From: Candidatus Omnitrophota bacterium
Lineage (GTDB): Bacteria > Omnitrophota > Gorgyraeia > Zapsychrales > Zapsychraceae
NCBI GenBank assembly: GCA_015233115.1
Contig: JADFYJ010000009.1
Location: 12,163-76,162 of the forward strand
Direction of reading: 5' to 3'
Length of the DNA: 64,000 bases
In this document: piece by piece, positions 1 through 64,000 of the stretch
Numbering within the stretch: position 1 is the first letter of the stretch
Layout: the number at the start of each line of letters is the position of its first letter
Position numbers and translations under genes: made by a program
The notes under the pieces: model-generated
What the model was told of the DNA's origin: nothing
Seen by the model: only the letters and a program-made list of their open reading frames with translations
Databases searched by the model: none

Positions 1-357
1 CGTTCTCTAGATAAATCCCGTAAAGTTGAATTTAAAAAGACGTCTTCAATCGATAATGTGTATGGCATTATTTATCGTTTCCGGATGAAGGGCGACGCTA
101 CGCTTGGAGCTCAATTGCATGCTGTTCTTCCGACGAAAGAAGTTAATTTTACGATTGCTAAAGAGGGAAATATAAAAGTTAATCATCAGAATCAAAAAGC
201 CTTATTCATGGCTGGCGAACCAAAAAATTTTGGATTTTGGTTTAGTGCTGATGATCGCAGGATTCCGTTGCGCATTAACGGAGCATTAGGCAGTATGAGC
301 GCGGTTATGGAATTTAAGTCGATATGTGACAAATTGTGTGGGGGAGATGCGAAATGA
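1..357 (+). CDS. Hypothetical protein, 3' portion. The reading frame is open back to window position 1, so the gene starts upstream of the window.
   Basis: ORF 58..357 has no in-frame stop upstream to position 1. Its stop overlaps the ATG of the next gene in an ATGA motif. Confidence 0.45.
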   Translation, partial: RSLDKSRKVEFKKTSSIDNVYGIIYRFRMKGDATLGAQLHAVLPTKEVNFTIAKEGNIKVNHQNQKALFMAGEPKNFGFWFSADDRRIPLRINGALGSMSAVMEFKSICDKLCGGDAK

Positions 358-2318
358 AGCATTGCCCAGTATGCCAAGAAATGGAATTAACGCCTGTTTT
401 GACCCGGCAGGGTGTGGAAGTTGATCTGTGTTCTCAATGTGAAGGTATTGGGCTGGACAAAGATTTGATTTTTTATTTTACAAAATTTCCTGATTATTGG
501 CAGAAAAAAATAACAGAGGCGCAATTAAAACACGCACCGCTCGATTGGGTTGAATTTGGCGTTAAAATTCAATATGATCCTCCAAGCGGCAGGATATGGC
601 TGGATAAAGAATCCATAAAAAAGTTTTCGCTCGATAAGCTAAAGATTAATGTTGATAAACAATTTTATTTTGATGGCGAATTTGAAGGCGTCACCCAAGA
701 TGCGTACATGCCTAACAGCCGGATTGGACTTTTGCCTTTACCAAATTTGCTATTGAGTTCAATGGTGAGTTTAGCTGGATTATATGGTGTGGCTATTTTG
801 TTTTCTTGGCTGCCCGTGGTATTGTTGAGAATGCCGGTTTTGGCGATATTTCCTCTCGGTATCTTGGTTTTGATCCTGCAATTATTGTTCAGCCCTGCTT
901 GGATGGATGTCCTTTTAAAGACATTTTATCAAGTAGACTGGACTGATATTGCCATTTTAGAAAAAAATTATCCGCAATGGATTTTATTCCTTAGAGAAAC
1001 CTGCCAGTCAAAAGGAATTTCTTTGCCCAGAATTGGCGTGATCCCGGATGGTTCACCGCAATCTTTTATTTATGGGAATCATTCGAATAACAGCAGGTTA
1101 ATTGTCTCAGAAGGATTATTAGATCTTTTAAACTCGGACGAAATTAATGCGGTCACTGCTCATGAAATTGGTCATGCGGTTTTGGGCGATATGGTATTGA
1201 TGACTAGTGGACAATTGGTGCCTTTAGTTTTTAATTATTGGTATTTGAATTTAACCCAAGGGCGGCCCGTTCAGGATAAATATGCGGCAGGTCGATATGC
1301 GGCTGCGACCGCAGCGTATGGGGTGTCGGCCCTGAGTTCGTCAGTGATTTTGTGGTCGTCCCGGGTACGGGAATATAGTGCGGATCGTTTTGCCGCAGAG
1401 TTAACTGGTCATCCGGAAAAATTATGTTCAGCTTTGGTTAAGGTTGGTTATGGTCAATCCGGAAGGATTACCGGACATAAAAAAAATTCTAGGTCGGAAA
1501 ACTTTCAAGCGGTCAGTGTTTTAGGAATATTTGACCGGGAACAGGCGTTAAGTTTAACGGCTGTATCCACTTTAAAACATTTGTCGAAATGGGATTTTTG
1601 GAATCCCTGGGCCATGTATTATGAATTATTTTCAACGCACCCGTTATTGGCAAAACGTGTTAGATTGTTGAATAATTTATCGGAATATCTTGGAAAAGAA
1701 CCCTATGTCCGGTTAGATGATAAAAGACCGGAGTCGTTTTGGGTTAATTTTATTTTTGAATTGATGATGAATTTAGCGCCAGTGGTATGCATAGTTTTGG
1801 TAGTTATCTTAGGAATATTAGGGCTGGAACATCAAGGCATTCATGGATTAGGATTGGTTATTGCCGCGCTTGGTTTGGGATATTTTATTAAAATTCTTAT
1901 GGCTTATCCATCGGTCGATTTTCTCTCGATGAATATCCATGCGTTATTAAAGAAAATTAAAGTATCCTATGTCCGGCCTGTGGCCTGCCGGATTCGTGGG
2001 CGGATTGCGGGGCAGGGAGCCAGTACGGCCCTTGATTCTGAAAATTTGTTAATACATGATGAAACTGGTATGATGCTGGTGGATTATGAACCACTTTTAA
2101 CATATTGGGACCGGTTTATTGGTTTGTATAAAGAAAAAAATATTTTCGATAAAGAAGTCGAAATTTTTGGCTGGTACCGCAGGAGTCCGGTGCCGTATAT
2201 TGAAATCAGAGAAGTTAGGGATAATAATGGGCGGTATAAATGCTATATTTATGACGTGAAATTTTATTGCGCGATTTTTTTGATGTTTATTGGATTGTTA
2301 ATTTCGATGATTTTTTAA
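354..2318 (+). CDS. Membrane zinc metalloprotease of the M48 (HtpX-like) family with an N-terminal zinc-ribbon
   Basis: CPVCQ...CSQCEG zinc ribbon at the N-terminus. HEIGHAVLGD (HExxH) motif. Several hydrophobic helices. Start taken as MKHCPVCQ at 354, giving an ATGA overlap with the upstream ORF. Confidence 0.7.
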   Translation: MKHCPVCQEMELTPVLTRQGVEVDLCSQCEGIGLDKDLIFYFTKFPDYWQKKITEAQLKHAPLDWVEFGVKIQYDPPSGRIWLDKESIKKFSLDKLKINVDKQFYFDGEFEGVTQDAYMPNSRIGLLPLPNLLLSSMVSLAGLYGVAILFSWLPVVLLRMPVLAIFPLGILVLILQLLFSPAWMDVLLKTFYQVDWTDIAILEKNYPQWILFLRETCQSKGISLPRIGVIPDGSPQSFIYGNHSNNSRLIVSEGLLDLLNSDEINAVTAHEIGHAVLGDMVLMTSGQLVPLVFNYWYLNLTQGRPVQDKYAAGRYAAATAAYGVSALSSSVILWSSRVREYSADRFAAELTGHPEKLCSALVKVGYGQSGRITGHKKNSRSENFQAVSVLGIFDREQALSLTAVSTLKHLSKWDFWNPWAMYYELFSTHPLLAKRVRLLNNLSEYLGKEPYVRLDDKRPESFWVNFIFELMMNLAPVVCIVLVVILGILGLEHQGIHGLGLVIAALGLGYFIKILMAYPSVDFLSMNIHALLKKIKVSYVRPVACRIRGRIAGQGASTALDSENLLIHDETGMMLVDYEPLLTYWDRFIGLYKEKNIFDKEVEIFGWYRRSPVPYIEIREVRDNNGRYKCYIYDVKFYCAIFLMFIGLLISMIF

Positions 2319-2333
2319 TTTAAAAAGGAATTT

Positions 2334-3602
2334 ATGTACGATAAAGAAATATTAAAAAATGGTTTACGATTGGTTACGCATCATATGGGCCAACGTAATA
2401 GCATCGCTTTAGGAATTCTCATCGGGGCTGGCGGGCGTTATGAGAACACTAAAATTAAGGGTGTCGCGCATTTTATTGAACATATGGCGTTTAAAGGCAG
2501 CCAAAAATACGCATGCGAAGAGATTAAAGAAAAGATTGAAGGCGTAGGGGGAAGTTTGAATGCTTTTACTTCTGAGGAGCAGACTTGTTTTTACGCCAAG
2601 ATTCCTTCGAAACATTTTGAGCAGACCTTTGACATTTTAGCTGACATTGTTTTTTTTCCAAAACTAACCACTAAGGATGCGAATAAAGAAAAAGCTGTCA
2701 TTGCGGAAGAAATTAAAATGTACGCGGATCAGCCTCAGCATCATGTTTATGATGTGTTAGAAAAATTAATGTGGGAGGATCATCCGCTAGGTCAGGGTTT
2801 GGCGGGCACGGTTGAATCTGTGATGGGTATGAGCAGGCAGGATCTTTTGAAATTTCATCAAGAACATTATACGGCGTCGAACACGGTAATCGGGATTGCT
2901 GGCGAGGTCGATAACACAAAAATCATGCGGACAATCAAACAAAAATTGGCAGGATTAGATAAAAAGGAAATTCCGGGTTTTGTTCCTGGCCATTTGGAAC
3001 AAAGTCACTCTCGTTATAAGATCGCGCATAAAAAAACTGAACAAATGCATTTGATTTTAGGTTTGCCTGGATTGCATGAAGAGCATAAAGACCGTTATAA
3101 ATTAAGTCTGTTGACGACAATTTTAGGCGGTAATATGTCTAGCCGTTTGTTTAATGAGGTGCGTGAAAAACGTGGCTTGGCCTATTCGATCGGCTGCAGT
3201 GTCAAATTTTTACATGATACGGGTCTTTTTGCTGTGCGCGCAGGTGTTGATAACCGTAAATTGGTCCAGGCTTTTGATTTGATCGTGAAAGAATTGAATA
3301 AAGTAAAAAAATATGGTGTTACCGAAGACGAATTTACCCGCGCTAAAGATTATTTAGTAGGTCAATTGCTTCTGAGCCTGGAAGATACCATGGACCATAT
3401 GTTATGGATGGCAGAGTGGGTGATGCAGCACAACAAAGTCAAGACTGTCAAAGAAGTCCTTGATGATTTTGCGAAAATTAAGCGTCAAGACATCCAAGCC
3501 ATTGCCCAAGAGATTATTGATGAAAATAAATTTAATTTAGCCATTGTTGGGCCGGTCAACAAGGAACAGGAATCAGAGTTGAAGGGGATTTTACAAATTT
3601 AA
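2334..3602 (+). CDS. M16-family (insulinase/pitrilysin-like) zinc peptidase
   Basis: HFIEHMAFKG inverted zinc motif (HxxEH). Length about 420 aa, typical of M16B. Confidence 0.8.
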   Translation: MYDKEILKNGLRLVTHHMGQRNSIALGILIGAGGRYENTKIKGVAHFIEHMAFKGSQKYACEEIKEKIEGVGGSLNAFTSEEQTCFYAKIPSKHFEQTFDILADIVFFPKLTTKDANKEKAVIAEEIKMYADQPQHHVYDVLEKLMWEDHPLGQGLAGTVESVMGMSRQDLLKFHQEHYTASNTVIGIAGEVDNTKIMRTIKQKLAGLDKKEIPGFVPGHLEQSHSRYKIAHKKTEQMHLILGLPGLHEEHKDRYKLSLLTTILGGNMSSRLFNEVREKRGLAYSIGCSVKFLHDTGLFAVRAGVDNRKLVQAFDLIVKELNKVKKYGVTEDEFTRAKDYLVGQLLLSLEDTMDHMLWMAEWVMQHNKVKTVKEVLDDFAKIKRQDIQAIAQEIIDENKFNLAIVGPVNKEQESELKGILQI

Positions 3603-3626
3603 AGTCAGAAGGTCAGAAGTCAGAAT
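3603..3626 (+). repeat. Heptamer tandem array GTCAGAA x3 after the M16 peptidase gene
   Basis: AGTCAGAAGGTCAGAAGTCAGAA. Confidence 0.6.
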
Positions 3627-3762
3627 ACAGCGATTTTTGTAATCTTTTATGTTTGTTTTATTTTCTGATATTTTTTGTCAATTTTTATGCTTTTCCAAGT
3701 CGCCTTGCCATTTAAATATTCATCGTATATATTTGTATTAATTTATTAATACATATAGAACT

Positions 3763-6700
3763 ATGATGAATAATCGAATACGCCAAAAATTTATTTCTGG
3801 TCTTATGGTGATTTTTTTTACTATAGGATCAATTGTGCCTTCTTACGGTCAGGCATTTATTTCGCAAGCCGGAATCATGCCCTCAACGCCTGTTACGTTA
3901 AGCCCAACATTTAATCTTCCTTTGTTGACCGGTATAAAGGTTTATCCTGATAAACCGTTTCGTTTTGATTTCATTATTTCCCGCGGAGCGGGCAATAATG
4001 ACCCTGAGCGACTAACAGGAGTCGAAGGGTTACAATTGAAAAAAGAATCCGAAACGCTGATCAAATATTTTCTTGCCTCATTAACTGTTCCGGAAAAAGA
4101 TTTATGGGTGAATTTATCTCCGCAAGAAAAAAGCCGCATCATCACTAAAGAATTCGGCGAAACAGAAATGGGTCGCGATTTGCTTGCCCAGGATTACATT
4201 TTAAAACAACTCACGGCTAGTTTAATGAGTCCTGACGGGGAAGTAGGTCGGGAATTTTGGGATGCCGTGTATTTAAAAATTTATGAAAATAGAAGGGAGA
4301 ATATAGAAGATAGACAAGCAACAAAAAACAAAACAACTTTATCAGTCGCTTCTAATCTATCTTCTCCTGTCTATCATCTATCTTCTGGTAATTTAGAGGT
4401 TCCAACAAATATTCTAAGCAAAGTATGGATTATTCCTGAGAAAGCAGTCATTCTTGAAAAACCGCCTAATTCTGATCAGCCGAATGCGACCGCGTATATT
4501 GCGGAAGCCAAATTAAAGGTGATGATGGAAGATGATTATTTTATTGAAAAGAGAAGAGAGAATTTAGAAGATAGACAAACAACAAAAAACAAAACTGCAT
4601 CCGTTGGTTCTAATCTATCTTCTTCCGTCTATCCTCTATCGTCTTTAATCAAGAAAATTATCATTCCTGTCCTTGAAAAAGAAGTCAATGAAGGTAAGAA
4701 TTTTGCTCAACTGCGTCAAGTGTATCATTCGCTCATTTTAGCCGCTTGGTATAAACGTAAAATCAAAGAAAGCCTTTTGTCTTCTATATACGTAGATAAA
4801 AAGAAAATTCAAGGTATTAATATCATTGATCCGGCCATGGCTGAAAAAATCTGGACAGAGTACGTAGAAACCTTTAAAAAAGGTGTGTTTAATTTTATTA
4901 AAGAAGAATACGACCCGGTTAAACAAACTATTGCTCCGCGCAAATATTTTTCCGGCGGGCTGACTATGGCCATGGATGCCGCGCTCTTAGTCCGTCCGCT
5001 TGAAACCAATCAAACCATGCTTCCGTTAGAGAATTTGCGACGCGAAATGGTGATTGAAACCAATTTTGAGTCAGTAAATCAGGCCCAACCCACAACAGAT
5101 CATGCTATGGTTGAAGAGCTGGAGTCACTCAGACAAGTTAAACATGAAATTGACAATTTATTAACTGGATGGGAAGGATATTGGCAGATTTTGGAACAAG
5201 GTAAAATTATCGAACGCGAAGATGGTTTAACTATGGCCATTAATGCGAGGATTGAAAAAATAAATGAATTTTCATTAAATATTAAATATGAAGTTTTTAA
5301 TTTGTCCAAGTCTCCTGACTTAAATTCTGCAGATACTCAGCAATGTTTAACTCACCTTAAAGAATTTTTAAGAGAAACCGATTATTTGTCACAGGAAATC
5401 AGTGTTTTAGTCAAAATTATGGCGCTTAAAAATCCTGCGCTTGAGCAAAATAAATATTTTAATGATTTTTCCCGTTTGCTTGAGTCAATGAATTACGCGA
5501 TTCACAAACTTATAGCTGGGGATTATGATTTTGAGCGGCTTGAACCGGCGCTGGTTGATTTAAATTATGTACTTCATCGTGATGTGAATTTAATTAGGAG
5601 TGATGCTGGTATCAGGGTTATTGAAAATTATGCTCCGGACATTAAATTAATTCCGCTCGATGAAATGAAATTTTTTCATGTGTTCATGAATTTGTTAAAG
5701 AATGCCAAAGAAGCGATGATGAGCAAAGGTGAAATCACGATTAGCACGGAGAAAGAAAGCAATTTCGTGAATATTATTGTGTCGGATGTGGGCCCAGGCA
5801 TTCCTGAAGAAATATTGCCGCAGGTCTTTGATAGTGGCTTTACTTATGAAAAAATTAATGGAAATGGCTTTGGATTGGCGATTTGTAAAAAAATAGTCGA
5901 AGCACATGGAGGAACCATTACGGTGGAAAATATTCCCGGACCGAGCGGCAGCCCTGCAGGAGCGCGGTTTATTATCCGTCTGCCGGCGAATGTTGATGCG
6001 GCAATGATTACTTCCGAGGCTGGTTTGTCACCGGCGCACACAACACAACTCAATATGTATCCAGTTACAGCAGGTTCATTGATTGAAAATAATCCACATA
6101 AATATATTTTTGTCGTTAATCATAACATGGGTTCTGAAAGGCGGGGCCAGGTAATCAGAAATGTATATCGGACAATGTTAAATATATTTGGTAATGATAA
6201 TCGGCTTTTTCCTACGCCTTTTTGGTGGATGGGCTGGGGAGGGAAAAAAAAAGCTTTAGTTATATTTCAAAAGCTTGTAACAGAATTGGTCAGCAACTCA
6301 CACCATGCGAAAGACCGTGATGGTAATTATGAAGATGTATTTTTTCAACTTACCACCCAAAATGTCGCTCATCAAAAATATTTATCGCTTGAAGTTTGGA
6401 ACAATTATATGGGTATTCAAAATATTCCTTGGGCAGTAAAAAGGCAAAACACCACCGGAGACACGCCTGGAATGGGATTGCCGTTTATCATCGATTTTTT
6501 GGTTTATAGTTTTGGGGGTCAAGTATCTATCGAGTCCGAAGGTGTAGGTTATAGATTTTCATCGAAAAGAAAAGTTTGGGGTAAAGATCCTAATGCCATC
6601 AGTAGCAAATTTTCATCTACTGTTAATAGGGGGGCAAAAATTTCTATTCTTATTCCATTTGCATTAATTGATTCGGCCATGATAAATACTGAAAAAGTTT

Positions 6701-8043
6701 TGCAGCCTACAGTTTTTGATTTGAAAAAAATTATTCCAACTGAATTACATGACAAAAAAGTTCGGATTATATTAATGGCGGATAATACCGGTACGCTCAT
6801 GGATAAATACGATCGTCCCATGGATGATAGAATTGCGGAGGGATTGCGCGCCTTAGTTGATAATACGGATAATATAATTGTGGTTAATTCCGGTGACCCT
6901 AAGGCGGCTATCGAACATGCGCATCGCAGTGTTTTGCTAGGGGCCAAGAAAGGCGCTCATCTACAATATCCTCTGACCTGGGAAGGCGGAACTTCAATCG
7001 GAACGTTTAATGATGATTTGAAATTAGAAATAACTGATAAAATTCCTGATTGGAAGGAACCATTACGGCATGAATTAATCTCCAATCTCGCCAAGATTTT
7101 TTATGACCAGGTTGAAAAGTTACTGAATGAAGGGAAGCTGACCGAGAGGATTCCAGGATTGACGCTGGATAAATTGGAAAAGGACCGGGAGCGTGCCAAA
7201 ACGGTTATTGATAATAAATATCTTTCCGGTAAAGGGAGCATTGTTTCTCCGGGTGATGAAAAAAATGTGGCAGTTTATTTATTGCCTGAATTTTTCGGGA
7301 AAGGCGGATATATATACGACTCTGGAGCCAAAGTGGCCCTAGATGTTGTTGATATGCTTGATAAAACCAAATTTTTGACACTGAAACATTTCAAAGATAT
7401 TGAATTGAAGGCCTTTTGCATGGTCGGGAGTTTAAAGAATACAACCGGCCCGATAAAAGTTTACGCGGGAAAAAATTTTTTAGATATCTCCGCCGTGACG
7501 AAAGCAGATTCGGTTAGAAAAATTATATATAATTCTGATATACAGAAAAATAGTAACGAATTCGTTACCCTTTATGTTGTAATGGGTGATTCTGGTAATG
7601 ATATCCCGACGATAAATTCAGAAATGGGATATCAAAAAAGTAATGGTTATAACCTTTCATTCTTTTTGTCCCATAGCCCTGAGTATGCCGGTGATCTTAA
7701 TCAAAATGTTTTTATTACAGAAAGCGAGCATGTTAACGCTGCCATTCAAGTTTTGGAGTGGCTAAATACTTTTAGCGGTAAAACAATTGCTGAAAGTGGG
7801 CCATTCAATGCTCTCACTTGGCAAACGTCTTCATCAGACGCGGCGATGACCGTAAAGGCTGTAAACGGAGGGATTGACTTAAACTCTGTTAATAAAATTC
7901 TCCATACCCAAAATACAGAAGATGCGATTCGGTTTCATGTTGATCCGGCTATGCGGCAATATTGGCATGATTCGTCTGGGTTTGTGCCGGTTATCATAAA
8001 CATTTTTCTCCTGAGTAATCTTAGGAAATTTTTGGAGATATAG
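3763..8043 (+). CDS. Giant secreted multidomain protein (1426 aa). Shared novel N-terminal module, a histidine-kinase core (H-box plus HATPase_c) and a long C-terminal region.
   Basis: Signal-peptide-like N-terminus. N-terminal about 350 aa are paralogous to the next gene (YPDKPFRFDFII, WVNLSP, TEMGRDLLAQDY, EKEVNEG, KEEYDP). VKHEIDNLL H-box. N/G1/F/G2 boxes (LLKNAKEAM, VSDVGPGIP, GNGFGLAI) around nt 5650-5990. Two in-frame repeat-element inserts at 4287-4386 and 4548-4650. Confidence 0.75.
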   Translation: MMNNRIRQKFISGLMVIFFTIGSIVPSYGQAFISQAGIMPSTPVTLSPTFNLPLLTGIKVYPDKPFRFDFIISRGAGNNDPERLTGVEGLQLKKESETLIKYFLASLTVPEKDLWVNLSPQEKSRIITKEFGETEMGRDLLAQDYILKQLTASLMSPDGEVGREFWDAVYLKIYENRRENIEDRQATKNKTTLSVASNLSSPVYHLSSGNLEVPTNILSKVWIIPEKAVILEKPPNSDQPNATAYIAEAKLKVMMEDDYFIEKRRENLEDRQTTKNKTASVGSNLSSSVYPLSSLIKKIIIPVLEKEVNEGKNFAQLRQVYHSLILAAWYKRKIKESLLSSIYVDKKKIQGINIIDPAMAEKIWTEYVETFKKGVFNFIKEEYDPVKQTIAPRKYFSGGLTMAMDAALLVRPLETNQTMLPLENLRREMVIETNFESVNQAQPTTDHAMVEELESLRQVKHEIDNLLTGWEGYWQILEQGKIIEREDGLTMAINARIEKINEFSLNIKYEVFNLSKSPDLNSADTQQCLTHLKEFLRETDYLSQEISVLVKIMALKNPALEQNKYFNDFSRLLESMNYAIHKLIAGDYDFERLEPALVDLNYVLHRDVNLIRSDAGIRVIENYAPDIKLIPLDEMKFFHVFMNLLKNAKEAMMSKGEITISTEKESNFVNIIVSDVGPGIPEEILPQVFDSGFTYEKINGNGFGLAICKKIVEAHGGTITVENIPGPSGSPAGARFIIRLPANVDAAMITSEAGLSPAHTTQLNMYPVTAGSLIENNPHKYIFVVNHNMGSERRGQVIRNVYRTMLNIFGNDNRLFPTPFWWMGWGGKKKALVIFQKLVTELVSNSHHAKDRDGNYEDVFFQLTTQNVAHQKYLSLEVWNNYMGIQNIPWAVKRQNTTGDTPGMGLPFIIDFLVYSFGGQVSIESEGVGYRFSSKRKVWGKDPNAISSKFSSTVNRGAKISILIPFALIDSAMINTEKVLQPTVFDLKKIIPTELHDKKVRIILMADNTGTLMDKYDRPMDDRIAEGLRALVDNTDNIIVVNSGDPKAAIEHAHRSVLLGAKKGAHLQYPLTWEGGTSIGTFNDDLKLEITDKIPDWKEPLRHELISNLAKIFYDQVEKLLNEGKLTERIPGLTLDKLEKDRERAKTVIDNKYLSGKGSIVSPGDEKNVAVYLLPEFFGKGGYIYDSGAKVALDVVDMLDKTKFLTLKHFKDIELKAFCMVGSLKNTTGPIKVYAGKNFLDISAVTKADSVRKIIYNSDIQKNSNEFVTLYVVMGDSGNDIPTINSEMGYQKSNGYNLSFFLSHSPEYAGDLNQNVFITESEHVNAAIQVLEWLNTFSGKTIAESGPFNALTWQTSSSDAAMTVKAVNGGIDLNSVNKILHTQNTEDAIRFHVDPAMRQYWHDSSGFVPVIINIFLLSNLRKFLEI

Positions 8044-11000
8044 ATGTTTCAAACACTTCATAAAAATTTTTGGAGGATGAGAGCTTTTTGCTCCATTTTT
8101 ACAGGTGTTATTTCGCTTGTTTTTTGTGTGCCTTTAGGGTATAGCCAGATGATTTCCGGAACTGCGGCGCTATATTCTAATAACGCATCAGGACTGACAG
8201 CGTCTTATGCTCCAACGATTGTGCGGGGAATTAATGTTTATCCGGATAATCCTTTAAAGTTTGACTTTATAATTGATAAAGGCCAATCTAAATTAGGCCC
8301 AACGGCCTTTGAACAAGAATCGCAGAAATTAATCCGTTATTTTTTAGCCTCTGTAACTATTCCCCAAAAAGACATGTGGGTCAATTTGTCTCCCACCGAA
8401 CCTGACCGGATTATTCCTCAAATATTCGGCCAGACTGAAATGGGGCGTGATCTTTTAACTCAAGATTATTTACTTAAACAGCTCACCGCGGCTTTATTAC
8501 GTCCTGACAGTGAAGTTGGAGCCAAGTTTTGGGATGCTGTGTATTCAAAAATTTATGAAGAAAGAAAAGACCGTTCATCAAACAATTTCGACATTCCTGC
8601 AGATATTCTAAGCAAAATTTGGATAGTGCCTGATACCGCTCAATTATCTGAGCATGACAAAGGTGTCGATATCGTTAACACGCATTTGAAAGTAATGACG
8701 GAAAATGAATATTTTAATGATCAGTCTTCTCCTGTCTACCCGTTATCTTCTTTAATCAAACAAATAATCCTTCCCGCGATTGAAAAAGAAGTGAATGAAG
8801 GTCAAACTTTTTCTAATTTGCGTCAAATTTATAACTCAATGATTTTAGCCAAATGGTATAAAGCACGACTTAAGCAAAGTTTATTGGGACAAGTTTATGC
8901 TAATAAAAATAAAATAAATGGTGTTCGCATTAAAGATCGAATACAGATCAATGATATTTATAATAAATATTTAGAGATATTTAAGCTGAGCGTTAATGAA
9001 ACCATAAAAGAAGAATATGACCCTGAAGCTGGAAAGATCGTAGCGCGGAAATATTTAAGCGGGGGGTATGCTGGACAAAATGCTGACTACGCGATGGTTG
9101 ATGAGACTGACCCTTCGAAGGAACAGCCTGCCATAGATCCTGTAAAAGTAACGGTTGAGTTGTTCGGTCAAATGAATCCGTCGTCGGATAACAGGCAGCT
9201 TCTTAAAGCGGCTGGACATCTATTGGATGCGGAACATGCTAGACTAGATCAGTCCAATTATTGGAAAGCTCGCTTAATGCAAATTTTAGATATATCTTTA
9301 CCTCCGAATTTTGATTGTGAATTGAACCATCCTAATGCGGTCAATATGTCGGATTCGGATATTTATGAAAAAATCAAAAGGTATGGGACATTCATTAAGA
9401 TTTTTATGGAAAAAATTCCATATTATAAATTAGTGGCGGTGATATTTACGAAAGATTGGCAATTGAAATTTATAGAAAAAAGTAATGATAATAATCTTGA
9501 TGAAACAACTTATTATTTTACTGATGACGGAAGATTAGAAACGGAAGTGGCGTCCGTTAAAGATATCGGTATTTTAGATTTTTTGCAATTAGACCCCCGG
9601 ATCTCGCAGTATTTAACTTCTTCGAATGTTAATCCCATGATTCATAATGGAAAAACTGTTTTATTGACTGGAGCAGGATATATCGGCTCTGCGATTATTA
9701 GTACGTATTTGCAATATGGCACTCAAGTTATTATTTACGATCGAAACCCTTATAAAAGTGAGTATTTATCTTTAGTTGCTAATCACAAAAATGTCATTAT
9801 TGTCAGAGGAGATTTAAATGACCCGGATCGGCTAAGATCGGAAGTCATGGATAAGTATCACATTGACCTGGTGGTGCATTTGGCAGGAGTCACTTCTCCT
9901 CGAGAATCTATGAATTATCCTGAAAAGTATTTTCATGAAAACATATTAGGAACAATGAATCTATTGCATGCGATGAGCAAATACCAAATTAAACATTTTA
10001 TTTTTGCTTCTACGGCTGATGTCTATGGCGGAAATGAAGAGATGTTCGATGAGCGGGATGAGACTTATCCGGGAAATCCTTATAGTGAAAGTAAGTGGCT
10101 CTTGGAGATAATGGCAGAATATTTTTCTAAACAATATGGATTTAATTATGTGGCCTTTAGGATTTTTAACGCGGCTGGGGCTTTTTTTGATAACCCTTTA
10201 CATAGCGATGACGGACAATATTTTGGGGAGATTAACCGGACATCATTATTGGCTCGGGCTATTGAGTCGCAGTTAAGGCCGCAGGAGGTGACATTAACTA
10301 TCATGGGAAAACCGGTGAGAGATTTTATTCATATTAAAGATATTGCCAATGCCTGTTTAAAAGCATCAGCATACTTATACGTTGGTGAGGAAAATTTAAC
10401 TTTGAATTTGGGCACAGGAAGAAAAACGAGTGTTCCCGATGTAATAGATATGCTTAAAAAAATTTTTATTGAAAATGGAAGAGTTTGGCATGAAATTACT
10501 CAAGGGCCAGCCGTAGCTGGATCAGTGCAGCAATCAACCGCGGATTTTTCAAAGGCGTTTAATAAAATAGGCTGGTGGCCTGAGTATTCACTGACCAGTA
10601 TTCTGCGCACAGCCGTGTTATTTCATTTTCAGCAATTTATACGGGGAGATCATCCAGTCAACGCGAATGAATCTGTTTCTGATAACATTCTACCCCAGCC
10701 GGAAATTTTTGCGAAAAAAGTTTATGATCAAGTTGGGAAAGACACCGAGATGGTGAATTCCTTTAAATTTGAAATTTTATTCCGTTTGTTGGTTGATGTA
10801 TTAACTGCTTTACCAGATAAAGATAGGCGCCGGAATGCACTTCTTAAAAACGCAAGTGATATTAAAGCTCAAACAGGAAATGCTATTGATGCCATTGCTG
10901 ACAAGAAGGCTGGACAAAGATTTTGGGAAAAGTTCGGAGAGTATATACTTTCCTATTGGGATTTGGATCCTATTTATCAGCAAATATTTCTCGAATTGAA

Positions 11001-11256
11001 TGCTCTTATGAAAAAAGAGAAAGGTTTCAATATTGATACGTTGAAATATTTTCCTAATTCGAAACAAGACGATAATGCTTTGTTAACAAAAGGCGGTATT
11101 GATTTTAATTCTGATCATGTTGTTTTGAGCGTTAATCAAGCTGACGGGAAATTTGATTTTAAAATTGATCCGGTTTTGATGGAACAATATCAGCATGTTG
11201 AAATTTTGCAAATTAAAATTCTCCAAATACTACCTATGAAGAATTTGACTGATTAA
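8044..11256 (+). CDS. Giant secreted multidomain protein (1070 aa). Same N-terminal module fused to an NAD-dependent epimerase/dehydratase (GalE-like) domain.
   Basis: ATG at 8044 directly follows the TAG of the upstream gene. N-terminal paralogy to 3763..8043. Rossmann motif LLTGAGYIGS and YSESK (YxxxK) catalytic motif around nt 9640-10600. Confidence 0.75.
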   Translation: MFQTLHKNFWRMRAFCSIFTGVISLVFCVPLGYSQMISGTAALYSNNASGLTASYAPTIVRGINVYPDNPLKFDFIIDKGQSKLGPTAFEQESQKLIRYFLASVTIPQKDMWVNLSPTEPDRIIPQIFGQTEMGRDLLTQDYLLKQLTAALLRPDSEVGAKFWDAVYSKIYEERKDRSSNNFDIPADILSKIWIVPDTAQLSEHDKGVDIVNTHLKVMTENEYFNDQSSPVYPLSSLIKQIILPAIEKEVNEGQTFSNLRQIYNSMILAKWYKARLKQSLLGQVYANKNKINGVRIKDRIQINDIYNKYLEIFKLSVNETIKEEYDPEAGKIVARKYLSGGYAGQNADYAMVDETDPSKEQPAIDPVKVTVELFGQMNPSSDNRQLLKAAGHLLDAEHARLDQSNYWKARLMQILDISLPPNFDCELNHPNAVNMSDSDIYEKIKRYGTFIKIFMEKIPYYKLVAVIFTKDWQLKFIEKSNDNNLDETTYYFTDDGRLETEVASVKDIGILDFLQLDPRISQYLTSSNVNPMIHNGKTVLLTGAGYIGSAIISTYLQYGTQVIIYDRNPYKSEYLSLVANHKNVIIVRGDLNDPDRLRSEVMDKYHIDLVVHLAGVTSPRESMNYPEKYFHENILGTMNLLHAMSKYQIKHFIFASTADVYGGNEEMFDERDETYPGNPYSESKWLLEIMAEYFSKQYGFNYVAFRIFNAAGAFFDNPLHSDDGQYFGEINRTSLLARAIESQLRPQEVTLTIMGKPVRDFIHIKDIANACLKASAYLYVGEENLTLNLGTGRKTSVPDVIDMLKKIFIENGRVWHEITQGPAVAGSVQQSTADFSKAFNKIGWWPEYSLTSILRTAVLFHFQQFIRGDHPVNANESVSDNILPQPEIFAKKVYDQVGKDTEMVNSFKFEILFRLLVDVLTALPDKDRRRNALLKNASDIKAQTGNAIDAIADKKAGQRFWEKFGEYILSYWDLDPIYQQIFLELNALMKKEKGFNIDTLKYFPNSKQDDNALLTKGGIDFNSDHVVLSVNQADGKFDFKIDPVLMEQYQHVEILQIKILQILPMKNLTD

Positions 11257-11346
11257 AATCATTAAAATCATATCACTTATGTTGACTTTTGTGGATGTAT
11301 CAGTTACAATCAAAAACAATTTTAAACTTATAACTAGGAGGTTGGC

Positions 11347-11517
11347 ATGGAGAAGTTGTCGTTCTATGATGTCAAATTAAAGAAGAAGTTTGATGCTGAT
11401 ACTTATGAAGTCCGTGAAAAGAACGGTCGTTTTTTTGCCGTTACAAAATCACCGGCCGGCGCACATGAATGCTGGAGAGTTTTGAGCAAGGATCAAGCGG
11501 CCAAACTTAAGAAATAA
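11347..11517 (+). CDS. Small hypothetical protein of 56 aa, not in the ORF track (below its length cut-off)
   Basis: Strong RBS AGGAGG 6 nt upstream of ATG 11347. Translation MEKLSFYDVKLKKKFDADTYEVREKNGRFFAVTKSPAGAHECWRVLSKDQAAKLKK. Confidence 0.5.
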   Translation: MEKLSFYDVKLKKKFDADTYEVREKNGRFFAVTKSPAGAHECWRVLSKDQAAKLKK

Positions 11518-11660
11518 ATTTTAATTATTTTGATCATTATTTTTTTAGAGAGGAAATTTGCACTATCGCACGGTCAACACCTTCTAAACCTATTGATTTT
11601 GTTAATAAAATAGCGCAGTTCGCAGCCGATAAAAAAGCGGAGAGCATTACGATCCTGGAA

Positions 11661-11951
11661 ATGAAGGATATCGTTAATTTCTGTGATTATTTTGTGATTT
11701 GCACGGGAAATACCGACCGTCATGTCAAGGCAATTGCTGACAATATTGAGGATGAATTGGCTAAGTCAGGAATGAAGATTTCACCTAAGCAACGTACGGG
11801 AAAGAATGATTGGGTTATCTTTGATATTGGTGATATTGTGGTGCATGTTTTTCAAAAAGATACTCGTGAATTTTATCAATTAGAGTATCTTTGGCGTGAC
11901 GCGAAGAAGATCGACTGGGTTGAAGTTATTCCTCCTAAAAAAACAAATTAA
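11661..11951 (+). CDS. rsfS: Ribosome silencing factor RsfS (Iojap family)
   Basis: DYFVICTGNTDRHVKAIAD...DWVIFDIGDIVVHVF...REFYQLEYLW matches the RsfS core. The frame stays open about 50 codons upstream (..KPIDFVNKIAQFAADKKAESITILE) without an ATG/GTG/TTG, so the true start is uncertain. Confidence 0.8.
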   Translation: MKDIVNFCDYFVICTGNTDRHVKAIADNIEDELAKSGMKISPKQRTGKNDWVIFDIGDIVVHVFQKDTREFYQLEYLWRDAKKIDWVEVIPPKKTN

Positions 11952-11954
11952 TAG

Positions 11955-12005
11955 ACCCATGGAACACCGCGCCGGTGGACTTTATCCACCGACGCGGTGT
12001 TTTTA
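11955..12005 (+). terminator. GC-rich palindrome (REP-B family) plus T-run; likely rsfS terminator
   Basis: GGAACACCGCGCCGGTGGAC-tttat-CCACCGACGCGGTGTTTTT. Confidence 0.55.
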
Positions 12006-12010
12006 ATCTT

Positions 12011-13684
12011 ATGTTCCAAGATATCCAACAAAAATTAGCCAGTATTATCAATGAGGTGTTGAAAAAAACAGCACCTGAAGGTATTGATTTGCCGTTAGTA
12101 GAATGGGAAATCCCGATTGAAAAAGAATTTGGGGATCTATCGACAACTATCGCCTTAAAAGCTGCTAAAATTTTTCGTAAACCTCCTGCCATTATCGCGC
12201 AAGATTTAATCACTAAGATTAATGACGCGTTAGTTCACTCGCCATTTAAAATTAAAATTGAAAAAATTGAAGTCAAGAGTCCTGGTTTTATTAATTTTTT
12301 CTTTAGCGCCCAGTATTTCCGTGATGTTTTGGAAAGTATTTTAACGGCGGGGAATGATTTTGGCCGTTTAGATTTTGGCCGGAATGAAAAACTTATGGTC
12401 GAATTTGTAAGCGCGAATCCGACTGGACCTTTAAGCGTGGCGCACGCGCGTCAGGCTGCTGTCGGCGACGCTTTGGTGAATATTTTATGTTATATTGGGT
12501 TCGACGCAAAAAAAGAATATTATGTGAATGACGGAGGGAACCAGATTCGTATTTTAGGCAATTCAGTCCGTTTACGCGCGTTTGAATTATTGGGCAGGCA
12601 GGTGGATTATCCTGAAGATTATTACCAAGGCGACTATATCCGCGATATGGCACAACTTTTCATGGATCAACGTTCGATAAAAACGCTTGAGGCGTTAGAT
12701 CAACTGAATGAAAAAGATTTTATGGATTTTGCCGGCGGTTATTTATTGGATGTGAACCGTAAAGAATTGGAAGATTTCGGTGTACAATATGATTGTTGGT
12801 CATTTGAATCTAAAGTGGCAGGCAAAGAAAATATTAAAAAAGTTTTGGATGAAATTGCGCAAAAAGGGCTGATTTATGAGAAGGACGGGGCTTTGTGGTT
12901 TAAGACCACAGATTTAGGCGATGATAAAGACCGGGTCGTCCGTAAGAGTGATGGAAGCTTTACTTATTTGGCCCCTGACATTGTTTACCATAAAAATAAA
13001 TTTGATCGCGGGTTTAGCCGCGTATTTGATATTTTAGGCCCGGATCACCATGGATATATTCCGCGTCTTAAGGCGGCAGCGCAGGCTTTGGGCCGTAACC
13101 GTGATGATGTGGAAGTTCTGATTGTCCAGCTGGCGACTATTATCCGCGATGGGCAAATATTATCCATGTCGACCCGCAAAGGGCAATATATTACTTTGCG
13201 CGAAGTTTTGGATGAAGTGGGCAAAGATGCCGCCCGGTATTTCTTTTTAATGCGTCATATTAAGGCGCAGTTGGAATTTGATCTGGAGGTGGCTAAAAAA
13301 CAGACTGCTGAAAACCCGGTTTATTATATTCAATATGGTCATGCCCGGGTTCATAGTATCAATGAAAAAGCAGCGGTTTCCGGAGTAGTCGCGAAGACAG
13401 CCGGTTTTCAATACCTAAACGAGGAAGAAGAGATAAATCTCATAAAGAAGATAAATGGTTTTTCATCCGCTTTGCTGGCTTGTTATAAACAGATGGATCC
13501 GTATCCTTTGGCGAGCTATTTGCTTGAATTGGCTACCGCGTTCCATAGATTTTATGATAAGCACCGCGTCATTACGGAGGATCTTCCTTTATCATCTGAG
13601 CGTCTGGCTTTGGCCAACGCGGCCCGGGTCACGCTGGCAAATGGGCTTAAGCTCATTGGAGTGACTGCGCCATCAAAAATGTGA
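12011..13684 (+). CDS. argS: Arginine--tRNA ligase
   Basis: Class I signature SANPTGPLSVAHAR. Typical ArgS length and C-terminal anticodon-binding region. Start moved to MFQDIQQ (12011), downstream of a palindromic terminator-like element. Confidence 0.9.
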   Translation: MFQDIQQKLASIINEVLKKTAPEGIDLPLVEWEIPIEKEFGDLSTTIALKAAKIFRKPPAIIAQDLITKINDALVHSPFKIKIEKIEVKSPGFINFFFSAQYFRDVLESILTAGNDFGRLDFGRNEKLMVEFVSANPTGPLSVAHARQAAVGDALVNILCYIGFDAKKEYYVNDGGNQIRILGNSVRLRAFELLGRQVDYPEDYYQGDYIRDMAQLFMDQRSIKTLEALDQLNEKDFMDFAGGYLLDVNRKELEDFGVQYDCWSFESKVAGKENIKKVLDEIAQKGLIYEKDGALWFKTTDLGDDKDRVVRKSDGSFTYLAPDIVYHKNKFDRGFSRVFDILGPDHHGYIPRLKAAAQALGRNRDDVEVLIVQLATIIRDGQILSMSTRKGQYITLREVLDEVGKDAARYFFLMRHIKAQLEFDLEVAKKQTAENPVYYIQYGHARVHSINEKAAVSGVVAKTAGFQYLNEEEEINLIKKINGFSSALLACYKQMDPYPLASYLLELATAFHRFYDKHRVITEDLPLSSERLALANAARVTLANGLKLIGVTAPSKM

Positions 13685-13727
13685 GCTCTTGCTTCCGCAA
13701 TTAAATTTTAATGAGCGGAAGGAATTT

Positions 13728-15419
13728 ATGGAAAAAATTTGGCATATTTTGCCTAGCCATCCTAAGCGTCAAGCTGAATTGGTTTCTGCACTTCATATCC
13801 ATCCGATTGTTGCCCAACTTTTAATTAATCGAGACATTCAAGAACCCGAGGCCGCAAAATTGTTTTTATCAGCGGAAATGGAAGGGTTGTTAGACCCGTT
13901 TACGATGAAAGGCATACCTGAAGCTGTAGATCGTCTTAAATTGGCGCGGGACCGCAAAGAAAAAGTGTTAATTTATGGCGATTATGATGTGGATGGTGTC
14001 ACAGCATCGGCCTTGCTCCATGATACGTTTCAGCAGTATGGCTTAAACGTGGATAATCATATTCCGCACCGCATGCTGCATGGTTATGGTCTAAACATGG
14101 AAATTGGGGAGATGGCGAAGAAGGATGGGGTATCCTTGATCGTAACTGTGGATTGCGGGATTAACGCGTGCGAGGCCGTGGACGTGGTCAATAGTTTTGG
14201 AATTGATGTCATTATAATTGATCATCACGAACCAGCCGAACAATTGCCTAAAGCCTTGGTTATTATTAATCCGAAACAAAAGGAATGCTCCTATCCTTTT
14301 AAAGATTTAGCCGGTGTCGGTTTGGCGGCCAAAATATCCCAGGCGCTGATTGGCCAGATCACTGATGAAGCTTTGGATTTTGCCGCGATCGGGACTGTGG
14401 CTGACATTGTACCGCTGTTAGGCGAGAACCGGATTATTGTGAAGAATGGCTTGAAGCGTTTGAATCAGACCAGAAATAAGGGGTTAAAAGCGCTTTTAGA
14501 GATTGCGAAAATTTTGGGGAAAGATATCAGGCCTTTTCATGTTGGTTTTATTTTGGGCCCGCGGATTAACGCGGCAGGGCGCATGGATTCAGCGCATGAT
14601 TCATTAGATTTGTTTTTAGCTCAGGACGATGAGAAAGCCCGCGGTTTTGCGGCTGAGTTGGAAAAACACAATACCATGCGTCAACTGATGCAAAAGGAAG
14701 TCATTGAAGAGGCTTTGGCGATTGTGGAGCAGGAAGTTAATTTTAACGAAGATAAAGTGATTGTGATATGCAAAGAAGGGTGGCACAAAGGCGTTTTGGG
14801 CATTGTTGCGTCCCGTATTACGGATAAATATTTTCGGCCGGCTGTGGTGATTTCAGTTGAGGACGGGGTGGGTACTGCATCAGCACGATCCATTGATGGT
14901 TTCCATTTGCACGATGCGCTGTTAGCATGTTCAGAACTCTTGGTGCGTTTTGGCGGGCATGAAGGGGCAGCTGGCTTAACGATCAAAGAAGAAAATATTG
15001 AATTGTTCCGAAAACAAATTAATCACATTGCGTGTAAAAATCTAGAGCAGAAAAAATTGGTGCCAACGATTCATATAGATTGTGAAGTGGCGCTGGCTGA
15101 CATTAATTTGGAATTAGCACATACCGTTGATACCATGGAACCCTTTGGCGAGGGGAATCCTGAACCAGTTTTTTGCGTTTTAGGCGTGACAGTCAAAAGC
15201 CGGCCTCAAGTAATGGGTAAAGAAACAATTAAGTTTTGGGTCAGTGATGACCATGCCGCGATTTCTGCCGTAGGTTTTGGAATGGGCCGTTTTGCTGAGA
15301 TAATTGATGTGGGTTCCAAAGTTGACCTGGCGTTTAATATTGGTATTGATGATTGGAATAAAGCCCCGGTTGCGCAGTTGAAGCTGAAGGATGTAAGATT
15401 GACATGTCAGAAAATTTAA
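13728..15419 (+). CDS. recJ: Single-stranded-DNA-specific exonuclease RecJ
   Basis: DHH motifs (GDYDVDGVTASALL, IIIDHHEP) and a DHHA1 region. AAGGA RBS before ATG 13728. The ORF-track start at 13689 is a TTG. Confidence 0.85.
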   Translation: MEKIWHILPSHPKRQAELVSALHIHPIVAQLLINRDIQEPEAAKLFLSAEMEGLLDPFTMKGIPEAVDRLKLARDRKEKVLIYGDYDVDGVTASALLHDTFQQYGLNVDNHIPHRMLHGYGLNMEIGEMAKKDGVSLIVTVDCGINACEAVDVVNSFGIDVIIIDHHEPAEQLPKALVIINPKQKECSYPFKDLAGVGLAAKISQALIGQITDEALDFAAIGTVADIVPLLGENRIIVKNGLKRLNQTRNKGLKALLEIAKILGKDIRPFHVGFILGPRINAAGRMDSAHDSLDLFLAQDDEKARGFAAELEKHNTMRQLMQKEVIEEALAIVEQEVNFNEDKVIVICKEGWHKGVLGIVASRITDKYFRPAVVISVEDGVGTASARSIDGFHLHDALLACSELLVRFGGHEGAAGLTIKEENIELFRKQINHIACKNLEQKKLVPTIHIDCEVALADINLELAHTVDTMEPFGEGNPEPVFCVLGVTVKSRPQVMGKETIKFWVSDDHAAISAVGFGMGRFAEIIDVGSKVDLAFNIGIDDWNKAPVAQLKLKDVRLTCQKI

Positions 15420-15421
15420 GA

Positions 15422-15775
15422 GTCACAAGGACACAAAGTCACAAGGTCACAAAGGGTAGTGAAGATTTGAAAAAAGGCGGATGGGATCACAAAAGATATG
15501 AAAATTATGTCATATGTTTGTGAATTATGCTAATAGGGATGATAGGCAATTTATCGTTTTAACTTTGAGTATTCAGATAATTGTTTTGATTTAAATTTAT
15601 TATTTATATTTTTTTTGTAACTTTGTGCTCGTGAGATTTTTTACATGTGTTATTAAATAAAAAAAAGACCATAAAATTTTTATGGTCTTTTTTATATCGT
15701 TTTTAATTTTTATAATATCGCTTTTTTTATCTTTATTACCCTTTGTGACCTTGTGACTTTGTGCCCTTGTGACCT
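15422..15775. repeat. Intergenic module: inverted arrays of GTCACAA heptamers flanking an AT-rich core with the bidirectional terminator
   Basis: Left AGTCACAAGGACACAAAGTCACAAGGTCACAAAGGG (15422-15458). Right CCCTTTGTGACCTTGTGACTTTGTGCCCTTGTGACC (15740-15775), its reverse complement. Confidence 0.7.
15657..15694. terminator. Bidirectional intrinsic terminator between the convergent genes recJ and rpmB
   Basis: AAAAAAAAGACCATAAAATTTTTATGGTCTTTTTTAT: perfect 10-bp stem flanked by A-run and T-run. Confidence 0.75.
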
Positions 15776-15779
15776 TTTA

Positions 15780-16007
15780 TTAGGCTTTCGTAATTTTTCC
15801 TGCCTGGATACAGCTGGTGCAGACATCGGCGCGCTTGATTGTTCCGTCTAAATTGATTTTGATTTTTTGTAAATTGGGTTCAAACGTGCGGAAAGTTTTT
15901 CCGACGACCTTAGAACCGGCGCCGCCTTTATTTTTTGCCATACCGCGTCTTTTATATTTTGCGCCCGGTTGGGTGGTTTTTTGACAAATAATACATTCTT
16001 TAGCCAT
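15780..16007 (-). CDS. rpmB: 50S ribosomal protein L28
   Basis: 75 aa, C-x-x-C...C-x-x-C zinc-ribbon form. PNLQKIKIN motif is typical of bL28. Confidence 0.8.
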   Translation of the reverse strand: MAKECIICQKTTQPGAKYKRRGMAKNKGGAGSKVVGKTFRTFEPNLQKIKINLDGTIKRADVCTSCIQAGKITKA

Positions 16008-16137
16008 GGGTCAATGTTCCTTGTAATATTATTGAAAAATGATTAGACATAATTCTTTCTTGAGAGTAAAAGTATACTAATGTTTTATGATTTGTCAAGG
16101 GCAAACAAGGGGTACAATTTTAATAGAGGGGAGTTTT

Positions 16138-17859
16138 ATGAGTATTGCCGGTGAGCATTTAAAAGGATTTGCGCCATATCAGGAGCGTCATTTTTTGAAC
16201 ATCAATGATAATTTAGGCGATTGGGAAACAATTAAAAAGTATTATGAGCTGTTGCTCAATCGTTTGATCACGACTAGCCTTGATATGGAACAATGGGTTC
16301 TGGATCGTTCGGAAATGGAAGCGGCCATAGACCAGCAAAGTTCCATTCTGTATATTCTCATGACTTGCCAAACGGATAATGAGCAAAGGGCAAAGGATTA
16401 CAGCCGTTTTATCGAAGAGATCACACCGGCCATGAAGCCTTATGAACAAAATCTTGACTTATTCTTGCTTAAAAATGTTCAACAATATCCACTCGAAAAT
16501 ACGCGGTACAAATTGTATATTCAAAAAATCCGACAGGACGTAGAGTTGTTCCGGAAAGAGAATATTTTGTTAGAGACGGAAGTTGATCTATTAAGCCAAG
16601 AGTATCAATCTATATGCGGACAGATGGGCGTTGAATTTGACGGACAGGAACATACTTTACCGCAAATGGAAAAATATCTCCACGAACCGGATCGCGATTT
16701 GCGGGAACGGGCTTGGCGCGCGATCAGTAGAAAAAGACTGAGCGTTAAAGATTCATTAAATAAAATATTTGACCGGATGCTGCAATTGCGTGACCAAATC
16801 GGCCGCAACAGCGGATTCGCTAATTACCGGGATTACAAATTTAAAGCATTGCACCGGTTCGATTACACGCCGGAAGATTGTCGCAATTATCATGCGGCTA
16901 TTGAAAAATTCGTAGTTCCAGTTTGGAAAAAAATTTTGTACCGTCGCAGGTTACAAATGAAATTGGATGCCTTGCGCCCGTGGGATACATCTGTTGATCC
17001 ATTGGGCCGGTCGCCTTTGAAGCCTTTTGTCGAGGATCATCAGCTGACAGAAAAATGTTCGAAAATTTTTGCTCGTGTAGATGACTCATTAGGGTACCAG
17101 TTTAAAGAGATGAGTCAGTGGGGAATGTTAGACTTGGAGAGCCGCAAAGGCAAGGCGCCGGGAGGATATCAATCGACCCTGAATGAGGCAAGGAAGCCGT
17201 TTATTTTTATGAATGCTGTGGGAATTGATTCCGATGTGCGGACTTTGCTGCATGAGGGCGGGCATGCATTTCATGCTTTGGCCTGTAGTCATGACCCCCT
17301 ATTAGACTACCGGCATGCTCCTATGGAATTTTGTGAAGTGGCATCCATGAGTATGGAACTATTAGGAGGCGAATTTTTAACCGAATTTTATAGTTCAGAC
17401 GAATTGTTACGCTCTAAATCAGAGCATTGGGAAGATGTGATTTTTATATTAGTGTGGGTTGCCGTTATTGATAGTTTTCAACATTGGATATATGAAAATC
17501 CTCACCACACCAATGATCAAAGGATTAAAATTTGGAAACAGATTCGCTCAAGGTTCGGCGCAGAGGCCGTTGATTGGTCAGGATTCGACGAGGAGCACGC
17601 GTATTTATGGCATAAGCAACTACACATTTTTGAAGTGCCATTTTATTACATCGAATATGGCATAGCCCAGTTGGGAGCCTTGCAAGTGTGGCTGAACTTC
17701 CGGAAGGATTATAAGCGTGCGGTAGGAGCATATAAGCAGGCTTTGGCATTAGGAGGCAGCCGTCCATTGCCGGAATTATTCCAGGCGGCAGGGATTAAAT
17801 TTGATTTCAGCGAAAAGACTATTAAGCCTCTTCTAGACGCTGTCGAAAAAGAACTCTGA
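16138..17859 (+). CDS. pepF: Oligoendopeptidase F (M3B family)
   Basis: HEGGHAFH zinc motif. Length and layout fit PepF. GAGGGG RBS before ATG 16138. Confidence 0.85.
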   Translation: MSIAGEHLKGFAPYQERHFLNINDNLGDWETIKKYYELLLNRLITTSLDMEQWVLDRSEMEAAIDQQSSILYILMTCQTDNEQRAKDYSRFIEEITPAMKPYEQNLDLFLLKNVQQYPLENTRYKLYIQKIRQDVELFRKENILLETEVDLLSQEYQSICGQMGVEFDGQEHTLPQMEKYLHEPDRDLRERAWRAISRKRLSVKDSLNKIFDRMLQLRDQIGRNSGFANYRDYKFKALHRFDYTPEDCRNYHAAIEKFVVPVWKKILYRRRLQMKLDALRPWDTSVDPLGRSPLKPFVEDHQLTEKCSKIFARVDDSLGYQFKEMSQWGMLDLESRKGKAPGGYQSTLNEARKPFIFMNAVGIDSDVRTLLHEGGHAFHALACSHDPLLDYRHAPMEFCEVASMSMELLGGEFLTEFYSSDELLRSKSEHWEDVIFILVWVAVIDSFQHWIYENPHHTNDQRIKIWKQIRSRFGAEAVDWSGFDEEHAYLWHKQLHIFEVPFYYIEYGIAQLGALQVWLNFRKDYKRAVGAYKQALALGGSRPLPELFQAAGIKFDFSEKTIKPLLDAVEKEL

Positions 17860-17861
17860 TC

Positions 17862-17900
17862 GATGAACCACCGACGCGGTGGTCTATCGGTTTAAAAAAT
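17862..17900 (+). terminator. REP-B hairpin plus T-rich tail after pepF
   Basis: GAACCACCGACGCGGTGGTC then TTTAAAAAATAAATATTTTTTC. Confidence 0.5.
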
Positions 17901-18004
17901 AAATATTTTTTCTTGGGTGTAAATTTTGTTGTGTTAGAATAAAAAAGTTAGCAATAAATTATCAAATTCAAAAGAATTTCAGGCGACTACTTTGAGGGGA
18001 TAAA

Positions 18005-18226
18005 ATGCAGAAGAAAAAAAAGACTAATCTGTCATGGTTTTTACTGACAGCTTTTATAGTTGGTTTATTTGCGCCGGTTTTTTTTGTGAAGACGTTTTTA
18101 AGGGTCGATAAAAATAAAGATGCTGCCAGTAGAAATATTTATGCCGCGCAAACGATCGATCGTCGTCAACAAGCTCAAGATATTGAATTTCTATATGCCG
18201 ATATCAATAAACCGAAAGGTCGGTAA
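18005..18226 (+). CDS. Small membrane protein, hypothetical
   Basis: GAGGGG RBS 7 nt upstream. Single TM helix LSWFLLTAFIVGLFAPVFFV. A -35/-10-like TTGGGT-N16-TAGAAT lies upstream around 17911-17940. Confidence 0.45.
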   Translation: MQKKKKTNLSWFLLTAFIVGLFAPVFFVKTFLRVDKNKDAASRNIYAAQTIDRRQQAQDIEFLYADINKPKGR

Positions 18227-18228
18227 AC

Positions 18229-18819
18229 ATGAAAGTTGTTAAGTTTTTCATTGCGCTTTTTGTGGGAATTTTGGGGGTAACCAGCGCTGCGTTGGCATTT
18301 GAAAAACGCTTAGCTGCTCCGGCGGATATTCTGCGCCTTAAAAGTGATTTAGTTCAGCAAGTTATTAAGGCCGATGTGGTTCGCATGAAAGATATCCGCG
18401 CCGTATATGGGGATCCGGCTACGATTACAGAGACGGGGAGGCGAATTGTTTTTGATTATAATGACCTTTTTTTGGAATTTGAAAAACAAGTTTTATTTAG
18501 AAAATGGGGTCACGATTTTTCTCAGCCTCAGGCCTGGAGCGCGAATGTTAAAAAAGCCAGAACAGCTATTGAAGGCGGACAAATAACGGGAACTGAATAT
18601 ACTTTGGATCGTTTATACAAAGATTATAAAGATCCAACATTTAAAGTTGAAACTTCCGGCGATGGTGAGCTGTCATATTATTATTATGGAGAAATGAAAT
18701 TAACTTTTGAAAATGTCTATGTTTTGAAATCCTGGAAAGGCAAAAAATTAGAAGCTGTTTATAACACTGGCGTGTTGCAAGCCGTTCCAGAACCAATTCC
18801 TGTTCCTGCGCCTAAATAG
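18229..18819 (+). CDS. Secreted hypothetical protein
   Basis: Signal peptide MKVVKFFIALFVGILGVTSAALA. Stop codon abuts MITE copy J. Confidence 0.55.
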   Translation: MKVVKFFIALFVGILGVTSAALAFEKRLAAPADILRLKSDLVQQVIKADVVRMKDIRAVYGDPATITETGRRIVFDYNDLFLEFEKQVLFRKWGHDFSQPQAWSANVKKARTAIEGGQITGTEYTLDRLYKDYKDPTFKVETSGDGELSYYYYGEMKLTFENVYVLKSWKGKKLEAVYNTGVLQAVPEPIPVPAPK

Positions 18820-18911
18820 GTGTCTGCACTCGGCTGAGCATTGTCGCTCGGCATGTGAGCGGCAAAAAGCATTCTTTTTGAACTAATTGTTCTTGGCTGA
18901 GGTCTGACACC
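18819..18911 (+). mobile_element. MITE-family copy J (intergenic, 93 bp)
   Basis: TIRs GGTGTCTGCACTCGGCTGAG / TGGCTGAGGTCTGACACC. Confidence 0.6.
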
Positions 18912-18932
18912 ATTTTTAAAAAACCCAAAATT

Positions 18933-19448
18933 TTGCTTCATAAAGGTCAACATCTGCAGTTTGTCTGCCAGGGGGGGTGGGAATATATCGAACGGACCAA
19001 TTGTTCTGGGGCCGTGATTATTTTGGCTATGACGGATGATAATAAAGTGTTGTTTGTGGAACAATTCCGCCCGCCGGTTCAAAAGCGGGTTATTGAATTT
19101 CCCGCCGGTTTGGTTGATGATAAATTTTCTACCAAAAAAGAATCTATAATTTCAGCTGCCCGTCGGGAGTTATTCGAAGAGACCGGGTATCAGGCCAAGA
19201 AGATTGTTAAGGTTATAGACGGGCCAGCTTCGTGCGGCACCAGTTCGGAAATGTTAACCATGGTACAGGCTATGGGTTTAAAAAAGGCAGGTCAAGGCGG
19301 CGGCGTTGATGGCGAGGCTATAAAACACTATGAAGTGCCGTTAGCTGAAGTGGAACAATGGCTCAACATGAAACGCCGGAGCGGTTGCTTGATTGGCCCT
19401 AGAATTTATGCTGGACTTTACTTTTTAAACAAATATAATGAGGGTTAA
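18933..19448 (+). CDS. NUDIX hydrolase (ADP-ribose pyrophosphatase-like)
   Basis: Nudix box AARRELFEETGY. Confidence 0.8.
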   Translation: MLHKGQHLQFVCQGGWEYIERTNCSGAVIILAMTDDNKVLFVEQFRPPVQKRVIEFPAGLVDDKFSTKKESIISAARRELFEETGYQAKKIVKVIDGPASCGTSSEMLTMVQAMGLKKAGQGGGVDGEAIKHYEVPLAEVEQWLNMKRRSGCLIGPRIYAGLYFLNKYNEG

Positions 19449-19529
19449 TTATTTGGTTGTTGGTTTTTTGTTATTGGTTGCAGGAATAATCTGATTTTGT
19501 TTAAAAACTATCAACTCACAAATTTATTT

Positions 19530-19660
19530 GGTTTTGATAATTTGCTTTTCCCAAAAACTTAAGCCATCATTCATCAATTAAAATTTTTTTGCGATTACTA
19601 ATTTGTTTTTCCAAAAAACAAAAACTATCATCCATCAACTATCAAAATTAATATACTGAA
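19530..19660 (-). repeat. Two degenerate internal fragments of the MITE family (no TIRs) upstream of fba
   Basis: GATAATTTGCTTTTCCCAAAAAC and CTAATTTGTTTTTCCAAAAAACAAAAACTATCATCCATCAACTATC are reverse-complement-similar to the MITE core GATAGTTGATAGTTTATGGTTTTTGGTTTTTGGAAAAAACAAATTATC. Confidence 0.45.
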
Positions 19661-19670
19661 AGGATTACCC

Positions 19671-20678
19671 ATGGTTTCGTACAAACAATTAGGGTTCGTG
19701 AACACCCGTGAAATGTTCAAAAAGGCAATGGCTGGGAAATATGCTGTTCCGGCTTATAATTTTAACAATATGGAACAATTACAGGCGATCATGACGGCGT
19801 GCGTTGAGTCTCAATCGCCGGTTATTATTCAAGTATCGAGCGGGGCGCGTAAATATGCGGATTCGACTATGTTGCAATATATGGCACAAGGTGCTGTTGA
19901 AATGATGAAGCGTATGGCGAAAGAAAAGAATTTAAAAGAAATTGAAATTGCTCTGCATTTGGACCACGGCGATACGTTCGAACTATGTAAATCATGTATC
20001 GAATCTGGATTTTCTTCGGTTATGATCGATGGTTCACACCATTCTTATGAAGACAATGTCGCGTTGACGAAAAAAGTTGTGGAATATGCGCATCAATTTG
20101 ATGTCACGGTTGAGGGAGAGTTAGGTGTTCTAGCGGGCATTGAAGACGAAGTATCCGCGGAACATTCATCATATACTCGTCCGGAAGAAGTAGAAGATTT
20201 TGTCAAAAAAACCGGGGTTGATTCCTTGGCCATTTCCATTGGAACATCCCATGGCGCTAATAAATTTAAGCCTGACCAATGTACCCGCAATGCCGATGGA
20301 GTTTTAATTCCGCCGCCTTTACGTTTTGATATTTTAGAAGGCGTAGAACAACGGATTCCTGGTTTTCCAATTGTTCTTCATGGCTCCTCTTCCGTTTCTG
20401 TTGAAGATGTCAAAACGATTAATAAATACGGTGGAAAAATGAAAGATACTATTGGAATTCCGGAAGATCAACTGCGTAAAGCCGCCGCGTCAGCTGTCTG
20501 TAAAGTGAATATCGATTCCGATGGAAGATTAGCCATGACCGCCGCGATCCGCAAATATTTTGCTGAATTTCCGGCAGAATTCGATCCAAGAAAATATTTA
20601 GGCCCGGCTCGTTCAGCGTTAGTAGAAATGTACAAATCCAAAAACGTAAATGTGTTGGGTTCAGCAGGTAAAGCGTAA
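19671..20678 (+). CDS. fba: Fructose-bisphosphate aldolase, class II
   Basis: LHLDHGDTFE and GSHHSYEDNV class II motifs. Length 335 aa. Confidence 0.9.
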   Translation: MVSYKQLGFVNTREMFKKAMAGKYAVPAYNFNNMEQLQAIMTACVESQSPVIIQVSSGARKYADSTMLQYMAQGAVEMMKRMAKEKNLKEIEIALHLDHGDTFELCKSCIESGFSSVMIDGSHHSYEDNVALTKKVVEYAHQFDVTVEGELGVLAGIEDEVSAEHSSYTRPEEVEDFVKKTGVDSLAISIGTSHGANKFKPDQCTRNADGVLIPPPLRFDILEGVEQRIPGFPIVLHGSSSVSVEDVKTINKYGGKMKDTIGIPEDQLRKAAASAVCKVNIDSDGRLAMTAAIRKYFAEFPAEFDPRKYLGPARSALVEMYKSKNVNVLGSAGKA

Positions 20679-20684
20679 TAAAAA

Positions 20685-22697
20685 ATGTTGTCAAAAATAG
20701 CGTTAAAAATGGTGTCTGCTCTCGGCGCATTGCGTCGGGATCAGACACTTTTTTTAAAAATTTTATTTTTTGTTTTACTTTTTTCTTTACTCGCGGTTTT
20801 TTATTGCCCGCGTATTCAACTGCATACGGCGGATTTGGGCCGCCACATCAAAAATGGAGAAATTTTTTTAGCTCAGCATAAAATTATTTCCACTAATTTT
20901 TATTCATACACAGAGCCGGATTTCTCAGCTGTCAATCATCATTGGGCAGCAGGTGTGGCTTTTTTTTTAGTCTGGAAATACTTTGGATTTACTGGTTTGT
21001 CATTATTTTATATGGGAATTTTATTGGCTGCTTTCTCGATTATTTTTTTCTGTGCCGTTCGCCTGTCGAATTTTTGGATTGCTTTTTTTTATTCTGTATT
21101 GTGCTTGCCGTTATTAGTCAGCCGGCTGGAAATCCGCCCTGAAGGCTTTAGCTATTTATTTTTAGCGTTGATGATATGGTGTTTACTGTGTCTCAACCGG
21201 TATCTGTGCCAAGACCGGTTTCTGAACTCGACTGCGAATTCTCGCTCGACATCATTTTTTCAAACATTTCTTTTTATTTCTATTATTTTAATCCAAATTC
21301 TTTGGGTCAACTTTCATATATATTTTATTTTCGGTCCATTCTTAGTCGGCATGTGGTGCCTGAACCGGTGTCTGAACTCGACTGTAATTTTATCGAATGT
21401 TTATGGTTTGTGGTTTTTGTTTTTTGGAAAAAACAAATTATATCAACAACCAGCAACCAATAACCAACAACCACCAACCAACAATTTTATTTTACGAGAT
21501 CAGACACTAGGTATTTTGTTTATTGCTGTTATTTTGGCTTGCTTTATTAACCCCGCTGGAATCAAAGGGGCGTTAGAACCTTTTAATATTTTTAAAGAAT
21601 ACGGATATATGCTGGCTGAAAATCAATCTCCAATTTTTATGTTTAAAAGATTTCCCCAGGAGGGATCATATTTATATTTCATGATAATTTTTGGAGTGTC
21701 CGTATTAGTGTGGGGGGCATATACTTGGTGTCTGATCTCGGCTGAAAATTTATTTGCTGTTGATAGTTTTTGGTTTTTGGTTTTTGGAAAAAACAAATTA
21801 TTTCAGCAACCAGCAACCAGCAACCAACAACCAACTACCAACAAGTATATTTTACGAGATCTGACACCGTTTATTCTTGATAAGACACCAGATATTTTAT
21901 TTTTTATAATCTATTTTTTATTTTCTATTTTGGTCTGGAAAATGATTCGCGGAATGGTCCTTTGGGCACTAATCTCGATACCAATTTTAAGTTATATAAC
22001 CTGGTGTCTGATCTCGGCTGCGCATAGGCTTTTGCCATGTACTCGGCAGGAAGTTTTCGTTCCGGATCAACAGGTTTCTGGCCGAGATCTGACACCATTT
22101 TTTCAGTTTATTTTAATAATTCTAGGCATGATTGGCCTACTTTTTGGCCTAATCGGAAAAAACAACATTTACTCGCCTTATCAAAAAAATTATTTGTCTG
22201 CTATTGTCCCACAAACTCAACATTCTTTTTGGTGGTTTCCGAATGTTTTGCGCGAATTTAATAAATTACCAGGAACCATGCCCGGCGCAGAATCAGCTGC
22301 GAATTTTTTTAAACAAAATCATTTGCAGGGGCCTATATTTAACAACTATGATATTGGGGGATATTTGATTTTGAGTCTGTTTCCAGAAAAGGTTTTCGTT
22401 GATAACCGGCCTGAAGCGTACAGCGTTGATTTTTTTAAAAATACATATGTCCCGATGCAGGAAAATGACAATGAGTGGTTCGCGCAAGATCAGAAGTACC
22501 ATTTTAATGTCATTTTCTTTTATCGACATGATTTGACACCTTGGGGACAGTCTTTTTTAATCCGTCGTATACGGGATCCGCAATGGGCGCCAGTATTTGT
22601 GGATGCGTATACTTTGATCCTGGTCAAACGTGAAGGAAAAAATAAAGGAGTGATTGAAAAATATGAGTTACCTCAAGAAATTTTTCAAGTGTATTAA
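20685..22697 (+). CDS. Polytopic membrane protein (GT-C/ArnT-like fold suspected) carrying five in-frame MITE-family inserts
   Basis: Continuous 670-aa ORF. Many TM helices and a C-terminal soluble domain. MITE copies A-E are embedded in frame (see mobile_element entries). Confidence 0.6.
   Translation: MLSKIALKMVSALGALRRDQTLFLKILFFVLLFSLLAVFYCPRIQLHTADLGRHIKNGEIFLAQHKIISTNFYSYTEPDFSAVNHHWAAGVAFFLVWKYFGFTGLSLFYMGILLAAFSIIFFCAVRLSNFWIAFFYSVLCLPLLVSRLEIRPEGFSYLFLALMIWCLLCLNRYLCQDRFLNSTANSRSTSFFQTFLFISIILIQILWVNFHIYFIFGPFLVGMWCLNRCLNSTVILSNVYGLWFLFFGKNKLYQQPATNNQQPPTNNFILRDQTLGILFIAVILACFINPAGIKGALEPFNIFKEYGYMLAENQSPIFMFKRFPQEGSYLYFMIIFGVSVLVWGAYTWCLISAENLFAVDSFWFLVFGKNKLFQQPATSNQQPTTNKYILRDLTPFILDKTPDILFFIIYFLFSILVWKMIRGMVLWALISIPILSYITWCLISAAHRLLPCTRQEVFVPDQQVSGRDLTPFFQFILIILGMIGLLFGLIGKNNIYSPYQKNYLSAIVPQTQHSFWWFPNVLREFNKLPGTMPGAESAANFFKQNHLQGPIFNNYDIGGYLILSLFPEKVFVDNRPEAYSVDFFKNTYVPMQENDNEWFAQDQKYHFNVIFFYRHDLTPWGQSFLIRRIRDPQWAPVFVDAYTLILVKREGKNKGVIEKYELPQEIFQVY
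20712..20749 (+). mobile_element. MITE-family copy A (38-bp hairpin form, in-frame inside ORF 20685..22697)
   Basis: GGTGTCTGCTCTCGGCG-cattg-CGTCGGGATCAGACAC. Confidence 0.5.
21187..21260 (+). mobile_element. MITE-family copy B (degenerate fragment, in-frame)
   Basis: Shares ACCGGTTTCTGAACTCGACTG with copies C and G. No intact TIRs. Confidence 0.35.
21355..21507 (+). mobile_element. MITE-family copy C (long form, in-frame)
   Basis: GGTGTCTGAACTCGACTG ... GGTTTTTGTTTTTTGGAAAAAAC ... (CAACCA)n ... TTTTACGAGATCAGACAC. Confidence 0.65.
21727..21868 (+). mobile_element. MITE-family copy D (long form, in-frame)
   Basis: GGTGTCTGATCTCGGCTG ... TTTTACGAGATCTGACACC. Confidence 0.7.
22004..22097 (+). 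mobile_element. MITE-family copy E (94 bp with a different core, in-frame)
   Basis: Perfect 19-bp TIRs GGTGTCTGATCTCGGCTG / GGCCGAGATCTGACACC. Confidence 0.65.
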
Positions 22698-23589
22698 TCA
22701 TATACGGTGTCTGATCTCGACTGTAATTTCATCGAATGTTCATGGTTTGTGGTTTTGGGTTTTTGGAAAAAACCAATTATTTCAAAAACCAGCAACCAAT
22801 CACCAACAACCAACAACTAACAATTTTATTTTACGAGATCTGACACCGTTACTCGCTGCCTTTTTATTATTTGCCACACCATCGTTCGCTGTCGTTGATT
22901 TTACCGGAGATGTGAACGAATTTATTAAAAATAATCCTGATGGTCAAAAATTTGATTTCATGAGTCGTTATATCGAAACTTTGGGGTATTTGGAGTCGAA
23001 TGAAAAACTTTCAAAACAATTTATTGATGTGAATTTATTGACTGCTCCTGCTGATAAAGTTAAAACTTATTTGGACGCTTTAGTCAACGCGAATGTGAAT
23101 TTACGGGTGTCGCGTAATTACTTAAAACGTTACGGGGCAGTGAATAATGGTTTGATCCGAAAGGTTGTCCAGGATTTTCAATTGGCATGTGATGAGTTGA
23201 TAACTAATAATCAGGGGGAAAGATTATTAGTAGAAAAAATTTATAACGCACAAATGAACCATCAAAAAAGATCAGGGATGAATACAAAGGAATTTTCTTC
23301 GCGCATTGAACAATTAACTGAACAACGACGAGGGACATCAACGAAAATACTGCAAACTTCTATGTGGGCCAGTAAAGTGTTGATCAGTAACAAAGTTGAT
23401 AAATTTGGCAGTTTGTACATGCTTGGGATATCCGCTGATCAACGGAAAGAATTGCTAGAACAGTTATCAAAATATAAAGGTAAAGAATATCGGGGAGAAT
23501 TGCGTCCTGGGCAGTCTTTTTTGCAAGCTAGTATAGCCGCTATCGCTGCGATCCTAGAAGATGAAAGCTGGGGAAATTTAACTAATTGA
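22654..23589 (+). CDS. Secreted hypothetical protein. The N-terminus is encoded by MITE copy F.
   Basis: The ORF passes through the MITE, then a signal-peptide-like LLAAFLLFATPSFA. No canonical start codon downstream of the MITE before the signal peptide. Confidence 0.5.
   Translation: MKNMSYLKKFFKCINHIRCLISTVISSNVHGLWFWVFGKNQLFQKPATNHQQPTTNNFILRDLTPLLAAFLLFATPSFAVVDFTGDVNEFIKNNPDGQKFDFMSRYIETLGYLESNEKLSKQFIDVNLLTAPADKVKTYLDALVNANVNLRVSRNYLKRYGAVNNGLIRKVVQDFQLACDELITNNQGERLLVEKIYNAQMNHQKRSGMNTKEFSSRIEQLTEQRRGTSTKILQTSMWASKVLISNKVDKFGSLYMLGISADQRKELLEQLSKYKGKEYRGELRPGQSFLQASIAAIAAILEDESWGNLTN
22707..22847 (+). mobile_element. MITE-family copy F (long form, forms the 5' end of ORF 22654..23589)
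   Basis: GGTGTCTGATCTCGACTG ... TTTTACGAGATCTGACACC. Confidence 0.7.
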
Positions 23590-23617
23590 TTGACATGGTG
23601 TTAAGCCGGTTCTAATA
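23589..23617 (+). promoter_or_regulatory. Near-consensus sigma70-type promoter
   Basis: TTGACA (23589-23594), 17-bp spacer, TAATAT (23612-23617). Followed by AGGAGG and an ATG. Confidence 0.6.
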
Positions 23618-23637
23618 TGTTTCAGGAGGATATAAGA

Positions 23638-23811
23638 ATGCAAATTAAAGATAAGGTTGAGCTGTTAAAAGATCGTCAGGTCGTCGATGAAATTAAGCGG
23701 CATTTATGGATAGAAAGTGAGAAGGCGGGACGCGATATCGGTTTTGATTCAGCTGCCGCAGACTGGCTAGAAAAGTTTTCAAAAACTTGGATGGATTACT
23801 ATTGGAAATAA
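23638..23811 (+). CDS. Small hypothetical protein (57 aa) behind a consensus promoter
   Basis: TTGACA-N17-TAATAT at 23589-23617. AGGAGG RBS 7 nt before ATG 23638. Translation MQIKDKVELLKDRQVVDEIKRHLWIESEKAGRDIGFDSAAADWLEKFSKTWMDYYWK. Confidence 0.6.
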   Translation: MQIKDKVELLKDRQVVDEIKRHLWIESEKAGRDIGFDSAAADWLEKFSKTWMDYYWK

Positions 23812-23909
23812 TAAAAAAGGTGTTTGATTTCGACTAAAATAAATGGTGTATACCCTCGACAAAAATTGACGCCCGCCATCTGACAATTAATTATTTTATA
23901 GGAGAATAT

Positions 23910-25538
23910 ATGGATTTAACTTTAACAAAATTAAAAAATTTTTCAGGTCGCCCCGGTCCTATGGTTCTGGTCGTTATGGATGGGGTGGGAATTGGTAAAC
24001 GAGATGAGAGCGACGGGGTATTTCTCGCCAATACACCTAATCTGAATAAATACATGAAAAGCCCTCTATACGCAGAACTTCAAGCGCATGGCAAAGCCGT
24101 TGGTATGCCTTCGGATGAAGATATGGGAAATAGCGAAGTAGGGCATAACGCGTTGGGAGCCGGCCGGGTTTTTGCCCAGGGAGCTACACTTGTACAGAAT
24201 TCGATCGATGACGGCAGTATTTTTAAAACCGATATTTGGTCTCAGCTCATTTCAGGTGTAAATCAACAAGATAAGACGTTTCATTTTATCGGTTTATTAT
24301 CTGACGGCAATGTTCATTCTCATATCAATCATTTAATGGCCATGCTCCGGCAATGTGCCAAACAAGGGGTAAAAAAAGTCCGGGTGCATGTATTGTTAGA
24401 TGGCCGTGATGTGTATGAAAAAAGCGCGGGTCAGTATATTGATCAAACGGAAGCAGTATTGAAAGAATTAAACGCTCAATCTGGAATAGATTATGCGATC
24501 GCTTCTGGCGGCGGACGCATGGTCACAACTATGGATCGGTATAATGCGGATTGGACGATTGTTAAACGCGGGTGGGACGCGCATGTCCTTGGAAAAGGTC
24601 GTCTGTTTGTTTCCGCTTCCGAGGCAGTCCAAACATTTTATGCCGAGGATCCTAAGATCACGGATCAATATTTATCGTCTTTTGTTATCGCTAAAAATGG
24701 TCAGCCGATCGGGACAATTCAAGACGGGGATTCGGTGGTATTTTTTAATTTCCGCGGTGACCGTGCGATTGAAATCACCCAAGCTTTTGAAGGCGATGCT
24801 TCGTTTGAAAAAATCGACCGGGAACGTGTTCCTAAAGTTTTGTATGCTGGGATGATGCAGTACGATGGCGATATGCATGTGCCTAAGAATTATTTAGTTA
24901 ATCCTCCGGTAATTGAGAAGACGTTAGGAGATTATTTGTGCGCCAACGGGGTGACGTCATTTGCCATATCAGAAACTCAAAAATTTGGCCATGTAACGTA
25001 TTTTTGGAACGGGAATAAGACCGGATATATAAACTCAAAAATGGAATATTATGAGGAAATCCCATCCGATAAAGTTCGTTTTGACCAGGCTCCCAAAATG
25101 AAAGCCTATGAAATTACCAACCGCACAATTGAATTGCTGAAATCCGGGAAATATAAATTTGGGCGTTTGAATTTTGCGAATGGCGATATGGTGGGACATA
25201 CCGGAATCCCTGAAGCTATTATTACCGCGGTTTCGACGGTCGATGAGTGTGTGGGTCGTTTGATACAAGTGGTTAATGAATTAGATGGTATTGTATTGGT
25301 TACCGCTGATCACGGGAACGCGGATGAAATGTTCACGGTTAAAAAGGGCGTTAAAATTGTCAGTACCGCGCATTCATTGAATCCGGTGCCATTTTATATT
25401 GTGGATCAAAATTGTCATGGAGAATATTCCATGGCTAAGCTTCCTCATAAAGGTTTAGCAAATGTCGCGGCGACTGTCATGAATTTATTAGGTTTTGAAA
25501 AACCTGAAGATTATGAATCGTCGCTTATAAAATTTTGA
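23910..25538 (+). CDS. gpmI: 2,3-bisphosphoglycerate-independent phosphoglycerate mutase
   Basis: iPGM-type N-terminus VVMDGVGIG and C-terminal TADHGNADEM metal-binding motif. 542 aa. Confidence 0.9.
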   Translation: MDLTLTKLKNFSGRPGPMVLVVMDGVGIGKRDESDGVFLANTPNLNKYMKSPLYAELQAHGKAVGMPSDEDMGNSEVGHNALGAGRVFAQGATLVQNSIDDGSIFKTDIWSQLISGVNQQDKTFHFIGLLSDGNVHSHINHLMAMLRQCAKQGVKKVRVHVLLDGRDVYEKSAGQYIDQTEAVLKELNAQSGIDYAIASGGGRMVTTMDRYNADWTIVKRGWDAHVLGKGRLFVSASEAVQTFYAEDPKITDQYLSSFVIAKNGQPIGTIQDGDSVVFFNFRGDRAIEITQAFEGDASFEKIDRERVPKVLYAGMMQYDGDMHVPKNYLVNPPVIEKTLGDYLCANGVTSFAISETQKFGHVTYFWNGNKTGYINSKMEYYEEIPSDKVRFDQAPKMKAYEITNRTIELLKSGKYKFGRLNFANGDMVGHTGIPEAIITAVSTVDECVGRLIQVVNELDGIVLVTADHGNADEMFTVKKGVKIVSTAHSLNPVPFYIVDQNCHGEYSMAKLPHKGLANVAATVMNLLGFEKPEDYESSLIKF

Positions 25539-25547
25539 AAGGCTATT

Positions 25548-26546
25548 ATGGAAAAATCACCAGCCATGTATGACAAAGAAAAATTTCAAATGATTTTCGA
25601 ATATTCGCCTATCGCCATCTGGGAAGAAGATTTCTCTGCTGTGGCGGAATTGGGAGAATATCTAAAGAAACGGAAAGTGACAGATATCAAAAAATATCTG
25701 ACCGAACATCCGAAATTGGTTACTGAAACTTTTTGTAAATTGAAGATCCTTGACGTGAATATTGCGGCTTTAGAACTTTATGGCGCGAAAACTAAAAAAC
25801 AATTGATCGATAATTTAGGCAAGGTGGTCCATAAATCCGCCTTAGCGACTTTTGTTGATGAGTTTAGCGCGTTATTAAGCGGGCAGAATACGTTTGAAAC
25901 TGAATTTAAAAGCCGTACTTTGGGCGGACGATTATACGATGTTCATCTGAAAGTTTCAGTACCGGAAATTTATAAAACAACATTTAAGCGGGTCGTTGTG
26001 ACTTTGCAAGATATTTCTGTTCAAAAACGTTATGAACGCCATTTAAAGCAATTGGCTCAAATAGACGGAATGACCAAAGTTTTAAATCATTCTGCCATAG
26101 AATATCGTTTAGAAGAAGAAATAGCTCGGTCGAAACGTTACCGTTTAGAATTGGCTTGCATGATGATCGACATGGACAATTTTAAGCAAGTTAATGATAA
26201 GTATGGCCATCAAAAAGGTGATCAGGTTATTAAAAAAACTGCTGAATTGATCCGTCAACATTTGCGTGAAGTCGATATTGTCGGCCGTTATGGAGGAGAT
26301 GAATTTATAATTATACTTCCAGAAACACCGAAACAAAACGCGATTACGGCCGCAGAACGCCTCCGTAAATTATTTGATGACCGTATGCATGACATGTCTG
26401 TTAAAATACCATTTTGTACAGTTAGCATTGGAGTTGGAGGAATGCCGGATTCTGATGTGAACAGCTCGAAAGATATGATCAAGAAAATCGACCACGGGAT
26501 GTATGAGGCCAAGAAATCCGGAAAAAATTGTGTTATTTTAATTTAA
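25548..26546 (+). CDS. Diguanylate cyclase (PAS-like N-terminus plus GGDEF)
   Basis: RYGGDEFIIILPE active-site motif. RxxD I-site-like region upstream. Confidence 0.85.
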   Translation: MEKSPAMYDKEKFQMIFEYSPIAIWEEDFSAVAELGEYLKKRKVTDIKKYLTEHPKLVTETFCKLKILDVNIAALELYGAKTKKQLIDNLGKVVHKSALATFVDEFSALLSGQNTFETEFKSRTLGGRLYDVHLKVSVPEIYKTTFKRVVVTLQDISVQKRYERHLKQLAQIDGMTKVLNHSAIEYRLEEEIARSKRYRLELACMMIDMDNFKQVNDKYGHQKGDQVIKKTAELIRQHLREVDIVGRYGGDEFIIILPETPKQNAITAAERLRKLFDDRMHDMSVKIPFCTVSIGVGGMPDSDVNSSKDMIKKIDHGMYEAKKSGKNCVILI

Positions 26547-26549
26547 TTA

Positions 26550-27518
26550 ATGTCGAAAACATTACAACTAACTTGGTGTCTGGCTAACAGGTGTCTGAAC
26601 TCGACTTTAAATGTGTCGAATGTTGATGGTTTGTGGTTTTCGGTTTTTGGAAAAAACCAATTATTTCGACAACCAACAACCAACAACCAACAACCAACAA
26701 CCAACAATTTTATTTTACGAGATCTGACACCAATTCTTTTAAATTATATTCTAACCTCGCACTTAAAGATCAATCCGTTTGATATTATTGAACAGACGGA
26801 TAAGCGTCAAACTTCATTTAAATTTTATCCTTCCACCCGTCAACAAGCCCGCCAGTTAATGAGGCAATTTAATCAGTTACATATTCAAAATGTTTCGGTA
26901 AAATTGGAGGTTTTGCAAGATCAGGATTGGCAAAATAAATGGAAAAAAGATTTTAAGCCTTTTGCGTTAACGTCAGATCTGACCATCGTGCCAGCATGGT
27001 TAAAAGAGAATTATATTTTTATCGACAGCCATCTCGCATTTGGAACCGGCCTGCACGAAACAACCCGTTTTATGACTGAGCTGATTAAATCAGTTAAGGG
27101 ACAATTTTCCACTTTTTTAGATATTGGTACTGGAACGGGTATATTGACGTTGGCCGCGCTTAAATATGGGGCCAAAGACGTAACCGCTATGGACATCAGC
27201 GAAGACTGTGTCACAAACGCGAAAGCGAATTTTGCGTTAAACGGGGTCAGTAAATATCGGTTATTTTGTAAAGATTTTGCCAAGATGCCAGCGCATAAAA
27301 CATATGACTTGGTTGCTGCCAATTTGGTTTCTCATGATTTATTGGCTATGTCAGAAAAAATTATTTCACGCGTTAATAAAACCGGATATTTAGCCATTTC
27401 CGGCATATCGTTGGATAATTTTGAAGCTGTAAAAACCAAATTTTCAAAATCGCTTAATTGCGTAAAAATAAAAAAAGGCAAAACCTGGGCAGCTTTATTA
27501 TATAAAAACGGTGTCTGA
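26550..27518 (+). CDS. prmA: Ribosomal protein L11 methyltransferase. The N-terminal about 60 codons run through MITE copy G.
   Basis: FGTGLHETTRFM and LDIGTGTGILTLAALKYGA SAM-binding motifs. The stop codon lies inside the TIR of MITE copy H. Confidence 0.8.
   Translation: MSKTLQLTWCLANRCLNSTLNVSNVDGLWFSVFGKNQLFRQPTTNNQQPTTNNFILRDLTPILLNYILTSHLKINPFDIIEQTDKRQTSFKFYPSTRQQARQLMRQFNQLHIQNVSVKLEVLQDQDWQNKWKKDFKPFALTSDLTIVPAWLKENYIFIDSHLAFGTGLHETTRFMTELIKSVKGQFSTFLDIGTGTGILTLAALKYGAKDVTAMDISEDCVTNAKANFALNGVSKYRLFCKDFAKMPAHKTYDLVAANLVSHDLLAMSEKIISRVNKTGYLAISGISLDNFEAVKTKFSKSLNCVKIKKGKTWAALLYKNGV
26575..26731 (+). mobile_element. MITE-family copy G (long form, at the 5' end of prmA)
   Basis: GGTGTCTGGCTAACAGGTGTCTGAACTCGAC ... 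(CAACCAACAA)n ... TTTTACGAGATCTGACACC. Confidence 0.7.
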
Positions 27519-27652
27519 TCTCGGCTGCCCGTAGATTGATAGTTGATAGTTTATGGTTTTTGGTTTTTGGAAAAAACAAATTATCTCATCAACCAGCAGC
27601 CAACAACCATCAACTCTATTTTACGGGATCTGACACCATTTATTTGACACCA
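27510..27652 (+). mobile_element. MITE-family copy H (contains the prmA stop codon; intergenic)
   Basis: GGTGTCTGATCTCGGCTG ... TTTTACGGGATCTGACACC, then a partial duplicate ATTTATTTGACACCATTTATT. Confidence 0.7.
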
Positions 27653-27660
27653 TTTATTGG

Positions 27661-29244
27661 ATGACTATTATGTTTAAACTTTTTACTAACAAAAAATTTA
27701 TCACCTTTTGCCTTTTGGGCGTTTGTTTAATCGGCGCAACATTTCGTCTTTGGCATATTACGGCTAATAATTTTTTTAATTACGACGAGGCAGTCTGGAT
27801 GGGGAGGATTCGTCCAATTACTGACGTTATTTTTAAATTTCGTCCTTTTAATCATTCGCAATTTTGGGAGAGTTTTAACACATTGGGTTCTGTGGCATTA
27901 AAAACTGATAAAGCATTATGGACTTTTGTTTTAGGTTGTCGGGCGTATTTTACTCTTCCACAAAGTTGGTTTTTTCCAAGAATGGTCTCTGCCATATTTG
28001 GTATTTTAAGCTTCTTTATGGTTTACTGTTTTGCTAACAAATATTTTAGCCAAAATGTCGCGCGATGGAGTGTTTTTATTTTCGCGCTATTGCCGGGTCA
28101 GGTTTATTATTCCCGATTGGGGATACAAGAAAGCATGGTGATATTTTTATTTTTAACGGGAGTTTATTTTTATTTATTTCGCTGTCGCTGGTGGCAGCAA
28201 GCTTTATTTTCCGGATTTTTTTGGGGTTGTGTTTTTTTGGCGGATTACCGCATGATTATTATTCCGGGACTGATTTTGTTCGCGGAAGCATATTGGGGGT
28301 TGGTTGAAAAAAAAGGATTTCAGAGTCGGCGGTATATCTGGAGTATGGTGGTCTTTGGGGTAATTATTTTTGGTGTCGGGAGCCTCAATCACGGGGCCAA
28401 TACATTTGTTACGTTTGCCTGGATGTTTCATCAACAAAATTTATCACACGGCACATTTGAAATTTTTAATTTACTATCTTATCCATATTATTTGTTCCGC
28501 CTGGAAAGCGTTTTTTGGGGATGTTTATTTTTTGCCAATATATATTTTTTGATAAAACGTCAATGGCATATGGCTTTTCCTTTTATGTTTGTTATTTTAG
28601 TGATGTTAATTTTTTCTTTTCCTCAAGAAAAGGGCGTTCGTTATGTGTGTTTTGCCATGCCTTTTATGGTTATAGCCGGCGCGTTGATGGTGGATCAGTT
28701 AATGGCGAATAGATCGCGCACAGTTAAAATTTTATTAGGTATTTTTTTATTATTCATGAGTATTGATCATTTTAAAAAGGATTTGGCCATTGCTGGCGCT
28801 GAAACTGCGTACGAGGAAAGTGTCATCGCGATAAAAAATACAGCAGGCTCTAACGCGAAGTTTATTTCCAGCCAGGATGTGATTCAGGCTTTGTTTATGG
28901 ATGACCCGGAATCTGCCATGCCCGTTTATAACAATGTCAATTATTTTGTGCAGTTGTATCAACACGGTTATCGGTATTTGATTATTGAGCCCCAAGCGTA
29001 TGTGTCATTTACTGAGGACACCAAACGATTTAGTCCTAAATTAATCGGGCCTTTAAATTTCGCGTTAACACAATTGAAACCTGTATGGGTATATCCGCAT
29101 TTTAGTTCCATTATGCTGGAGCGGTTTGTCCTGGAACACAACGAAAACCTCACGCGATCAATTCAATTTTTACATGATGATCAAAATAATCACTATCATT
29201 GTTTACGGGTTTATGAGCTAAAAAATTTTTTTGGTAAATTATGA
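27661..29244 (+). CDS. Polytopic membrane glycosyltransferase-like protein (GT-C / PMT-ArnT family)
   Basis: About 11 predicted TM helices with a periplasmic C-terminal domain. Fold-level call only. Confidence 0.55.
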   Translation: MTIMFKLFTNKKFITFCLLGVCLIGATFRLWHITANNFFNYDEAVWMGRIRPITDVIFKFRPFNHSQFWESFNTLGSVALKTDKALWTFVLGCRAYFTLPQSWFFPRMVSAIFGILSFFMVYCFANKYFSQNVARWSVFIFALLPGQVYYSRLGIQESMVIFLFLTGVYFYLFRCRWWQQALFSGFFWGCVFLADYRMIIIPGLILFAEAYWGLVEKKGFQSRRYIWSMVVFGVIIFGVGSLNHGANTFVTFAWMFHQQNLSHGTFEIFNLLSYPYYLFRLESVFWGCLFFANIYFLIKRQWHMAFPFMFVILVMLIFSFPQEKGVRYVCFAMPFMVIAGALMVDQLMANRSRTVKILLGIFLLFMSIDHFKKDLAIAGAETAYEESVIAIKNTAGSNAKFISSQDVIQALFMDDPESAMPVYNNVNYFVQLYQHGYRYLIIEPQAYVSFTEDTKRFSPKLIGPLNFALTQLKPVWVYPHFSSIMLERFVLEHNENLTRSIQFLHDDQNNHYHCLRVYELKNFFGKL

Positions 29245-30254
29245 AAAAATTTATTTTAATAATTACTATTGTCATTATCGTCCTAGTCGCCTATCTTGTT
29301 TTACCTAAAACATATTCTCAGACTCGTTCGATGATGGGCTCCTATGTCCGCATCGATATATGCTCAAATTGGCCTGCTGCAAAGATTAATCAGATTTATA
29401 GTGAAATCTGGAAAGGGATTAATGAGCGGGTTCAGCGGTTTGATAAATATTCTGCGAATAGTGAGATTTCGATAATTAATAGGTCGTTTCCAGATCCGGT
29501 AAAAATTTCCGATGATCTTTATGAATTACTTAACACTTCGGTTCAATTTTCTCAGTTGACCCAAGGCGGTTTTGATATTACAGTCGAACCATTGATCGGG
29601 ATTTGGAAAAAAGCTGAAGAAAAAAATATCCTACCTTCTGCGGATGATATATCAATAGCAGTGGCGGCGATAGGCAGTAATGCCCTTAATCTTATGGGTA
29701 ATGATATGGTCCGATTACGGAACCCCATTGTAAAATTAGATGTGGGCGGTATTGCGAAAGGCTATATTGTCGATTGGGTGGTTAGTGACTTGCATGAGCA
29801 TGGTCTTAAAAATTTTTTAGTTGATGCCAGTGGAAATATGTACGCATCGGGTATTAATAGTAGTTATAAACCGTGGACCATTGGTATTGAAGATCCTCAT
29901 TCAAATATGGCGGCTCTGGCCGTTATTCGATTATCTGATGAAGCCATTTCAACTTCAGGAGACGAGCATCGATATTATAATATTAATGGGAAGCATTATT
30001 CACACATCATTAACCCGCATACCGGACAACCAGTTTTAAATATGAGCAGTGTGACTGTGTTGGCCCCGACCGCAGGCGCTGCGGATGCGTTGTCGACAGG
30101 GCTAAGCGTGCTGGGTGTGGCTGATGGATTAGCTTTGATCGAGTCATTGGGACCAGGTTATGCTTGTTTTATATTGACCATGAATGGTACAGATCGTCAG
30201 ACATTTTTTTCAAGTCATTATAAAGATTTCAATCAAAAAGGCGAGAGGCTATAG
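29241..30254 (+). CDS. apbE: FAD:protein FMN transferase (ApbE family), membrane-anchored
   Basis: LDVGGIAKGYIVD and DASGN motifs. N-terminal TM anchor. Confidence 0.85.
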   Translation: MKKFILIITIVIIVLVAYLVLPKTYSQTRSMMGSYVRIDICSNWPAAKINQIYSEIWKGINERVQRFDKYSANSEISIINRSFPDPVKISDDLYELLNTSVQFSQLTQGGFDITVEPLIGIWKKAEEKNILPSADDISIAVAAIGSNALNLMGNDMVRLRNPIVKLDVGGIAKGYIVDWVVSDLHEHGLKNFLVDASGNMYASGINSSYKPWTIGIEDPHSNMAALAVIRLSDEAISTSGDEHRYYNINGKHYSHIINPHTGQPVLNMSSVTVLAPTAGAADALSTGLSVLGVADGLALIESLGPGYACFILTMNGTDRQTFFSSHYKDFNQKGERL

Positions 30255-30454
30255 GCGATAGGCAATTAAAATTATTTTATTTATTTGTTATTTAAAATGG
30301 TTTTTTTGAAAAACGATTAATGCGCACGGTTAGGAGATCGTAAATAACATAATTATCGCTTTTTTATCATTTGTCTTTTATAATTTATTTTCAATCATTC
30401 GTTAGGTGCAGTTATACTTTTTTCGTTTTTTTGTAATCGTTTATGTGCTTTTTC

Positions 30455-30495
30455 GTAGGGGCGATCTCCTGATCGCCCGTTACAAAATTATCGCA
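30455..30495 (+). repeat. GC-rich hairpin repeat (REP-A family) upstream of thyA
   Basis: GTAGGGGCGATCTCCTGATCGCCCGTTACAAAATTATCG. 8-bp stem GGGCGATC/GATCGCCC. Confidence 0.7.
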
Positions 30496-30552
30496 TTTTA
30501 AATCAATCATTTTTTCCTATGGCCTATAGCCTATTTTTAAAAAAGGACTTTT

Positions 30553-31368
30553 ATGCGACAATATTTAGATTTAGTCCAACATGTGCTCGATAACGGGGAA
30601 AAGAAAGAAGACCGTACGGGCGTGGGGACGATTTCTGTTTTTGGATATCAAATGCGATTTGATTTGAGACAGGGGTTTCCGATCGTCACCACCAAAAAAG
30701 TTTTATTTTCTGCTGTGGTTCGGGAATTGGTTTGGTTTTTAAAAGGTTCAACCAATATCAACGATGACCTCACCCAATTTACCCCCATCTGGGACGCCTG
30801 GGCCAAAGAAAATGGGGAGTTGGGTCCTGTTTATGGTTATCAATGGCGTAAGTGGGATAAATTTATGCCTGATACGACTGGGCATAACTATCAACCAAGC
30901 CATGTTGATCAAATTTCAAATGTGATTGAAATGATTAAAAAAACACCTGATTCCCGTCGTTTAATTGTGAGCGCGTGGAATGTGGCAGACATTGATCGTA
31001 TGGCTTTGCCGCCGTGTCATGCATTTTTTCAATTTTATGTTGTGAATGGCCGTTTGGATTGTCAACTCTACCAGCGTTCTGCGGATATTGCTTTGGGAGT
31101 ACCATTTAATATTTCCAGCTACGCGCTGTTGTTGGCTATGGTGGCGCAGGAATGTGGTTTGATTGCGGGTTTTTTTGTCCATACTTTAGGGGATGCCCAT
31201 ATTTATTTAAATCATATTGAAGGTTTGAAAGAACAGTTGAAACGGGTTCCTAAAAATTTACCTTTACTTCATGTGGCGAATAAAAAAGTTTTAGATTTGA
31301 AGTTTGAAGATATTGAATTGAGGGGTTACGAACATGCTCCGTTTATAAAATTTCCAATTGCCGTATGA
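30553..31368 (+). CDS. thyA: Thymidylate synthase
   Basis: [11 protein letters not shown] active-site region. 271 aa. Confidence 0.95.
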
Positions 31369-31462
31369 TAAAATGCGGTATATTTTGTGTTTTACTGTTA
31401 AATTTTCTGTTTTGCTACATACGACATGCTACGTACTACATGCTTTTTAGATTAGGAGATTA

Positions 31463-32020
31463 ATGATGAAATCCTTTAGTATTGTTGTCGCTATTGATCA
31501 AAATCGTGGAATTGGTAAGGAAGGAGCTCTTCCTTGGCATATTCCTGAAGATTTGGGATATTTTAAGCAGATTACCTCCTTTACTGTAAAGCCTGATTTG
31601 AAAAATGCGGTTATTATGGGGCGTAAGACTTGGGAATCGATCCCTGAACGTTTCCGACCATTAAAGGGAAGGGTTAATGTCGTAGTATCCAGAAATGATC
31701 AGCTGGTTTTACCAGGAGGTGTTTTTCGTGCTGAAAATGTTGACCATGCTTTGCGAATTTTAGATCAGGAGCAAATCATTGCGGATATTTTTGTCATTGG
31801 CGGTCAACAGATTTATGAACAGACGGTTAAACATCCGCGTTGCGAGAAGCTATATATTACGCGTATTAATAAAATTTTTGATTGTTCAGTATTTTTTCCT
31901 GTTTTTGAAGATAAGTTTTCCTGTTTTTTAATCGCCCCTATGCGTTATTCTGTGGATACTCCCTTTCAATTTACAATATATAAGACTTGGGCTACCCCGT
32001 CGACAAAACTGCAGCAATAA
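31463..32020 (+). CDS. folA: Dihydrofolate reductase
   Basis: MGRKTWESIP and VIGGQQIYEQ motifs. Located immediately downstream of thyA. Confidence 0.9.
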   Translation: MMKSFSIVVAIDQNRGIGKEGALPWHIPEDLGYFKQITSFTVKPDLKNAVIMGRKTWESIPERFRPLKGRVNVVVSRNDQLVLPGGVFRAENVDHALRILDQEQIIADIFVIGGQQIYEQTVKHPRCEKLYITRINKIFDCSVFFPVFEDKFSCFLIAPMRYSVDTPFQFTIYKTWATPSTKLQQ

Positions 32021-32294
32021 GACTTAGGACTTATTAGTTAAATTTTTTTATCTAAAATGTAATCGCTTTCTTTTAAAAAATAATTGTTGTAAGTCTATAT
32101 ATTTCAATGTGTTTTATTTTTGAGTTTGAAATTTTTTCAAAAATATATTGTTTTGGCGCTGTTTTTATTTAAATTTATGTTTTATAATTTTGATAAGCCA
32201 GAACACATTAAAGACGAAAAATTAAATTTTGTACGAGACTATTCTCGTGTTTTATATAATTTTGGATGAGCCAAAATAGTTTTAGAGGAGGCGT

Positions 32295-33479
32295 ATGCTC
32301 CAAAGTAAAACAAAACGGCATATCCTGATCGTCGATGATAATACAGCCGTCGCGGCTATGCTCAAAATGCTGCTTTTTTCCAGGGGTTTTGAGGTTGTCA
32401 TAGCTAAATCTGCCGCGACTATGTTTGAACAGATTTCTCCAGCCAGGACAGATCTTATACTCATGGATATTCTTTTGCCCAATGAAAATGGTTTGGATGT
32501 TCTTCGAGAATTAAAGGCTGATACACATACTCAAAATATTCCAGTTGTCATTTTAAGCGCTAAATCTTCCCAAACGGATATTATTGATGCTTTGTATTCC
32601 GGAGCAGAGGATTATTTAACTAAACCATTTAAATTTGAAGAATTGCTAGCTCGGTTGGAAGCCATTTTGCGGCGTTCCCAGTTTTATAGTGGCAATAATT
32701 CGGCGCGGCATGAAGATTGCGTCATATCTCAGATTCGGGAAATTATTGATAATGAGTTAATGGTTTCTTTTTATCAGCCCATATTTTTATTGGGGAGTTG
32801 CAAAATATATGGATTTGAAGCGTTAGCCCGTCCACAAACGACCGGACTGTTGGCTAATCCGGAAATTCTTTTTAAATGGGCCATGCAATATGGGTTTTAT
32901 TCTGATTTGGAAATGCTATCCTGGCAGATGGCAGTAAAAGCGGCTAGAGAAAAGATTGGTAATAAAAAATTATTTTTAAATTGCAGTCCATTTTGGGTTG
33001 AAGATACCCGGTTTATAGAAGTTAATTCTATTTTTAAAGATACAGGAATTAAGCCGGAAGGCGTAGTATTAGAAATTACGGAACGCTCTGCGATATCAAA
33101 TGACGATCGTTTTTTTGAACATTTGGCCATTTACCGGGATAATGGTTTTAGTTTTGCGGTTGACGATGTGGGAAGCGGATACGCTAGTTTGGAATCAATT
33201 GTCAGAACGCGCCCGGAAGTTTTAAAGATTGATCGGCATATTGTGACCAATATTTTTAAAGATCCTATCAAAATGAGTATCGTCAGATTTATTGTTCGTT
33301 TTTGTCAGGAAAACCATATACTTTCTATTGCGGAAGGGGTAGAAAAAAAAGAAGAGTTGACTGCTGTTAAACAATTAGGTGTTGATGCTGTTCAAGGTTA
33401 TTATCTTGCCAAACCATCCAATCAAATTGATCTGGAAGACATGGAGCGCTCCGTGTTCGACCGGATAGCCATCGCGTAA
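32295..33479 (+). CDS. Response regulator with EAL domain (c-di-GMP phosphodiesterase)
   Basis: REC domain (ILIVDD ... LILMDILLP). EAL motif YGFEALARP plus DDVGSGY. GAGGAGG RBS upstream. Confidence 0.85.
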   Translation: MLQSKTKRHILIVDDNTAVAAMLKMLLFSRGFEVVIAKSAATMFEQISPARTDLILMDILLPNENGLDVLRELKADTHTQNIPVVILSAKSSQTDIIDALYSGAEDYLTKPFKFEELLARLEAILRRSQFYSGNNSARHEDCVISQIREIIDNELMVSFYQPIFLLGSCKIYGFEALARPQTTGLLANPEILFKWAMQYGFYSDLEMLSWQMAVKAAREKIGNKKLFLNCSPFWVEDTRFIEVNSIFKDTGIKPEGVVLEITERSAISNDDRFFEHLAIYRDNGFSFAVDDVGSGYASLESIVRTRPEVLKIDRHIVTNIFKDPIKMSIVRFIVRFCQENHILSIAEGVEKKEELTAVKQLGVDAVQGYYLAKPSNQIDLEDMERSVFDRIAIA

Positions 33480-33702
33480 AACATGTAACAATGCAAAATC
33501 GGATAATCGTAAAGCGATTTGTTCCTAATAATCGGCTGTTACCAAATTAATGCTTTTGTATTTATATTTGAATCAATTCACTATTATTTTGAATTTTTAA
33601 TAATTGTATATAAAATAAAATAAATGGTTTTTTGAGTTAATCAGTTTTTTTGTTTTATCGTTTTTTCATTTTCGCATTGTCAAGTTTTTAAAAGGGGTTC
33701 CC

Positions 33703-34671
33703 ATGGCGAGTGTATTATTTTTATTGTTGATTATCATCGTTGCCGCGGCATTATGTGCTGTTTCCGAAGCGGCGTTGTTAAGTTTATCTTCGATTAAAGT
33801 GAGACTCATGGTCGAAGATAATAAGCCCAATTCTAAAGATTTATTTTTTTTGAAGGAAAATATTTCGCAGTCCATTGCGTCGATTGTTATTCTTAACAAT
33901 ATTATTACTATTGTTGGATCGATTTTTATTGGTGAATTGGTGGTTATTCGATTTGGGAATAAATGGCTGGGATGGACATCTGCCATTGTGACCATGTTGA
34001 TCATTGTATGCGGCGAGATTGTGCCTAAGACTTTTGGAGAGCGGTATAAAGAAACGATTGGTTTAATTATTGCCAAACCATTCCGTTTTATTGTTTGGGT
34101 TTTAAAACCTGTGGTTTTTTTAACCACGCAATTATCTAAGCCTTTTATTGAAGGCAAGACTGCGCCGCGGGTAACGGAAAAAGAAATTCGAGCGATGTTG
34201 TCATTGGCCCGGAAAGAAGGCACAGTTGAGAGGGACGAAGAGATTTTGTGTCATCGGGTGTTTAAATTGAATGATGTGAGGGCTGTTCATATTATGCGGC
34301 CTATTGATAGTATTTTCGCTTTTTCTGCGGATAAGTCACTGGAAAATTTAAAAGATGAGATTATCAACGCGCGCTATAGCCGGATTGCTGTGTATGATAA
34401 AGATCCGGCAGATATTGTGGGAATGGTTCAGCATCGAGTTTTGTTAAGGGAAATAGCTAAAGATAATTATAAAGCAACAGTTAGGGATTTTATGGTGCCT
34501 CCAATTTTTGTGAATTGGTTTATCCGCGCGGATGAACTGTTGGAAAAATTTCAGGCCTATCATCAGCATTTATTTGTAGTACAAGATTCACAAGGGAAAG
34601 ACGTGGGCTTGGTTTCGATGGAAGATGTTTTGGAAGAACTGTTTGGGGAGATTTTTGATGAAAAAGGGTGA
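33703..34671 (+). CDS. CNNM/CorC-family transporter-associated protein (DUF21 plus CBS pair plus CorC_HlyC)
   Basis: Four N-terminal TM helices, tandem CBS motifs and a C-terminal transporter-associated domain. Confidence 0.75.
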   Translation: MASVLFLLLIIIVAAALCAVSEAALLSLSSIKVRLMVEDNKPNSKDLFFLKENISQSIASIVILNNIITIVGSIFIGELVVIRFGNKWLGWTSAIVTMLIIVCGEIVPKTFGERYKETIGLIIAKPFRFIVWVLKPVVFLTTQLSKPFIEGKTAPRVTEKEIRAMLSLARKEGTVERDEEILCHRVFKLNDVRAVHIMRPIDSIFAFSADKSLENLKDEIINARYSRIAVYDKDPADIVGMVQHRVLLREIAKDNYKATVRDFMVPPIFVNWFIRADELLEKFQAYHQHLFVVQDSQGKDVGLVSMEDVLEELFGEIFDEKG

Positions 34672-34701
34672 GAAAAAAAATAATTTGGTGTTTTGGTTTT
34701 T

Positions 34702-34710
34702 TGTGTTATA
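34702..34710 (+). promoter_or_regulatory. Extended -10 element upstream of glgB
   Basis: TGTTATAAT (TGnTATAAT), 67 nt before the glgB ATG. Confidence 0.35.
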
Positions 34711-34776
34711 ATCGAATCTTAACTTATTGTCATTATTTGACTTAATGAATGTTTTATTGACGTTTTTGGGGGAAAA

Positions 34777-36762
34777 ATGGCCAATGTAATTCCGCATAGT
34801 CTCTTAACTGAGCAAGACATTTACCTATTTAAAGAAGGCAGTCATTTCCGCCTCTATGAACACCTTGGTGCCCGATTATTGAATGTTAATGGGCAAGATG
34901 GGGCGTTTTTCGCTGTTTGGGCTCCCAATGCGAAATTTGTTTCTGTAGTTGGCAGTTTTAATGGTTGGAATAGAGCCGAACATCCTTTAAATGTGCGGTG
35001 GGATTGTTCCGGTATTTGGGAAGGTTTTATTCCTGGGGTCAAGCAGGGGGACATATATAAATTTTATATGGAATCTCTGCAACACAATTTTAAGACAGAG
35101 AAAAAAGATCCTTTTGGCTCATTTAGCGAGAAGCCTCCGCAAACTGCGTCTATGGTTTGGGATCTGAGTTATACTTGGGAAGATTCCGCGTGGATGGCTA
35201 ATCGCGGCAAACGCAATGCTTTAAACGCGCCTTTTTCTGTTTATGAAATGCATTTAGGTTCTTGGCGAAAGAAACCTGAAGAGAACAACCGTTATCTTAC
35301 CTATACTGAAATTGCGGAACAATTAATTCCCTACATTAAAGAAATGGGTTTTACGCACGTTGAATTCATGCCTGTTATGGATCACCCGTTTTATCAGTCA
35401 TGGGGCTATCAAGTGCTGGGTTATTTTGGCCCAACTCCTTTTTATGGCACACCGCAGGAATTAATGTCTTTGATAGATCAGCTCCACCAAAATGACATAG
35501 GGGTTATTTTAGATTGGGTGCCGTCGCATTTTCCGTTTGACGCGCACGGATTATATTTTTTTGACGGATCACATGTGTATGAGCATAGTGACCCCAGAAA
35601 AGGCGTGCATCCTGACTGGAATTGCTGTGTATTTAATAATGGACGAAATGAAGTTAAAGAATTTTTGATTTCGAGCGCGTTATTTTGGCTGGATAAATAT
35701 CATGCGGATGGTTTAAGGGTTGATGCGGTCGCGTCCATGTTGTATTTGGATTATTCTCGTCAACATGGCGCATGGTCACCGAATATTTATGGCGGGAACG
35801 AAAATCTGGAATCTATTGTTTTTATTAGGGCGCTCAATGAAAATGTTTATAAATTTTATCCTGACACGCAAATGATCGCTGAAGAGTCAACCGCTTGGGG
35901 TAATGTGTCTCGCCCCACAGTCAATGGAGGGCTTGGATTCGGTATGAAGTGGAACATGGGCTGGATGCATGACACTCTCGAGTATTTTAAAAAAGATCCG
36001 GTTTACCGTAAGTATCATCAAAATGAGCTCACTTTTAGTATGCTTTACGCGTATACTGAAAATTTTTTACTTTCATTGTCGCATGATGAAGTGGTCCATG
36101 GCAAAGGTTCTTTATTAACTAAAATGCCGTGTGATGATTGGCAGAAATTCGCGAATTTACGAGCACTTTTGACTTATATGTACGCCCATCCGGGAAAGAA
36201 ACTTTTATTTATGGGTATTGAATTGGCCCAGCGTAATGAATGGAATAATAATGCGGCTTTGGATTGGCATTTACTTCAGCATGAATCTCATCGGGGCGTG
36301 CAGACATTGATGAAAGATATCAACCGGATATACCGATCTCAACCTGCGCTATATGAAGATGATTTTACGTTTAATGGTTTTGAATGGATCGATGCCGGGG
36401 ATTGGCAGAGGAGTATTGTTAGTTTTCTCCGTAAGGGTAAGCATAAAAAAGATACTGTTTTGGTGGTCTGTAATTTTACCCCATCGCCGCATTCCAATTA
36501 TAGGATAGGAGTTCCGGTTCCCGGTTTTTGGCAGGAAATTCTTAATTCAGATGCTAAAGAATATTGGGGCGCTGGAATGGGGAATATGGGAGGAGTGTTG
36601 TCGAAACCTGTCCCTCAGCATGGACGAAAACATAGTATAGCGCTTACATTACCACCGCTTAGTGTGGTCTATTATAAAAGACGCAGTCCTGTAATTGATC
36701 ATCCGTCATCAGCCGAGGATCCGGCAGATCTGACCTCATCGGACTCTTCGAAACACGCATAG
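34777..36762 (+). CDS. glgB: 1,4-alpha-glucan branching enzyme (GH13)
   Basis: GH13 catalytic regions DWVPSHF, GLRVDAVASM, EESTAW. An extended -10 TGTTATAAT sits at 34702-34710. Confidence 0.9.
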   Translation: MANVIPHSLLTEQDIYLFKEGSHFRLYEHLGARLLNVNGQDGAFFAVWAPNAKFVSVVGSFNGWNRAEHPLNVRWDCSGIWEGFIPGVKQGDIYKFYMESLQHNFKTEKKDPFGSFSEKPPQTASMVWDLSYTWEDSAWMANRGKRNALNAPFSVYEMHLGSWRKKPEENNRYLTYTEIAEQLIPYIKEMGFTHVEFMPVMDHPFYQSWGYQVLGYFGPTPFYGTPQELMSLIDQLHQNDIGVILDWVPSHFPFDAHGLYFFDGSHVYEHSDPRKGVHPDWNCCVFNNGRNEVKEFLISSALFWLDKYHADGLRVDAVASMLYLDYSRQHGAWSPNIYGGNENLESIVFIRALNENVYKFYPDTQMIAEESTAWGNVSRPTVNGGLGFGMKWNMGWMHDTLEYFKKDPVYRKYHQNELTFSMLYAYTENFLLSLSHDEVVHGKGSLLTKMPCDDWQKFANLRALLTYMYAHPGKKLLFMGIELAQRNEWNNNAALDWHLLQHESHRGVQTLMKDINRIYRSQPALYEDDFTFNGFEWIDAGDWQRSIVSFLRKGKHKKDTVLVVCNFTPSPHSNYRIGVPVPGFWQEILNSDAKEYWGAGMGNMGGVLSKPVPQHGRKHSIALTLPPLSVVYYKRRSPVIDHPSSAEDPADLTSSDSSKHA

Positions 36763-36768
36763 GTTTAT

Positions 36769-39201
36769 ATGGATAAATTCATTTGCATACACGGACATTT
36801 TTATCAGCCGCCAAGGGAAAATCCTTGGTTGGAGGCTATTGAGGTCCAGGAATCAGCCTATCCTTACCGCGATTGGAACGAACGGATCATGGCGGAATGT
36901 TATGAGCCTAATACCGCTTCTCGTATTGTGGACGCAGAAGGCCGGATTGTTGATATTGTTAACAATTATTCGAAAATGAGTTTTAATTTTGGGCCAACCT
37001 TACTGTCGTGGATGGAGACGAATGCTCCAAAAGTTTATCAAGCGATTATTGACGCGGATAAAGAGAGCATGAAGAAATTTAATGGACATGGCTCTGCTAT
37101 CGCGCAAGTTTACAATCACATAATTATGCCATTGGCAAATACCAATGATCAATATACTCAAGTGTTATGGGGGATTAAAGATTTTGAATACCGGTTTGGC
37201 CGCAAACCCGAAGGGATGTGGTTGGCAGAAACGGCTGTGGACTTAGCAACGCTGGATATCATGGTTGAACTGGGTATTAAATTTACGATATTAAGTCCGT
37301 ATCAGGCAGCGAGTATCCGTCCCATAGATTCCGAAAGGGATTGGAGCGACGCGTCAGGGGGCAAGATCGATCCAAAAATTCCGTATTTATGCAAGCTGCC
37401 ATCAGGAAAGAGCATGGCGATCTTTTTTTATGATGGGCCTATTTCGCGGGATGTCGCTTTTGGAGAGATGTTAAAAAATGGGGAACTTTTCGCGCACCGT
37501 CTTTTGTCGGTTTTTCCGGCGCAGAGTGATGGGCCTTTGTTGTCGCATATATCGACGGACGGAGAAACATATGGTCATCATCAGAAGTTTGGGAATATGG
37601 CTTTGGCTTATTTGTTGGATTATATTGAACGGAATAATTTAGCTAAGATCACGATTTATGGCGAATTTTTAGAAAAATCCGCGCCGCGGCATGAAGTAAA
37701 AATTGTGGAGAAATCAGCGTGGAGCTGCAGTCATGGCGTGGGACGATGGGAATCGGATTGCGGGTGTTGTATTGCTCATAAAGCCGGTTGGAATCAGAAA
37801 TGGCGGCGTGGTTTGAGAGATGCCATGAATTGGCTGAGAGATGAGCTCAGAATAGTTTTTGAAAAAGAAATGGCAACTTTTACGTCAAATCCATGGTTGA
37901 TCCGGAACAAATATATCGAGGTTGTTTTAGATCGTTCCAAAGATAATGTGGATAAATTTTTTAAAGCAAATTTTAAGGACAATTTAGGCTTAAAAGAACG
38001 CGGTCAAATTTTGAAATTGTTGGAAATGCAACGTTATGCCTTATTCATGTTTACCAGCTGCGGCTGGTTTTTCGACGATATCTCTGGCCTTGAACCGGTG
38101 CAGATTATGCAATATGCGGCGCGGGCCATGCAATTGGCGCATGAATTTTCAGGCATTGATTTAGAACCGGGATATTTAGACCGAATTAAATTGGCAGAAA
38201 GTAATGTGCCGGGTCAATATAACGGAAAAAATATATATTTAAAACACGTCAAGCCGGCGATGATTGATTTATTAAAAGTCGGCGCGCATTACGCGATTTT
38301 TTCTTTATTCAGTAATAAAGCGGAAAAAAATCATTTTTATTCTTTTACGGCAGAACTGCAAAAATCTGAGCGCGAAGAACATGGGAGGCAAACTTTTTTG
38401 ACCGGACAAGCGGTTATTTTTTCCGATATAACCATGGACAAGAAAATGATTGATTTCGCGGTGGTTCATATGGGCGATCATAATATTATCTGTGGTGTCA
38501 GAGAGCATAAAAATGAAGATTTGTTTACGGCCGTACAGCAAAATGTGCGAAAGGCGTTTTTTCAGAATGATGTGGGCGCGTTAAAGGCCACTATCCATGC
38601 CAATTTTGGGCTGCATACATATACCTTGTGGGATTTATTTCATAATGAACAAGGGTTGGTCTTAAATAAAATTTTTGAAGAAACTGTGGGTTTAATTGAA
38701 GATAATTTTCGGCAGATTTATGATCAGTATTATCCGTTGATAAAATTACCTGATCAAATTAAGGTATCTTTGCCCAAGCCGCTAGCTATGACTGTAGAAT
38801 TTATTTTGAATCGTGATTTGATGGACGCTATTGAAAGCGATGAGCTGGATGTCCCTAAATTGGAACGGTTGGTTAATGAGATATTGCGGTGGGGATTTAT
38901 GAGGGATAAAGAAAGCATTGCTTTAAAGGCTGGGCATCGAATTGCGCATTGGATGGAGCGTTTAGCTCAAGATACGGATAATGTTTTGCTGATTGGAAAT
39001 ATTGAATCTATGATGCGGTTGTTGCACAAATTATCATTTAATTTAAATATTTGGCGATCACAAAATATATATTTTCAAATCGCGAAAGCGGTTCATCATG
39101 TAAAATATGAAAAAGCAGTCAAGAACGACACGCAAGCTAAATTTTGGATCGAGTCGTTTGATAAGTTAGGCAAAGTGTTACAGGTAAAATTAAAAAATTA
39201 A
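36769..39201 (+). CDS. Glycoside hydrolase family 57 protein (alpha-glucan processing)
   Basis: N-terminal CIHGHFYQPPREN. GH57 layout, 810 aa. Confidence 0.8.
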   Translation: MDKFICIHGHFYQPPRENPWLEAIEVQESAYPYRDWNERIMAECYEPNTASRIVDAEGRIVDIVNNYSKMSFNFGPTLLSWMETNAPKVYQAIIDADKESMKKFNGHGSAIAQVYNHIIMPLANTNDQYTQVLWGIKDFEYRFGRKPEGMWLAETAVDLATLDIMVELGIKFTILSPYQAASIRPIDSERDWSDASGGKIDPKIPYLCKLPSGKSMAIFFYDGPISRDVAFGEMLKNGELFAHRLLSVFPAQSDGPLLSHISTDGETYGHHQKFGNMALAYLLDYIERNNLAKITIYGEFLEKSAPRHEVKIVEKSAWSCSHGVGRWESDCGCCIAHKAGWNQKWRRGLRDAMNWLRDELRIVFEKEMATFTSNPWLIRNKYIEVVLDRSKDNVDKFFKANFKDNLGLKERGQILKLLEMQRYALFMFTSCGWFFDDISGLEPVQIMQYAARAMQLAHEFSGIDLEPGYLDRIKLAESNVPGQYNGKNIYLKHVKPAMIDLLKVGAHYAIFSLFSNKAEKNHFYSFTAELQKSEREEHGRQTFLTGQAVIFSDITMDKKMIDFAVVHMGDHNIICGVREHKNEDLFTAVQQNVRKAFFQNDVGALKATIHANFGLHTYTLWDLFHNEQGLVLNKIFEETVGLIEDNFRQIYDQYYPLIKLPDQIKVSLPKPLAMTVEFILNRDLMDAIESDELDVPKLERLVNEILRWGFMRDKESIALKAGHRIAHWMERLAQDTDNVLLIGNIESMMRLLHKLSFNLNIWRSQNIYFQIAKAVHHVKYEKAVKNDTQAKFWIESFDKLGKVLQVKLKN

Positions 39202-39202
39202 A

Positions 39203-39330
39203 GAAAATAGAAGAGCGAAAAGAGAAAATAGAAAAACAAAAATCATAAATTGTTACGAAAAAAATATTTTTTATTATCAGTCGTTTTTTTGTTTGTCTAA
39301 CATCTATCGTCTATTTTCTATCTTCTTGTT
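39203..39330. repeat. Intergenic module between the GH57 gene and malQ: inverted AGAAAAT/AGAAGAG-type arrays flanking an AT-rich core
   Basis: AGAAAATAGAAGAGCGAAAAGAGAAAATAGAAAAAC ... TTATCAGTCG ... CATCTATCGTCTATTTTCTATCTTCTTG. Confidence 0.6.
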
Positions 39331-39353
39331 AACTTAATTTTGAAAGGGTTGTT

Positions 39354-40847
39354 ATGAAAAAAGGCAGCGGGGTATTAGAACATATTACATCTCTTCCGTC
39401 AGAGTATGGGATTGGTGACCTGGGACCGCACGCTTATGAATTTGTGGATTTTTTACAGCAAAGCGGGCAAAAATATTGGCAGATATTGCCGCTTAATCCG
39501 ACCAGCGATGTTTTCAGCAATTCCCCTTACAGCAGTTGTTCCGCGTTTGGTTTGAACACGCTGTTGATCAGCCCTGATTCGATGATCGGCCGGGGATGGT
39601 TAAAAAAGAAAGAATTGGAAGAGCCGCGGTTTTCGACAGACCATGTTGATTTTCCATCAGTCCGGGCGTATAAACAAAAAATGTTTAAAATCGCTTATCA
39701 AAGATTTTGCAGTAATAGCGGTGGAACGTCCAAGGATTTTGTGAAATTTTGTCAGGAGAATTCTTATTGGCTGGATGATTTTGCGTTGTTTGTGGTTTTA
39801 AAAGAAATGGTGGGAGATCAGTTATGGAATACGTGGCCGGTGGAAATCCGTGACCGGGATCCTCGTATTATACGGGATCTAACACAAAAATATGCGTCCA
39901 AGATTGAAGAGGTAAAATTTCTGCAATTTGTTTTTTTTCATCAGTGGATGGATTTGAAGAAATATTGCAATCAAAAAGGCATTTCGATTATTGGTGATAT
40001 TCCTATTTATGTCGGCGAGGATAGCGCTGATGTATGGACTTATCCGCAGTATTATAAGCTTGATGAAAATAAGCGGCTTAAGTATGTCGCGGGGGTTCCA
40101 CCGGATTATTTTAGCAAGACTGGTCAGCGTTGGGGTAATCCGGTTTATGATTGGGATCACTTAAAGCAGGATGGGTTTAAATGGTGGCTGGATAGGATTA
40201 AATATAATTTAAAATTATTTGACGTGGTTCGGATCGACCATTTCCGCGGACTCGTGGGTTATTGGCAGATTCCCGCGTCTGAAGAAACGGCTATTAATGG
40301 TCAATGGATTCCAGTGCCAGCGCAAGAATTTTTTACAGCGGTGAAAGAACATTTCCCTCATCTACCGATCATTGCGGAAGATTTGGGTGTGATCACGGAT
40401 GATGTGGTGGCCATGATGGAACAATTTGGTTTTCCCGGTATGAAGATCTTAGTCTTCGCGTTTAATGGCGACATGGAAAATCATCCTTATTTGCCGCATA
40501 ATTACACGCGCCAGTGCGTTGTTTATACGGGCACACATGATAACAATACAGTTTTAGGTTGGTTTCAAAAAGAAGCGTCATTGCAGGAAAAAATGAACGT
40601 ATTTGAATATATTGGCAAACGGGTACCCCGTAAAGAAATTAATTGGGCGCTTATAAAACTTGCTCTTGAGTCATCTGCCCAGATTGCTTTGTTTCCCTTG
40701 CAGGATATTTTAAGTTTAGATCAAAAAGCGCGTATGAATGTTCCGGCTACCATCACTGGCAATTGGATTTGGCGCGCAGAAAAAGGAATGCTGACCCGCC
40801 AAATTGCTGAACGTTTACGCCAGTTGACGGTAAAAGCAAAACGGTAA
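39354..40847 (+). CDS. malQ: 4-alpha-glucanotransferase (amylomaltase, GH77)
   Basis: GIGDLGP, RIDHFRG and TGTHDNNT motifs. 497 aa. Confidence 0.9.
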   Translation: MKKGSGVLEHITSLPSEYGIGDLGPHAYEFVDFLQQSGQKYWQILPLNPTSDVFSNSPYSSCSAFGLNTLLISPDSMIGRGWLKKKELEEPRFSTDHVDFPSVRAYKQKMFKIAYQRFCSNSGGTSKDFVKFCQENSYWLDDFALFVVLKEMVGDQLWNTWPVEIRDRDPRIIRDLTQKYASKIEEVKFLQFVFFHQWMDLKKYCNQKGISIIGDIPIYVGEDSADVWTYPQYYKLDENKRLKYVAGVPPDYFSKTGQRWGNPVYDWDHLKQDGFKWWLDRIKYNLKLFDVVRIDHFRGLVGYWQIPASEETAINGQWIPVPAQEFFTAVKEHFPHLPIIAEDLGVITDDVVAMMEQFGFPGMKILVFAFNGDMENHPYLPHNYTRQCVVYTGTHDNNTVLGWFQKEASLQEKMNVFEYIGKRVPRKEINWALIKLALESSAQIALFPLQDILSLDQKARMNVPATITGNWIWRAEKGMLTRQIAERLRQLTVKAKR

Positions 40848-40902
40848 AAAATACCAAATATATTAGAACAAAATCTGCATTTATGTTAGAATCAACCCAG
40901 TT

Positions 40903-41511
40903 ATGAGACGAGTATTTCTAACATTTATATTATTGTTTTGCTTTTTTGTAACCGGATGTTCTGTTTTTTCTTTTGCAAAGAAAAAACCGTCTACGACCAC
41001 AGTTACTTTTATCCCTTCTTATCTTCAGGATGCCCATCTCATTAACTCGGAATTATTACGTAAAGGCGGAAATTTATTGATCAGTTCGTTTCTTCCGGGC
41101 ACCGAAGTGGCGGCCGGGCCGGAGGCGGATAATGTTTCGGTCATGGTTGTCCGGGGATTTATGGATGTTTATGAGTCACAAACCAAAGAATTTCAAAAAT
41201 CAAAAATCGATTTAATTTTTTCGGATAAAGAACAAAAACCTGATTTTATTTTAGATGGAAGCATATTAGCCATGGATGTTCCGTCTTTTTTCCAAAAATG
41301 GTTTTTGTTTAAGCACAAAATGACTTTAACGATTGAAGGACAACTTAAAGAAAAAGAATCCGGGAGGATTGTATTCGTGTTTAAAGATACACAAGTTGCT
41401 AGGCTTAAAGGTGGAGACTGGACTGAAATGGGACGTAAACTCGGCCAAAATTTAGCTAAATGGATTTTAGCGGAAGAAGAACGACAGAGCAGAACAGAAA
41501 TTATTAAGTAA
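40903..41511 (+). CDS. Lipoprotein, hypothetical
   Basis: Lipobox LLFCFFVTGCS. Stop codon fused to the CCGAGTAA tandem array. Confidence 0.55.
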   Translation: MRRVFLTFILLFCFFVTGCSVFSFAKKKPSTTTVTFIPSYLQDAHLINSELLRKGGNLLISSFLPGTEVAAGPEADNVSVMVVRGFMDVYESQTKEFQKSKIDLIFSDKEQKPDFILDGSILAMDVPSFFQKWFLFKHKMTLTIEGQLKEKESGRIVFVFKDTQVARLKGGDWTEMGRKLGQNLAKWILAEEERQSRTEIIK

Positions 41512-41550
41512 CCGAGTAACCGAGTAACCGAGTAACCGAGTAACAGAGCA
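41511..41550 (+). repeat. Octamer tandem array CCGAGTAA x4 fused to the stop codon of gene 40903..41511
   Basis: ACCGAGTAACCGAGTAACCGAGTAACCGAGTAACAGAGCA, followed by AAAGCGATTGGT..GCGATTGATG. Confidence 0.7.
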
Positions 41551-41730
41551 AAAGCGATTGGTAAAAAAGCGATTGATGTCAAACGATCGGTGCGATTGAT
41601 AAAGTTACAAAGCAAAAATTAATGATAAAAAGTTAAATTTATTTAACAGGGGCAATTAAAGATATCATTCGGTTTAAAAATTCTGGATTTGTTTAATTTA
41701 TGCTTTTTTTTCAAATCGTTTTTAAGTTTT

Positions 41731-41768
41731 TACTTGGTTACTCTGTTACTCGGTCACTTTGTTACTAT
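41731..41768 (-). repeat. Inverted (TTACTCGG-like) array upstream of hldD
   Basis: TTACTTGGTTACTCTGTTACTCGGTCACTTTGTTACTATT. Confidence 0.6.
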
Positions 41769-41783
41769 TAATGAGGTCAAAAT

Positions 41784-42774
41784 TATGAAGATTATCACCG
41801 GCGGGGCTGGATTTATTGGAAGCTGTATTGTGGCGAAACTCAATGAGTTGGGTTATGATGATTTGATTGTGGTTGATCATCTGGAGGATCATTTACTGCC
41901 CGACGTCAGTACAGATCCGAAAGTGCATAATTTGACGGAGAAAAAGTATATTAAGTTTTATGATAAAACGGATTTTCTTGATTTGATTGCTGGAAACAAA
42001 TTGGATGTCAATATCTCGGCGATCATTCATATGGGCGCTTGCAGTTCCACGACAGTGCAGGACGCGAAATATTTTCAGGAAAATAATTTAGAATACACCC
42101 GCACTTTATCCAATTGGGCGTTGAAGAATGAAATCCGGTTTATTTACGCGAGTTCTGCCGCGACTTATGGTGACGGGAGTGTTGGGTATAAAGACGATGA
42201 TGACACAGTTAGGAAATGTAAACCGCTCAATTTGTATGGTCAATCAAAACAGGATTTTGATATTTCGGCATTAGAAAATCATTATCTCGACCGGATGGTG
42301 GGGTTGAAGTTTTTTAACGTATTTGGTCCGAATGAATATCACAAAGCAGATATGCGTAGTGTGGTTAATAAGGCGTATAAACGGGTTGCGGAAGAAGGTA
42401 AAATGAGTTTGTTTAAATCGTATCATCCAGACTTTGGGGATGGAGAACAAAAACGAGATTTTATTTATGTGAAAGATGCGGTAGATGTGGTCATGTATTT
42501 TTTGGATCATCCTGAAGTCAATGGCATTTTCAACGTTGGTACTGGTCAAGCGCGTTCGTGGAATGATTTGGCGCAAGCTTTGTTTAAAGCTGTGGGGAAA
42601 AAGCCACATATCGAATATATTCCCATGCCGGAAATTTTAAAGGACAAGTACCAATATTTTACCCAAGCGGATATGACGAAATTAAAAAAAAGCGGATACA
42701 CCAAACCATTCACGTCTTTAGAAGCAGCCGTCGAAGATTACGTGAGTTATTTAAAAAATCACAGATATTGGTAA
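41784..42774 (+). CDS. hldD: ADP-L-glycero-D-manno-heptose-6-epimerase
   Basis: MKIITGGAGFIGS, YASSAATYG, NVFGPNE..K motifs and overall collinearity with RfaD/HldD. The ORF-track start at 41689 lies inside a repeat array; ATG 41784 follows GAGG. Confidence 0.85.
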
Positions 42775-42840
42775 ATTTTTATGTTTTATTTGTAGCTCTT
42801 GATGAGCTTTAATTTATTAAACCCATCGTTTTTAGTTTTT

Positions 42841-42900
42841 GCTCTGTTACTTTGTTACTCGGTTACTTTGTCACTCGGTTACTCGGTTACTCGGTTACTT
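42841..42900 (-). repeat. Inverted (GTTACTCGG)n array downstream of hldD, upstream of the coiled-coil gene
   Basis: GCTCTGTTACTTTGTTACTCGGTTACTTTGTCACTCGGTTACTCGGTTACTCGGTTACTT. Confidence 0.7.
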
Positions 42901-42914
42901 TTCAAGGAGGTTAT

Positions 42915-44198
42915 ATGATCTGGTTCGTGCTTATAATTATTATCGGGTTTGTTGTCGTTGCTTTGATCCTGATGCTAAATAAGCAAATGGCAGGGAAACA
43001 TCTTCCGCTGGATGCCGTTCCGATTTCTGATATAAACGAGATTAAGGAAATGCGTCAAAATCCCCAGTATAAAAAAGGGAAACCTTTGTCAATTTCGCAG
43101 ACTGTTGACCATTTAGCTTATCATTTGGAAGTGGTTAATAATGAGCGGCTGCCGGAAATCGCCAGAGAGATTGATGGTCTAAAAGGTGAATTCCAGAATA
43201 AACAAGCTGAATCTGAAGAAATGATCCGCCAGTTAAAACTGGATAATCAAAAATTGGAAGACGCGCTTAAACGTGAAATGTCATCTCGGGAAATTAAAAT
43301 TTTGGCAGAAGAGGAAAAACGCCAGCTCAAAGATAAAGACGAGCAGCTGCGCCTCATGCGGGATGCTAATGTTCAACTTAATGATGAAAATAAACGCTTG
43401 CGGGATGACCTGATCCTGCTTCAGAAAGAAAAAACTGAGCTGTTGAAAAAATATGATTCACTGGACCAGGAATTACACGCGAACCGCCTAGAAAAAGAAA
43501 AATGGATGAGCGAAAAACGTGAAACCGAAATGCGGCTGGATATGACCCGCATGGAAATGGAAAAAGATTTTCAATCAAAACTTGCGGAACAGTCTCAAAT
43601 GCTGGGGAACAAACATTTAGAATTAGCGAATAATAAAGCTGGTCTGGAATTAGAGTATCAAAAAATTACGAATATCGCTGAAGAGTTAAAATCACAAAAA
43701 TCCGCGCTGGAAATCCGCTGTACCTCATCAGATATTGAAATTGATTCCTTACGGAAACAAGTTGATTACTTGAGCAAGGCCAATGCCGGGCAAGTGGATA
43801 ATTTAAAGGCTGAAATCATGAAGTTGAATTTCGAATTAGATAATAAAGCCCAAGAATTTACCGGAATTTTGCGGCAAAGGGAAGATATTCACGGCGATAT
43901 TAACCGCGCTGTTGATAAAGTTCGGGATGAGTATCGATTGGTCGTGGATGAGCGGATTAAACAATTAGATACCTTAAACCATCAAATAAAATTTTTACAG
44001 GATGAACATGATGAGTTGAGTAAGGAAAAACGTGCTGTGGAGACAAAGCTGGAAAATGCCGATCAAGTGACGGCGCGAATGCAAGAAAGGGAACGTCAAT
44101 TAAATTATGAGTTGGTAAAAGCTAGGGCTCAAATTTTAGGGTTAGAGCGTATTTGTAGTGATTATCGCTTAAGAGTGGAATCATTATCGAAGGTTTAG
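42915..44198 (+). CDS. Membrane-anchored coiled-coil protein (RmuC-like layout, function unknown)
   Basis: N-terminal TM helix (IWFVLIIIIGFVVVALILML) then about 400 aa of heptad-rich sequence. AAGGAGG RBS before ATG 42915. Confidence 0.5.
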   Translation: MIWFVLIIIIGFVVVALILMLNKQMAGKHLPLDAVPISDINEIKEMRQNPQYKKGKPLSISQTVDHLAYHLEVVNNERLPEIAREIDGLKGEFQNKQAESEEMIRQLKLDNQKLEDALKREMSSREIKILAEEEKRQLKDKDEQLRLMRDANVQLNDENKRLRDDLILLQKEKTELLKKYDSLDQELHANRLEKEKWMSEKRETEMRLDMTRMEMEKDFQSKLAEQSQMLGNKHLELANNKAGLELEYQKITNIAEELKSQKSALEIRCTSSDIEIDSLRKQVDYLSKANAGQVDNLKAEIMKLNFELDNKAQEFTGILRQREDIHGDINRAVDKVRDEYRLVVDERIKQLDTLNHQIKFLQDEHDELSKEKRAVETKLENADQVTARMQERERQLNYELVKARAQILGLERICSDYRLRVESLSKV

Positions 44199-44203
44199 TA
44201 ATT

Positions 44204-44671
44204 ATGCCGGATGAATCATTAAATTTAAATCAAATTTTGGCGGAAGACATTATGTCAGAGGGGGTCGTATCGGTCAAACCGGATATGCTTTTGGGACAAG
44301 TCGCGCATTTGATGTTGCGTGATAGGGTCAGTGGAGTTCCGGTTCTTGATAATGATCAACGTATTGTCGGGATAGTGACGTTGACGGATTTTTTTATATT
44401 ATTGGATAAAATTTCTCAAGATCTTCCGGGTGAAGGTGATGATGCGCGAAGTAAAACGTTGCATTCTGTTTTAGAACAAACCAAGAATCTTCCGGTTTCA
44501 GCGATTATGTCCAAAACTATTGTTTCAATTTCTCCTAAAATGACATTGAAGGAAATTTTGGATATCGTGATCAAATGGCAGACGCATACGTTGCCCGTGA
44601 TGAGTGATGGAAAGGTAGTCGGAGTAATCGGCCGCCATGATATTTTAAATGCCATTTATGTTTATGGTTAA
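44204..44671 (+). CDS. CBS-domain pair protein
   Basis: Two CBS motifs (GVPVLDND..IVGIVT and HTLPVMSDGKVVGVIGRHD). Confidence 0.75.
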   Translation: MPDESLNLNQILAEDIMSEGVVSVKPDMLLGQVAHLMLRDRVSGVPVLDNDQRIVGIVTLTDFFILLDKISQDLPGEGDDARSKTLHSVLEQTKNLPVSAIMSKTIVSISPKMTLKEILDIVIKWQTHTLPVMSDGKVVGVIGRHDILNAIYVYG

Positions 44672-44707
44672 AAAAATAGTGTTTGCGCCATTTTTAACAG
44701 GGTGTTC

Positions 44708-44748
44708 GTAGGGGCGATCACCCGATCGCCCGAAACAAAAGTATCGTT
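44708..44748 (+). repeat. REP-A hairpin upstream of lipoprotein gene 44823
   Basis: GTAGGGGCGATCACCCGATCGCCCGAAACAAAAGTATCG. Confidence 0.7.
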
Positions 44749-44822
44749 TTTTATTTATTTGAAATGACAAAATGATTAAGCAAAGTTTGCAATAGACTTT
44801 TAATCTGATATAATTTAAAACA

Positions 44823-45332
44823 ATGAAAAAATCACTTATCATAATGTTAGCCCTTATCAGCATGGCTTTGTCCGCCTGCTCTTCTATTCAAGAAGCCGGC
44901 CGCAAAGTCTGGGGCACATCGACGACATATTTGGATCCGTCTCGTTGTGAGGCGCTTTCTAAAACATATACGTGCGCTTATGATGATTGTTATGACGCAG
45001 TTTTGAGTTTGAGTAATGTTGTTGTTGAGCAACTTAAAAACGCGCCTAAAGAAACGAATCAAATTTTAAAAGGCATTAAAACAAAACCATCGGTTTTAAT
45101 ACACGCCGGAAATCCTTTTTCAGTTTTTCAAGAAGACCGCTTGCGCGGCATCATTGTCCTGATGGATGTGCCGGGTCAGGTTGATACAACAGAAATAGGA
45201 GTATTTTTTACGAAATATTCCGGGACAAAGGATGTAAAGCTGGAAATAACATCACTTAGCACCATGGCGCGCAACAAAGCCGCCCAAGCGATTTTTAATT
45301 TGTTGGATTCAAAATTCCCGGTTGCAAAGTAA
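44823..45332 (+). CDS. Lipoprotein, hypothetical
   Basis: Lipobox MALSACSS. TTGCAA-N16-TATAAT at 44787-44814 lies directly upstream, which may give a leaderless transcript. Confidence 0.55.
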   Translation: MKKSLIIMLALISMALSACSSIQEAGRKVWGTSTTYLDPSRCEALSKTYTCAYDDCYDAVLSLSNVVVEQLKNAPKETNQILKGIKTKPSVLIHAGNPFSVFQEDRLRGIIVLMDVPGQVDTTEIGVFFTKYSGTKDVKLEITSLSTMARNKAAQAIFNLLDSKFPVAK

Positions 45333-45360
45333 GACCTTCTGGTATTAATTGCCTTTGTTC

Positions 45361-45405
45361 GTAGGGGCGATCTCCCGATCGCCCGTAACAAAATTTTCGC
45401 TTTTT
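45361..45405 (+). repeat. REP-A hairpin upstream of pyk
   Basis: GTAGGGGCGATCTCCCGATCGCCCGTAACAAAATTTTCGC. Confidence 0.7.
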
Positions 45406-45422
45406 ATTGAGATATTAAACAT

Positions 45423-46529
45423 ATGAAACTTAATTATAACCGAGACACTCAAATCATAGCCACGCTTGGCCCCGCGTCTATCCATGAAGATATTTTGACC
45501 CAAATGGCGCGCAAAGGTTTGAATATCGTCCGTCTTAATTTCTCTCATGGATCATATGACCAGCATCAGGGCTCGATTGATCTGGTGCGCAAGATTAACC
45601 GCAAACATAAATTTAATGTCAAAATTCTGCAGGACTTGGAAGGATACCGCATCCGCATTGGCCGCTTGAATCAGCCGATTGAACTTAAACGGGGAGCAAC
45701 GCATTATCTAACAAATAATAAGTCATCAGCCTATGGATCCCCGACTAAAGCACTCGGGGATGACGGCGGTTGTGTCATTCCCGCGAAGGCGGGAATCGGT
45801 GCCGCCGCCATATTTTTTGATTATTCCGGAAATATTAAAGATATACCTAACGGCTCTCAAATTTTTATTGATGACGGACGTATTTGCTTGCGGGTCAAAA
45901 GCAGAGACAATCACGCGTTGGTTGTGACTGTTGTTGACGGCGGCATGCTTCAATCCCGTAAAGGAATTAATATTCCGGGCCTTAAATTAAAGCAGGAAAC
46001 TTTTACTTCTAAAGATAAAAAAGACCTTAAGTTCGGAATTGAAAATAAAGTTGATTTAATCGCGCAATCCTTTGTGCGTGATGCGGATGATATTATGCAC
46101 GTGGTTCGCCGCGTTAAGCCTATTCTGCCTCATTGCCGGGTTATTTCTAAAATTGAAAATCATGAGGGGATTTCTCACGTAGATAGTATCATTGCGGCTT
46201 GCGACGGCATTATGGTCGCGCGGGGAGACCTGGGTGTCAGCTTGCCGATTTTTCAAGTGCCTTTGATGCAGAAATATATTATCCGCCGGTGTAACCGCAA
46301 TAAAAAATTTGTTATTGTGGCGACCCAGATGCTGGAAAGTATGACGGAAAATAACCGGCCGACCAGGGCGGAAGTATCAGATGTGGCCAACGCGATTTTA
46401 GACGGCGCTGACGCAGTTATGCTCTCTGGGGAAACCGCAGTCGGAAAATTTCCGGTTGAGACCATTGACATGATGGCGAAAATTGTAGATTATACCGAAA
46501 AATCACAGCAAATAAATATGGTGCCTTAA
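45423..46529 (+). CDS. pyk: Pyruvate kinase, short form lacking the C-terminal effector domain, with a GC-rich in-frame insert in the B domain
   Basis: N-terminal IIATLGPAS...LNFSHGS and the MVARGDLG catalytic motif. The protein ends after the A domain (368 aa). A 70% GC palindromic stretch at 45738-45812 encodes [26 protein letters not shown]. Confidence 0.8.
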
Positions 46530-46560
46530 TGATGGCAATGCGATTGATGGGAAAACGATT

Positions 46561-46875
46561 GATCCGGGCGATCACCCGATCGTCTTTACGAAATGTATGT
46601 TTTTAAAAAAAGTAATTTGTATTTAATAAGATGAATTTAATTGGTTTGTCGTAGGGGCGATCACCCGATCGTCTTTACGAAATGTATGTTTTTAAAAAAT
46701 GTAATTTGTATTTAATAAGATGAATTTAATTGGTTTGTCGTAGGGGCGATCACTCGATCGTCTTTACGAAATGTATGTTTTTAAAAAATGTAATTTGTAT
46801 TTAATAAGATGAATTTAATTGGTTTGTCGTAGGGGCGATCACCCGATCGTCCGTAACAAAATTGTCGTTGTTGTT
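46561..46875 (+). repeat. Tandem array: three and a half copies of an 89-bp unit, each carrying a REP-A-like hairpin, upstream of the PadR gene
   Basis: GGGCGATCACCCGATCG recurs at 46566, 46655, 46744 and 46833 (period 89). Units are over 97% identical. The last unit switches to the canonical ..GATCGTCCGTAACAAAATTGTCG. Confidence 0.85.
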
Positions 46876-46897
46876 TTACAAAATATGGAATAATTTT

Positions 46898-47419
46898 ATG
46901 ATCGAACATGAATTTTTATTTTTAGGTTTACTTAAAGCTGGCCCCAAACACGGTTATGAAGTCAAGCGCATCATCGAAGAAGAACTTCAGCCATTACTAG
47001 GCCTTAAAATCAAGTCCATTTATTATCCTTTGAAGCAAATGGAAAAATACGGTTTGATTAGTAAAGAAACCGACCGCTCCGGCAATTTTCCTGAGAAATA
47101 CGTCTACACTTTGACTGCGCAGGGAGCAAAAGTTTTTGACCGCCAAGTGACAGAAAGTTTTTTAACTGTCGAACGCCCGTATTTCAATATTGATCTGTCC
47201 TTATATTTTCTGCAGTATGTTGATAAAAAAACCGCCCAGCGGAAATTAAGGGGGCGGACTTTGGTTCTCAAACGTATCCGCACGGAATTGCTTAAGTTAA
47301 GCAACGCTGTATCCTCTTCCCGGAAATACTTGCAAATCATTTTGACCCACGACCTCGACCTGGTGGAAGCAGAAATCAATTTCATTTCCCGCTTGATGAA
47401 ATCGTTGAATAATGCGTAA
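46898..47419 (+). CDS. PadR-family transcriptional regulator
   Basis: Winged-helix LGLLKAGPKHGYEVKRIIEE...YYPLKQMEKYGLI. The ORF-track start at 46862 is a TTG inside the repeat array; ATG 46898 preferred. Confidence 0.7.
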   Translation: MIEHEFLFLGLLKAGPKHGYEVKRIIEEELQPLLGLKIKSIYYPLKQMEKYGLISKETDRSGNFPEKYVYTLTAQGAKVFDRQVTESFLTVERPYFNIDLSLYFLQYVDKKTAQRKLRGRTLVLKRIRTELLKLSNAVSSSRKYLQIILTHDLDLVEAEINFISRLMKSLNNA

Positions 47420-47573
47420 ACTCAACTAACATACTCCGCAAAGACGCTTACCGTAATATCTATTAGTATTAATTATTTTAGAATATTTTTTGATATTTAA
47501 TTGCTTTCTTAATTAGTTCTAATATTATAAGATATGAATTAATTAGAACTATTTTATATTCCTTGACAACAAT

Positions 47574-48746
47574 ATGACTCAGCTCAAAAAAAATAAATGG
47601 TGTCTGCTCTCGGTTAACCTATTTTTCAGCCGAGATCTGACACCATTTATTTTGACACCATTTATTTTTTTTATTTGCTTCGCGCTTTTTCCTGCTAACG
47701 CTTTCGCGTTATATTATTCCGGCGGTCCTGGTTACACCGATACTTTTGGCCGGGTGGTCTCAGCGGATGCCATGGTTTTTTCGTCCGTTGCGGCGCAGTC
47801 TTTTATGCCGTCTGCCGCGTCTACACCTATGGCACAAATGGCTATTGCCCAGGATATCTCCGTGCCTGGCGGCGGAGTGACTGCGGCGAGCGGCATCCGT
47901 ATCCGCATTCCTTCCGGCTTGAATATGACCTGGGACGGATGTCCCACGACCACGGCAACCATTACCGGCAGTGCTGTGACCAAAGTTTCGACTACGGTCA
48001 ATTGCGCGGATTCCAGCAAAACCATGGTGATTAGCGTAAACACCCCTTTCTCCAACGGCGACTCTATTACAGTCAGCGGCCTTTCTTTTGTGAATTTCAA
48101 CGCGCTTGGTTCAGGTTACTTGGGATTGGACATTACCAACAACGGCAGTCTTATCGCGACTGATCCATACTCTAAAGAAATCGGCGGTTTCTCCGGCGGA
48201 ACAGGATATAGTGCCGCCTTTGCCAGGGCGGCTACTGTCAGTCTCATCGGAATGAGCAGCGGCTCCGCGCAATCTTTTCTGCCGTCAGCCGCGTCCACAC
48301 CAGTCAGCACCATGACCATTTATCAGGACACAGCCATAGGCGGCACCAGCATAACAGCAGCCAATGATATCCGGATTAAAATTCCTTCCGGCTTAAATAT
48401 GACCTGGAATACTGGAATTACCTCGGCCGCAATTGGAGGGCCGTCTATGGCCAAAGTCGCGCCAGACGTAACCTATGAGAATAGCGGCAAGACCTTGGTC
48501 ATTAATGTCAGCGCGGATTTTGTAAATGGCGATAGTGTGACAGTCGGTGGTTTGTCCTTGACCAATTTTAACAGCATGGGCCAAGGTTATCTGGGAGTCG
48601 AAATCGACCACGCCGGCAACACGACATCCTCAGACACATACACCAAAGAAATCGGCCCCTATTCCGGCGGAACAGGAGAAAGTCACAGTACAAGTATGAA
48701 CACCCGGGGCGACCCGAATGGAATACAATTCGCGACACCGTTTTAA
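47574..48746 (+). CDS. Secreted protein with two tandem repeats of about 155 aa, function unknown. The N-terminus runs through MITE copy I.
   Basis: Internal duplication (SFMPSAASTP...IPSGLNMTW...GLSFVNFN twice). Signal peptide FIFFICFALFPANAFA. Confidence 0.55.
   Translation: MTQLKKNKWCLLSVNLFFSRDLTPFILTPFIFFICFALFPANAFALYYSGGPGYTDTFGRVVSADAMVFSSVAAQSFMPSAASTPMAQMAIAQDISVPGGGVTAASGIRIRIPSGLNMTWDGCPTTTATITGSAVTKVSTTVNCADSSKTMVISVNTPFSNGDSITVSGLSFVNFNALGSGYLGLDITNNGSLIATDPYSKEIGGFSGGTGYSAAFARAATVSLIGMSSGSAQSFLPSAASTPVSTMTIYQDTAIGGTSITAANDIRIKIPSGLNMTWNTGITSAAIGGPSMAKVAPDVTYENSGKTLVINVSADFVNGDSVTVGGLSLTNFNSMGQGYLGVEIDHAGNTTSSDTYTKEIGPYSGGTGESHSTSMNTRGDPNGIQFATPF
47599..47660 (+). mobile_element. 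MITE-family copy I (46-bp short form plus tail, at the 5' end of ORF 47574..48746)
   Basis: GGTGTCTGCTCTCGG-ttaacctatttttcag-CCGAGATCTGACACC, then ATTTATTTTGACACCATTTATT as in copy H. Confidence 0.6.
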
Positions 48747-48926
48747 TATATAAAACCCCTCAACCTCGCCTTCTCCCCTCAGGGGAGAAGGGACAAAACG
48801 ATATTTCTATCGTCCAAAAGGGGAAGAAAATAAGTGGTATTTTTTTTTCGAAAAAATGGAAGGAACAAAGGATTCCTCTCCCCTTCGGGGAGAGGAAAGG
48901 GTGAGGGGAAAAGAAAGGCATATTTT

Positions 48927-50507
48927 ATGAATATAATTAAGCATCTTATAATTTTAACAATTTTGGCCGGGAGCTTGTTTTTTCTTCCACCTCCTGCCCG
49001 CGCCTCCAACGTCACTGTCACCTCGGTTTCGTTGCTGGCTCAAAACAGTGGGACCCGTCCAATTCAATTTACCGTATCCTGGGACAATTCCTGGTTTGTC
49101 TCCGGCGCGCCTGGGCCTGACGCCAATTGGGACGCGGTTTGGGTGTTTGCCAAATTTCGTAAAAATTCCGGGACTGGCTGGTCAAATTGGGCGCATGCCA
49201 CGCTGGACAAGACAGTCGGCAATCATACTGCTCCGGCAGGGTCACAAATCACACTCGGCTGTTCACCTGGTGTGGACTGTTCCAACGGAGCCAATACTGT
49301 CAAAGGCATATTTTTTTACCGCAGTGCTACCGGCACCCCCGGCACAGTCACTTTTACCAATTCCGCTATCAACTGGCTTTACAGCACAGACGGTGTAGCG
49401 GATGGCGATTGGGTGGATGTCAAAGTTTTTGCTATTGAAATGGTTTATGTTCCGTCCGGCAGTTTTTGGATCGGCGATCCATCTAAGAACGGGACTGATC
49501 CTTTTTATTCTTATGGTTGTACTTCGCCGAATTGCGCTTATCAGATTACCTCTGAAAACGCAATTACTGTCGGCACAACTAACGGCAACCTTTACTACAC
49601 CAACAGCGTCAACGGCGGCGACCGCGGCACACCCATTCCAGCCGCGTTTCCTAAAGGATATAATGCTTTTTATATTATGAAAACCGAGGTCTCGCAAAAG
49701 CAGTACGCGGAATTTTTAAACACGCTCAATCCAGGCCAGCAATCCGCGCGCTGGGTAACCGGGTATTTTAACTCTAATCGTTATTTCATCAAAAAATCCG
49801 TTGACGCCCGATTTGGCGTGGATGGGAATAATAACGCGGGAGCGGATGGTTCAGCGACTTATAACAGCATGAATGAATCCGACGATGGCGGATGGGTGGC
49901 ATGCAATTATCTTTCGTGGATGGATAATGCCGCTTTCGCGGAATGGGCAGCCTTGCGTCCGATGACGGAATTTGAGTTCGAGAAAGCCGCCCGCGGCGAT
50001 CAGCCAGCTGTGGCTGGTGAATATGCTTGGGGTAATACCACTTTAACTCCGCCCAGTTCAGGTACGCCTTCGCTTAACCGTCAGGCTGGGGAAACAACGA
50101 ATGGCGGGAATTGCAATTACAACAGTGTTATCTCAGGTCCAATCCGGGTTGGATCTTATGCTGGTTCTGGTACGTCGCGGACTGCCGCAGGTGCAGGCTA
50201 TTACGGAGCATTAGATCTTTCAGGAAATTTATGGGAATTCTTGGTAACAGTAGGAAATTTAACGGGTAGAGGTTTTACTGGTGTGCATGGCAGTGGAGCA
50301 TTATCAGGGCAAGGATATGCTGTGCAAAGTTTATGGCCTGGATGGGGAGGGGCGCAAAATGACGGGGCAACAGGTTTGGGCTTGCGCGGCGGCACGTGGA
50401 GCCACACGTCGACGAACGAGTCAACCGCTGACCGGTTCGTCGGGGTGGCCTCGGGCACGAATCGTGTCAGCGATGTCGGGTTTCGTGCCTGCAGGACTTC
50501 TCCTTAG
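48927..50507 (+). CDS. DGR target protein: secreted, formylglycine-generating-enzyme-type (FGE-sulfatase / C-type-lectin fold) with a C-terminal variable region
   Basis: Signal peptide. FGE-family motifs (FYIMKTEVSQKQYAEFL, AFAEWAALRPMTEFEFEKAARG, GLRGGTWSH...GFRACR). The C-terminal 117 nt form the VR. Confidence 0.8.
   Translation: MNIIKHLIILTILAGSLFFLPPPARASNVTVTSVSLLAQNSGTRPIQFTVSWDNSWFVSGAPGPDANWDAVWVFAKFRKNSGTGWSNWAHATLDKTVGNHTAPAGSQITLGCSPGVDCSNGANTVKGIFFYRSATGTPGTVTFTNSAINWLYSTDGVADGDWVDVKVFAIEMVYVPSGSFWIGDPSKNGTDPFYSYGCTSPNCAYQITSENAITVGTTNGNLYYTNSVNGGDRGTPIPAAFPKGYNAFYIMKTEVSQKQYAEFLNTLNPGQQSARWVTGYFNSNRYFIKKSVDARFGVDGNNNAGADGSATYNSMNESDDGGWVACNYLSWMDNAAFAEWAALRPMTEFEFEKAARGDQPAVAGEYAWGNTTLTPPSSGTPSLNRQAGETTNGGNCNYNSVISGPIRVGSYAGSGTSRTAAGAGYYGALDLSGNLWEFLVTVGNLTGRGFTGVHGSGALSGQGYAVQSLWPGWGGAQNDGATGLGLRGGTWSHTSTNESTADRFVGVASGTNRVSDVGFRACRTSP
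50379..50495 (+). other. DGR variable region (VR)
   Basis: 117-nt match to TR at 51662-51778 with 22 differences. 21 of them are at TR adenines. Confidence 0.8.
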
Positions 50508-50623
50508 TGTGGGTTTTGTAAATTTGAAAACAAACAGCCCAGGGGCGTAAGCCCCAAGGCTGAATCGATTGTGAAGAGATTGACGCTGCTGTAAATTGAT
50601 TCTTTGTAAATGACGTCGCTGTT

Positions 50624-50752
50624 GTAGGGGCGATCACCCGATCGCCCGTAACAAAATTGTCGTTTTTGTTGTTTGAATTTTTAAAAAAAGGAATGTTAGA
50701 AAAACGATTGATGGTAAAACGTTGATTCGGGCGATCGGGTGATCGCCCCTAC
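50624..50752 (+). repeat. Inverted pair of REP-A hairpins between the DGR target gene and avd
   Basis: GTAGGGGCGATCACCCGATCGCCCGTAACAAAATTGTCG at 50624. Reverse copy CGGGCGATCGGGTGATCGCCCCTAC at 50728. Confidence 0.7.
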
Positions 50753-50763
50753 ATAAAGCATAT

Positions 50764-51537
50764 ATGACTATTAAAGAAATTTTAGAAATTGAAAATAATA
50801 ATAACGATTCCATTGTTCTATTAAAAGAAGGGATGTTTTTTCGGGCGTATAACCAATCCGCCATGCGGCTTTCAACCCAAATAAAGAAATTTAAAATAAA
50901 TGTGAAACTGATCAAGTATTTGCAAAAAACAATTTTTTATTGCGGTTTTCCGCAAAGTATTCTGCCACAAATTAAGGATATGTGTTTAGCCAAAAGTTAC
51001 CAACCGATGGACCACCGCGTCGGTGGTCCATCGGTAGCCGGAGCGGTGATTTTTGCCAGTGACGTGTCACATGGGTTAAATTTTGATTCATGGACCAAAG
51101 AGATTTTAAAAGAAATAGCTGTGACCGGAGGAGTAAAAAAAGCCAAGCAATTGACACCATCGGTGACACCGGTTGTTGAAAAACATTATGATTTGATCAT
51201 GTGGTTTCTGCCGAAATTGGCGAATTTTCCCAAAGATCAACGCTTTTTATTGGCAGACCGTATCGAAGGCATGTTATTGGATATTCTGGGTATGTTGATT
51301 GAAGCCGTTTTCGCGAACGAAAGGGAAGAAATTTTAAAAAAGGCCAACTTAAAAATCGATCAATTGCGTTATCTCGTGAGAATTACCAAAGACATGAAAT
51401 ATATTTCTTTAAGCCAGTATGATTTTTTTTCATTAAAAATAATAGAAATAGGCCGCATGGTGGGCGGATGGAAAAAGGCTGCGATAGAAAAGACCAGAGA
51501 GCCGGCGTTTACGGATGTTGGCAGCGGTAAGGTATAA
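50764..51537 (+). CDS. avd: DGR accessory variability determinant (Avd, four-helix-bundle family). Has an N-terminal extension and an in-frame GC-rich palindrome.
   Basis: C-terminal half (KHYDLIMWFLPKLANFPKDQRF...IEIGRMVGGWKKA) resembles Bordetella phage bAvd (..IAEVGRILGSWI). nt 50998-51036 CCGATGGACCACCGCGTCGGTGGTCCATCGG encodes PMDHRVGGPSVAG in frame. Confidence 0.65.
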   Translation: MTIKEILEIENNNNDSIVLLKEGMFFRAYNQSAMRLSTQIKKFKINVKLIKYLQKTIFYCGFPQSILPQIKDMCLAKSYQPMDHRVGGPSVAGAVIFASDVSHGLNFDSWTKEILKEIAVTGGVKKAKQLTPSVTPVVEKHYDLIMWFLPKLANFPKDQRFLLADRIEGMLLDILGMLIEAVFANEREEILKKANLKIDQLRYLVRITKDMKYISLSQYDFFSLKIIEIGRMVGGWKKAAIEKTREPAFTDVGSGKV

Positions 51538-51661
51538 AAAGAGAAGTCCAGACCAAAGACCGCGCCGATGAAATCGGGAAATATAGCAATAACTGTTTCC
51601 GGCCGCGGCTGGGAACACGATATAACAGTAAAAAGGTTTTTGGTCGTTTAAAATTGGCCCG

Positions 51662-51778
51662 CGGCATGCGCGGCGGCACGTGGAACAACACGTCGACGAA
51701 CGAGACAACCGCTGACCGGAACAACGGGGCGAACACGAACACGAATCGTAACAACAATAACGGGTTTCGTGCCTGAAG
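51662..51778 (+). other. DGR template repeat (TR)
   Basis: Contains AAC/AAT codons (aac aac ggg gcg aac acg aac acg aat cgt aac aac aat aac) where VR has ttc gtc ggg gtg gcc tcg ggc acg aat cgt gtc agc gat gtc. Lies between avd and the RT remnant. Confidence 0.8.
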
Positions 51779-51789
51779 ACAACTTTTAT

Positions 51790-52006
51790 ATGAATCCATC
51801 ATTGTTTGAACAGATTATTGCCAGAGAAAATCTTTTCATCTCCGCTCACCGTGCGGCTCTTGGGAAAAGATTTCGCGAAAATATCGCGGATTGGAAATAT
51901 CGGATGGAAAATGAAGTTGAAATGCGGTTACATCGGAAGGAAAAAAGTGCGGTTTGCCGATTGGCAATTTGACGAGCCAGTTCTTCGCGAATTTATATTT
52001 GCATGA
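51790..52006 (+). pseudogene. DGR reverse transcriptase, N-terminal remnant (frameshifted and truncated)
   Basis: [48 protein letters not shown] matches the DGR RT N-terminus (bRT LIDQITTWENLLDAYRKTSHGKR...). A frameshift leads to ..[29 protein letters not shown], with a stop at 52006 about 75 codons in. The - strand HEPN/MNT genes start 100 nt later. Confidence 0.65.
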
Positions 52007-52103
52007 GCTGGATTGGTTTGTGTGGTGAAACAAAAAGACTAAGGGTTAAAATGTTGCAAAGAATTTTTACAAGCAATGACGGCCTAGGGTGGCCGTATAG
52101 AAA

Positions 52104-52427
52104 TTAGATCAACCGGATGCCGTGTTTTTTGATTTCGTGAATGATAGCAAGGTCAGAGTGAAAATCTTGAGGGTTGAATCCAATTGGTTCAATGGGGTAA
52201 AGAAGATTAAGGCGGCGCTTAGAAAGCAAATATTGAATGGCGCTGACCGGGTCGGAGAATTTAGATGAAACAACACATAAATCGACATCGCTGTATTTAT
52301 TGGTACGGCCATAAGCATATGAGCCAAACAAAAAAGCTTGCTCAATCGGCAGGTGATCTGCCTTAAGCGATTGAAGATAAAGGCGAATTACTGTTTTTAA
52401 TGTTTTGGATAAAATTTTTTGAGACAT
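52104..52427 (-). CDS. Nucleotidyltransferase (MNT-type, toxin-antitoxin-like)
   Basis: GSYAYGRTNKYSDVDLCVV motif (GS-x9-DxD). Confidence 0.75.
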   Translation of the reverse strand: MSQKILSKTLKTVIRLYLQSLKADHLPIEQAFLFGSYAYGRTNKYSDVDLCVVSSKFSDPVSAIQYLLSKRRLNLLYPIEPIGFNPQDFHSDLAIIHEIKKHGIRLI

Positions 52428-52792
52428 AGCATTAGATTTTTGGTTTTTAATACATATTTTTCGGTGTAAATTTTAGTACATTTTTTGTAAAACATAAATT
52501 TATAGTCGCTGTATCGGCCGGCAATGTTAAATGCGGAGATGGCTTTTAGATCATTGATATCATTGGAAGTCAAAGAAAGGTTAGCCATAACAGCAAGCCG
52601 TTCAAGATCATGAATATAAGGCGGATGCTGTTTAGTATGAAGAGTCACAAGACCTTTTAAAAATTTTTCAAGAGTCAAATGACAAAAAAATAGACAAGCA
52701 TCGTAACGTTTAATTTTAAACAGCCCGGAGACGGTTTTCCAGTCTCGTGAAGCTAATTTTTTCCAATGATTGGCATATTGTTGATGAGTCAT
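52397..52792 (-). CDS. HEPN-domain protein (partner of the MNT)
   Basis: Overlaps the MNT gene by 31 nt in operon arrangement. Helical about 130-aa protein of HEPN type. Confidence 0.55.
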   Translation of the reverse strand: MTHQQYANHWKKLASRDWKTVSGLFKIKRYDACLFFCHLTLEKFLKGLVTLHTKQHPPYIHDLERLAVMANLSLTSNDINDLKAISAFNIAGRYSDYKFMFYKKCTKIYTEKYVLKTKNLMLCLKKFYPKH

Positions 52793-53050
52793 GAAAAAAG
52801 TATAGCAGATTCTTGAGGAGAGTCAATAGATGCAGGGTAGAGGTTGATATACCATAAATTTGAAATATTAAGGCTTAATATGACTGTTAAGAATAGGGGA
52901 CAGTGCTCTATTTTTGGATGAACCGGTGCCATTTCGGCGCCGGTTATCGGAAGTAAGGAGATGTGATAATTTTTTTAAGACAGCAAATTGTCGCTTGTAT
53001 TTTTTTAGGTTTATTATTTTTGTTTTAAACAAAATGGATCACTAATTAAC

Positions 53051-54874
53051 ATGAAACGAATGTTGTCCATATTTTTGGGATTGATCAGTTTCTTCACATT
53101 GGCGGTGACGACTGCTTTTGCTGTTCAAGACGGCATGGGTCGCGACATTTTTCTCGGCAATGTGGGAATTGGTATAACTGCGCCGACCCAATCGTTGGAA
53201 GTTACTGGTGTTGGTAAATTTAATGGTGTCATGATAGCCCAGGATTTAACCATGGGCACAAACACAGCCGGATATATGCTGGTCGGGGATGGCAATGGTT
53301 TCGCGCCTGTCGCGATGAGCGGGGATGTAACAATAGACAAATTGGGTGTGACGAAAATAAATGTCTCTGGCGCCTCAACAACTGTCGCCATCACCAATGA
53401 CACATCCACTAACGCCACTATGAATTTGGTCTGGTCAGCAGGGACGAACGGGAATCAGGCGCTGAAGGTTTCGTCGACTGGGTTTATGTATAATCCATCG
53501 CTGGGGAATATCGGTATTGGTACCTCAGCATTAACTACTTCCAGATTGCATGTTCGCGGCGCGGGAACGACTACTGGAGAGGCCTTTGCTGTGCAAGATT
53601 CTACTTTGTCAGATAATTTTGTGGTTTTGGATAATGGGAATGTGGGTATTGGAAATACAACTAACATATTTTCTAAATTGACAGTCAATGCTCCCTATAA
53701 CTCTACAAATAATGTTCCGGACGCGTTATTGGCTTCTGCTTCGACGGGTATTGGCGATGTCGCGACTAATTATAGGTATGTTGGTGAGTTTCAGGCAAGG
53801 GCGGGGAATACTAGCCGCTTGCAAATTGCCGCTTACCGCCGTCTTGCTGGATCAAACTGGACCGGGTTAGGGTGGCGGTTACAATACGCGGTTGATACTT
53901 CATTTTCAGATGGTTCCAAGGCTTACATAGAAATTGGAGGCGATGATCCCAATAATGCCAGCGGAGGGTTTATATCTTTAGGGACTGAAGGCCTTGATCG
54001 TTTAGTGGCTACTTCGGCGGGGAACATTGGCATTGGGACAACGGCTCCTTCCCAAAAATTAGAAGTCGCTGGTGTCGGTAAATTCATTGGTGCCATATTA
54101 TCTCAAGATTTAACCATGTCCACGAACACGGCCGGTTACGTCTTAGCGGCTGACGGAAATGGTTTTGCTCCCATGCAAATGACCGGCGATGTGACGATTG
54201 ATAAAACCGGACACACTTATGTTGGGTCAGTCGCGAATGTCGCCATCACCAATGATGTTTCTACCAATGCCACCATGAATTTGGTCTGGTCAGCTGGTGT
54301 AAGCGGAAATCAGGCGTTGAAAGTTTCTTCGACCGGGCTGATGTATAATCCGTCGTTAGGAAATATTGGAATCGGAACCTCGGATTTAACCGGCGCCAGG
54401 TTGAGGGTTCGCAGCGTAGGCGGAACAACTGGCCAGGCGTTTTCTGTGCAAGACACAACGCTGAATGACAGATTTACGGTTTTGGATAATGGCAATGTGG
54501 GAATAGGGACAAGCGCGCCTGGCGTTAAATTGAATGTATCGGGTGGTTCGGCAGTCGTGAATGAAAAATCTTTAACGACCACAGCTACCATCAATATCGA
54601 TTGGTCTTTAGGTAATCAGCAATATGTCGGTCTTAATCAAGCTGGCCATACTATTACTTTCACAAATGCGTTGGCAGGGGAAGCTGTTCGCCTCATCATG
54701 TGCCAAAGCAACGCGAATAGCACGGTCACTACCTGGGACGCTTCAATAGTCTGGTCCGGAGGCTCAGCCCCAACTTTATCCACCACTGCGGGCAAATGCG
54801 ATGTGTGCTCTTTTATCGCGACCAACGCCAAAGGCTCACTTAAAGTGCTGGGGACGGCTACGACGAATTTTTAA
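53051..54874 (+). CDS. Secreted repeat protein with tail-fibre-like motifs (two repeats of about 290 aa)
   Basis: Signal peptide. Repeated (N/G)NVGIGTTAPSQKLEV.GVGKF and LDNGNVGIG units, duplicated internally. Confidence 0.55.
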   Translation: MKRMLSIFLGLISFFTLAVTTAFAVQDGMGRDIFLGNVGIGITAPTQSLEVTGVGKFNGVMIAQDLTMGTNTAGYMLVGDGNGFAPVAMSGDVTIDKLGVTKINVSGASTTVAITNDTSTNATMNLVWSAGTNGNQALKVSSTGFMYNPSLGNIGIGTSALTTSRLHVRGAGTTTGEAFAVQDSTLSDNFVVLDNGNVGIGNTTNIFSKLTVNAPYNSTNNVPDALLASASTGIGDVATNYRYVGEFQARAGNTSRLQIAAYRRLAGSNWTGLGWRLQYAVDTSFSDGSKAYIEIGGDDPNNASGGFISLGTEGLDRLVATSAGNIGIGTTAPSQKLEVAGVGKFIGAILSQDLTMSTNTAGYVLAADGNGFAPMQMTGDVTIDKTGHTYVGSVANVAITNDVSTNATMNLVWSAGVSGNQALKVSSTGLMYNPSLGNIGIGTSDLTGARLRVRSVGGTTGQAFSVQDTTLNDRFTVLDNGNVGIGTSAPGVKLNVSGGSAVVNEKSLTTTATINIDWSLGNQQYVGLNQAGHTITFTNALAGEAVRLIMCQSNANSTVTTWDASIVWSGGSAPTLSTTAGKCDVCSFIATNAKGSLKVLGTATTNF

Positions 54875-55066
54875 ATTTTATGGAATTTTTTTAATCTTCC
54901 TGGGAATTTAGATCATTTTAAGTTAAATTAAGCTATTTTAAGTCCATTTAAGTTTTTTTCATTTTTGCTGTTGATTATTTATAATTTCTTTGTACAATTA
55001 ATAAATCGATTAAATTTATTATTAATCAGCAGATATTGAAAGGCGCAGTTTTTTCGCTGATATAAC

Positions 55067-56959
55067 ATGCAAAATCACGTTCCTTTTCTCTTATATTCCT
55101 TGATGCTTTTCCCATTAGCCATTGCTGTCTTGTCCTTAATTAATCGCTGGCCTGGCTTATTTAAAAAATTTATTTATCCGGCTGTTATCGTTTTAATTGC
55201 TGGGTCATTGGCTTTACTGGCTATTCCGTTAAAAGGGACGCCTATCTTTGTTGCTGCAGATTTTAGCTGGGTTGAGCAGGCGATGTTGGTTATCGAAGTA
55301 TTGTTAGCCGTGTATCTTTTATGGCTAGCATTGAAACGCAAGGATTTGATTGTCACAGCTTTGTTAGTCGTCCAGACTTCCATTTTATTATTCTTCCATT
55401 TTGGAGCAGGCCATCACGCGCACGCCGAAGCCAATCTTTTCCTGGATCTTTTTTCAGTTATCATGGCTTTAATAATTGGGGTGATCGGCAGTTTAATTGC
55501 CATGTACGCAGTAGGTTATATGGAAGACTTCCATGAACATCATGCGGAAGTCAAAGACCGTAGGCCGTTATTTTTAGGGCTGATTTTTATTTTTCTTTCC
55601 GCCATGTTTGGCGTTTGCTTCTCTAATAATCTTATGTGGTTATTATTCTTCTGGGAGATCACTACAGTTTGTTCTTTCTTACTTATCGGATATAAGGGAG
55701 ATGAACAATCCATCACCAATTCGTTTTTAGCTTTGCGCTGGAATCTTTTAGGCGGGTTGGCCTTTTTATTGGGGATTGTTATCCTGTTTAAGAATTGTCA
55801 CACTATTGAATTAAACCAGATGATGACTTTATCAAAATCTTTGGTCATGTTGCCGGTTGCTTTATTATGTTTTGCCGGTATTACTAAATCCGCTCAATTG
55901 CCCTGCTCCTCATGGTTAGTCGGAGCCATGGTTGCGCCGACACCGGTATCTGCTTTGCTTCATTCCAGCACCATGGTTAAAGCTGGTGTTTATCTGGTTT
56001 TGCGTTTTGCCGGACAATTAGGGGGAACAACATTAGGTTTGTTTGTAGCGATGATCGGTCTCGCAACCTTTTTGATCGGGTCTTTTATTTGTATCAGTCA
56101 AAATGACGGTAAAAAGATTTTGGCTTATTCCACGATCGCGAATTTGGGTTTGATCATTCTTTGCGCTGGTGTCGGAACATACGAAGCTGTATGGGCAGGG
56201 ATACTTTTAATTATTTTCCATGCTATCGCAAAAGGCCTTTTGTTTTTGTGCGTGGGAGCAATTGAACATCAGACCGGAAGCCGTCAGGTAGAAGATATGA
56301 CAGGATTAATTGTGCGGTTGCCGAAAATAGCCGTCATGCTGCAGATTGGTATAGCAGGCATGTTCTTGGCGCCGTTTGGTATGCTGATTAGCAAATGGGC
56401 TGTTTTGAGAGCGATCGTTGATTTTAGCCCGTTCATGGCGGTGTTTTTGATATTCGGTAGTGCGGCGACATTATTTTTCTGGGTCAAGTGGATTGGGAAA
56501 ATTTTGATTGTTGACCGGGTATATGAAAAAATTGAGACCAGATTACCCTCTGGTCAAATGATTGCTATGGGTACACTTTCCGTGTTAACTGTTTTGATCT
56601 GCGGTTGTTTTGCGGTAGTTGCGCATTATATGATTGATCCTTATGTTGCCGCGATTTATGGAAATGTGACAGTATTAAGTCAAGGAAATGTGGTTGTTAT
56701 GGGTATCATGCTTTTGATGGTGTGTTTATTCCCGGTCACATTTTTAGATTATGGGAGCGGGGTTAAAATGGCAGATCCTTATTTAGGCGGAGCTAATGTG
56801 GGCACAGGAAATCAATACCGCGGCGCTTTGGCAGTGAAAGATATGGAAATGAAAAATTATTATTTGGACGATTATTTTAATGAAGGCCGGTTAATGACTT
56901 TGGGTGTGATGCTGGGTGTGATTTTTAGCCTGGGCCTTATTGTATGGGGGGGAATGTGA
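55067..56959 (+). CDS. echA: Energy-converting hydrogenase (Ech) membrane subunit A (antiporter-like, NuoL/HyfB family)
   Basis: 630 aa, about 16 TM helices, proton-pumping antiporter-like motifs. First gene of an A-F order cluster. Confidence 0.8.
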   Translation: MQNHVPFLLYSLMLFPLAIAVLSLINRWPGLFKKFIYPAVIVLIAGSLALLAIPLKGTPIFVAADFSWVEQAMLVIEVLLAVYLLWLALKRKDLIVTALLVVQTSILLFFHFGAGHHAHAEANLFLDLFSVIMALIIGVIGSLIAMYAVGYMEDFHEHHAEVKDRRPLFLGLIFIFLSAMFGVCFSNNLMWLLFFWEITTVCSFLLIGYKGDEQSITNSFLALRWNLLGGLAFLLGIVILFKNCHTIELNQMMTLSKSLVMLPVALLCFAGITKSAQLPCSSWLVGAMVAPTPVSALLHSSTMVKAGVYLVLRFAGQLGGTTLGLFVAMIGLATFLIGSFICISQNDGKKILAYSTIANLGLIILCAGVGTYEAVWAGILLIIFHAIAKGLLFLCVGAIEHQTGSRQVEDMTGLIVRLPKIAVMLQIGIAGMFLAPFGMLISKWAVLRAIVDFSPFMAVFLIFGSAATLFFWVKWIGKILIVDRVYEKIETRLPSGQMIAMGTLSVLTVLICGCFAVVAHYMIDPYVAAIYGNVTVLSQGNVVVMGIMLLMVCLFPVTFLDYGSGVKMADPYLGGANVGTGNQYRGALAVKDMEMKNYYLDDYFNEGRLMTLGVMLGVIFSLGLIVWGGM

Positions 56960-56960
56960 C

Positions 56961-56990
56961 CTAAATTTCGAATTTGAATTCGAAATTTAG
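56961..56990. terminator. Perfect palindrome after echA
   Basis: CTAAATTTCGAATT-tg-AATTCGAAATTTAG. Confidence 0.5.
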
Positions 56991-57009
56991 GAGGAGATAT
57001 AGACGCCGT

Positions 57010-57055
57010 TGTAGGGGCGATCACCCGATCGCCCGTTATAAAATTATCGTTTTTT
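57010..57055 (+). repeat. REP-A hairpin upstream of echB
   Basis: GTAGGGGCGATCACCCGATCGCCCGTTATAAAATTATCG. Confidence 0.7.
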
Positions 57056-57137
57056 TATTTAAAATTGGTAAATATATTAGGACAAGCAGCATTAGAAATT
57101 TTAAAATCGATGGATTTAAATAGGAGTTGGTTATAAT

Positions 57138-57986
57138 ATGAACATATGGATTCTGATTGTATATTTGTTTGGCGCGCCGATTGTAGGTGGATTATTAGCC
57201 GGCTTGGATCGCAAGGTGACAGCCCGCATGCAAAGTCGTATGGGGCCGCCGATATTACAGCCGTTTTATGATGTGTTGAAACTTTTGAAAAAAGAAACGC
57301 TGGTCGTCCGTCCATCTCAAACACTGTACATGGAATTCTTTTTTATCCTGACTATTTTTACCGGCGCTTTGTTTTTTTCCGGCGGGGATTTACTGCTGAT
57401 TATTTTTGCGTTAACCTTGGCCTGTGTGTTTTTTGTCTTGGGAGGTTTTAAAGCCAGCTCGCCGTATAGTTTTATCGGCGCGCACCGCGAAGCTTTGCAG
57501 ATGATGGCATATGAACCTGCCTTACTGATGGTCGCTGTCGGAATGTATATGGTTACCAAGAGTTTTCAGGTGATTGATATTATCAAATATCCGACACCTT
57601 TGATTGTCGTTTTACCCGGCATATTTTTTGCTTTCTTTTTTATTCTACCGATTAAATTCCGTAAATCACCTTTCGATCTTTCCACATCCCATCACGCGCA
57701 TCAGGAATTAGTGAAGGGGATTTTGACGGAATTTTCCGGCAAGACTTTAGCGCTGATCGAAGTGGCGCATTGGTATGAAAATGTTTTTGTATTAGGTTTA
57801 GTGTATTTATTTTTTGCATCCAATGTCTGGCTGGGTTTGAGTATGGCGTTGGTCGTATTTTTGGCCCAGATGTTAATTGACAATGCTTCAGCCAGAGTCA
57901 GATGGCAGGCTATGTTAGGGAGCGCCTGGCTGGTTGCTTTAGTCATCGGCGGTATAAATATTATTTATTTGATGGCGAGAGGCTAA
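57138..57986 (+). CDS. echB: Ech hydrogenase membrane subunit B (NuoH/HycD-like)
   Basis: 282 aa, 8 TM helices, NuoH-like conserved MQSRMGPP region. Confidence 0.8.
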   Translation: MNIWILIVYLFGAPIVGGLLAGLDRKVTARMQSRMGPPILQPFYDVLKLLKKETLVVRPSQTLYMEFFFILTIFTGALFFSGGDLLLIIFALTLACVFFVLGGFKASSPYSFIGAHREALQMMAYEPALLMVAVGMYMVTKSFQVIDIIKYPTPLIVVLPGIFFAFFFILPIKFRKSPFDLSTSHHAHQELVKGILTEFSGKTLALIEVAHWYENVFVLGLVYLFFASNVWLGLSMALVVFLAQMLIDNASARVRWQAMLGSAWLVALVIGGINIIYLMARG

Positions 57987-58008
57987 ATAGGGAAATCCTA
58001 TTTAGCCT

Positions 58009-58047
58009 GTCACAAGACACAAGTCACATGTCACAAGGTCACAAAGG
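58009..58047 (+). repeat. Solo GTCACAA-type heptamer array after echB
   Basis: GTCACAAGACACAAGTCACATGTCACAAGGTCACAAAGGG, followed by AAAGCGATTGGTGA. Preceded by palindrome GGCTAAATAGG-gaaat-CCTATTTAGCC (57981-58007). Confidence 0.65.
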
Positions 58048-58196
58048 GTAGAAAAGATTATATAAAAGCGATTGGTGAATAAATTATTAATGAAAAATCA
58101 ATAATCAATTTTTATGTTAAATTTTTTGTTTTTACATTTCACTTTTCACGTATCACATTTCACTTTTGAAATGTCAAATGGACAGGACAGTTAATA

Positions 58197-58648
58197 TGAG
58201 TATGTTATCAAAATCACCGTGGATTATTCATTATGATGGATCTAGCTGTAATGGTTGTGATATCGAAGTTTTGGCTGCTTTAATGCCAAGATATGATTTG
58301 GAACGTTTTGGTATTTTGAATACCGGAAATCCGAAACATGCGGATATCCTCTTATTGACCGGCTCAATTAATGAGCAAAATAAATCAGTGGTTCTTAATA
58401 TTTATAACCAAATGCCGAATCCAAAAGTGGTGATCGCCGTAGGAATATGCGCGACATCCGGCGGGGTTTTTAGAGAATGTTATAATGTTTTGGGTGGAGC
58501 GGACAAAGTTGTTCCAGTAGACGTTTACGTTCCATCCTGTCCGATTCGTCCGGAAGCATTAATTGACGCGGCCGTTAAAGCGTTAGGAATTTTAGAGAAA
58601 AAAAGAGTGGACTTAAAAACGGGGGACATGATACTTAATTCAAAATAA
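58197..58648 (+). CDS. echC: Ech hydrogenase small subunit (NuoB-like, [4Fe-4S])
   Basis: CNGCDIE...GICATSGG...PSCPIRP cysteine pattern of NuoB / hydrogenase small subunit. Confidence 0.85.
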
Positions 58649-58721
58649 ATTACTGAATTAAGTTTCGTGTCCCCCGATCTTCGAAAACTGAAATAATAAT
58701 GTTTGTTATAAAGGCGAAAAA

Positions 58722-59096
58722 ATGACACAGCAAACGATCACAGAAATTTCTATTGGCGATCTTTTAAATAAGGTCAGAGCATTTAAATATGAAGGCTGGC
58801 GCCTGGTACAGATCTGCTGTACAAAATTGCCGGATGTTTTAGAATTGCAGTATTCTTTTGATAAAGATTATGTTTTCAACAGCTTGAAAATTGTTTTAAA
58901 AGATACTTCGACGGCAGTTCCCAGTGTAAGCGGAATTTATTTAAGCGCTTTTCTTTATGAAAACGAAATCCATGATTTGTTTGGGATCAATGTGCAGGGT
59001 ATTGCGGTGGATTACAAAGGTGAATTTTACCGAACACAGGTGAAACACGGGTTTAACCAAGAAGTTCAGCCAGCAGGAGAGAAGAGTAATGAGTAA
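58722..59096 (+). CDS. echD: Ech hydrogenase subunit D (NuoC-like)
   Basis: 124 aa NuoC/30-kDa-subunit-like. Overlaps the echE start by 8 nt. Confidence 0.75.
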   Translation: MTQQTITEISIGDLLNKVRAFKYEGWRLVQICCTKLPDVLELQYSFDKDYVFNSLKIVLKDTSTAVPSVSGIYLSAFLYENEIHDLFGINVQGIAVDYKGEFYRTQVKHGFNQEVQPAGEKSNE

Positions 59097-60168
59097 GCGG
59101 ACCATTGTTCCTTTTGGCCCCCAGCATCCTGTTTTGCCTGAGCCGATCCATTTGGATCTGGTTTTGGAAGACGAGAAAGTGGTTGAGGCTATTCCTTCGA
59201 TTGGTTTTGTGCATCGCGGTTTGGAAAAATTAGTCGAGAAGCGGGATTTTATTGATTTTACGTATGTGGCAGAACGTATTTGCGGCATTTGTAGTTTTAT
59301 CCACGGCCTTACTTATTGCATGGCTGTTGAAGAACTTATGAAGATAGAAGTACCTGAACGCGCGCAGTATTTACGGACGATCTGGTCGGAATTGTCTCGT
59401 ATTCACAGCCATTTGCTTTGGCTTGGTTTAACCGCTGACGCTTTCGGTTTTGAAAATTTATTTATGCAATCATGGCGTTTACGCGAATATATTTTAGATA
59501 TAATTGAAGAAACAACCGGCGGCCGGGTTATTTTTGGCTCAGCCAAAATCGGCGGTGTCCGCCGGGATATTACTCCTGAAAAATTGGATGAGATTTTAAA
59601 GAAAATACGTTCTTATCAAAAAGAAATGTTAGAGATTGGTTCTTATTTTCTCGAAGATTCTACTGTCAAGCATCGTTTACAGGGAATTGGTATTTTGTCA
59701 AAAGAAGATGCCCAGGCTTTAGGCGCGGTTGGTCCTATGTTACGCGCCAGCGGTGTGTCTATGGATATCCGTATGATGGGTTATGCCGCTTATGGTAAAG
59801 TGGGATTCGCTCCGGTTGTTGAAACGGCCGGTGATTCATATGCCCGCTGTAAAGTGCGTATTCGTGAATTAGACCAATCCGTCGATATTATTGAAAAATG
59901 CGTTCAGCAGATGAAAGAAGGCCCGGTGGAGATTAAGGTAACCGGTTTTCCGAATGGAGAATTTTTTGCCCGGTCTGAACAGCCGCGCGGGGAAGTTATT
60001 TATTACGCGAAAGCCAATGGTACGAAATTTTTACAAAGAATGCGCGTGCGTACTCCGACCTTTGCTAATATCACGCCGTTATTATCAGTATTAAAAGGCT
60101 GTCAATTAGCTGATGTTCCGATCTTAGTATTGACCATTGATCCTTGCATTAGTTGTGCGGAAAGATAA
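59089..60168 (+). CDS. echE: Ech [NiFe]-hydrogenase large subunit (group 4)
   Basis: N-terminal RICGICSFIHG (L1) and C-terminal DPCISCAER (L2) Ni-Fe ligand motifs. No C-terminal extension. Confidence 0.9.
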   Translation: MSKRTIVPFGPQHPVLPEPIHLDLVLEDEKVVEAIPSIGFVHRGLEKLVEKRDFIDFTYVAERICGICSFIHGLTYCMAVEELMKIEVPERAQYLRTIWSELSRIHSHLLWLGLTADAFGFENLFMQSWRLREYILDIIEETTGGRVIFGSAKIGGVRRDITPEKLDEILKKIRSYQKEMLEIGSYFLEDSTVKHRLQGIGILSKEDAQALGAVGPMLRASGVSMDIRMMGYAAYGKVGFAPVVETAGDSYARCKVRIRELDQSVDIIEKCVQQMKEGPVEIKVTGFPNGEFFARSEQPRGEVIYYAKANGTKFLQRMRVRTPTFANITPLLSVLKGCQLADVPILVLTIDPCISCAER

Positions 60169-60184
60169 AAATATAGACTGTAAA

Positions 60185-60211
60185 GGTCACAAAGTCACAA
60201 GGTCACAAAGG
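60185..60211 (+). repeat. Solo GTCACAA-type heptamer array after echE
   Basis: GGTCACAAAGTCACAAGGTCACAAAGGG, followed by AAAGCGATTGGTGA. Confidence 0.65.
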
Positions 60212-60273
60212 GAAGTAAAGATAAGAAAAGCGATTGGTGAGAAAAAAACATTAAATATATTGGATAAGATAAT

Positions 60274-60609
60274 ATGAAATTTTTATTAATGGTGAAGTCA
60301 GTTGTTAAAAATTTGGTTCGTGGCCCAGTCACGGAGCGGTATCCTTTTGTTCCTAAAAAGTTTTTTAAGGGGACGCGTGGACAGGTGCTTATCGAGATAA
60401 AGAAATGTATTTTCTGCGGGCTGTGTCAGCGGAAATGTCCTTCGCAGGCTATTGTGGTAACGAAAGATAAAAAGAATTGGGAAATTGACCGTTTACGCTG
60501 CGTATCTTGTGCCGCTTGCGTGGACGTTTGCCCGGTTAAGTGTTTAGCGATGGATACAAAATACGCGCCATGTTCTGACAAGCGTTACAAGGATGCTTTC
60601 AATGCATGA
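60274..60609 (+). CDS. echF: Ech hydrogenase 2x[4Fe-4S] ferredoxin subunit (NuoI-like)
   Basis: CIFCGLCQRKCP and CVSCAACVDVCP motifs. Confidence 0.85.
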   Translation: MKFLLMVKSVVKNLVRGPVTERYPFVPKKFFKGTRGQVLIEIKKCIFCGLCQRKCPSQAIVVTKDKKNWEIDRLRCVSCAACVDVCPVKCLAMDTKYAPCSDKRYKDAFNA

Positions 60610-60946
60610 GTGTCATCAAGTTCAAAAAGTTGTAACTGAAGCACAGGCTATGCTGAAGGAAAAAGGCATACAAGATCCCAAGAAAGCCAATTTGGTTGTC
60701 GGAGAATTATTAGGGTTTGATGAAGGATGCATCCGTTTGTATTGGGAAGAAATGACTCAGTCAACACCTTTATCAAAAACTGCATTGTCGATTCAATTCG
60801 TTCCAGCCATGCTGGAATGCGCGGCTTGTAAAATTAAATTCGCGAAAAAAGGTTCTAATCTTCTTTGTCCACAGTGCAATAAAATCGGCACGCTTCCTCC
60901 TTCAGGATCGTCAGGAAAAGAATTCTTCATAAATAAAATTGAATAG
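60602..60946 (+). CDS. hypA: Hydrogenase nickel-insertion protein HypA
   Basis: MHECHQVQKV N-terminus. CAACK...CPQCN zinc finger. Confidence 0.85.
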   Translation: MHECHQVQKVVTEAQAMLKEKGIQDPKKANLVVGELLGFDEGCIRLYWEEMTQSTPLSKTALSIQFVPAMLECAACKIKFAKKGSNLLCPQCNKIGTLPPSGSSGKEFFINKIE

Positions 60947-60967
60947 TATGTAGTATGTAGTATGTGG
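60944..60967 (+). repeat. Heptamer array TAGTATG x3 after hypA
   Basis: TAGTATGTAGTATGTAGTATGTGG. Confidence 0.65.
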
Positions 60968-61192
60968 TGAAAAACGATAGATGGGAGATAATATACGAAA
61001 GAATATATAATTTTATAGAGCGAGTGTTATTTTTTAAATTTTTTGGGTTTTATTGACTACATTCTTATAGAAAAAACATGCCTTTTAAAATTATTTTATT
61101 TCGTTCTTTTTCTCGTCGCTGTTTTTGTTAAATAAATACTACATGCTTTTAATGACGTTTTTTCAATTATTCGTTTTTTTGATTTTTGTTAT

Positions 61193-61253
61193 TTACCACA
61201 TACCACATACTACATACTACATACTACATACTACATACTACATACTACATACT
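61193..61253 (-). repeat. Inverted heptamer array (CATACTA)x8 upstream of the HypC-radical SAM gene
   Basis: CCACATACCACATACTACATACTACATACTACATACTACATACTACATACTACATACTC. Confidence 0.75.
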
Positions 61254-61269
61254 CTAATAGGATAAACAT

Positions 61270-62571
61270 ATGTGTTACGCCATTCCTGGACAAGTTAAAT
61301 CCTTTGACGGAAAATTTGTCTTGGTTGATTATTTTGGTGAACAAAAAAAAGCGATCAATGAGTTAAGCGCGTTGAAGGTGGGGGATTATGTGTACGCGCA
61401 AGGCGGCTTTGTCATTACCAAGGTGAGCCAGAGTGAGGCATTGCAGACTTTGGAGACGTGGAAGGACCTTTTCTTCGAATTAAAGGACATTGACGACCGC
61501 AGTGTCAAAGATATGCCTTGGGCCGGAGCTAAATTTGCAAAAGTCCGGGATATGTTTGACTGTGTATCGGCTGACGGCAAGATTTCTTTACAGGATCTGC
61601 AATATTTGTTGTCATCAAAAGATGCTGGCGAACGAGAATTTATCCGCAACGCGGCCAATCAAAGCCGTCATAAATATCACGGCAATTCCTGCTGCGTGCA
61701 CGGTATTATTGAAATCGGTAATGTGTGCGATCAAGTGTGTCATTATTGCGGGATTTCCCGTCTGAATACATCATTGACCCGCTACCGGATGTCAAAAGAA
61801 GAAATCTTAGAGTCAGTACGCGTCGCGGTTGAGGATTATGGTTTTAAAGCATTAGTTTTGCAAAGTGGAGAGGATGCTGATCGTCCGATTATTGAATTAG
61901 TTGACATCGTCACGGAAATCAAAAAACGTTTTGGCGTTTTAATTTTTGTCAGTTTTGGTGAAGTTGGGAGGGAAGGATTAGAACAATTATATACTGCCGG
62001 CGCCCGCGGGCTTTTGTTGCGTTTTGAATCATCCAACCCTAACATTTATCAGGAACTTCATCCTGGATCCAATTTGGATGACCGTTTAAAAGATTTACGT
62101 TATGCGAATGAGTTGGGTTACTTGATCATCACCGGATCTTTGGTTGGATTGCCTGGTCAAACCGCTGAGGATATCAGCCGTGATATTCAGCTGGCTGGTG
62201 AGTTAAATGTCGAAATGCTCAGCATGGGGCCGTTTTTGCCACACCCGCATACCCCCTTAGCCCATAATTTACCTCCGACAAAAGAAGCCGTTGTTCAAGT
62301 ATTAGCTGCTGCAAGATTTTATCTGCCTTCACATGTAAAAATCTTAGTGACGACAGGTTTAGAAACGCTTAATGCGGAAGCCCGCGAACTGGCTTTTCGT
62401 TCCGGCGCTAATTCCATGATGTTAAATGTCACCCCGCAAGAAAAAAAACTGCTGTACGAAATTTACCCGGATCGTGCCCATCAAAATGAATCATTAGCTG
62501 TTCAAATTGATTCTGCCAAAAATTTACTACAAAGTCTAGGCCGAGCGCCTACGGATTTAAGCTTTCGTTAA
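61270..62571 (+). CDS. Fusion protein: HypC/HupF-like N-terminal domain plus a HydE/BioB-like radical SAM domain
   Basis: MCYAIPGQVKSFDGKFVLVDYFG..VGDYVYAQGGFV (HypC signature MC[LIY]AIP) for about 75 aa. Then CDQVCHYC (CX3CX2C), GGE-like and TIM-barrel radical SAM features. Single ORF of 433 aa. Confidence 0.7.
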   Translation: MCYAIPGQVKSFDGKFVLVDYFGEQKKAINELSALKVGDYVYAQGGFVITKVSQSEALQTLETWKDLFFELKDIDDRSVKDMPWAGAKFAKVRDMFDCVSADGKISLQDLQYLLSSKDAGEREFIRNAANQSRHKYHGNSCCVHGIIEIGNVCDQVCHYCGISRLNTSLTRYRMSKEEILESVRVAVEDYGFKALVLQSGEDADRPIIELVDIVTEIKKRFGVLIFVSFGEVGREGLEQLYTAGARGLLLRFESSNPNIYQELHPGSNLDDRLKDLRYANELGYLIITGSLVGLPGQTAEDISRDIQLAGELNVEMLSMGPFLPHPHTPLAHNLPPTKEAVVQVLAAARFYLPSHVKILVTTGLETLNAEARELAFRSGANSMMLNVTPQEKKLLYEIYPDRAHQNESLAVQIDSAKNLLQSLGRAPTDLSFR

Positions 62572-62574
62572 ACC

Positions 62575-62628
62575 GTTGGACCACCGCGTCGGTGAGCCAT
62601 GGTCCACCGACGCGGTGGTCCAACGGTC
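62575..62628 (+). terminator. REP-B long palindrome (22-bp perfect stem) after the HypC-radical SAM gene
   Basis: CCGTTGGACCACCGCGTCGGTG-agccatggt-CACCGACGCGGTGGTCCAACGG. Confidence 0.6.
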
Positions 62629-62710
62629 GTTTGAATTTTCCCTTGACATCTTTATCCTATCCATTAAAATCTAACTATTAAAATTTTACTACTATTCCAG
62701 GACTTTTATT

Positions 62711-64000
62711 ATGATTATTAATGATATTATAGAAAAAACTGCGCAAAAATATGGGGAAAAGACTGGTTTGATTTTTAAGGACCAGACTTTTGCTTTTGAT
62801 TCCATTCGTGAACACTCTTTTAAGTTAGCCAATGCTTTACGTGGTTGCGGCGCGAAAAAAGGGGATCGGATAGGGATATATCTTCCGAATTGTCCCGAAT
62901 ATGTGTTTAGTTATCTGGCGATTTTTTGTTTAGGCGCGGTGGGCGTGCCTTTGGACTTTATGTTGAAAGAAGATGAGCTTGTTTCTTGTTTGGGGCATTC
63001 TGAGACGAAGATTTTGATTGCTCTTAACAAGTCAGATGTGGATTTGGAGGCGGTTTGGAAACAATTACCGCAATTAGAAAAGCTGATTTTACTGGACGGG
63101 AATGACTTTGATGCGGTTTGTTATGGTGATCTGATGGCGCATGTTTCGTCGGAATTTTTGCCAGTGGACATCAAAGATTCTGATCCGGCGTTAATCATGT
63201 ATACGTCAGGGACGACAGGCAAGCCAAAAGGGATTTTGCTGAATTACAAACATTTGGACGGCTCGCCTAAGGCCATGGAATATTTTGTGGATTTGACGGA
63301 TAAGGACATTAAACTGTGTCCATTGCCGTTAAGTCACATCGGCGGGTTTATTTATATCCAGAATATGCTGTTATTCGGGATCACTTTAGTGTTGATGGAT
63401 CGTTTTAATCCCATGCATTTCCTCGAGAATGTCCACAAATACAATGTGACTTGTTTTCATATTGTGCCGCCCATGTATAACGCGATATTGACTCTTAAGC
63501 ATATCGAAAATTTTGATCTTTCGTCTTTGCGTTGGGTCGTGGTTTTCGGGGCGCCTAGCTCGCCGGAAATTTTGGAGAGGTTCCATAAATATTGTCTGAA
63601 TGCGGTTTTGCTTAATGGATGGGGGATGACAGAAACCTGCCCGCCGAATACGGTCACTCCGTTAAAGAATAGCGATAATATTGCCAGTGTTGGTAAGCCT
63701 TCGCCATTTTCGAAAATTAGAATTGTAGGGGATGACGGGAAAGACATGTCTGCATGCGCGATTGGTGAGATTGTGATCTCCGGTGAATACATTATGCAGG
63801 AATATTACAAAGACCCGGAAGCTACTGCGGAAATGAAACGGCCGGATGGTTTATATACTGGTGATTTAGGACGGTTTGATGAAAACGGATTTTTATACAT
63901 TGTAGGACGTAAAAAAGAAATGATCAAAGTCGGCGGCCAGTTGGTTTACGCGCCGGAAGTTGAGGCTGCTTTGTATAAACATCCTGCAGTGGTTGAAGCC
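62711..64000 (+). CDS. AMP-dependent acyl-CoA synthetase/ligase, 5' part (continues past the window end)
   Basis: IMYTSGTTGKPKG AMP-binding motif and adenylate-forming enzyme layout. Confidence 0.8.
   Translation, partial: MIINDIIEKTAQKYGEKTGLIFKDQTFAFDSIREHSFKLANALRGCGAKKGDRIGIYLPNCPEYVFSYLAIFCLGAVGVPLDFMLKEDELVSCLGHSETKILIALNKSDVDLEAVWKQLPQLEKLILLDGNDFDAVCYGDLMAHVSSEFLPVDIKDSDPALIMYTSGTTGKPKGILLNYKHLDGSPKAMEYFVDLTDKDIKLCPLPLSHIGGFIYIQNMLLFGITLVLMDRFNPMHFLENVHKYNVTCFHIVPPMYNAILTLKHIENFDLSSLRWVVVFGAPSSPEILERFHKYCLNAVLLNGWGMTETCPPNTVTPLKNSDNIASVGKPSPFSKIRIVGDDGKDMSACAIGEIVISGEYIMQEYYKDPEATAEMKRPDGLYTGDLGRFDENGFLYIVGRKKEMIKVGGQLVYAPEVEAALYKHPAVVEA

Follow-up and report, generated by a model that had tools for sequence, protein, structure and literature searches.

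Directly downstream of an Ech-type [NiFe] hydrogenase operon, a Candidatus Omnitrophota bacterium encodes a protein in which a HypC-like domain and a HydE-type radical-SAM barrel are joined in a single open reading frame. Hundreds of species of anaerobic bacteria encode the same fusion next to their [NiFe] hydrogenase genes, and this points to a way of assembling the [NiFe] active site that has not been described. How anaerobes obtain the CO ligand of their [NiFe] hydrogenases is a long-standing question, and the systems that mature [NiFe] hydrogenases (Hyp) and [FeFe] hydrogenases (HydEFG) are regarded as unrelated; to our knowledge, HydE is known only from [FeFe]-hydrogenase assembly. The widespread and conserved fusion, together with its gene cluster, physically connects the iron carrier of [NiFe] maturation with the enzymes responsible for making and processing Fe(CO)2(CN) in the [FeFe] system, and represents a concrete candidate for a second pathway to the [NiFe] cofactor. 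Our best explanation, which we put forward tentatively, is that a HydE-paralogous barrel tethered to a HypC-type carrier serves as a dedicated [NiFe]-hydrogenase maturation factor, whereby an iron-carbonyl/cyanide unit is loaded onto HypC by HydG/HydE-type chemistry.

The fusion gene and its genomic context

The features surrounding the fusion gene in the window, by which we mean the whole stretch of 64,000 nucleotides that was analysed, are collected in Table 1. The Pfam domains found across the ech operon comprise Proton_antipo_M, NADHdh, Oxidored_q6, Complex1_30kDa, Complex1_49kDa together with NiFeSe_Hases, and Fer4. The following hypA gene probably starts at Met4 (position 60602), which gives an MHE N-terminus, and the fusion gene begins 324 bp past its end. 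The intervening spacer, bordered by repeat arrays, is an insertion specific to the window; the closest relative (L010) is devoid of it and has a spacer of approximately 20 bp. The palindrome directly past the fusion stop codon may form a transcript-end hairpin; it has no T-run and was not called by intrinsic-terminator prediction. In line with the sequence-only reading, which had noted the lack of hypB, hypD, hypE and hypF, searches of the window by tblastn, blastp and Pfam scans of most ORFs detected no HypB, HypD, HypE or HypF, nor any HydG, HydF or HydA.

Table 1 Features of the fusion gene and its surroundings in the window
Feature	Position	Strand	Basis or remarks
echABCDEF-like group 4 [NiFe] hydrogenase operon	55067..60609	+	six genes, Pfam
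EchA	55067-56959	+	
EchB	57138-57986	+	
EchC	58166-58648	+	
EchD	58722-59096	+	
EchE (large subunit)	59089-60168	+	RICGIC and C-terminal DPCISCAER in sequence
EchF	60274-60609	+	
hypA (Ni metallochaperone)	60593..60946	+	Pfam HypA 65 bits, aa 4-117
Spacer between hypA and the fusion	60944..61253	.	inverted heptamer arrays (TAGTATG)x3 and (TACTACA)x8.6 at its ends
hypC~hydE fusion gene	61270..62571	+	433 aa
HypC-like OB-fold domain (aa 1-75)	61270..61494	+	Pfam HupF_HypC; alignment to HypC structures
Helical linker (aa 76-98), extending long helix 54-80	61495..61563	+	AF2 secondary structure
HydE-type radical-SAM (beta-alpha)8 barrel (aa 99-427)	61564..62550	+	TIGR03956, TmHydE match, TM 0.92
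Clade-specific C141-C142-V-H144, strand beta1	61690..61701	+	alignment
Radical-SAM cluster motif C153-X3-C157-X2-C160	61726..61749	+	sequence; invariant among fusions
28-nt-arm palindrome directly past the fusion stop codon	62572..62627	.	

The fusion is encoded in one unbroken frame that opens with MCYAIPGQV. Its Pfam matches are HupF_HypC (residues 1-64, 51.9 bits against a cut-off of 28.5), Radical_SAM (residues 147-308, 67.7 bits) and BATS (residues 323-402, 31 bits), and its top NCBIfam match is HydE (TIGR03956, residues 99-424, 229.8 bits). The latter score misses the curated equivalog cut-off of the model (254.6 bits), which other members of the same clade pass (P0124 with 348, P0129 with 371 and P0144 with 264 bits). 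The barrel is nevertheless of the HydE type and not of the BioB type, since its TIGR03956 score lies far above those for PylB (117.8 bits) and BioB (TIGR00433, 97.6 bits against a cut-off of 225). A phmmer search of the PDB matched Thermotoga maritima HydE with an E value of 2e-64, and the AF2 model of the fusion (pLDDT 92, pTM 0.92, with low confidence at residues 1-3) superimposes on this enzyme (3IIZ) with a TM score of 0.92, an rmsd of 1.7 A and 38% identity, compared to a structural identity of 18-20% with BioB. Profile scores and structure comparison hence rule out a BioB or PylB identity. Frame, Pfam, NCBIfam and AF2 thus bear out the description of a HypC and radical-SAM fusion directly after echABCDEF-hypA, whereas the proposed 'HydE/BioB type' has to be narrowed down to a HydE paralog.

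An atypical HypC domain

HypC normally works together with HypD, HypE and HypF, usually encoded as hypCDE(F), and binds iron via the thiolate of Cys2. The residues M1, C2, Y3, I5, P6, G7 and Q44 are invariant in 58 fusions, and the N-terminus MCYAIPG was scored as carrying the motif of the iron-binding Cys2, MC(L/I/V)(G/A)(L/I/V)P. In alignments Gln44 (61399-61401) occupies the position of the canonical HypC histidine (H51 in E. coli), which is conserved in the E. coli, T. kodakarensis and 3D3R HypC proteins; across the fusions this position is a glutamine in 214 of 223 and a histidine in none. The histidine has been reported to be important for HypD binding. The domain scores above the Pfam cut-off and below that of the NCBIfam model TIGR00074 (41.9 bits, cut-off 48). 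It was initially described as a complete HypC; the exchange of histidine for glutamine makes it an atypical one.

Distribution of the architecture

The fusion is encoded in at least 401 GTDB species genomes, mostly Omnitrophota but also Margulisiibacteriota, Spirochaetota and others. As a single ORF it is present in at least 120 protein clusters with identities down to 53%, and clustering at the 50% level yields approximately 20 clusters with the fusion, with identities down to 34%. This recurrence across clusters and hundreds of genomes excludes a sequencing frameshift or artefact, and with it the suspicion that two separate genes had been read as one. No account of a HypC-HydE fusion, or of a link between HydG and [NiFe] hydrogenases, was found in the searchable literature, in keeping with the initial impression that the architecture had not been described. 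NCBI labels many of the fusion proteins simply HydE; even if their chemistry differs from that proposed below, the labels 'HydE', 'biotin synthase' and 'HypC' are misleading for them.

Coupling to [NiFe] hydrogenase operons and HydG

Related loci were viewed as neighbourhoods of ±10 kb around the fusion genes, 1.55 Mb in total. A [NiFe] operon is located within 6 kb upstream and on the same strand in 66 of the 74 informative fusion loci (89%). Of these operons, 30 are of the group 4 type and 36 of the group 3 type. HycI is encoded in 44 loci and HypA in 42. Taken together with the profile scores, this linkage runs counter to the possibility, raised at the outset, that the radical-SAM part is a BioB-like enzyme with homologues unlinked to hydrogenases.

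HydG, a tyrosine lyase that produces Fe-CO/CN, is encoded within 10 kb of the fusion in 40 of 80 loci, and in 29 of 78 it lies within 3 kb downstream of the fusion or is fused to it. The C-terminal CX2CX22C motif is found in most of these HydG proteins. A variant C-terminal motif, CX5CX5CX14C, was considered as a [NiFe]-specific mark and rejected; it also occurs in the hydF-hydG-hydE set of L088 and therefore looks lineage-specific. In the triple fusions HypC~HydE~HydG the HydG part scores 607-631 bits (cut-off 312), and these genes, with L079 as a further example, likewise adjoin [NiFe] operons. In two loci (L093 and L096) unfused members of the fused HydE clade are encoded with HydG directly beside [NiFe] subunit genes. 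The Ech-type clade of the window itself (the window, L001-L004, L010-L018 and others) has no adjacent HydG. Each locus appears to hold one copy of HydG, with no difference in type between copies beside the fusion and copies beside an [FeFe] set, and its adjacency may in part mirror a general hydrogenase super-locus, in which Rex is often encoded and HydABC is nearby in seven loci.

HypD, HypE and HypF gave zero matches in the 1.55 Mb of fusion loci; the corresponding genes may sit elsewhere in these genomes. L095 also encodes a standalone canonical HypC with the histidine, so the classical Hyp route may coexist with the fusion. An additional radical-SAM gene in L095 appears RlmN-like by eye from its cluster motif and was deemed unrelated. 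In these loci HydF is seen only with unfused HydE and never beside the fusion. A HydE-HydG fusion without HypC (P0153) adjoins an [FeFe]-type protein (Fe_hyd_lg_C) and HydF.

A separate HydE paralog in the fusion

The fused HydE domains group as one clade that retains the CX3CX2C motif and, as invariant M316 and M384, the equivalents of Met224 and Met291, which are described in a review as internal-cavity residues of HydE. Residues common to the canonical and fused clades line the SAM site and the upper substrate pocket, and their conservation suggests that the fused enzyme is likely to act on the same class of substrate. According to the same review, the HydE product site (S3) consists of a threonine and two arginines, given as residue types only, and their mutation impairs [FeFe] maturation. 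In the alignment, the canonical Arg54, Thr134 and Arg155 are replaced in the fusion by H144, F226 and G247, and 107 of 108 clade members possess a Cys-x-His (Cys142, His144) in place of the (H/Y/F)-x-Arg of canonical HydE. Judging by conservation and barrel topology, R54, T134 and R155 are the presumed S3 residues, and the three replaced positions probably correspond to the product site.

An unlikely alternative is that the two domains were joined merely through co-regulation in organisms with both hydrogenase types, HypC serving the classical HypCDEF route to [NiFe] and HydE the classical HydEFG route to [FeFe] hydrogenases. The conserved upper catalytic pocket, the NCBI annotation of many members as HydE, and the occurrence of [FeFe] HydABC, Rex and HydG in the same neighbourhoods of several genomes (L001, L022, L027, L032 and L046) would all be compatible with such an arrangement. 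However, L022, L032 and L088 harbour the fusion plus a canonical hydG/hydE(/hydF) set beside HydABC, and a separate canonical HydE is present at least in L032 and L088 and partially in L022, L027, L047 and L053, so that the fused copy would be redundant. The second canonical HydE with HydG and HydF in some loci rules out the fusion as the sole HydE of those genomes and identifies it as an extra, specialised paralog. Furthermore, the systematic exchange of two arginines and one threonine, the loss of the HypC histidine tied to HypD binding, the consistent lack of HydF beside the fusion and the [NiFe] adjacency of even the unfused clade members argue against two independent classical functions.

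A model for HypC loading and its alternatives

Behind the architecture, its conservation, its linkage in the genomes with [NiFe] operons and HydG, the paralog status and the residue pattern that we observe, we infer a chemistry of four steps for the dedicated maturation factor. HydG would convert tyrosine into the (cysteinate)Fe(CO)2(CN) synthon; it would be supplied from beside the fusion in many lineages, as part of the same polypeptide in some, and in the clade of the window from elsewhere or from a pool shared with an [FeFe] system. The fused HydE, having kept its SAM site and substrate pocket, would direct the customary 5'-deoxyadenosyl attack at the synthon sulfur. The product would bypass the Arg/Thr product site and HydF dimerisation, and a mono-iron carbonyl/cyanide unit would instead be retained at the remodelled Cys-x-His/Met site. 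Finally, this unit would pass to Cys2 of the tethered HypC and from there to the large subunit of the [NiFe] hydrogenase, in this case EchE, with nickel inserted afterwards by HypA. The stoichiometry counts against this explanation, as the synthon is Fe(CO)2(CN) and the [NiFe] site Fe(CO)(CN)2.

The sequence-only reading had envisaged a ligand-synthesis or scaffold-loading step. This reading is partly borne out, as the HydE-type fusion is conserved and linked to [NiFe] hydrogenases. The fused HydE is more likely to process and load the HydG-made Fe(CO)2(CN) synthon than to synthesise CO. HydG is the likely ligand synthase; it is adjacent in about half of the related loci and fused in some. In a broader version, which we regard as somewhat unlikely, Omnitrophota and several other anaerobic phyla would make the [NiFe] Fe(CN)2(CO) unit, or at least its CO, from tyrosine by means of HydG, and the remodelled Cys/His site of the HypC-tethered HydE paralog would replace the HypD scaffold. 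If true, the [NiFe] cofactor would be built by radical-SAM chemistry that bypasses HypD, HypE and HypF partly or wholly and links [FeFe] and [NiFe] maturation mechanistically. A compact set consisting of the structural genes, hycI, hypA, hypC~hydE and hydG could also ease the heterologous production of [NiFe] hydrogenases.

Distinctly improbable, in our estimate, is a different radical reaction of the HydE-like domain on a HypC-bound species that requires no HydG, such as the release of CO from another precursor at the iron bound to Cys2, or the modification or cleavage of the Cys-S-Fe adduct; this lies near the original idea of a CO-ligand synthase. We know of no HydE-family member that makes CO, and both the SAM and upper-pocket residues shared with canonical HydE and the adjacency or fusion of HydG in many lineages speak against it. 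In its favour are the window's own clade without adjacent HydG, the lower barrel cavity with its new Cys and His, and, together with the iron-binding Cys2, the reported action of HydE on the sulfur of an iron-bound cysteine (review). Still somewhat less probable is the co-option of the HypC-like domain as a Cys-bearing carrier in [FeFe] H-cluster assembly with a merely coincidental, regulatory proximity to [NiFe] genes: the glutamine in place of histidine and the sister architecture of Se_S_carrier (PF11823) and HydE that adjoins HydG would fit, but in 89% of informative loci the fusion follows immediately on [NiFe] structural genes accompanied by hycI and hypA, this linkage spans two hydrogenase groups and several phyla, no second HypC was found in those [NiFe]-linked loci, HydF is absent beside the fusion, and HydA is nearby in only seven loci.

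Comparison with known maturation systems

The fusion shares with T. maritima HydE (PDB 3IIZ, 7O1O) the full (beta-alpha)8 barrel, CX3CX2C, the methionine pair and many cavity residues. It differs by its N-terminal HypC domain, by the lack of auxiliary-cluster cysteines, by the replacement of Arg54, Thr134 and Arg155 and the gain of Cys-x-His in the fused clade, and by adjoining [NiFe] rather than [FeFe] genes without HydF. Like HypC/HybG/HupF (E. coli 2OT2, T. kodakarensis 2Z1C) it has MC-x-x-(I/V)-P with the essential Cys2, an OB-fold with a C-terminal helix and a PF01455 score above threshold; unlike them it carries glutamine for histidine and a covalent radical-SAM partner, with no hypD, hypE or hypF nearby. 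As in the HydG-HydE-HydF pathway to the [2Fe]H subcluster, HydG with its CX2CX22C auxiliary-cluster motif is adjacent or fused to a HydE-type domain, which implies that the HydG product is handed to the HydE-type barrel, but the loci are without the scaffold HydF and their structural genes are of the [NiFe] type.

HydEF of Chlamydomonas is a known maturase fusion and, like the HydE-HydG fusion P0153, resembles HypC~HydE in joining consecutive maturation enzymes, fitting the channelling of a labile organometallic intermediate. In contrast to these two, which are confined to the [FeFe] system, HypC~HydE crosses the boundary between [FeFe] and [NiFe] maturation. Aerobes use HypX, a formyl-THF decarbonylase, as [NiFe] CO-ligand synthase; the fusion would similarly be an accessory supply of diatomic ligands to the [NiFe] iron centre beyond HypCDEF, but with an unrelated fold and chemistry and in strictly anaerobic lineages.

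The hypC~hydE gene and its surroundings

The HypC and radical-SAM parts that the sequence-only reading had placed in one gene do share an uninterrupted ORF, to which Pfam assigns HupF_HypC (aa 1–64), Radical_SAM (aa 147–308) and BATS (aa 323–402) domains. Of the 'HydE/BioB type' ascribed to the barrel only the HydE half stands; HydE TIGR03956 is the top NCBIfam match (aa 99–424, 229.8 bits, slightly below the 254.6 cut-off), and PylB (117.8 bits) and BioB (97.6 bits) score far lower. A PDB sequence search aligned the barrel with T. maritima HydE (TmHydE; E 2e-64) and the N-terminus with HypC structures. With 58 homologs as input, AF2 gave a confident model (pLDDT 92.2, pTM 0.92), whose barrel superimposes on TmHydE with a TM score of 0.92 and an rmsd of 1.7 Å at 38% identity, compared to 18–20% identity with BioB. 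Upstream, Pfam identifies hypA and an Ech-type group 4 [NiFe] hydrogenase of six genes, as had been proposed, and the reported absence of hypB, hypD, hypE and hypF was confirmed: neither these nor HydG, HydF or HydA are detectable within the 64-kb window.

Features of the window around the fusion gene
Feature	Position	Strand	Description
hypC~hydE fusion gene	61270–62571	+	single ORF, 433 aa, N-terminus MCYAIPGQV
(TAGTATG)x3.1 array	60944–60965		hypA side of spacer
(TACTACA)x8.6 array	61194–61253		fusion side of spacer
Palindrome	62572–62627		28-nt arms, almost perfect, no loop; immediately 3' of fusion stop codon
hypA ORF	60593–60946		listed N-terminus MLSMHECH
607-aa ORF	53051–54874		just upstream of echA; signal-peptide-like N-terminus

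The 324-bp spacer between hypA and the fusion is bordered by inverted heptamer arrays (60944–61253), whose arms are 100% complementary over 25 nt and 91% over 32 nt; in the closest relative (locus L010) the spacer measures only ~20 bp and is devoid of repeats. The arrays look like a small inserted inverted-repeat/SSR element, which, a short way 5' of the start codon, could fold in the mRNA or change its copy number. The palindrome has no T-run, and no intrinsic terminator was called there. Since the conserved Ni-binding N-terminus of HypA is MHE, Met4 (60602) is suggested as its true start. The 607-aa ORF carries an internal duplication with halves rich in Gly/Thr/Asn. At E ≤ 1e-5, Pfam matches none of several sizeable ORFs (196–670 aa) at 18229–18819, 20685–23589, 40903–41511, 42852–44198 and 44823–45332. 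Some Omnitrophota fuse the Ech small subunit (Oxidored_q6) to a GNAT acetyltransferase (304 aa; L001 3381–4295, L002 3284–4198), unlike the 160-aa EchC of the window.

Distribution and coupling to [NiFe] hydrogenase operons

The two-domain architecture recurs, at identities as low as 53%, in at least 120 clusters of proteins grouped at 90% identity; among representatives at the 50% level, searched exhaustively, about 20 clusters contain full-length fusions, with identities reaching down to 34%. When each GTDB species was represented by one genome, 401 genomes proved to encode a relative, the majority Omnitrophota; further submitter-given labels are Margulisiibacteriota/Saganbacteria/WOR-1, Spirochaetota/Brevinematales, Elusimicrobia, Fibrobacterota and Syntrophales. 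A protein identical to that of the window is annotated simply as HydE in an NCBI 'Candidatus Omnitrophica' MAG. Recurrence across clusters and species rules out a frameshift or other sequencing artefact as the source of the fusion.

ORFs were called in every fetched locus and labelled by BLAST against E. coli Hyp proteins and HycI, the Ech proteins of the window, a group 3 operon, HydG, HydA, HydF and Rex. The sequence upstream was long enough in 74 species loci, and in 66 of these a [NiFe] hydrogenase operon precedes the fusion within 6 kb on the same strand. The anticipated association with group 4 enzymes accounts for 30 of these operons (six-subunit Ech sets like that of the window, or larger Mbh-like sets), but 36 are group 3-type (Fer4_22, NAD-binding, small and large subunits). 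HycI is found in 44 loci and HypA in 42. Because the flanking genes beyond it vary among genomes, it is the hydrogenase-fusion unit itself that is conserved. The eight exceptional loci hold the fusion in unrelated contexts, at times still with HypA and HydG. A fusion of convenience joining two independent pathways is an improbable reading, albeit the strongest of the alternatives.

The fused HydE as a specialised paralog

Neighbour-joining of 237 HydE domains gathers the fused ones in a single clade (108 tips), apart from TmHydE, other canonical HydEs and unfused HydEs of the same genomes. The fused HydE is a specialised paralog. Column analysis (whose own numbering is +1 relative to TmHydE) found CX3CX2C, Met224, Met291 and ~35 further positions common to both groups. 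The fused clade replaces Arg54 by His144, Thr134 by Phe226, Arg155 by Gly247, His52 by Cys142 (usually preceded by Cys141) and Asp154 by Arg246, and has a conserved C-terminal A-P-T-D stretch of its own. The resulting C-x-H motif occurs in 107 of the 108 members, triple fusions and unfused members included, where canonical HydE has (H/Y/F)-x-R. A structural review describes product site S3 of TmHydE as holding an Fe(CO)2(CN) species via Met224; the threonine and two arginines of this site, whose mutation it says impairs [FeFe] maturation, we infer to be Arg54, Thr134 and Arg155. The modelled location of the changed residues at the barrel bottom (N-terminal ends of strands β1, β3, β4 and β8) is consistent with this assignment.

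An atypical HypC domain

The N-terminus, previously regarded as a complete HypC, retains Cys2 and the MC..IP motif invariantly across the fusions. What it lacks is a His that HypC conserves in E. coli, in T. kodakarensis and in structure 3D3R; the window has Gln44 at this position, and of 223 fusions 214 have Gln and none has His. The lost His is important in HypD binding, according to an editorial on Haase and Sawers. In L095, the locus of the most divergent fusion (34% identity), a standalone HypC keeps the His that the fused domain has lost. By these residues the HypC domain of the fusion is atypical. Across 1.55 Mb of fusion loci, tblastn with E. coli queries gave no match to HypD, HypE or HypF; HypB occurs once, and a second HypC only in L095. 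Short HypA-like ORFs (80–86 aa) recur in 57 related loci, one type preceding the group 3 operon, another immediately ahead of the fusion (e.g. L038 5238–5498, L042 9751–9993); their weak Pfam HypA match covers the N-terminal two-thirds only.

Association with HydG

HydG homologs, most with the auxiliary-cluster motif CX2CX22C, lie within 10 kb of the fusion in 40 of 80 loci; in 29 of 78, HydG is fused to it or within 3 kb downstream. Two proteins, P0124 (906 aa) and P0129 (881 aa), are HypC~HydE~HydG triple fusions whose HydG portions score 607–631 bits (cut-off 312) and whose genes lie within or beside group 3-type [NiFe] operons having HycI or HypA. On the complete Omnitrophota chromosome of L079 a group 4 operon, HycI and HypA precede a triple fusion. 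Unfused HydEs of the clade, with HydG following, come immediately behind the gene of a [NiFe] large subunit in L093 and, in L096, are transcribed divergently from genes of the [NiFe] small and large subunits; in L095 standalone HypC, fusion and HydG adjoin a group 3 operon in this order. No HydG is adjacent to the fusion in the BLAST-labelled loci of the window's own Ech-type clade. That the radical reaction acts on iron bound to HypC independently of HydG is a doubtful reading, less probable than a fusion of convenience.

HydG in the fusion loci may also be common to a co-resident [FeFe] system. L022 packs a group 3 [NiFe] operon, HycI and the fusion into 11 kb and continues with Rex, [FeFe]-type HydB/HydA/HydC (Pfam Fe_hyd_lg_C), HydG and a HydE that is not fused; L032 and L088 have hydG-hydE-hydF sets besides the fusion. 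P0153, a HydE-HydG fusion without HypC, neighbours an Fe_hyd_lg_C protein and HydF, in contrast to the fusion loci. That the HypC-like domain is a carrier co-opted into [FeFe] maturation is the least probable alternative, set against the [NiFe] operons that precede the fusion.

A subset of HydGs (L039, L042, L049, L050, L057, L058, L070, L074, L079, L081, L083 and L088) replaces CX2CX22C with a four-Cys SFCTAGYRCGRTGxCIM...C arrangement (CX5CX5CX14C). It also occurs in the hydF-hydG-hydE set of L088 and therefore seems lineage-specific rather than [NiFe]-specific; the L096 HydG has yet another variant, CX2CX18CX5C. A Rex-type repressor (Put_DNA-bind_N + CoA_binding; 33 related loci) is often the first gene after the fusion, and frequently separates it from HydG or from an [FeFe] HydABC operon (e.g. 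L028 3877–4512, L022 11470–12102). In a sister architecture (P0168, P0187, P0189 and P0211) an N-terminal 'putative Se/S carrier' (PF11823) takes the place of HypC, and these genes directly follow a HydG-like gene (L091 3036–5735), which suggests that small Cys-carrier domains tethered to HydE are a more general theme.

Proposed pathway and comparison with known systems

Gene fusion, a neighbourhood conserved in several phyla and with two hydrogenase groups, paralogy and a coherent residue pattern are best fitted by a putative [NiFe]-dedicated HydE that processes a HydG-type synthon for its tethered HypC. The fused HydE would accept the (cysteinate)Fe(CO)2(CN) synthon and keep the mono-iron product at its Cys/His/Met site instead of handing it to HydF; the product would then be loaded onto Cys2 of HypC, which would deliver the iron unit to the hydrogenase large subunit. 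Through the fusion, the question of the anaerobic [NiFe] ligands becomes directly testable.

As the sequence-only reading had surmised, the searchable literature, mostly outside subscription journals, yielded no account of HypC fused to HydE, nor of a HydG/HydE role in [NiFe] maturation; the component families are known, and their combination and the implied pathway appear undescribed. Against the proposed pathway stand the differing CO:CN stoichiometries of the [NiFe] active site and the HydG synthon, the lack of an adjacent HydG in the window's clade and the possible sharing of HydG with a co-resident [FeFe] system. In HypD, the Fe(CN)2CO unit is bound by the Cys of the CGxHxH motif jointly with Cys2 of HypC, and by analogy the new C-x-H site of the fused HydE may play a corresponding role.
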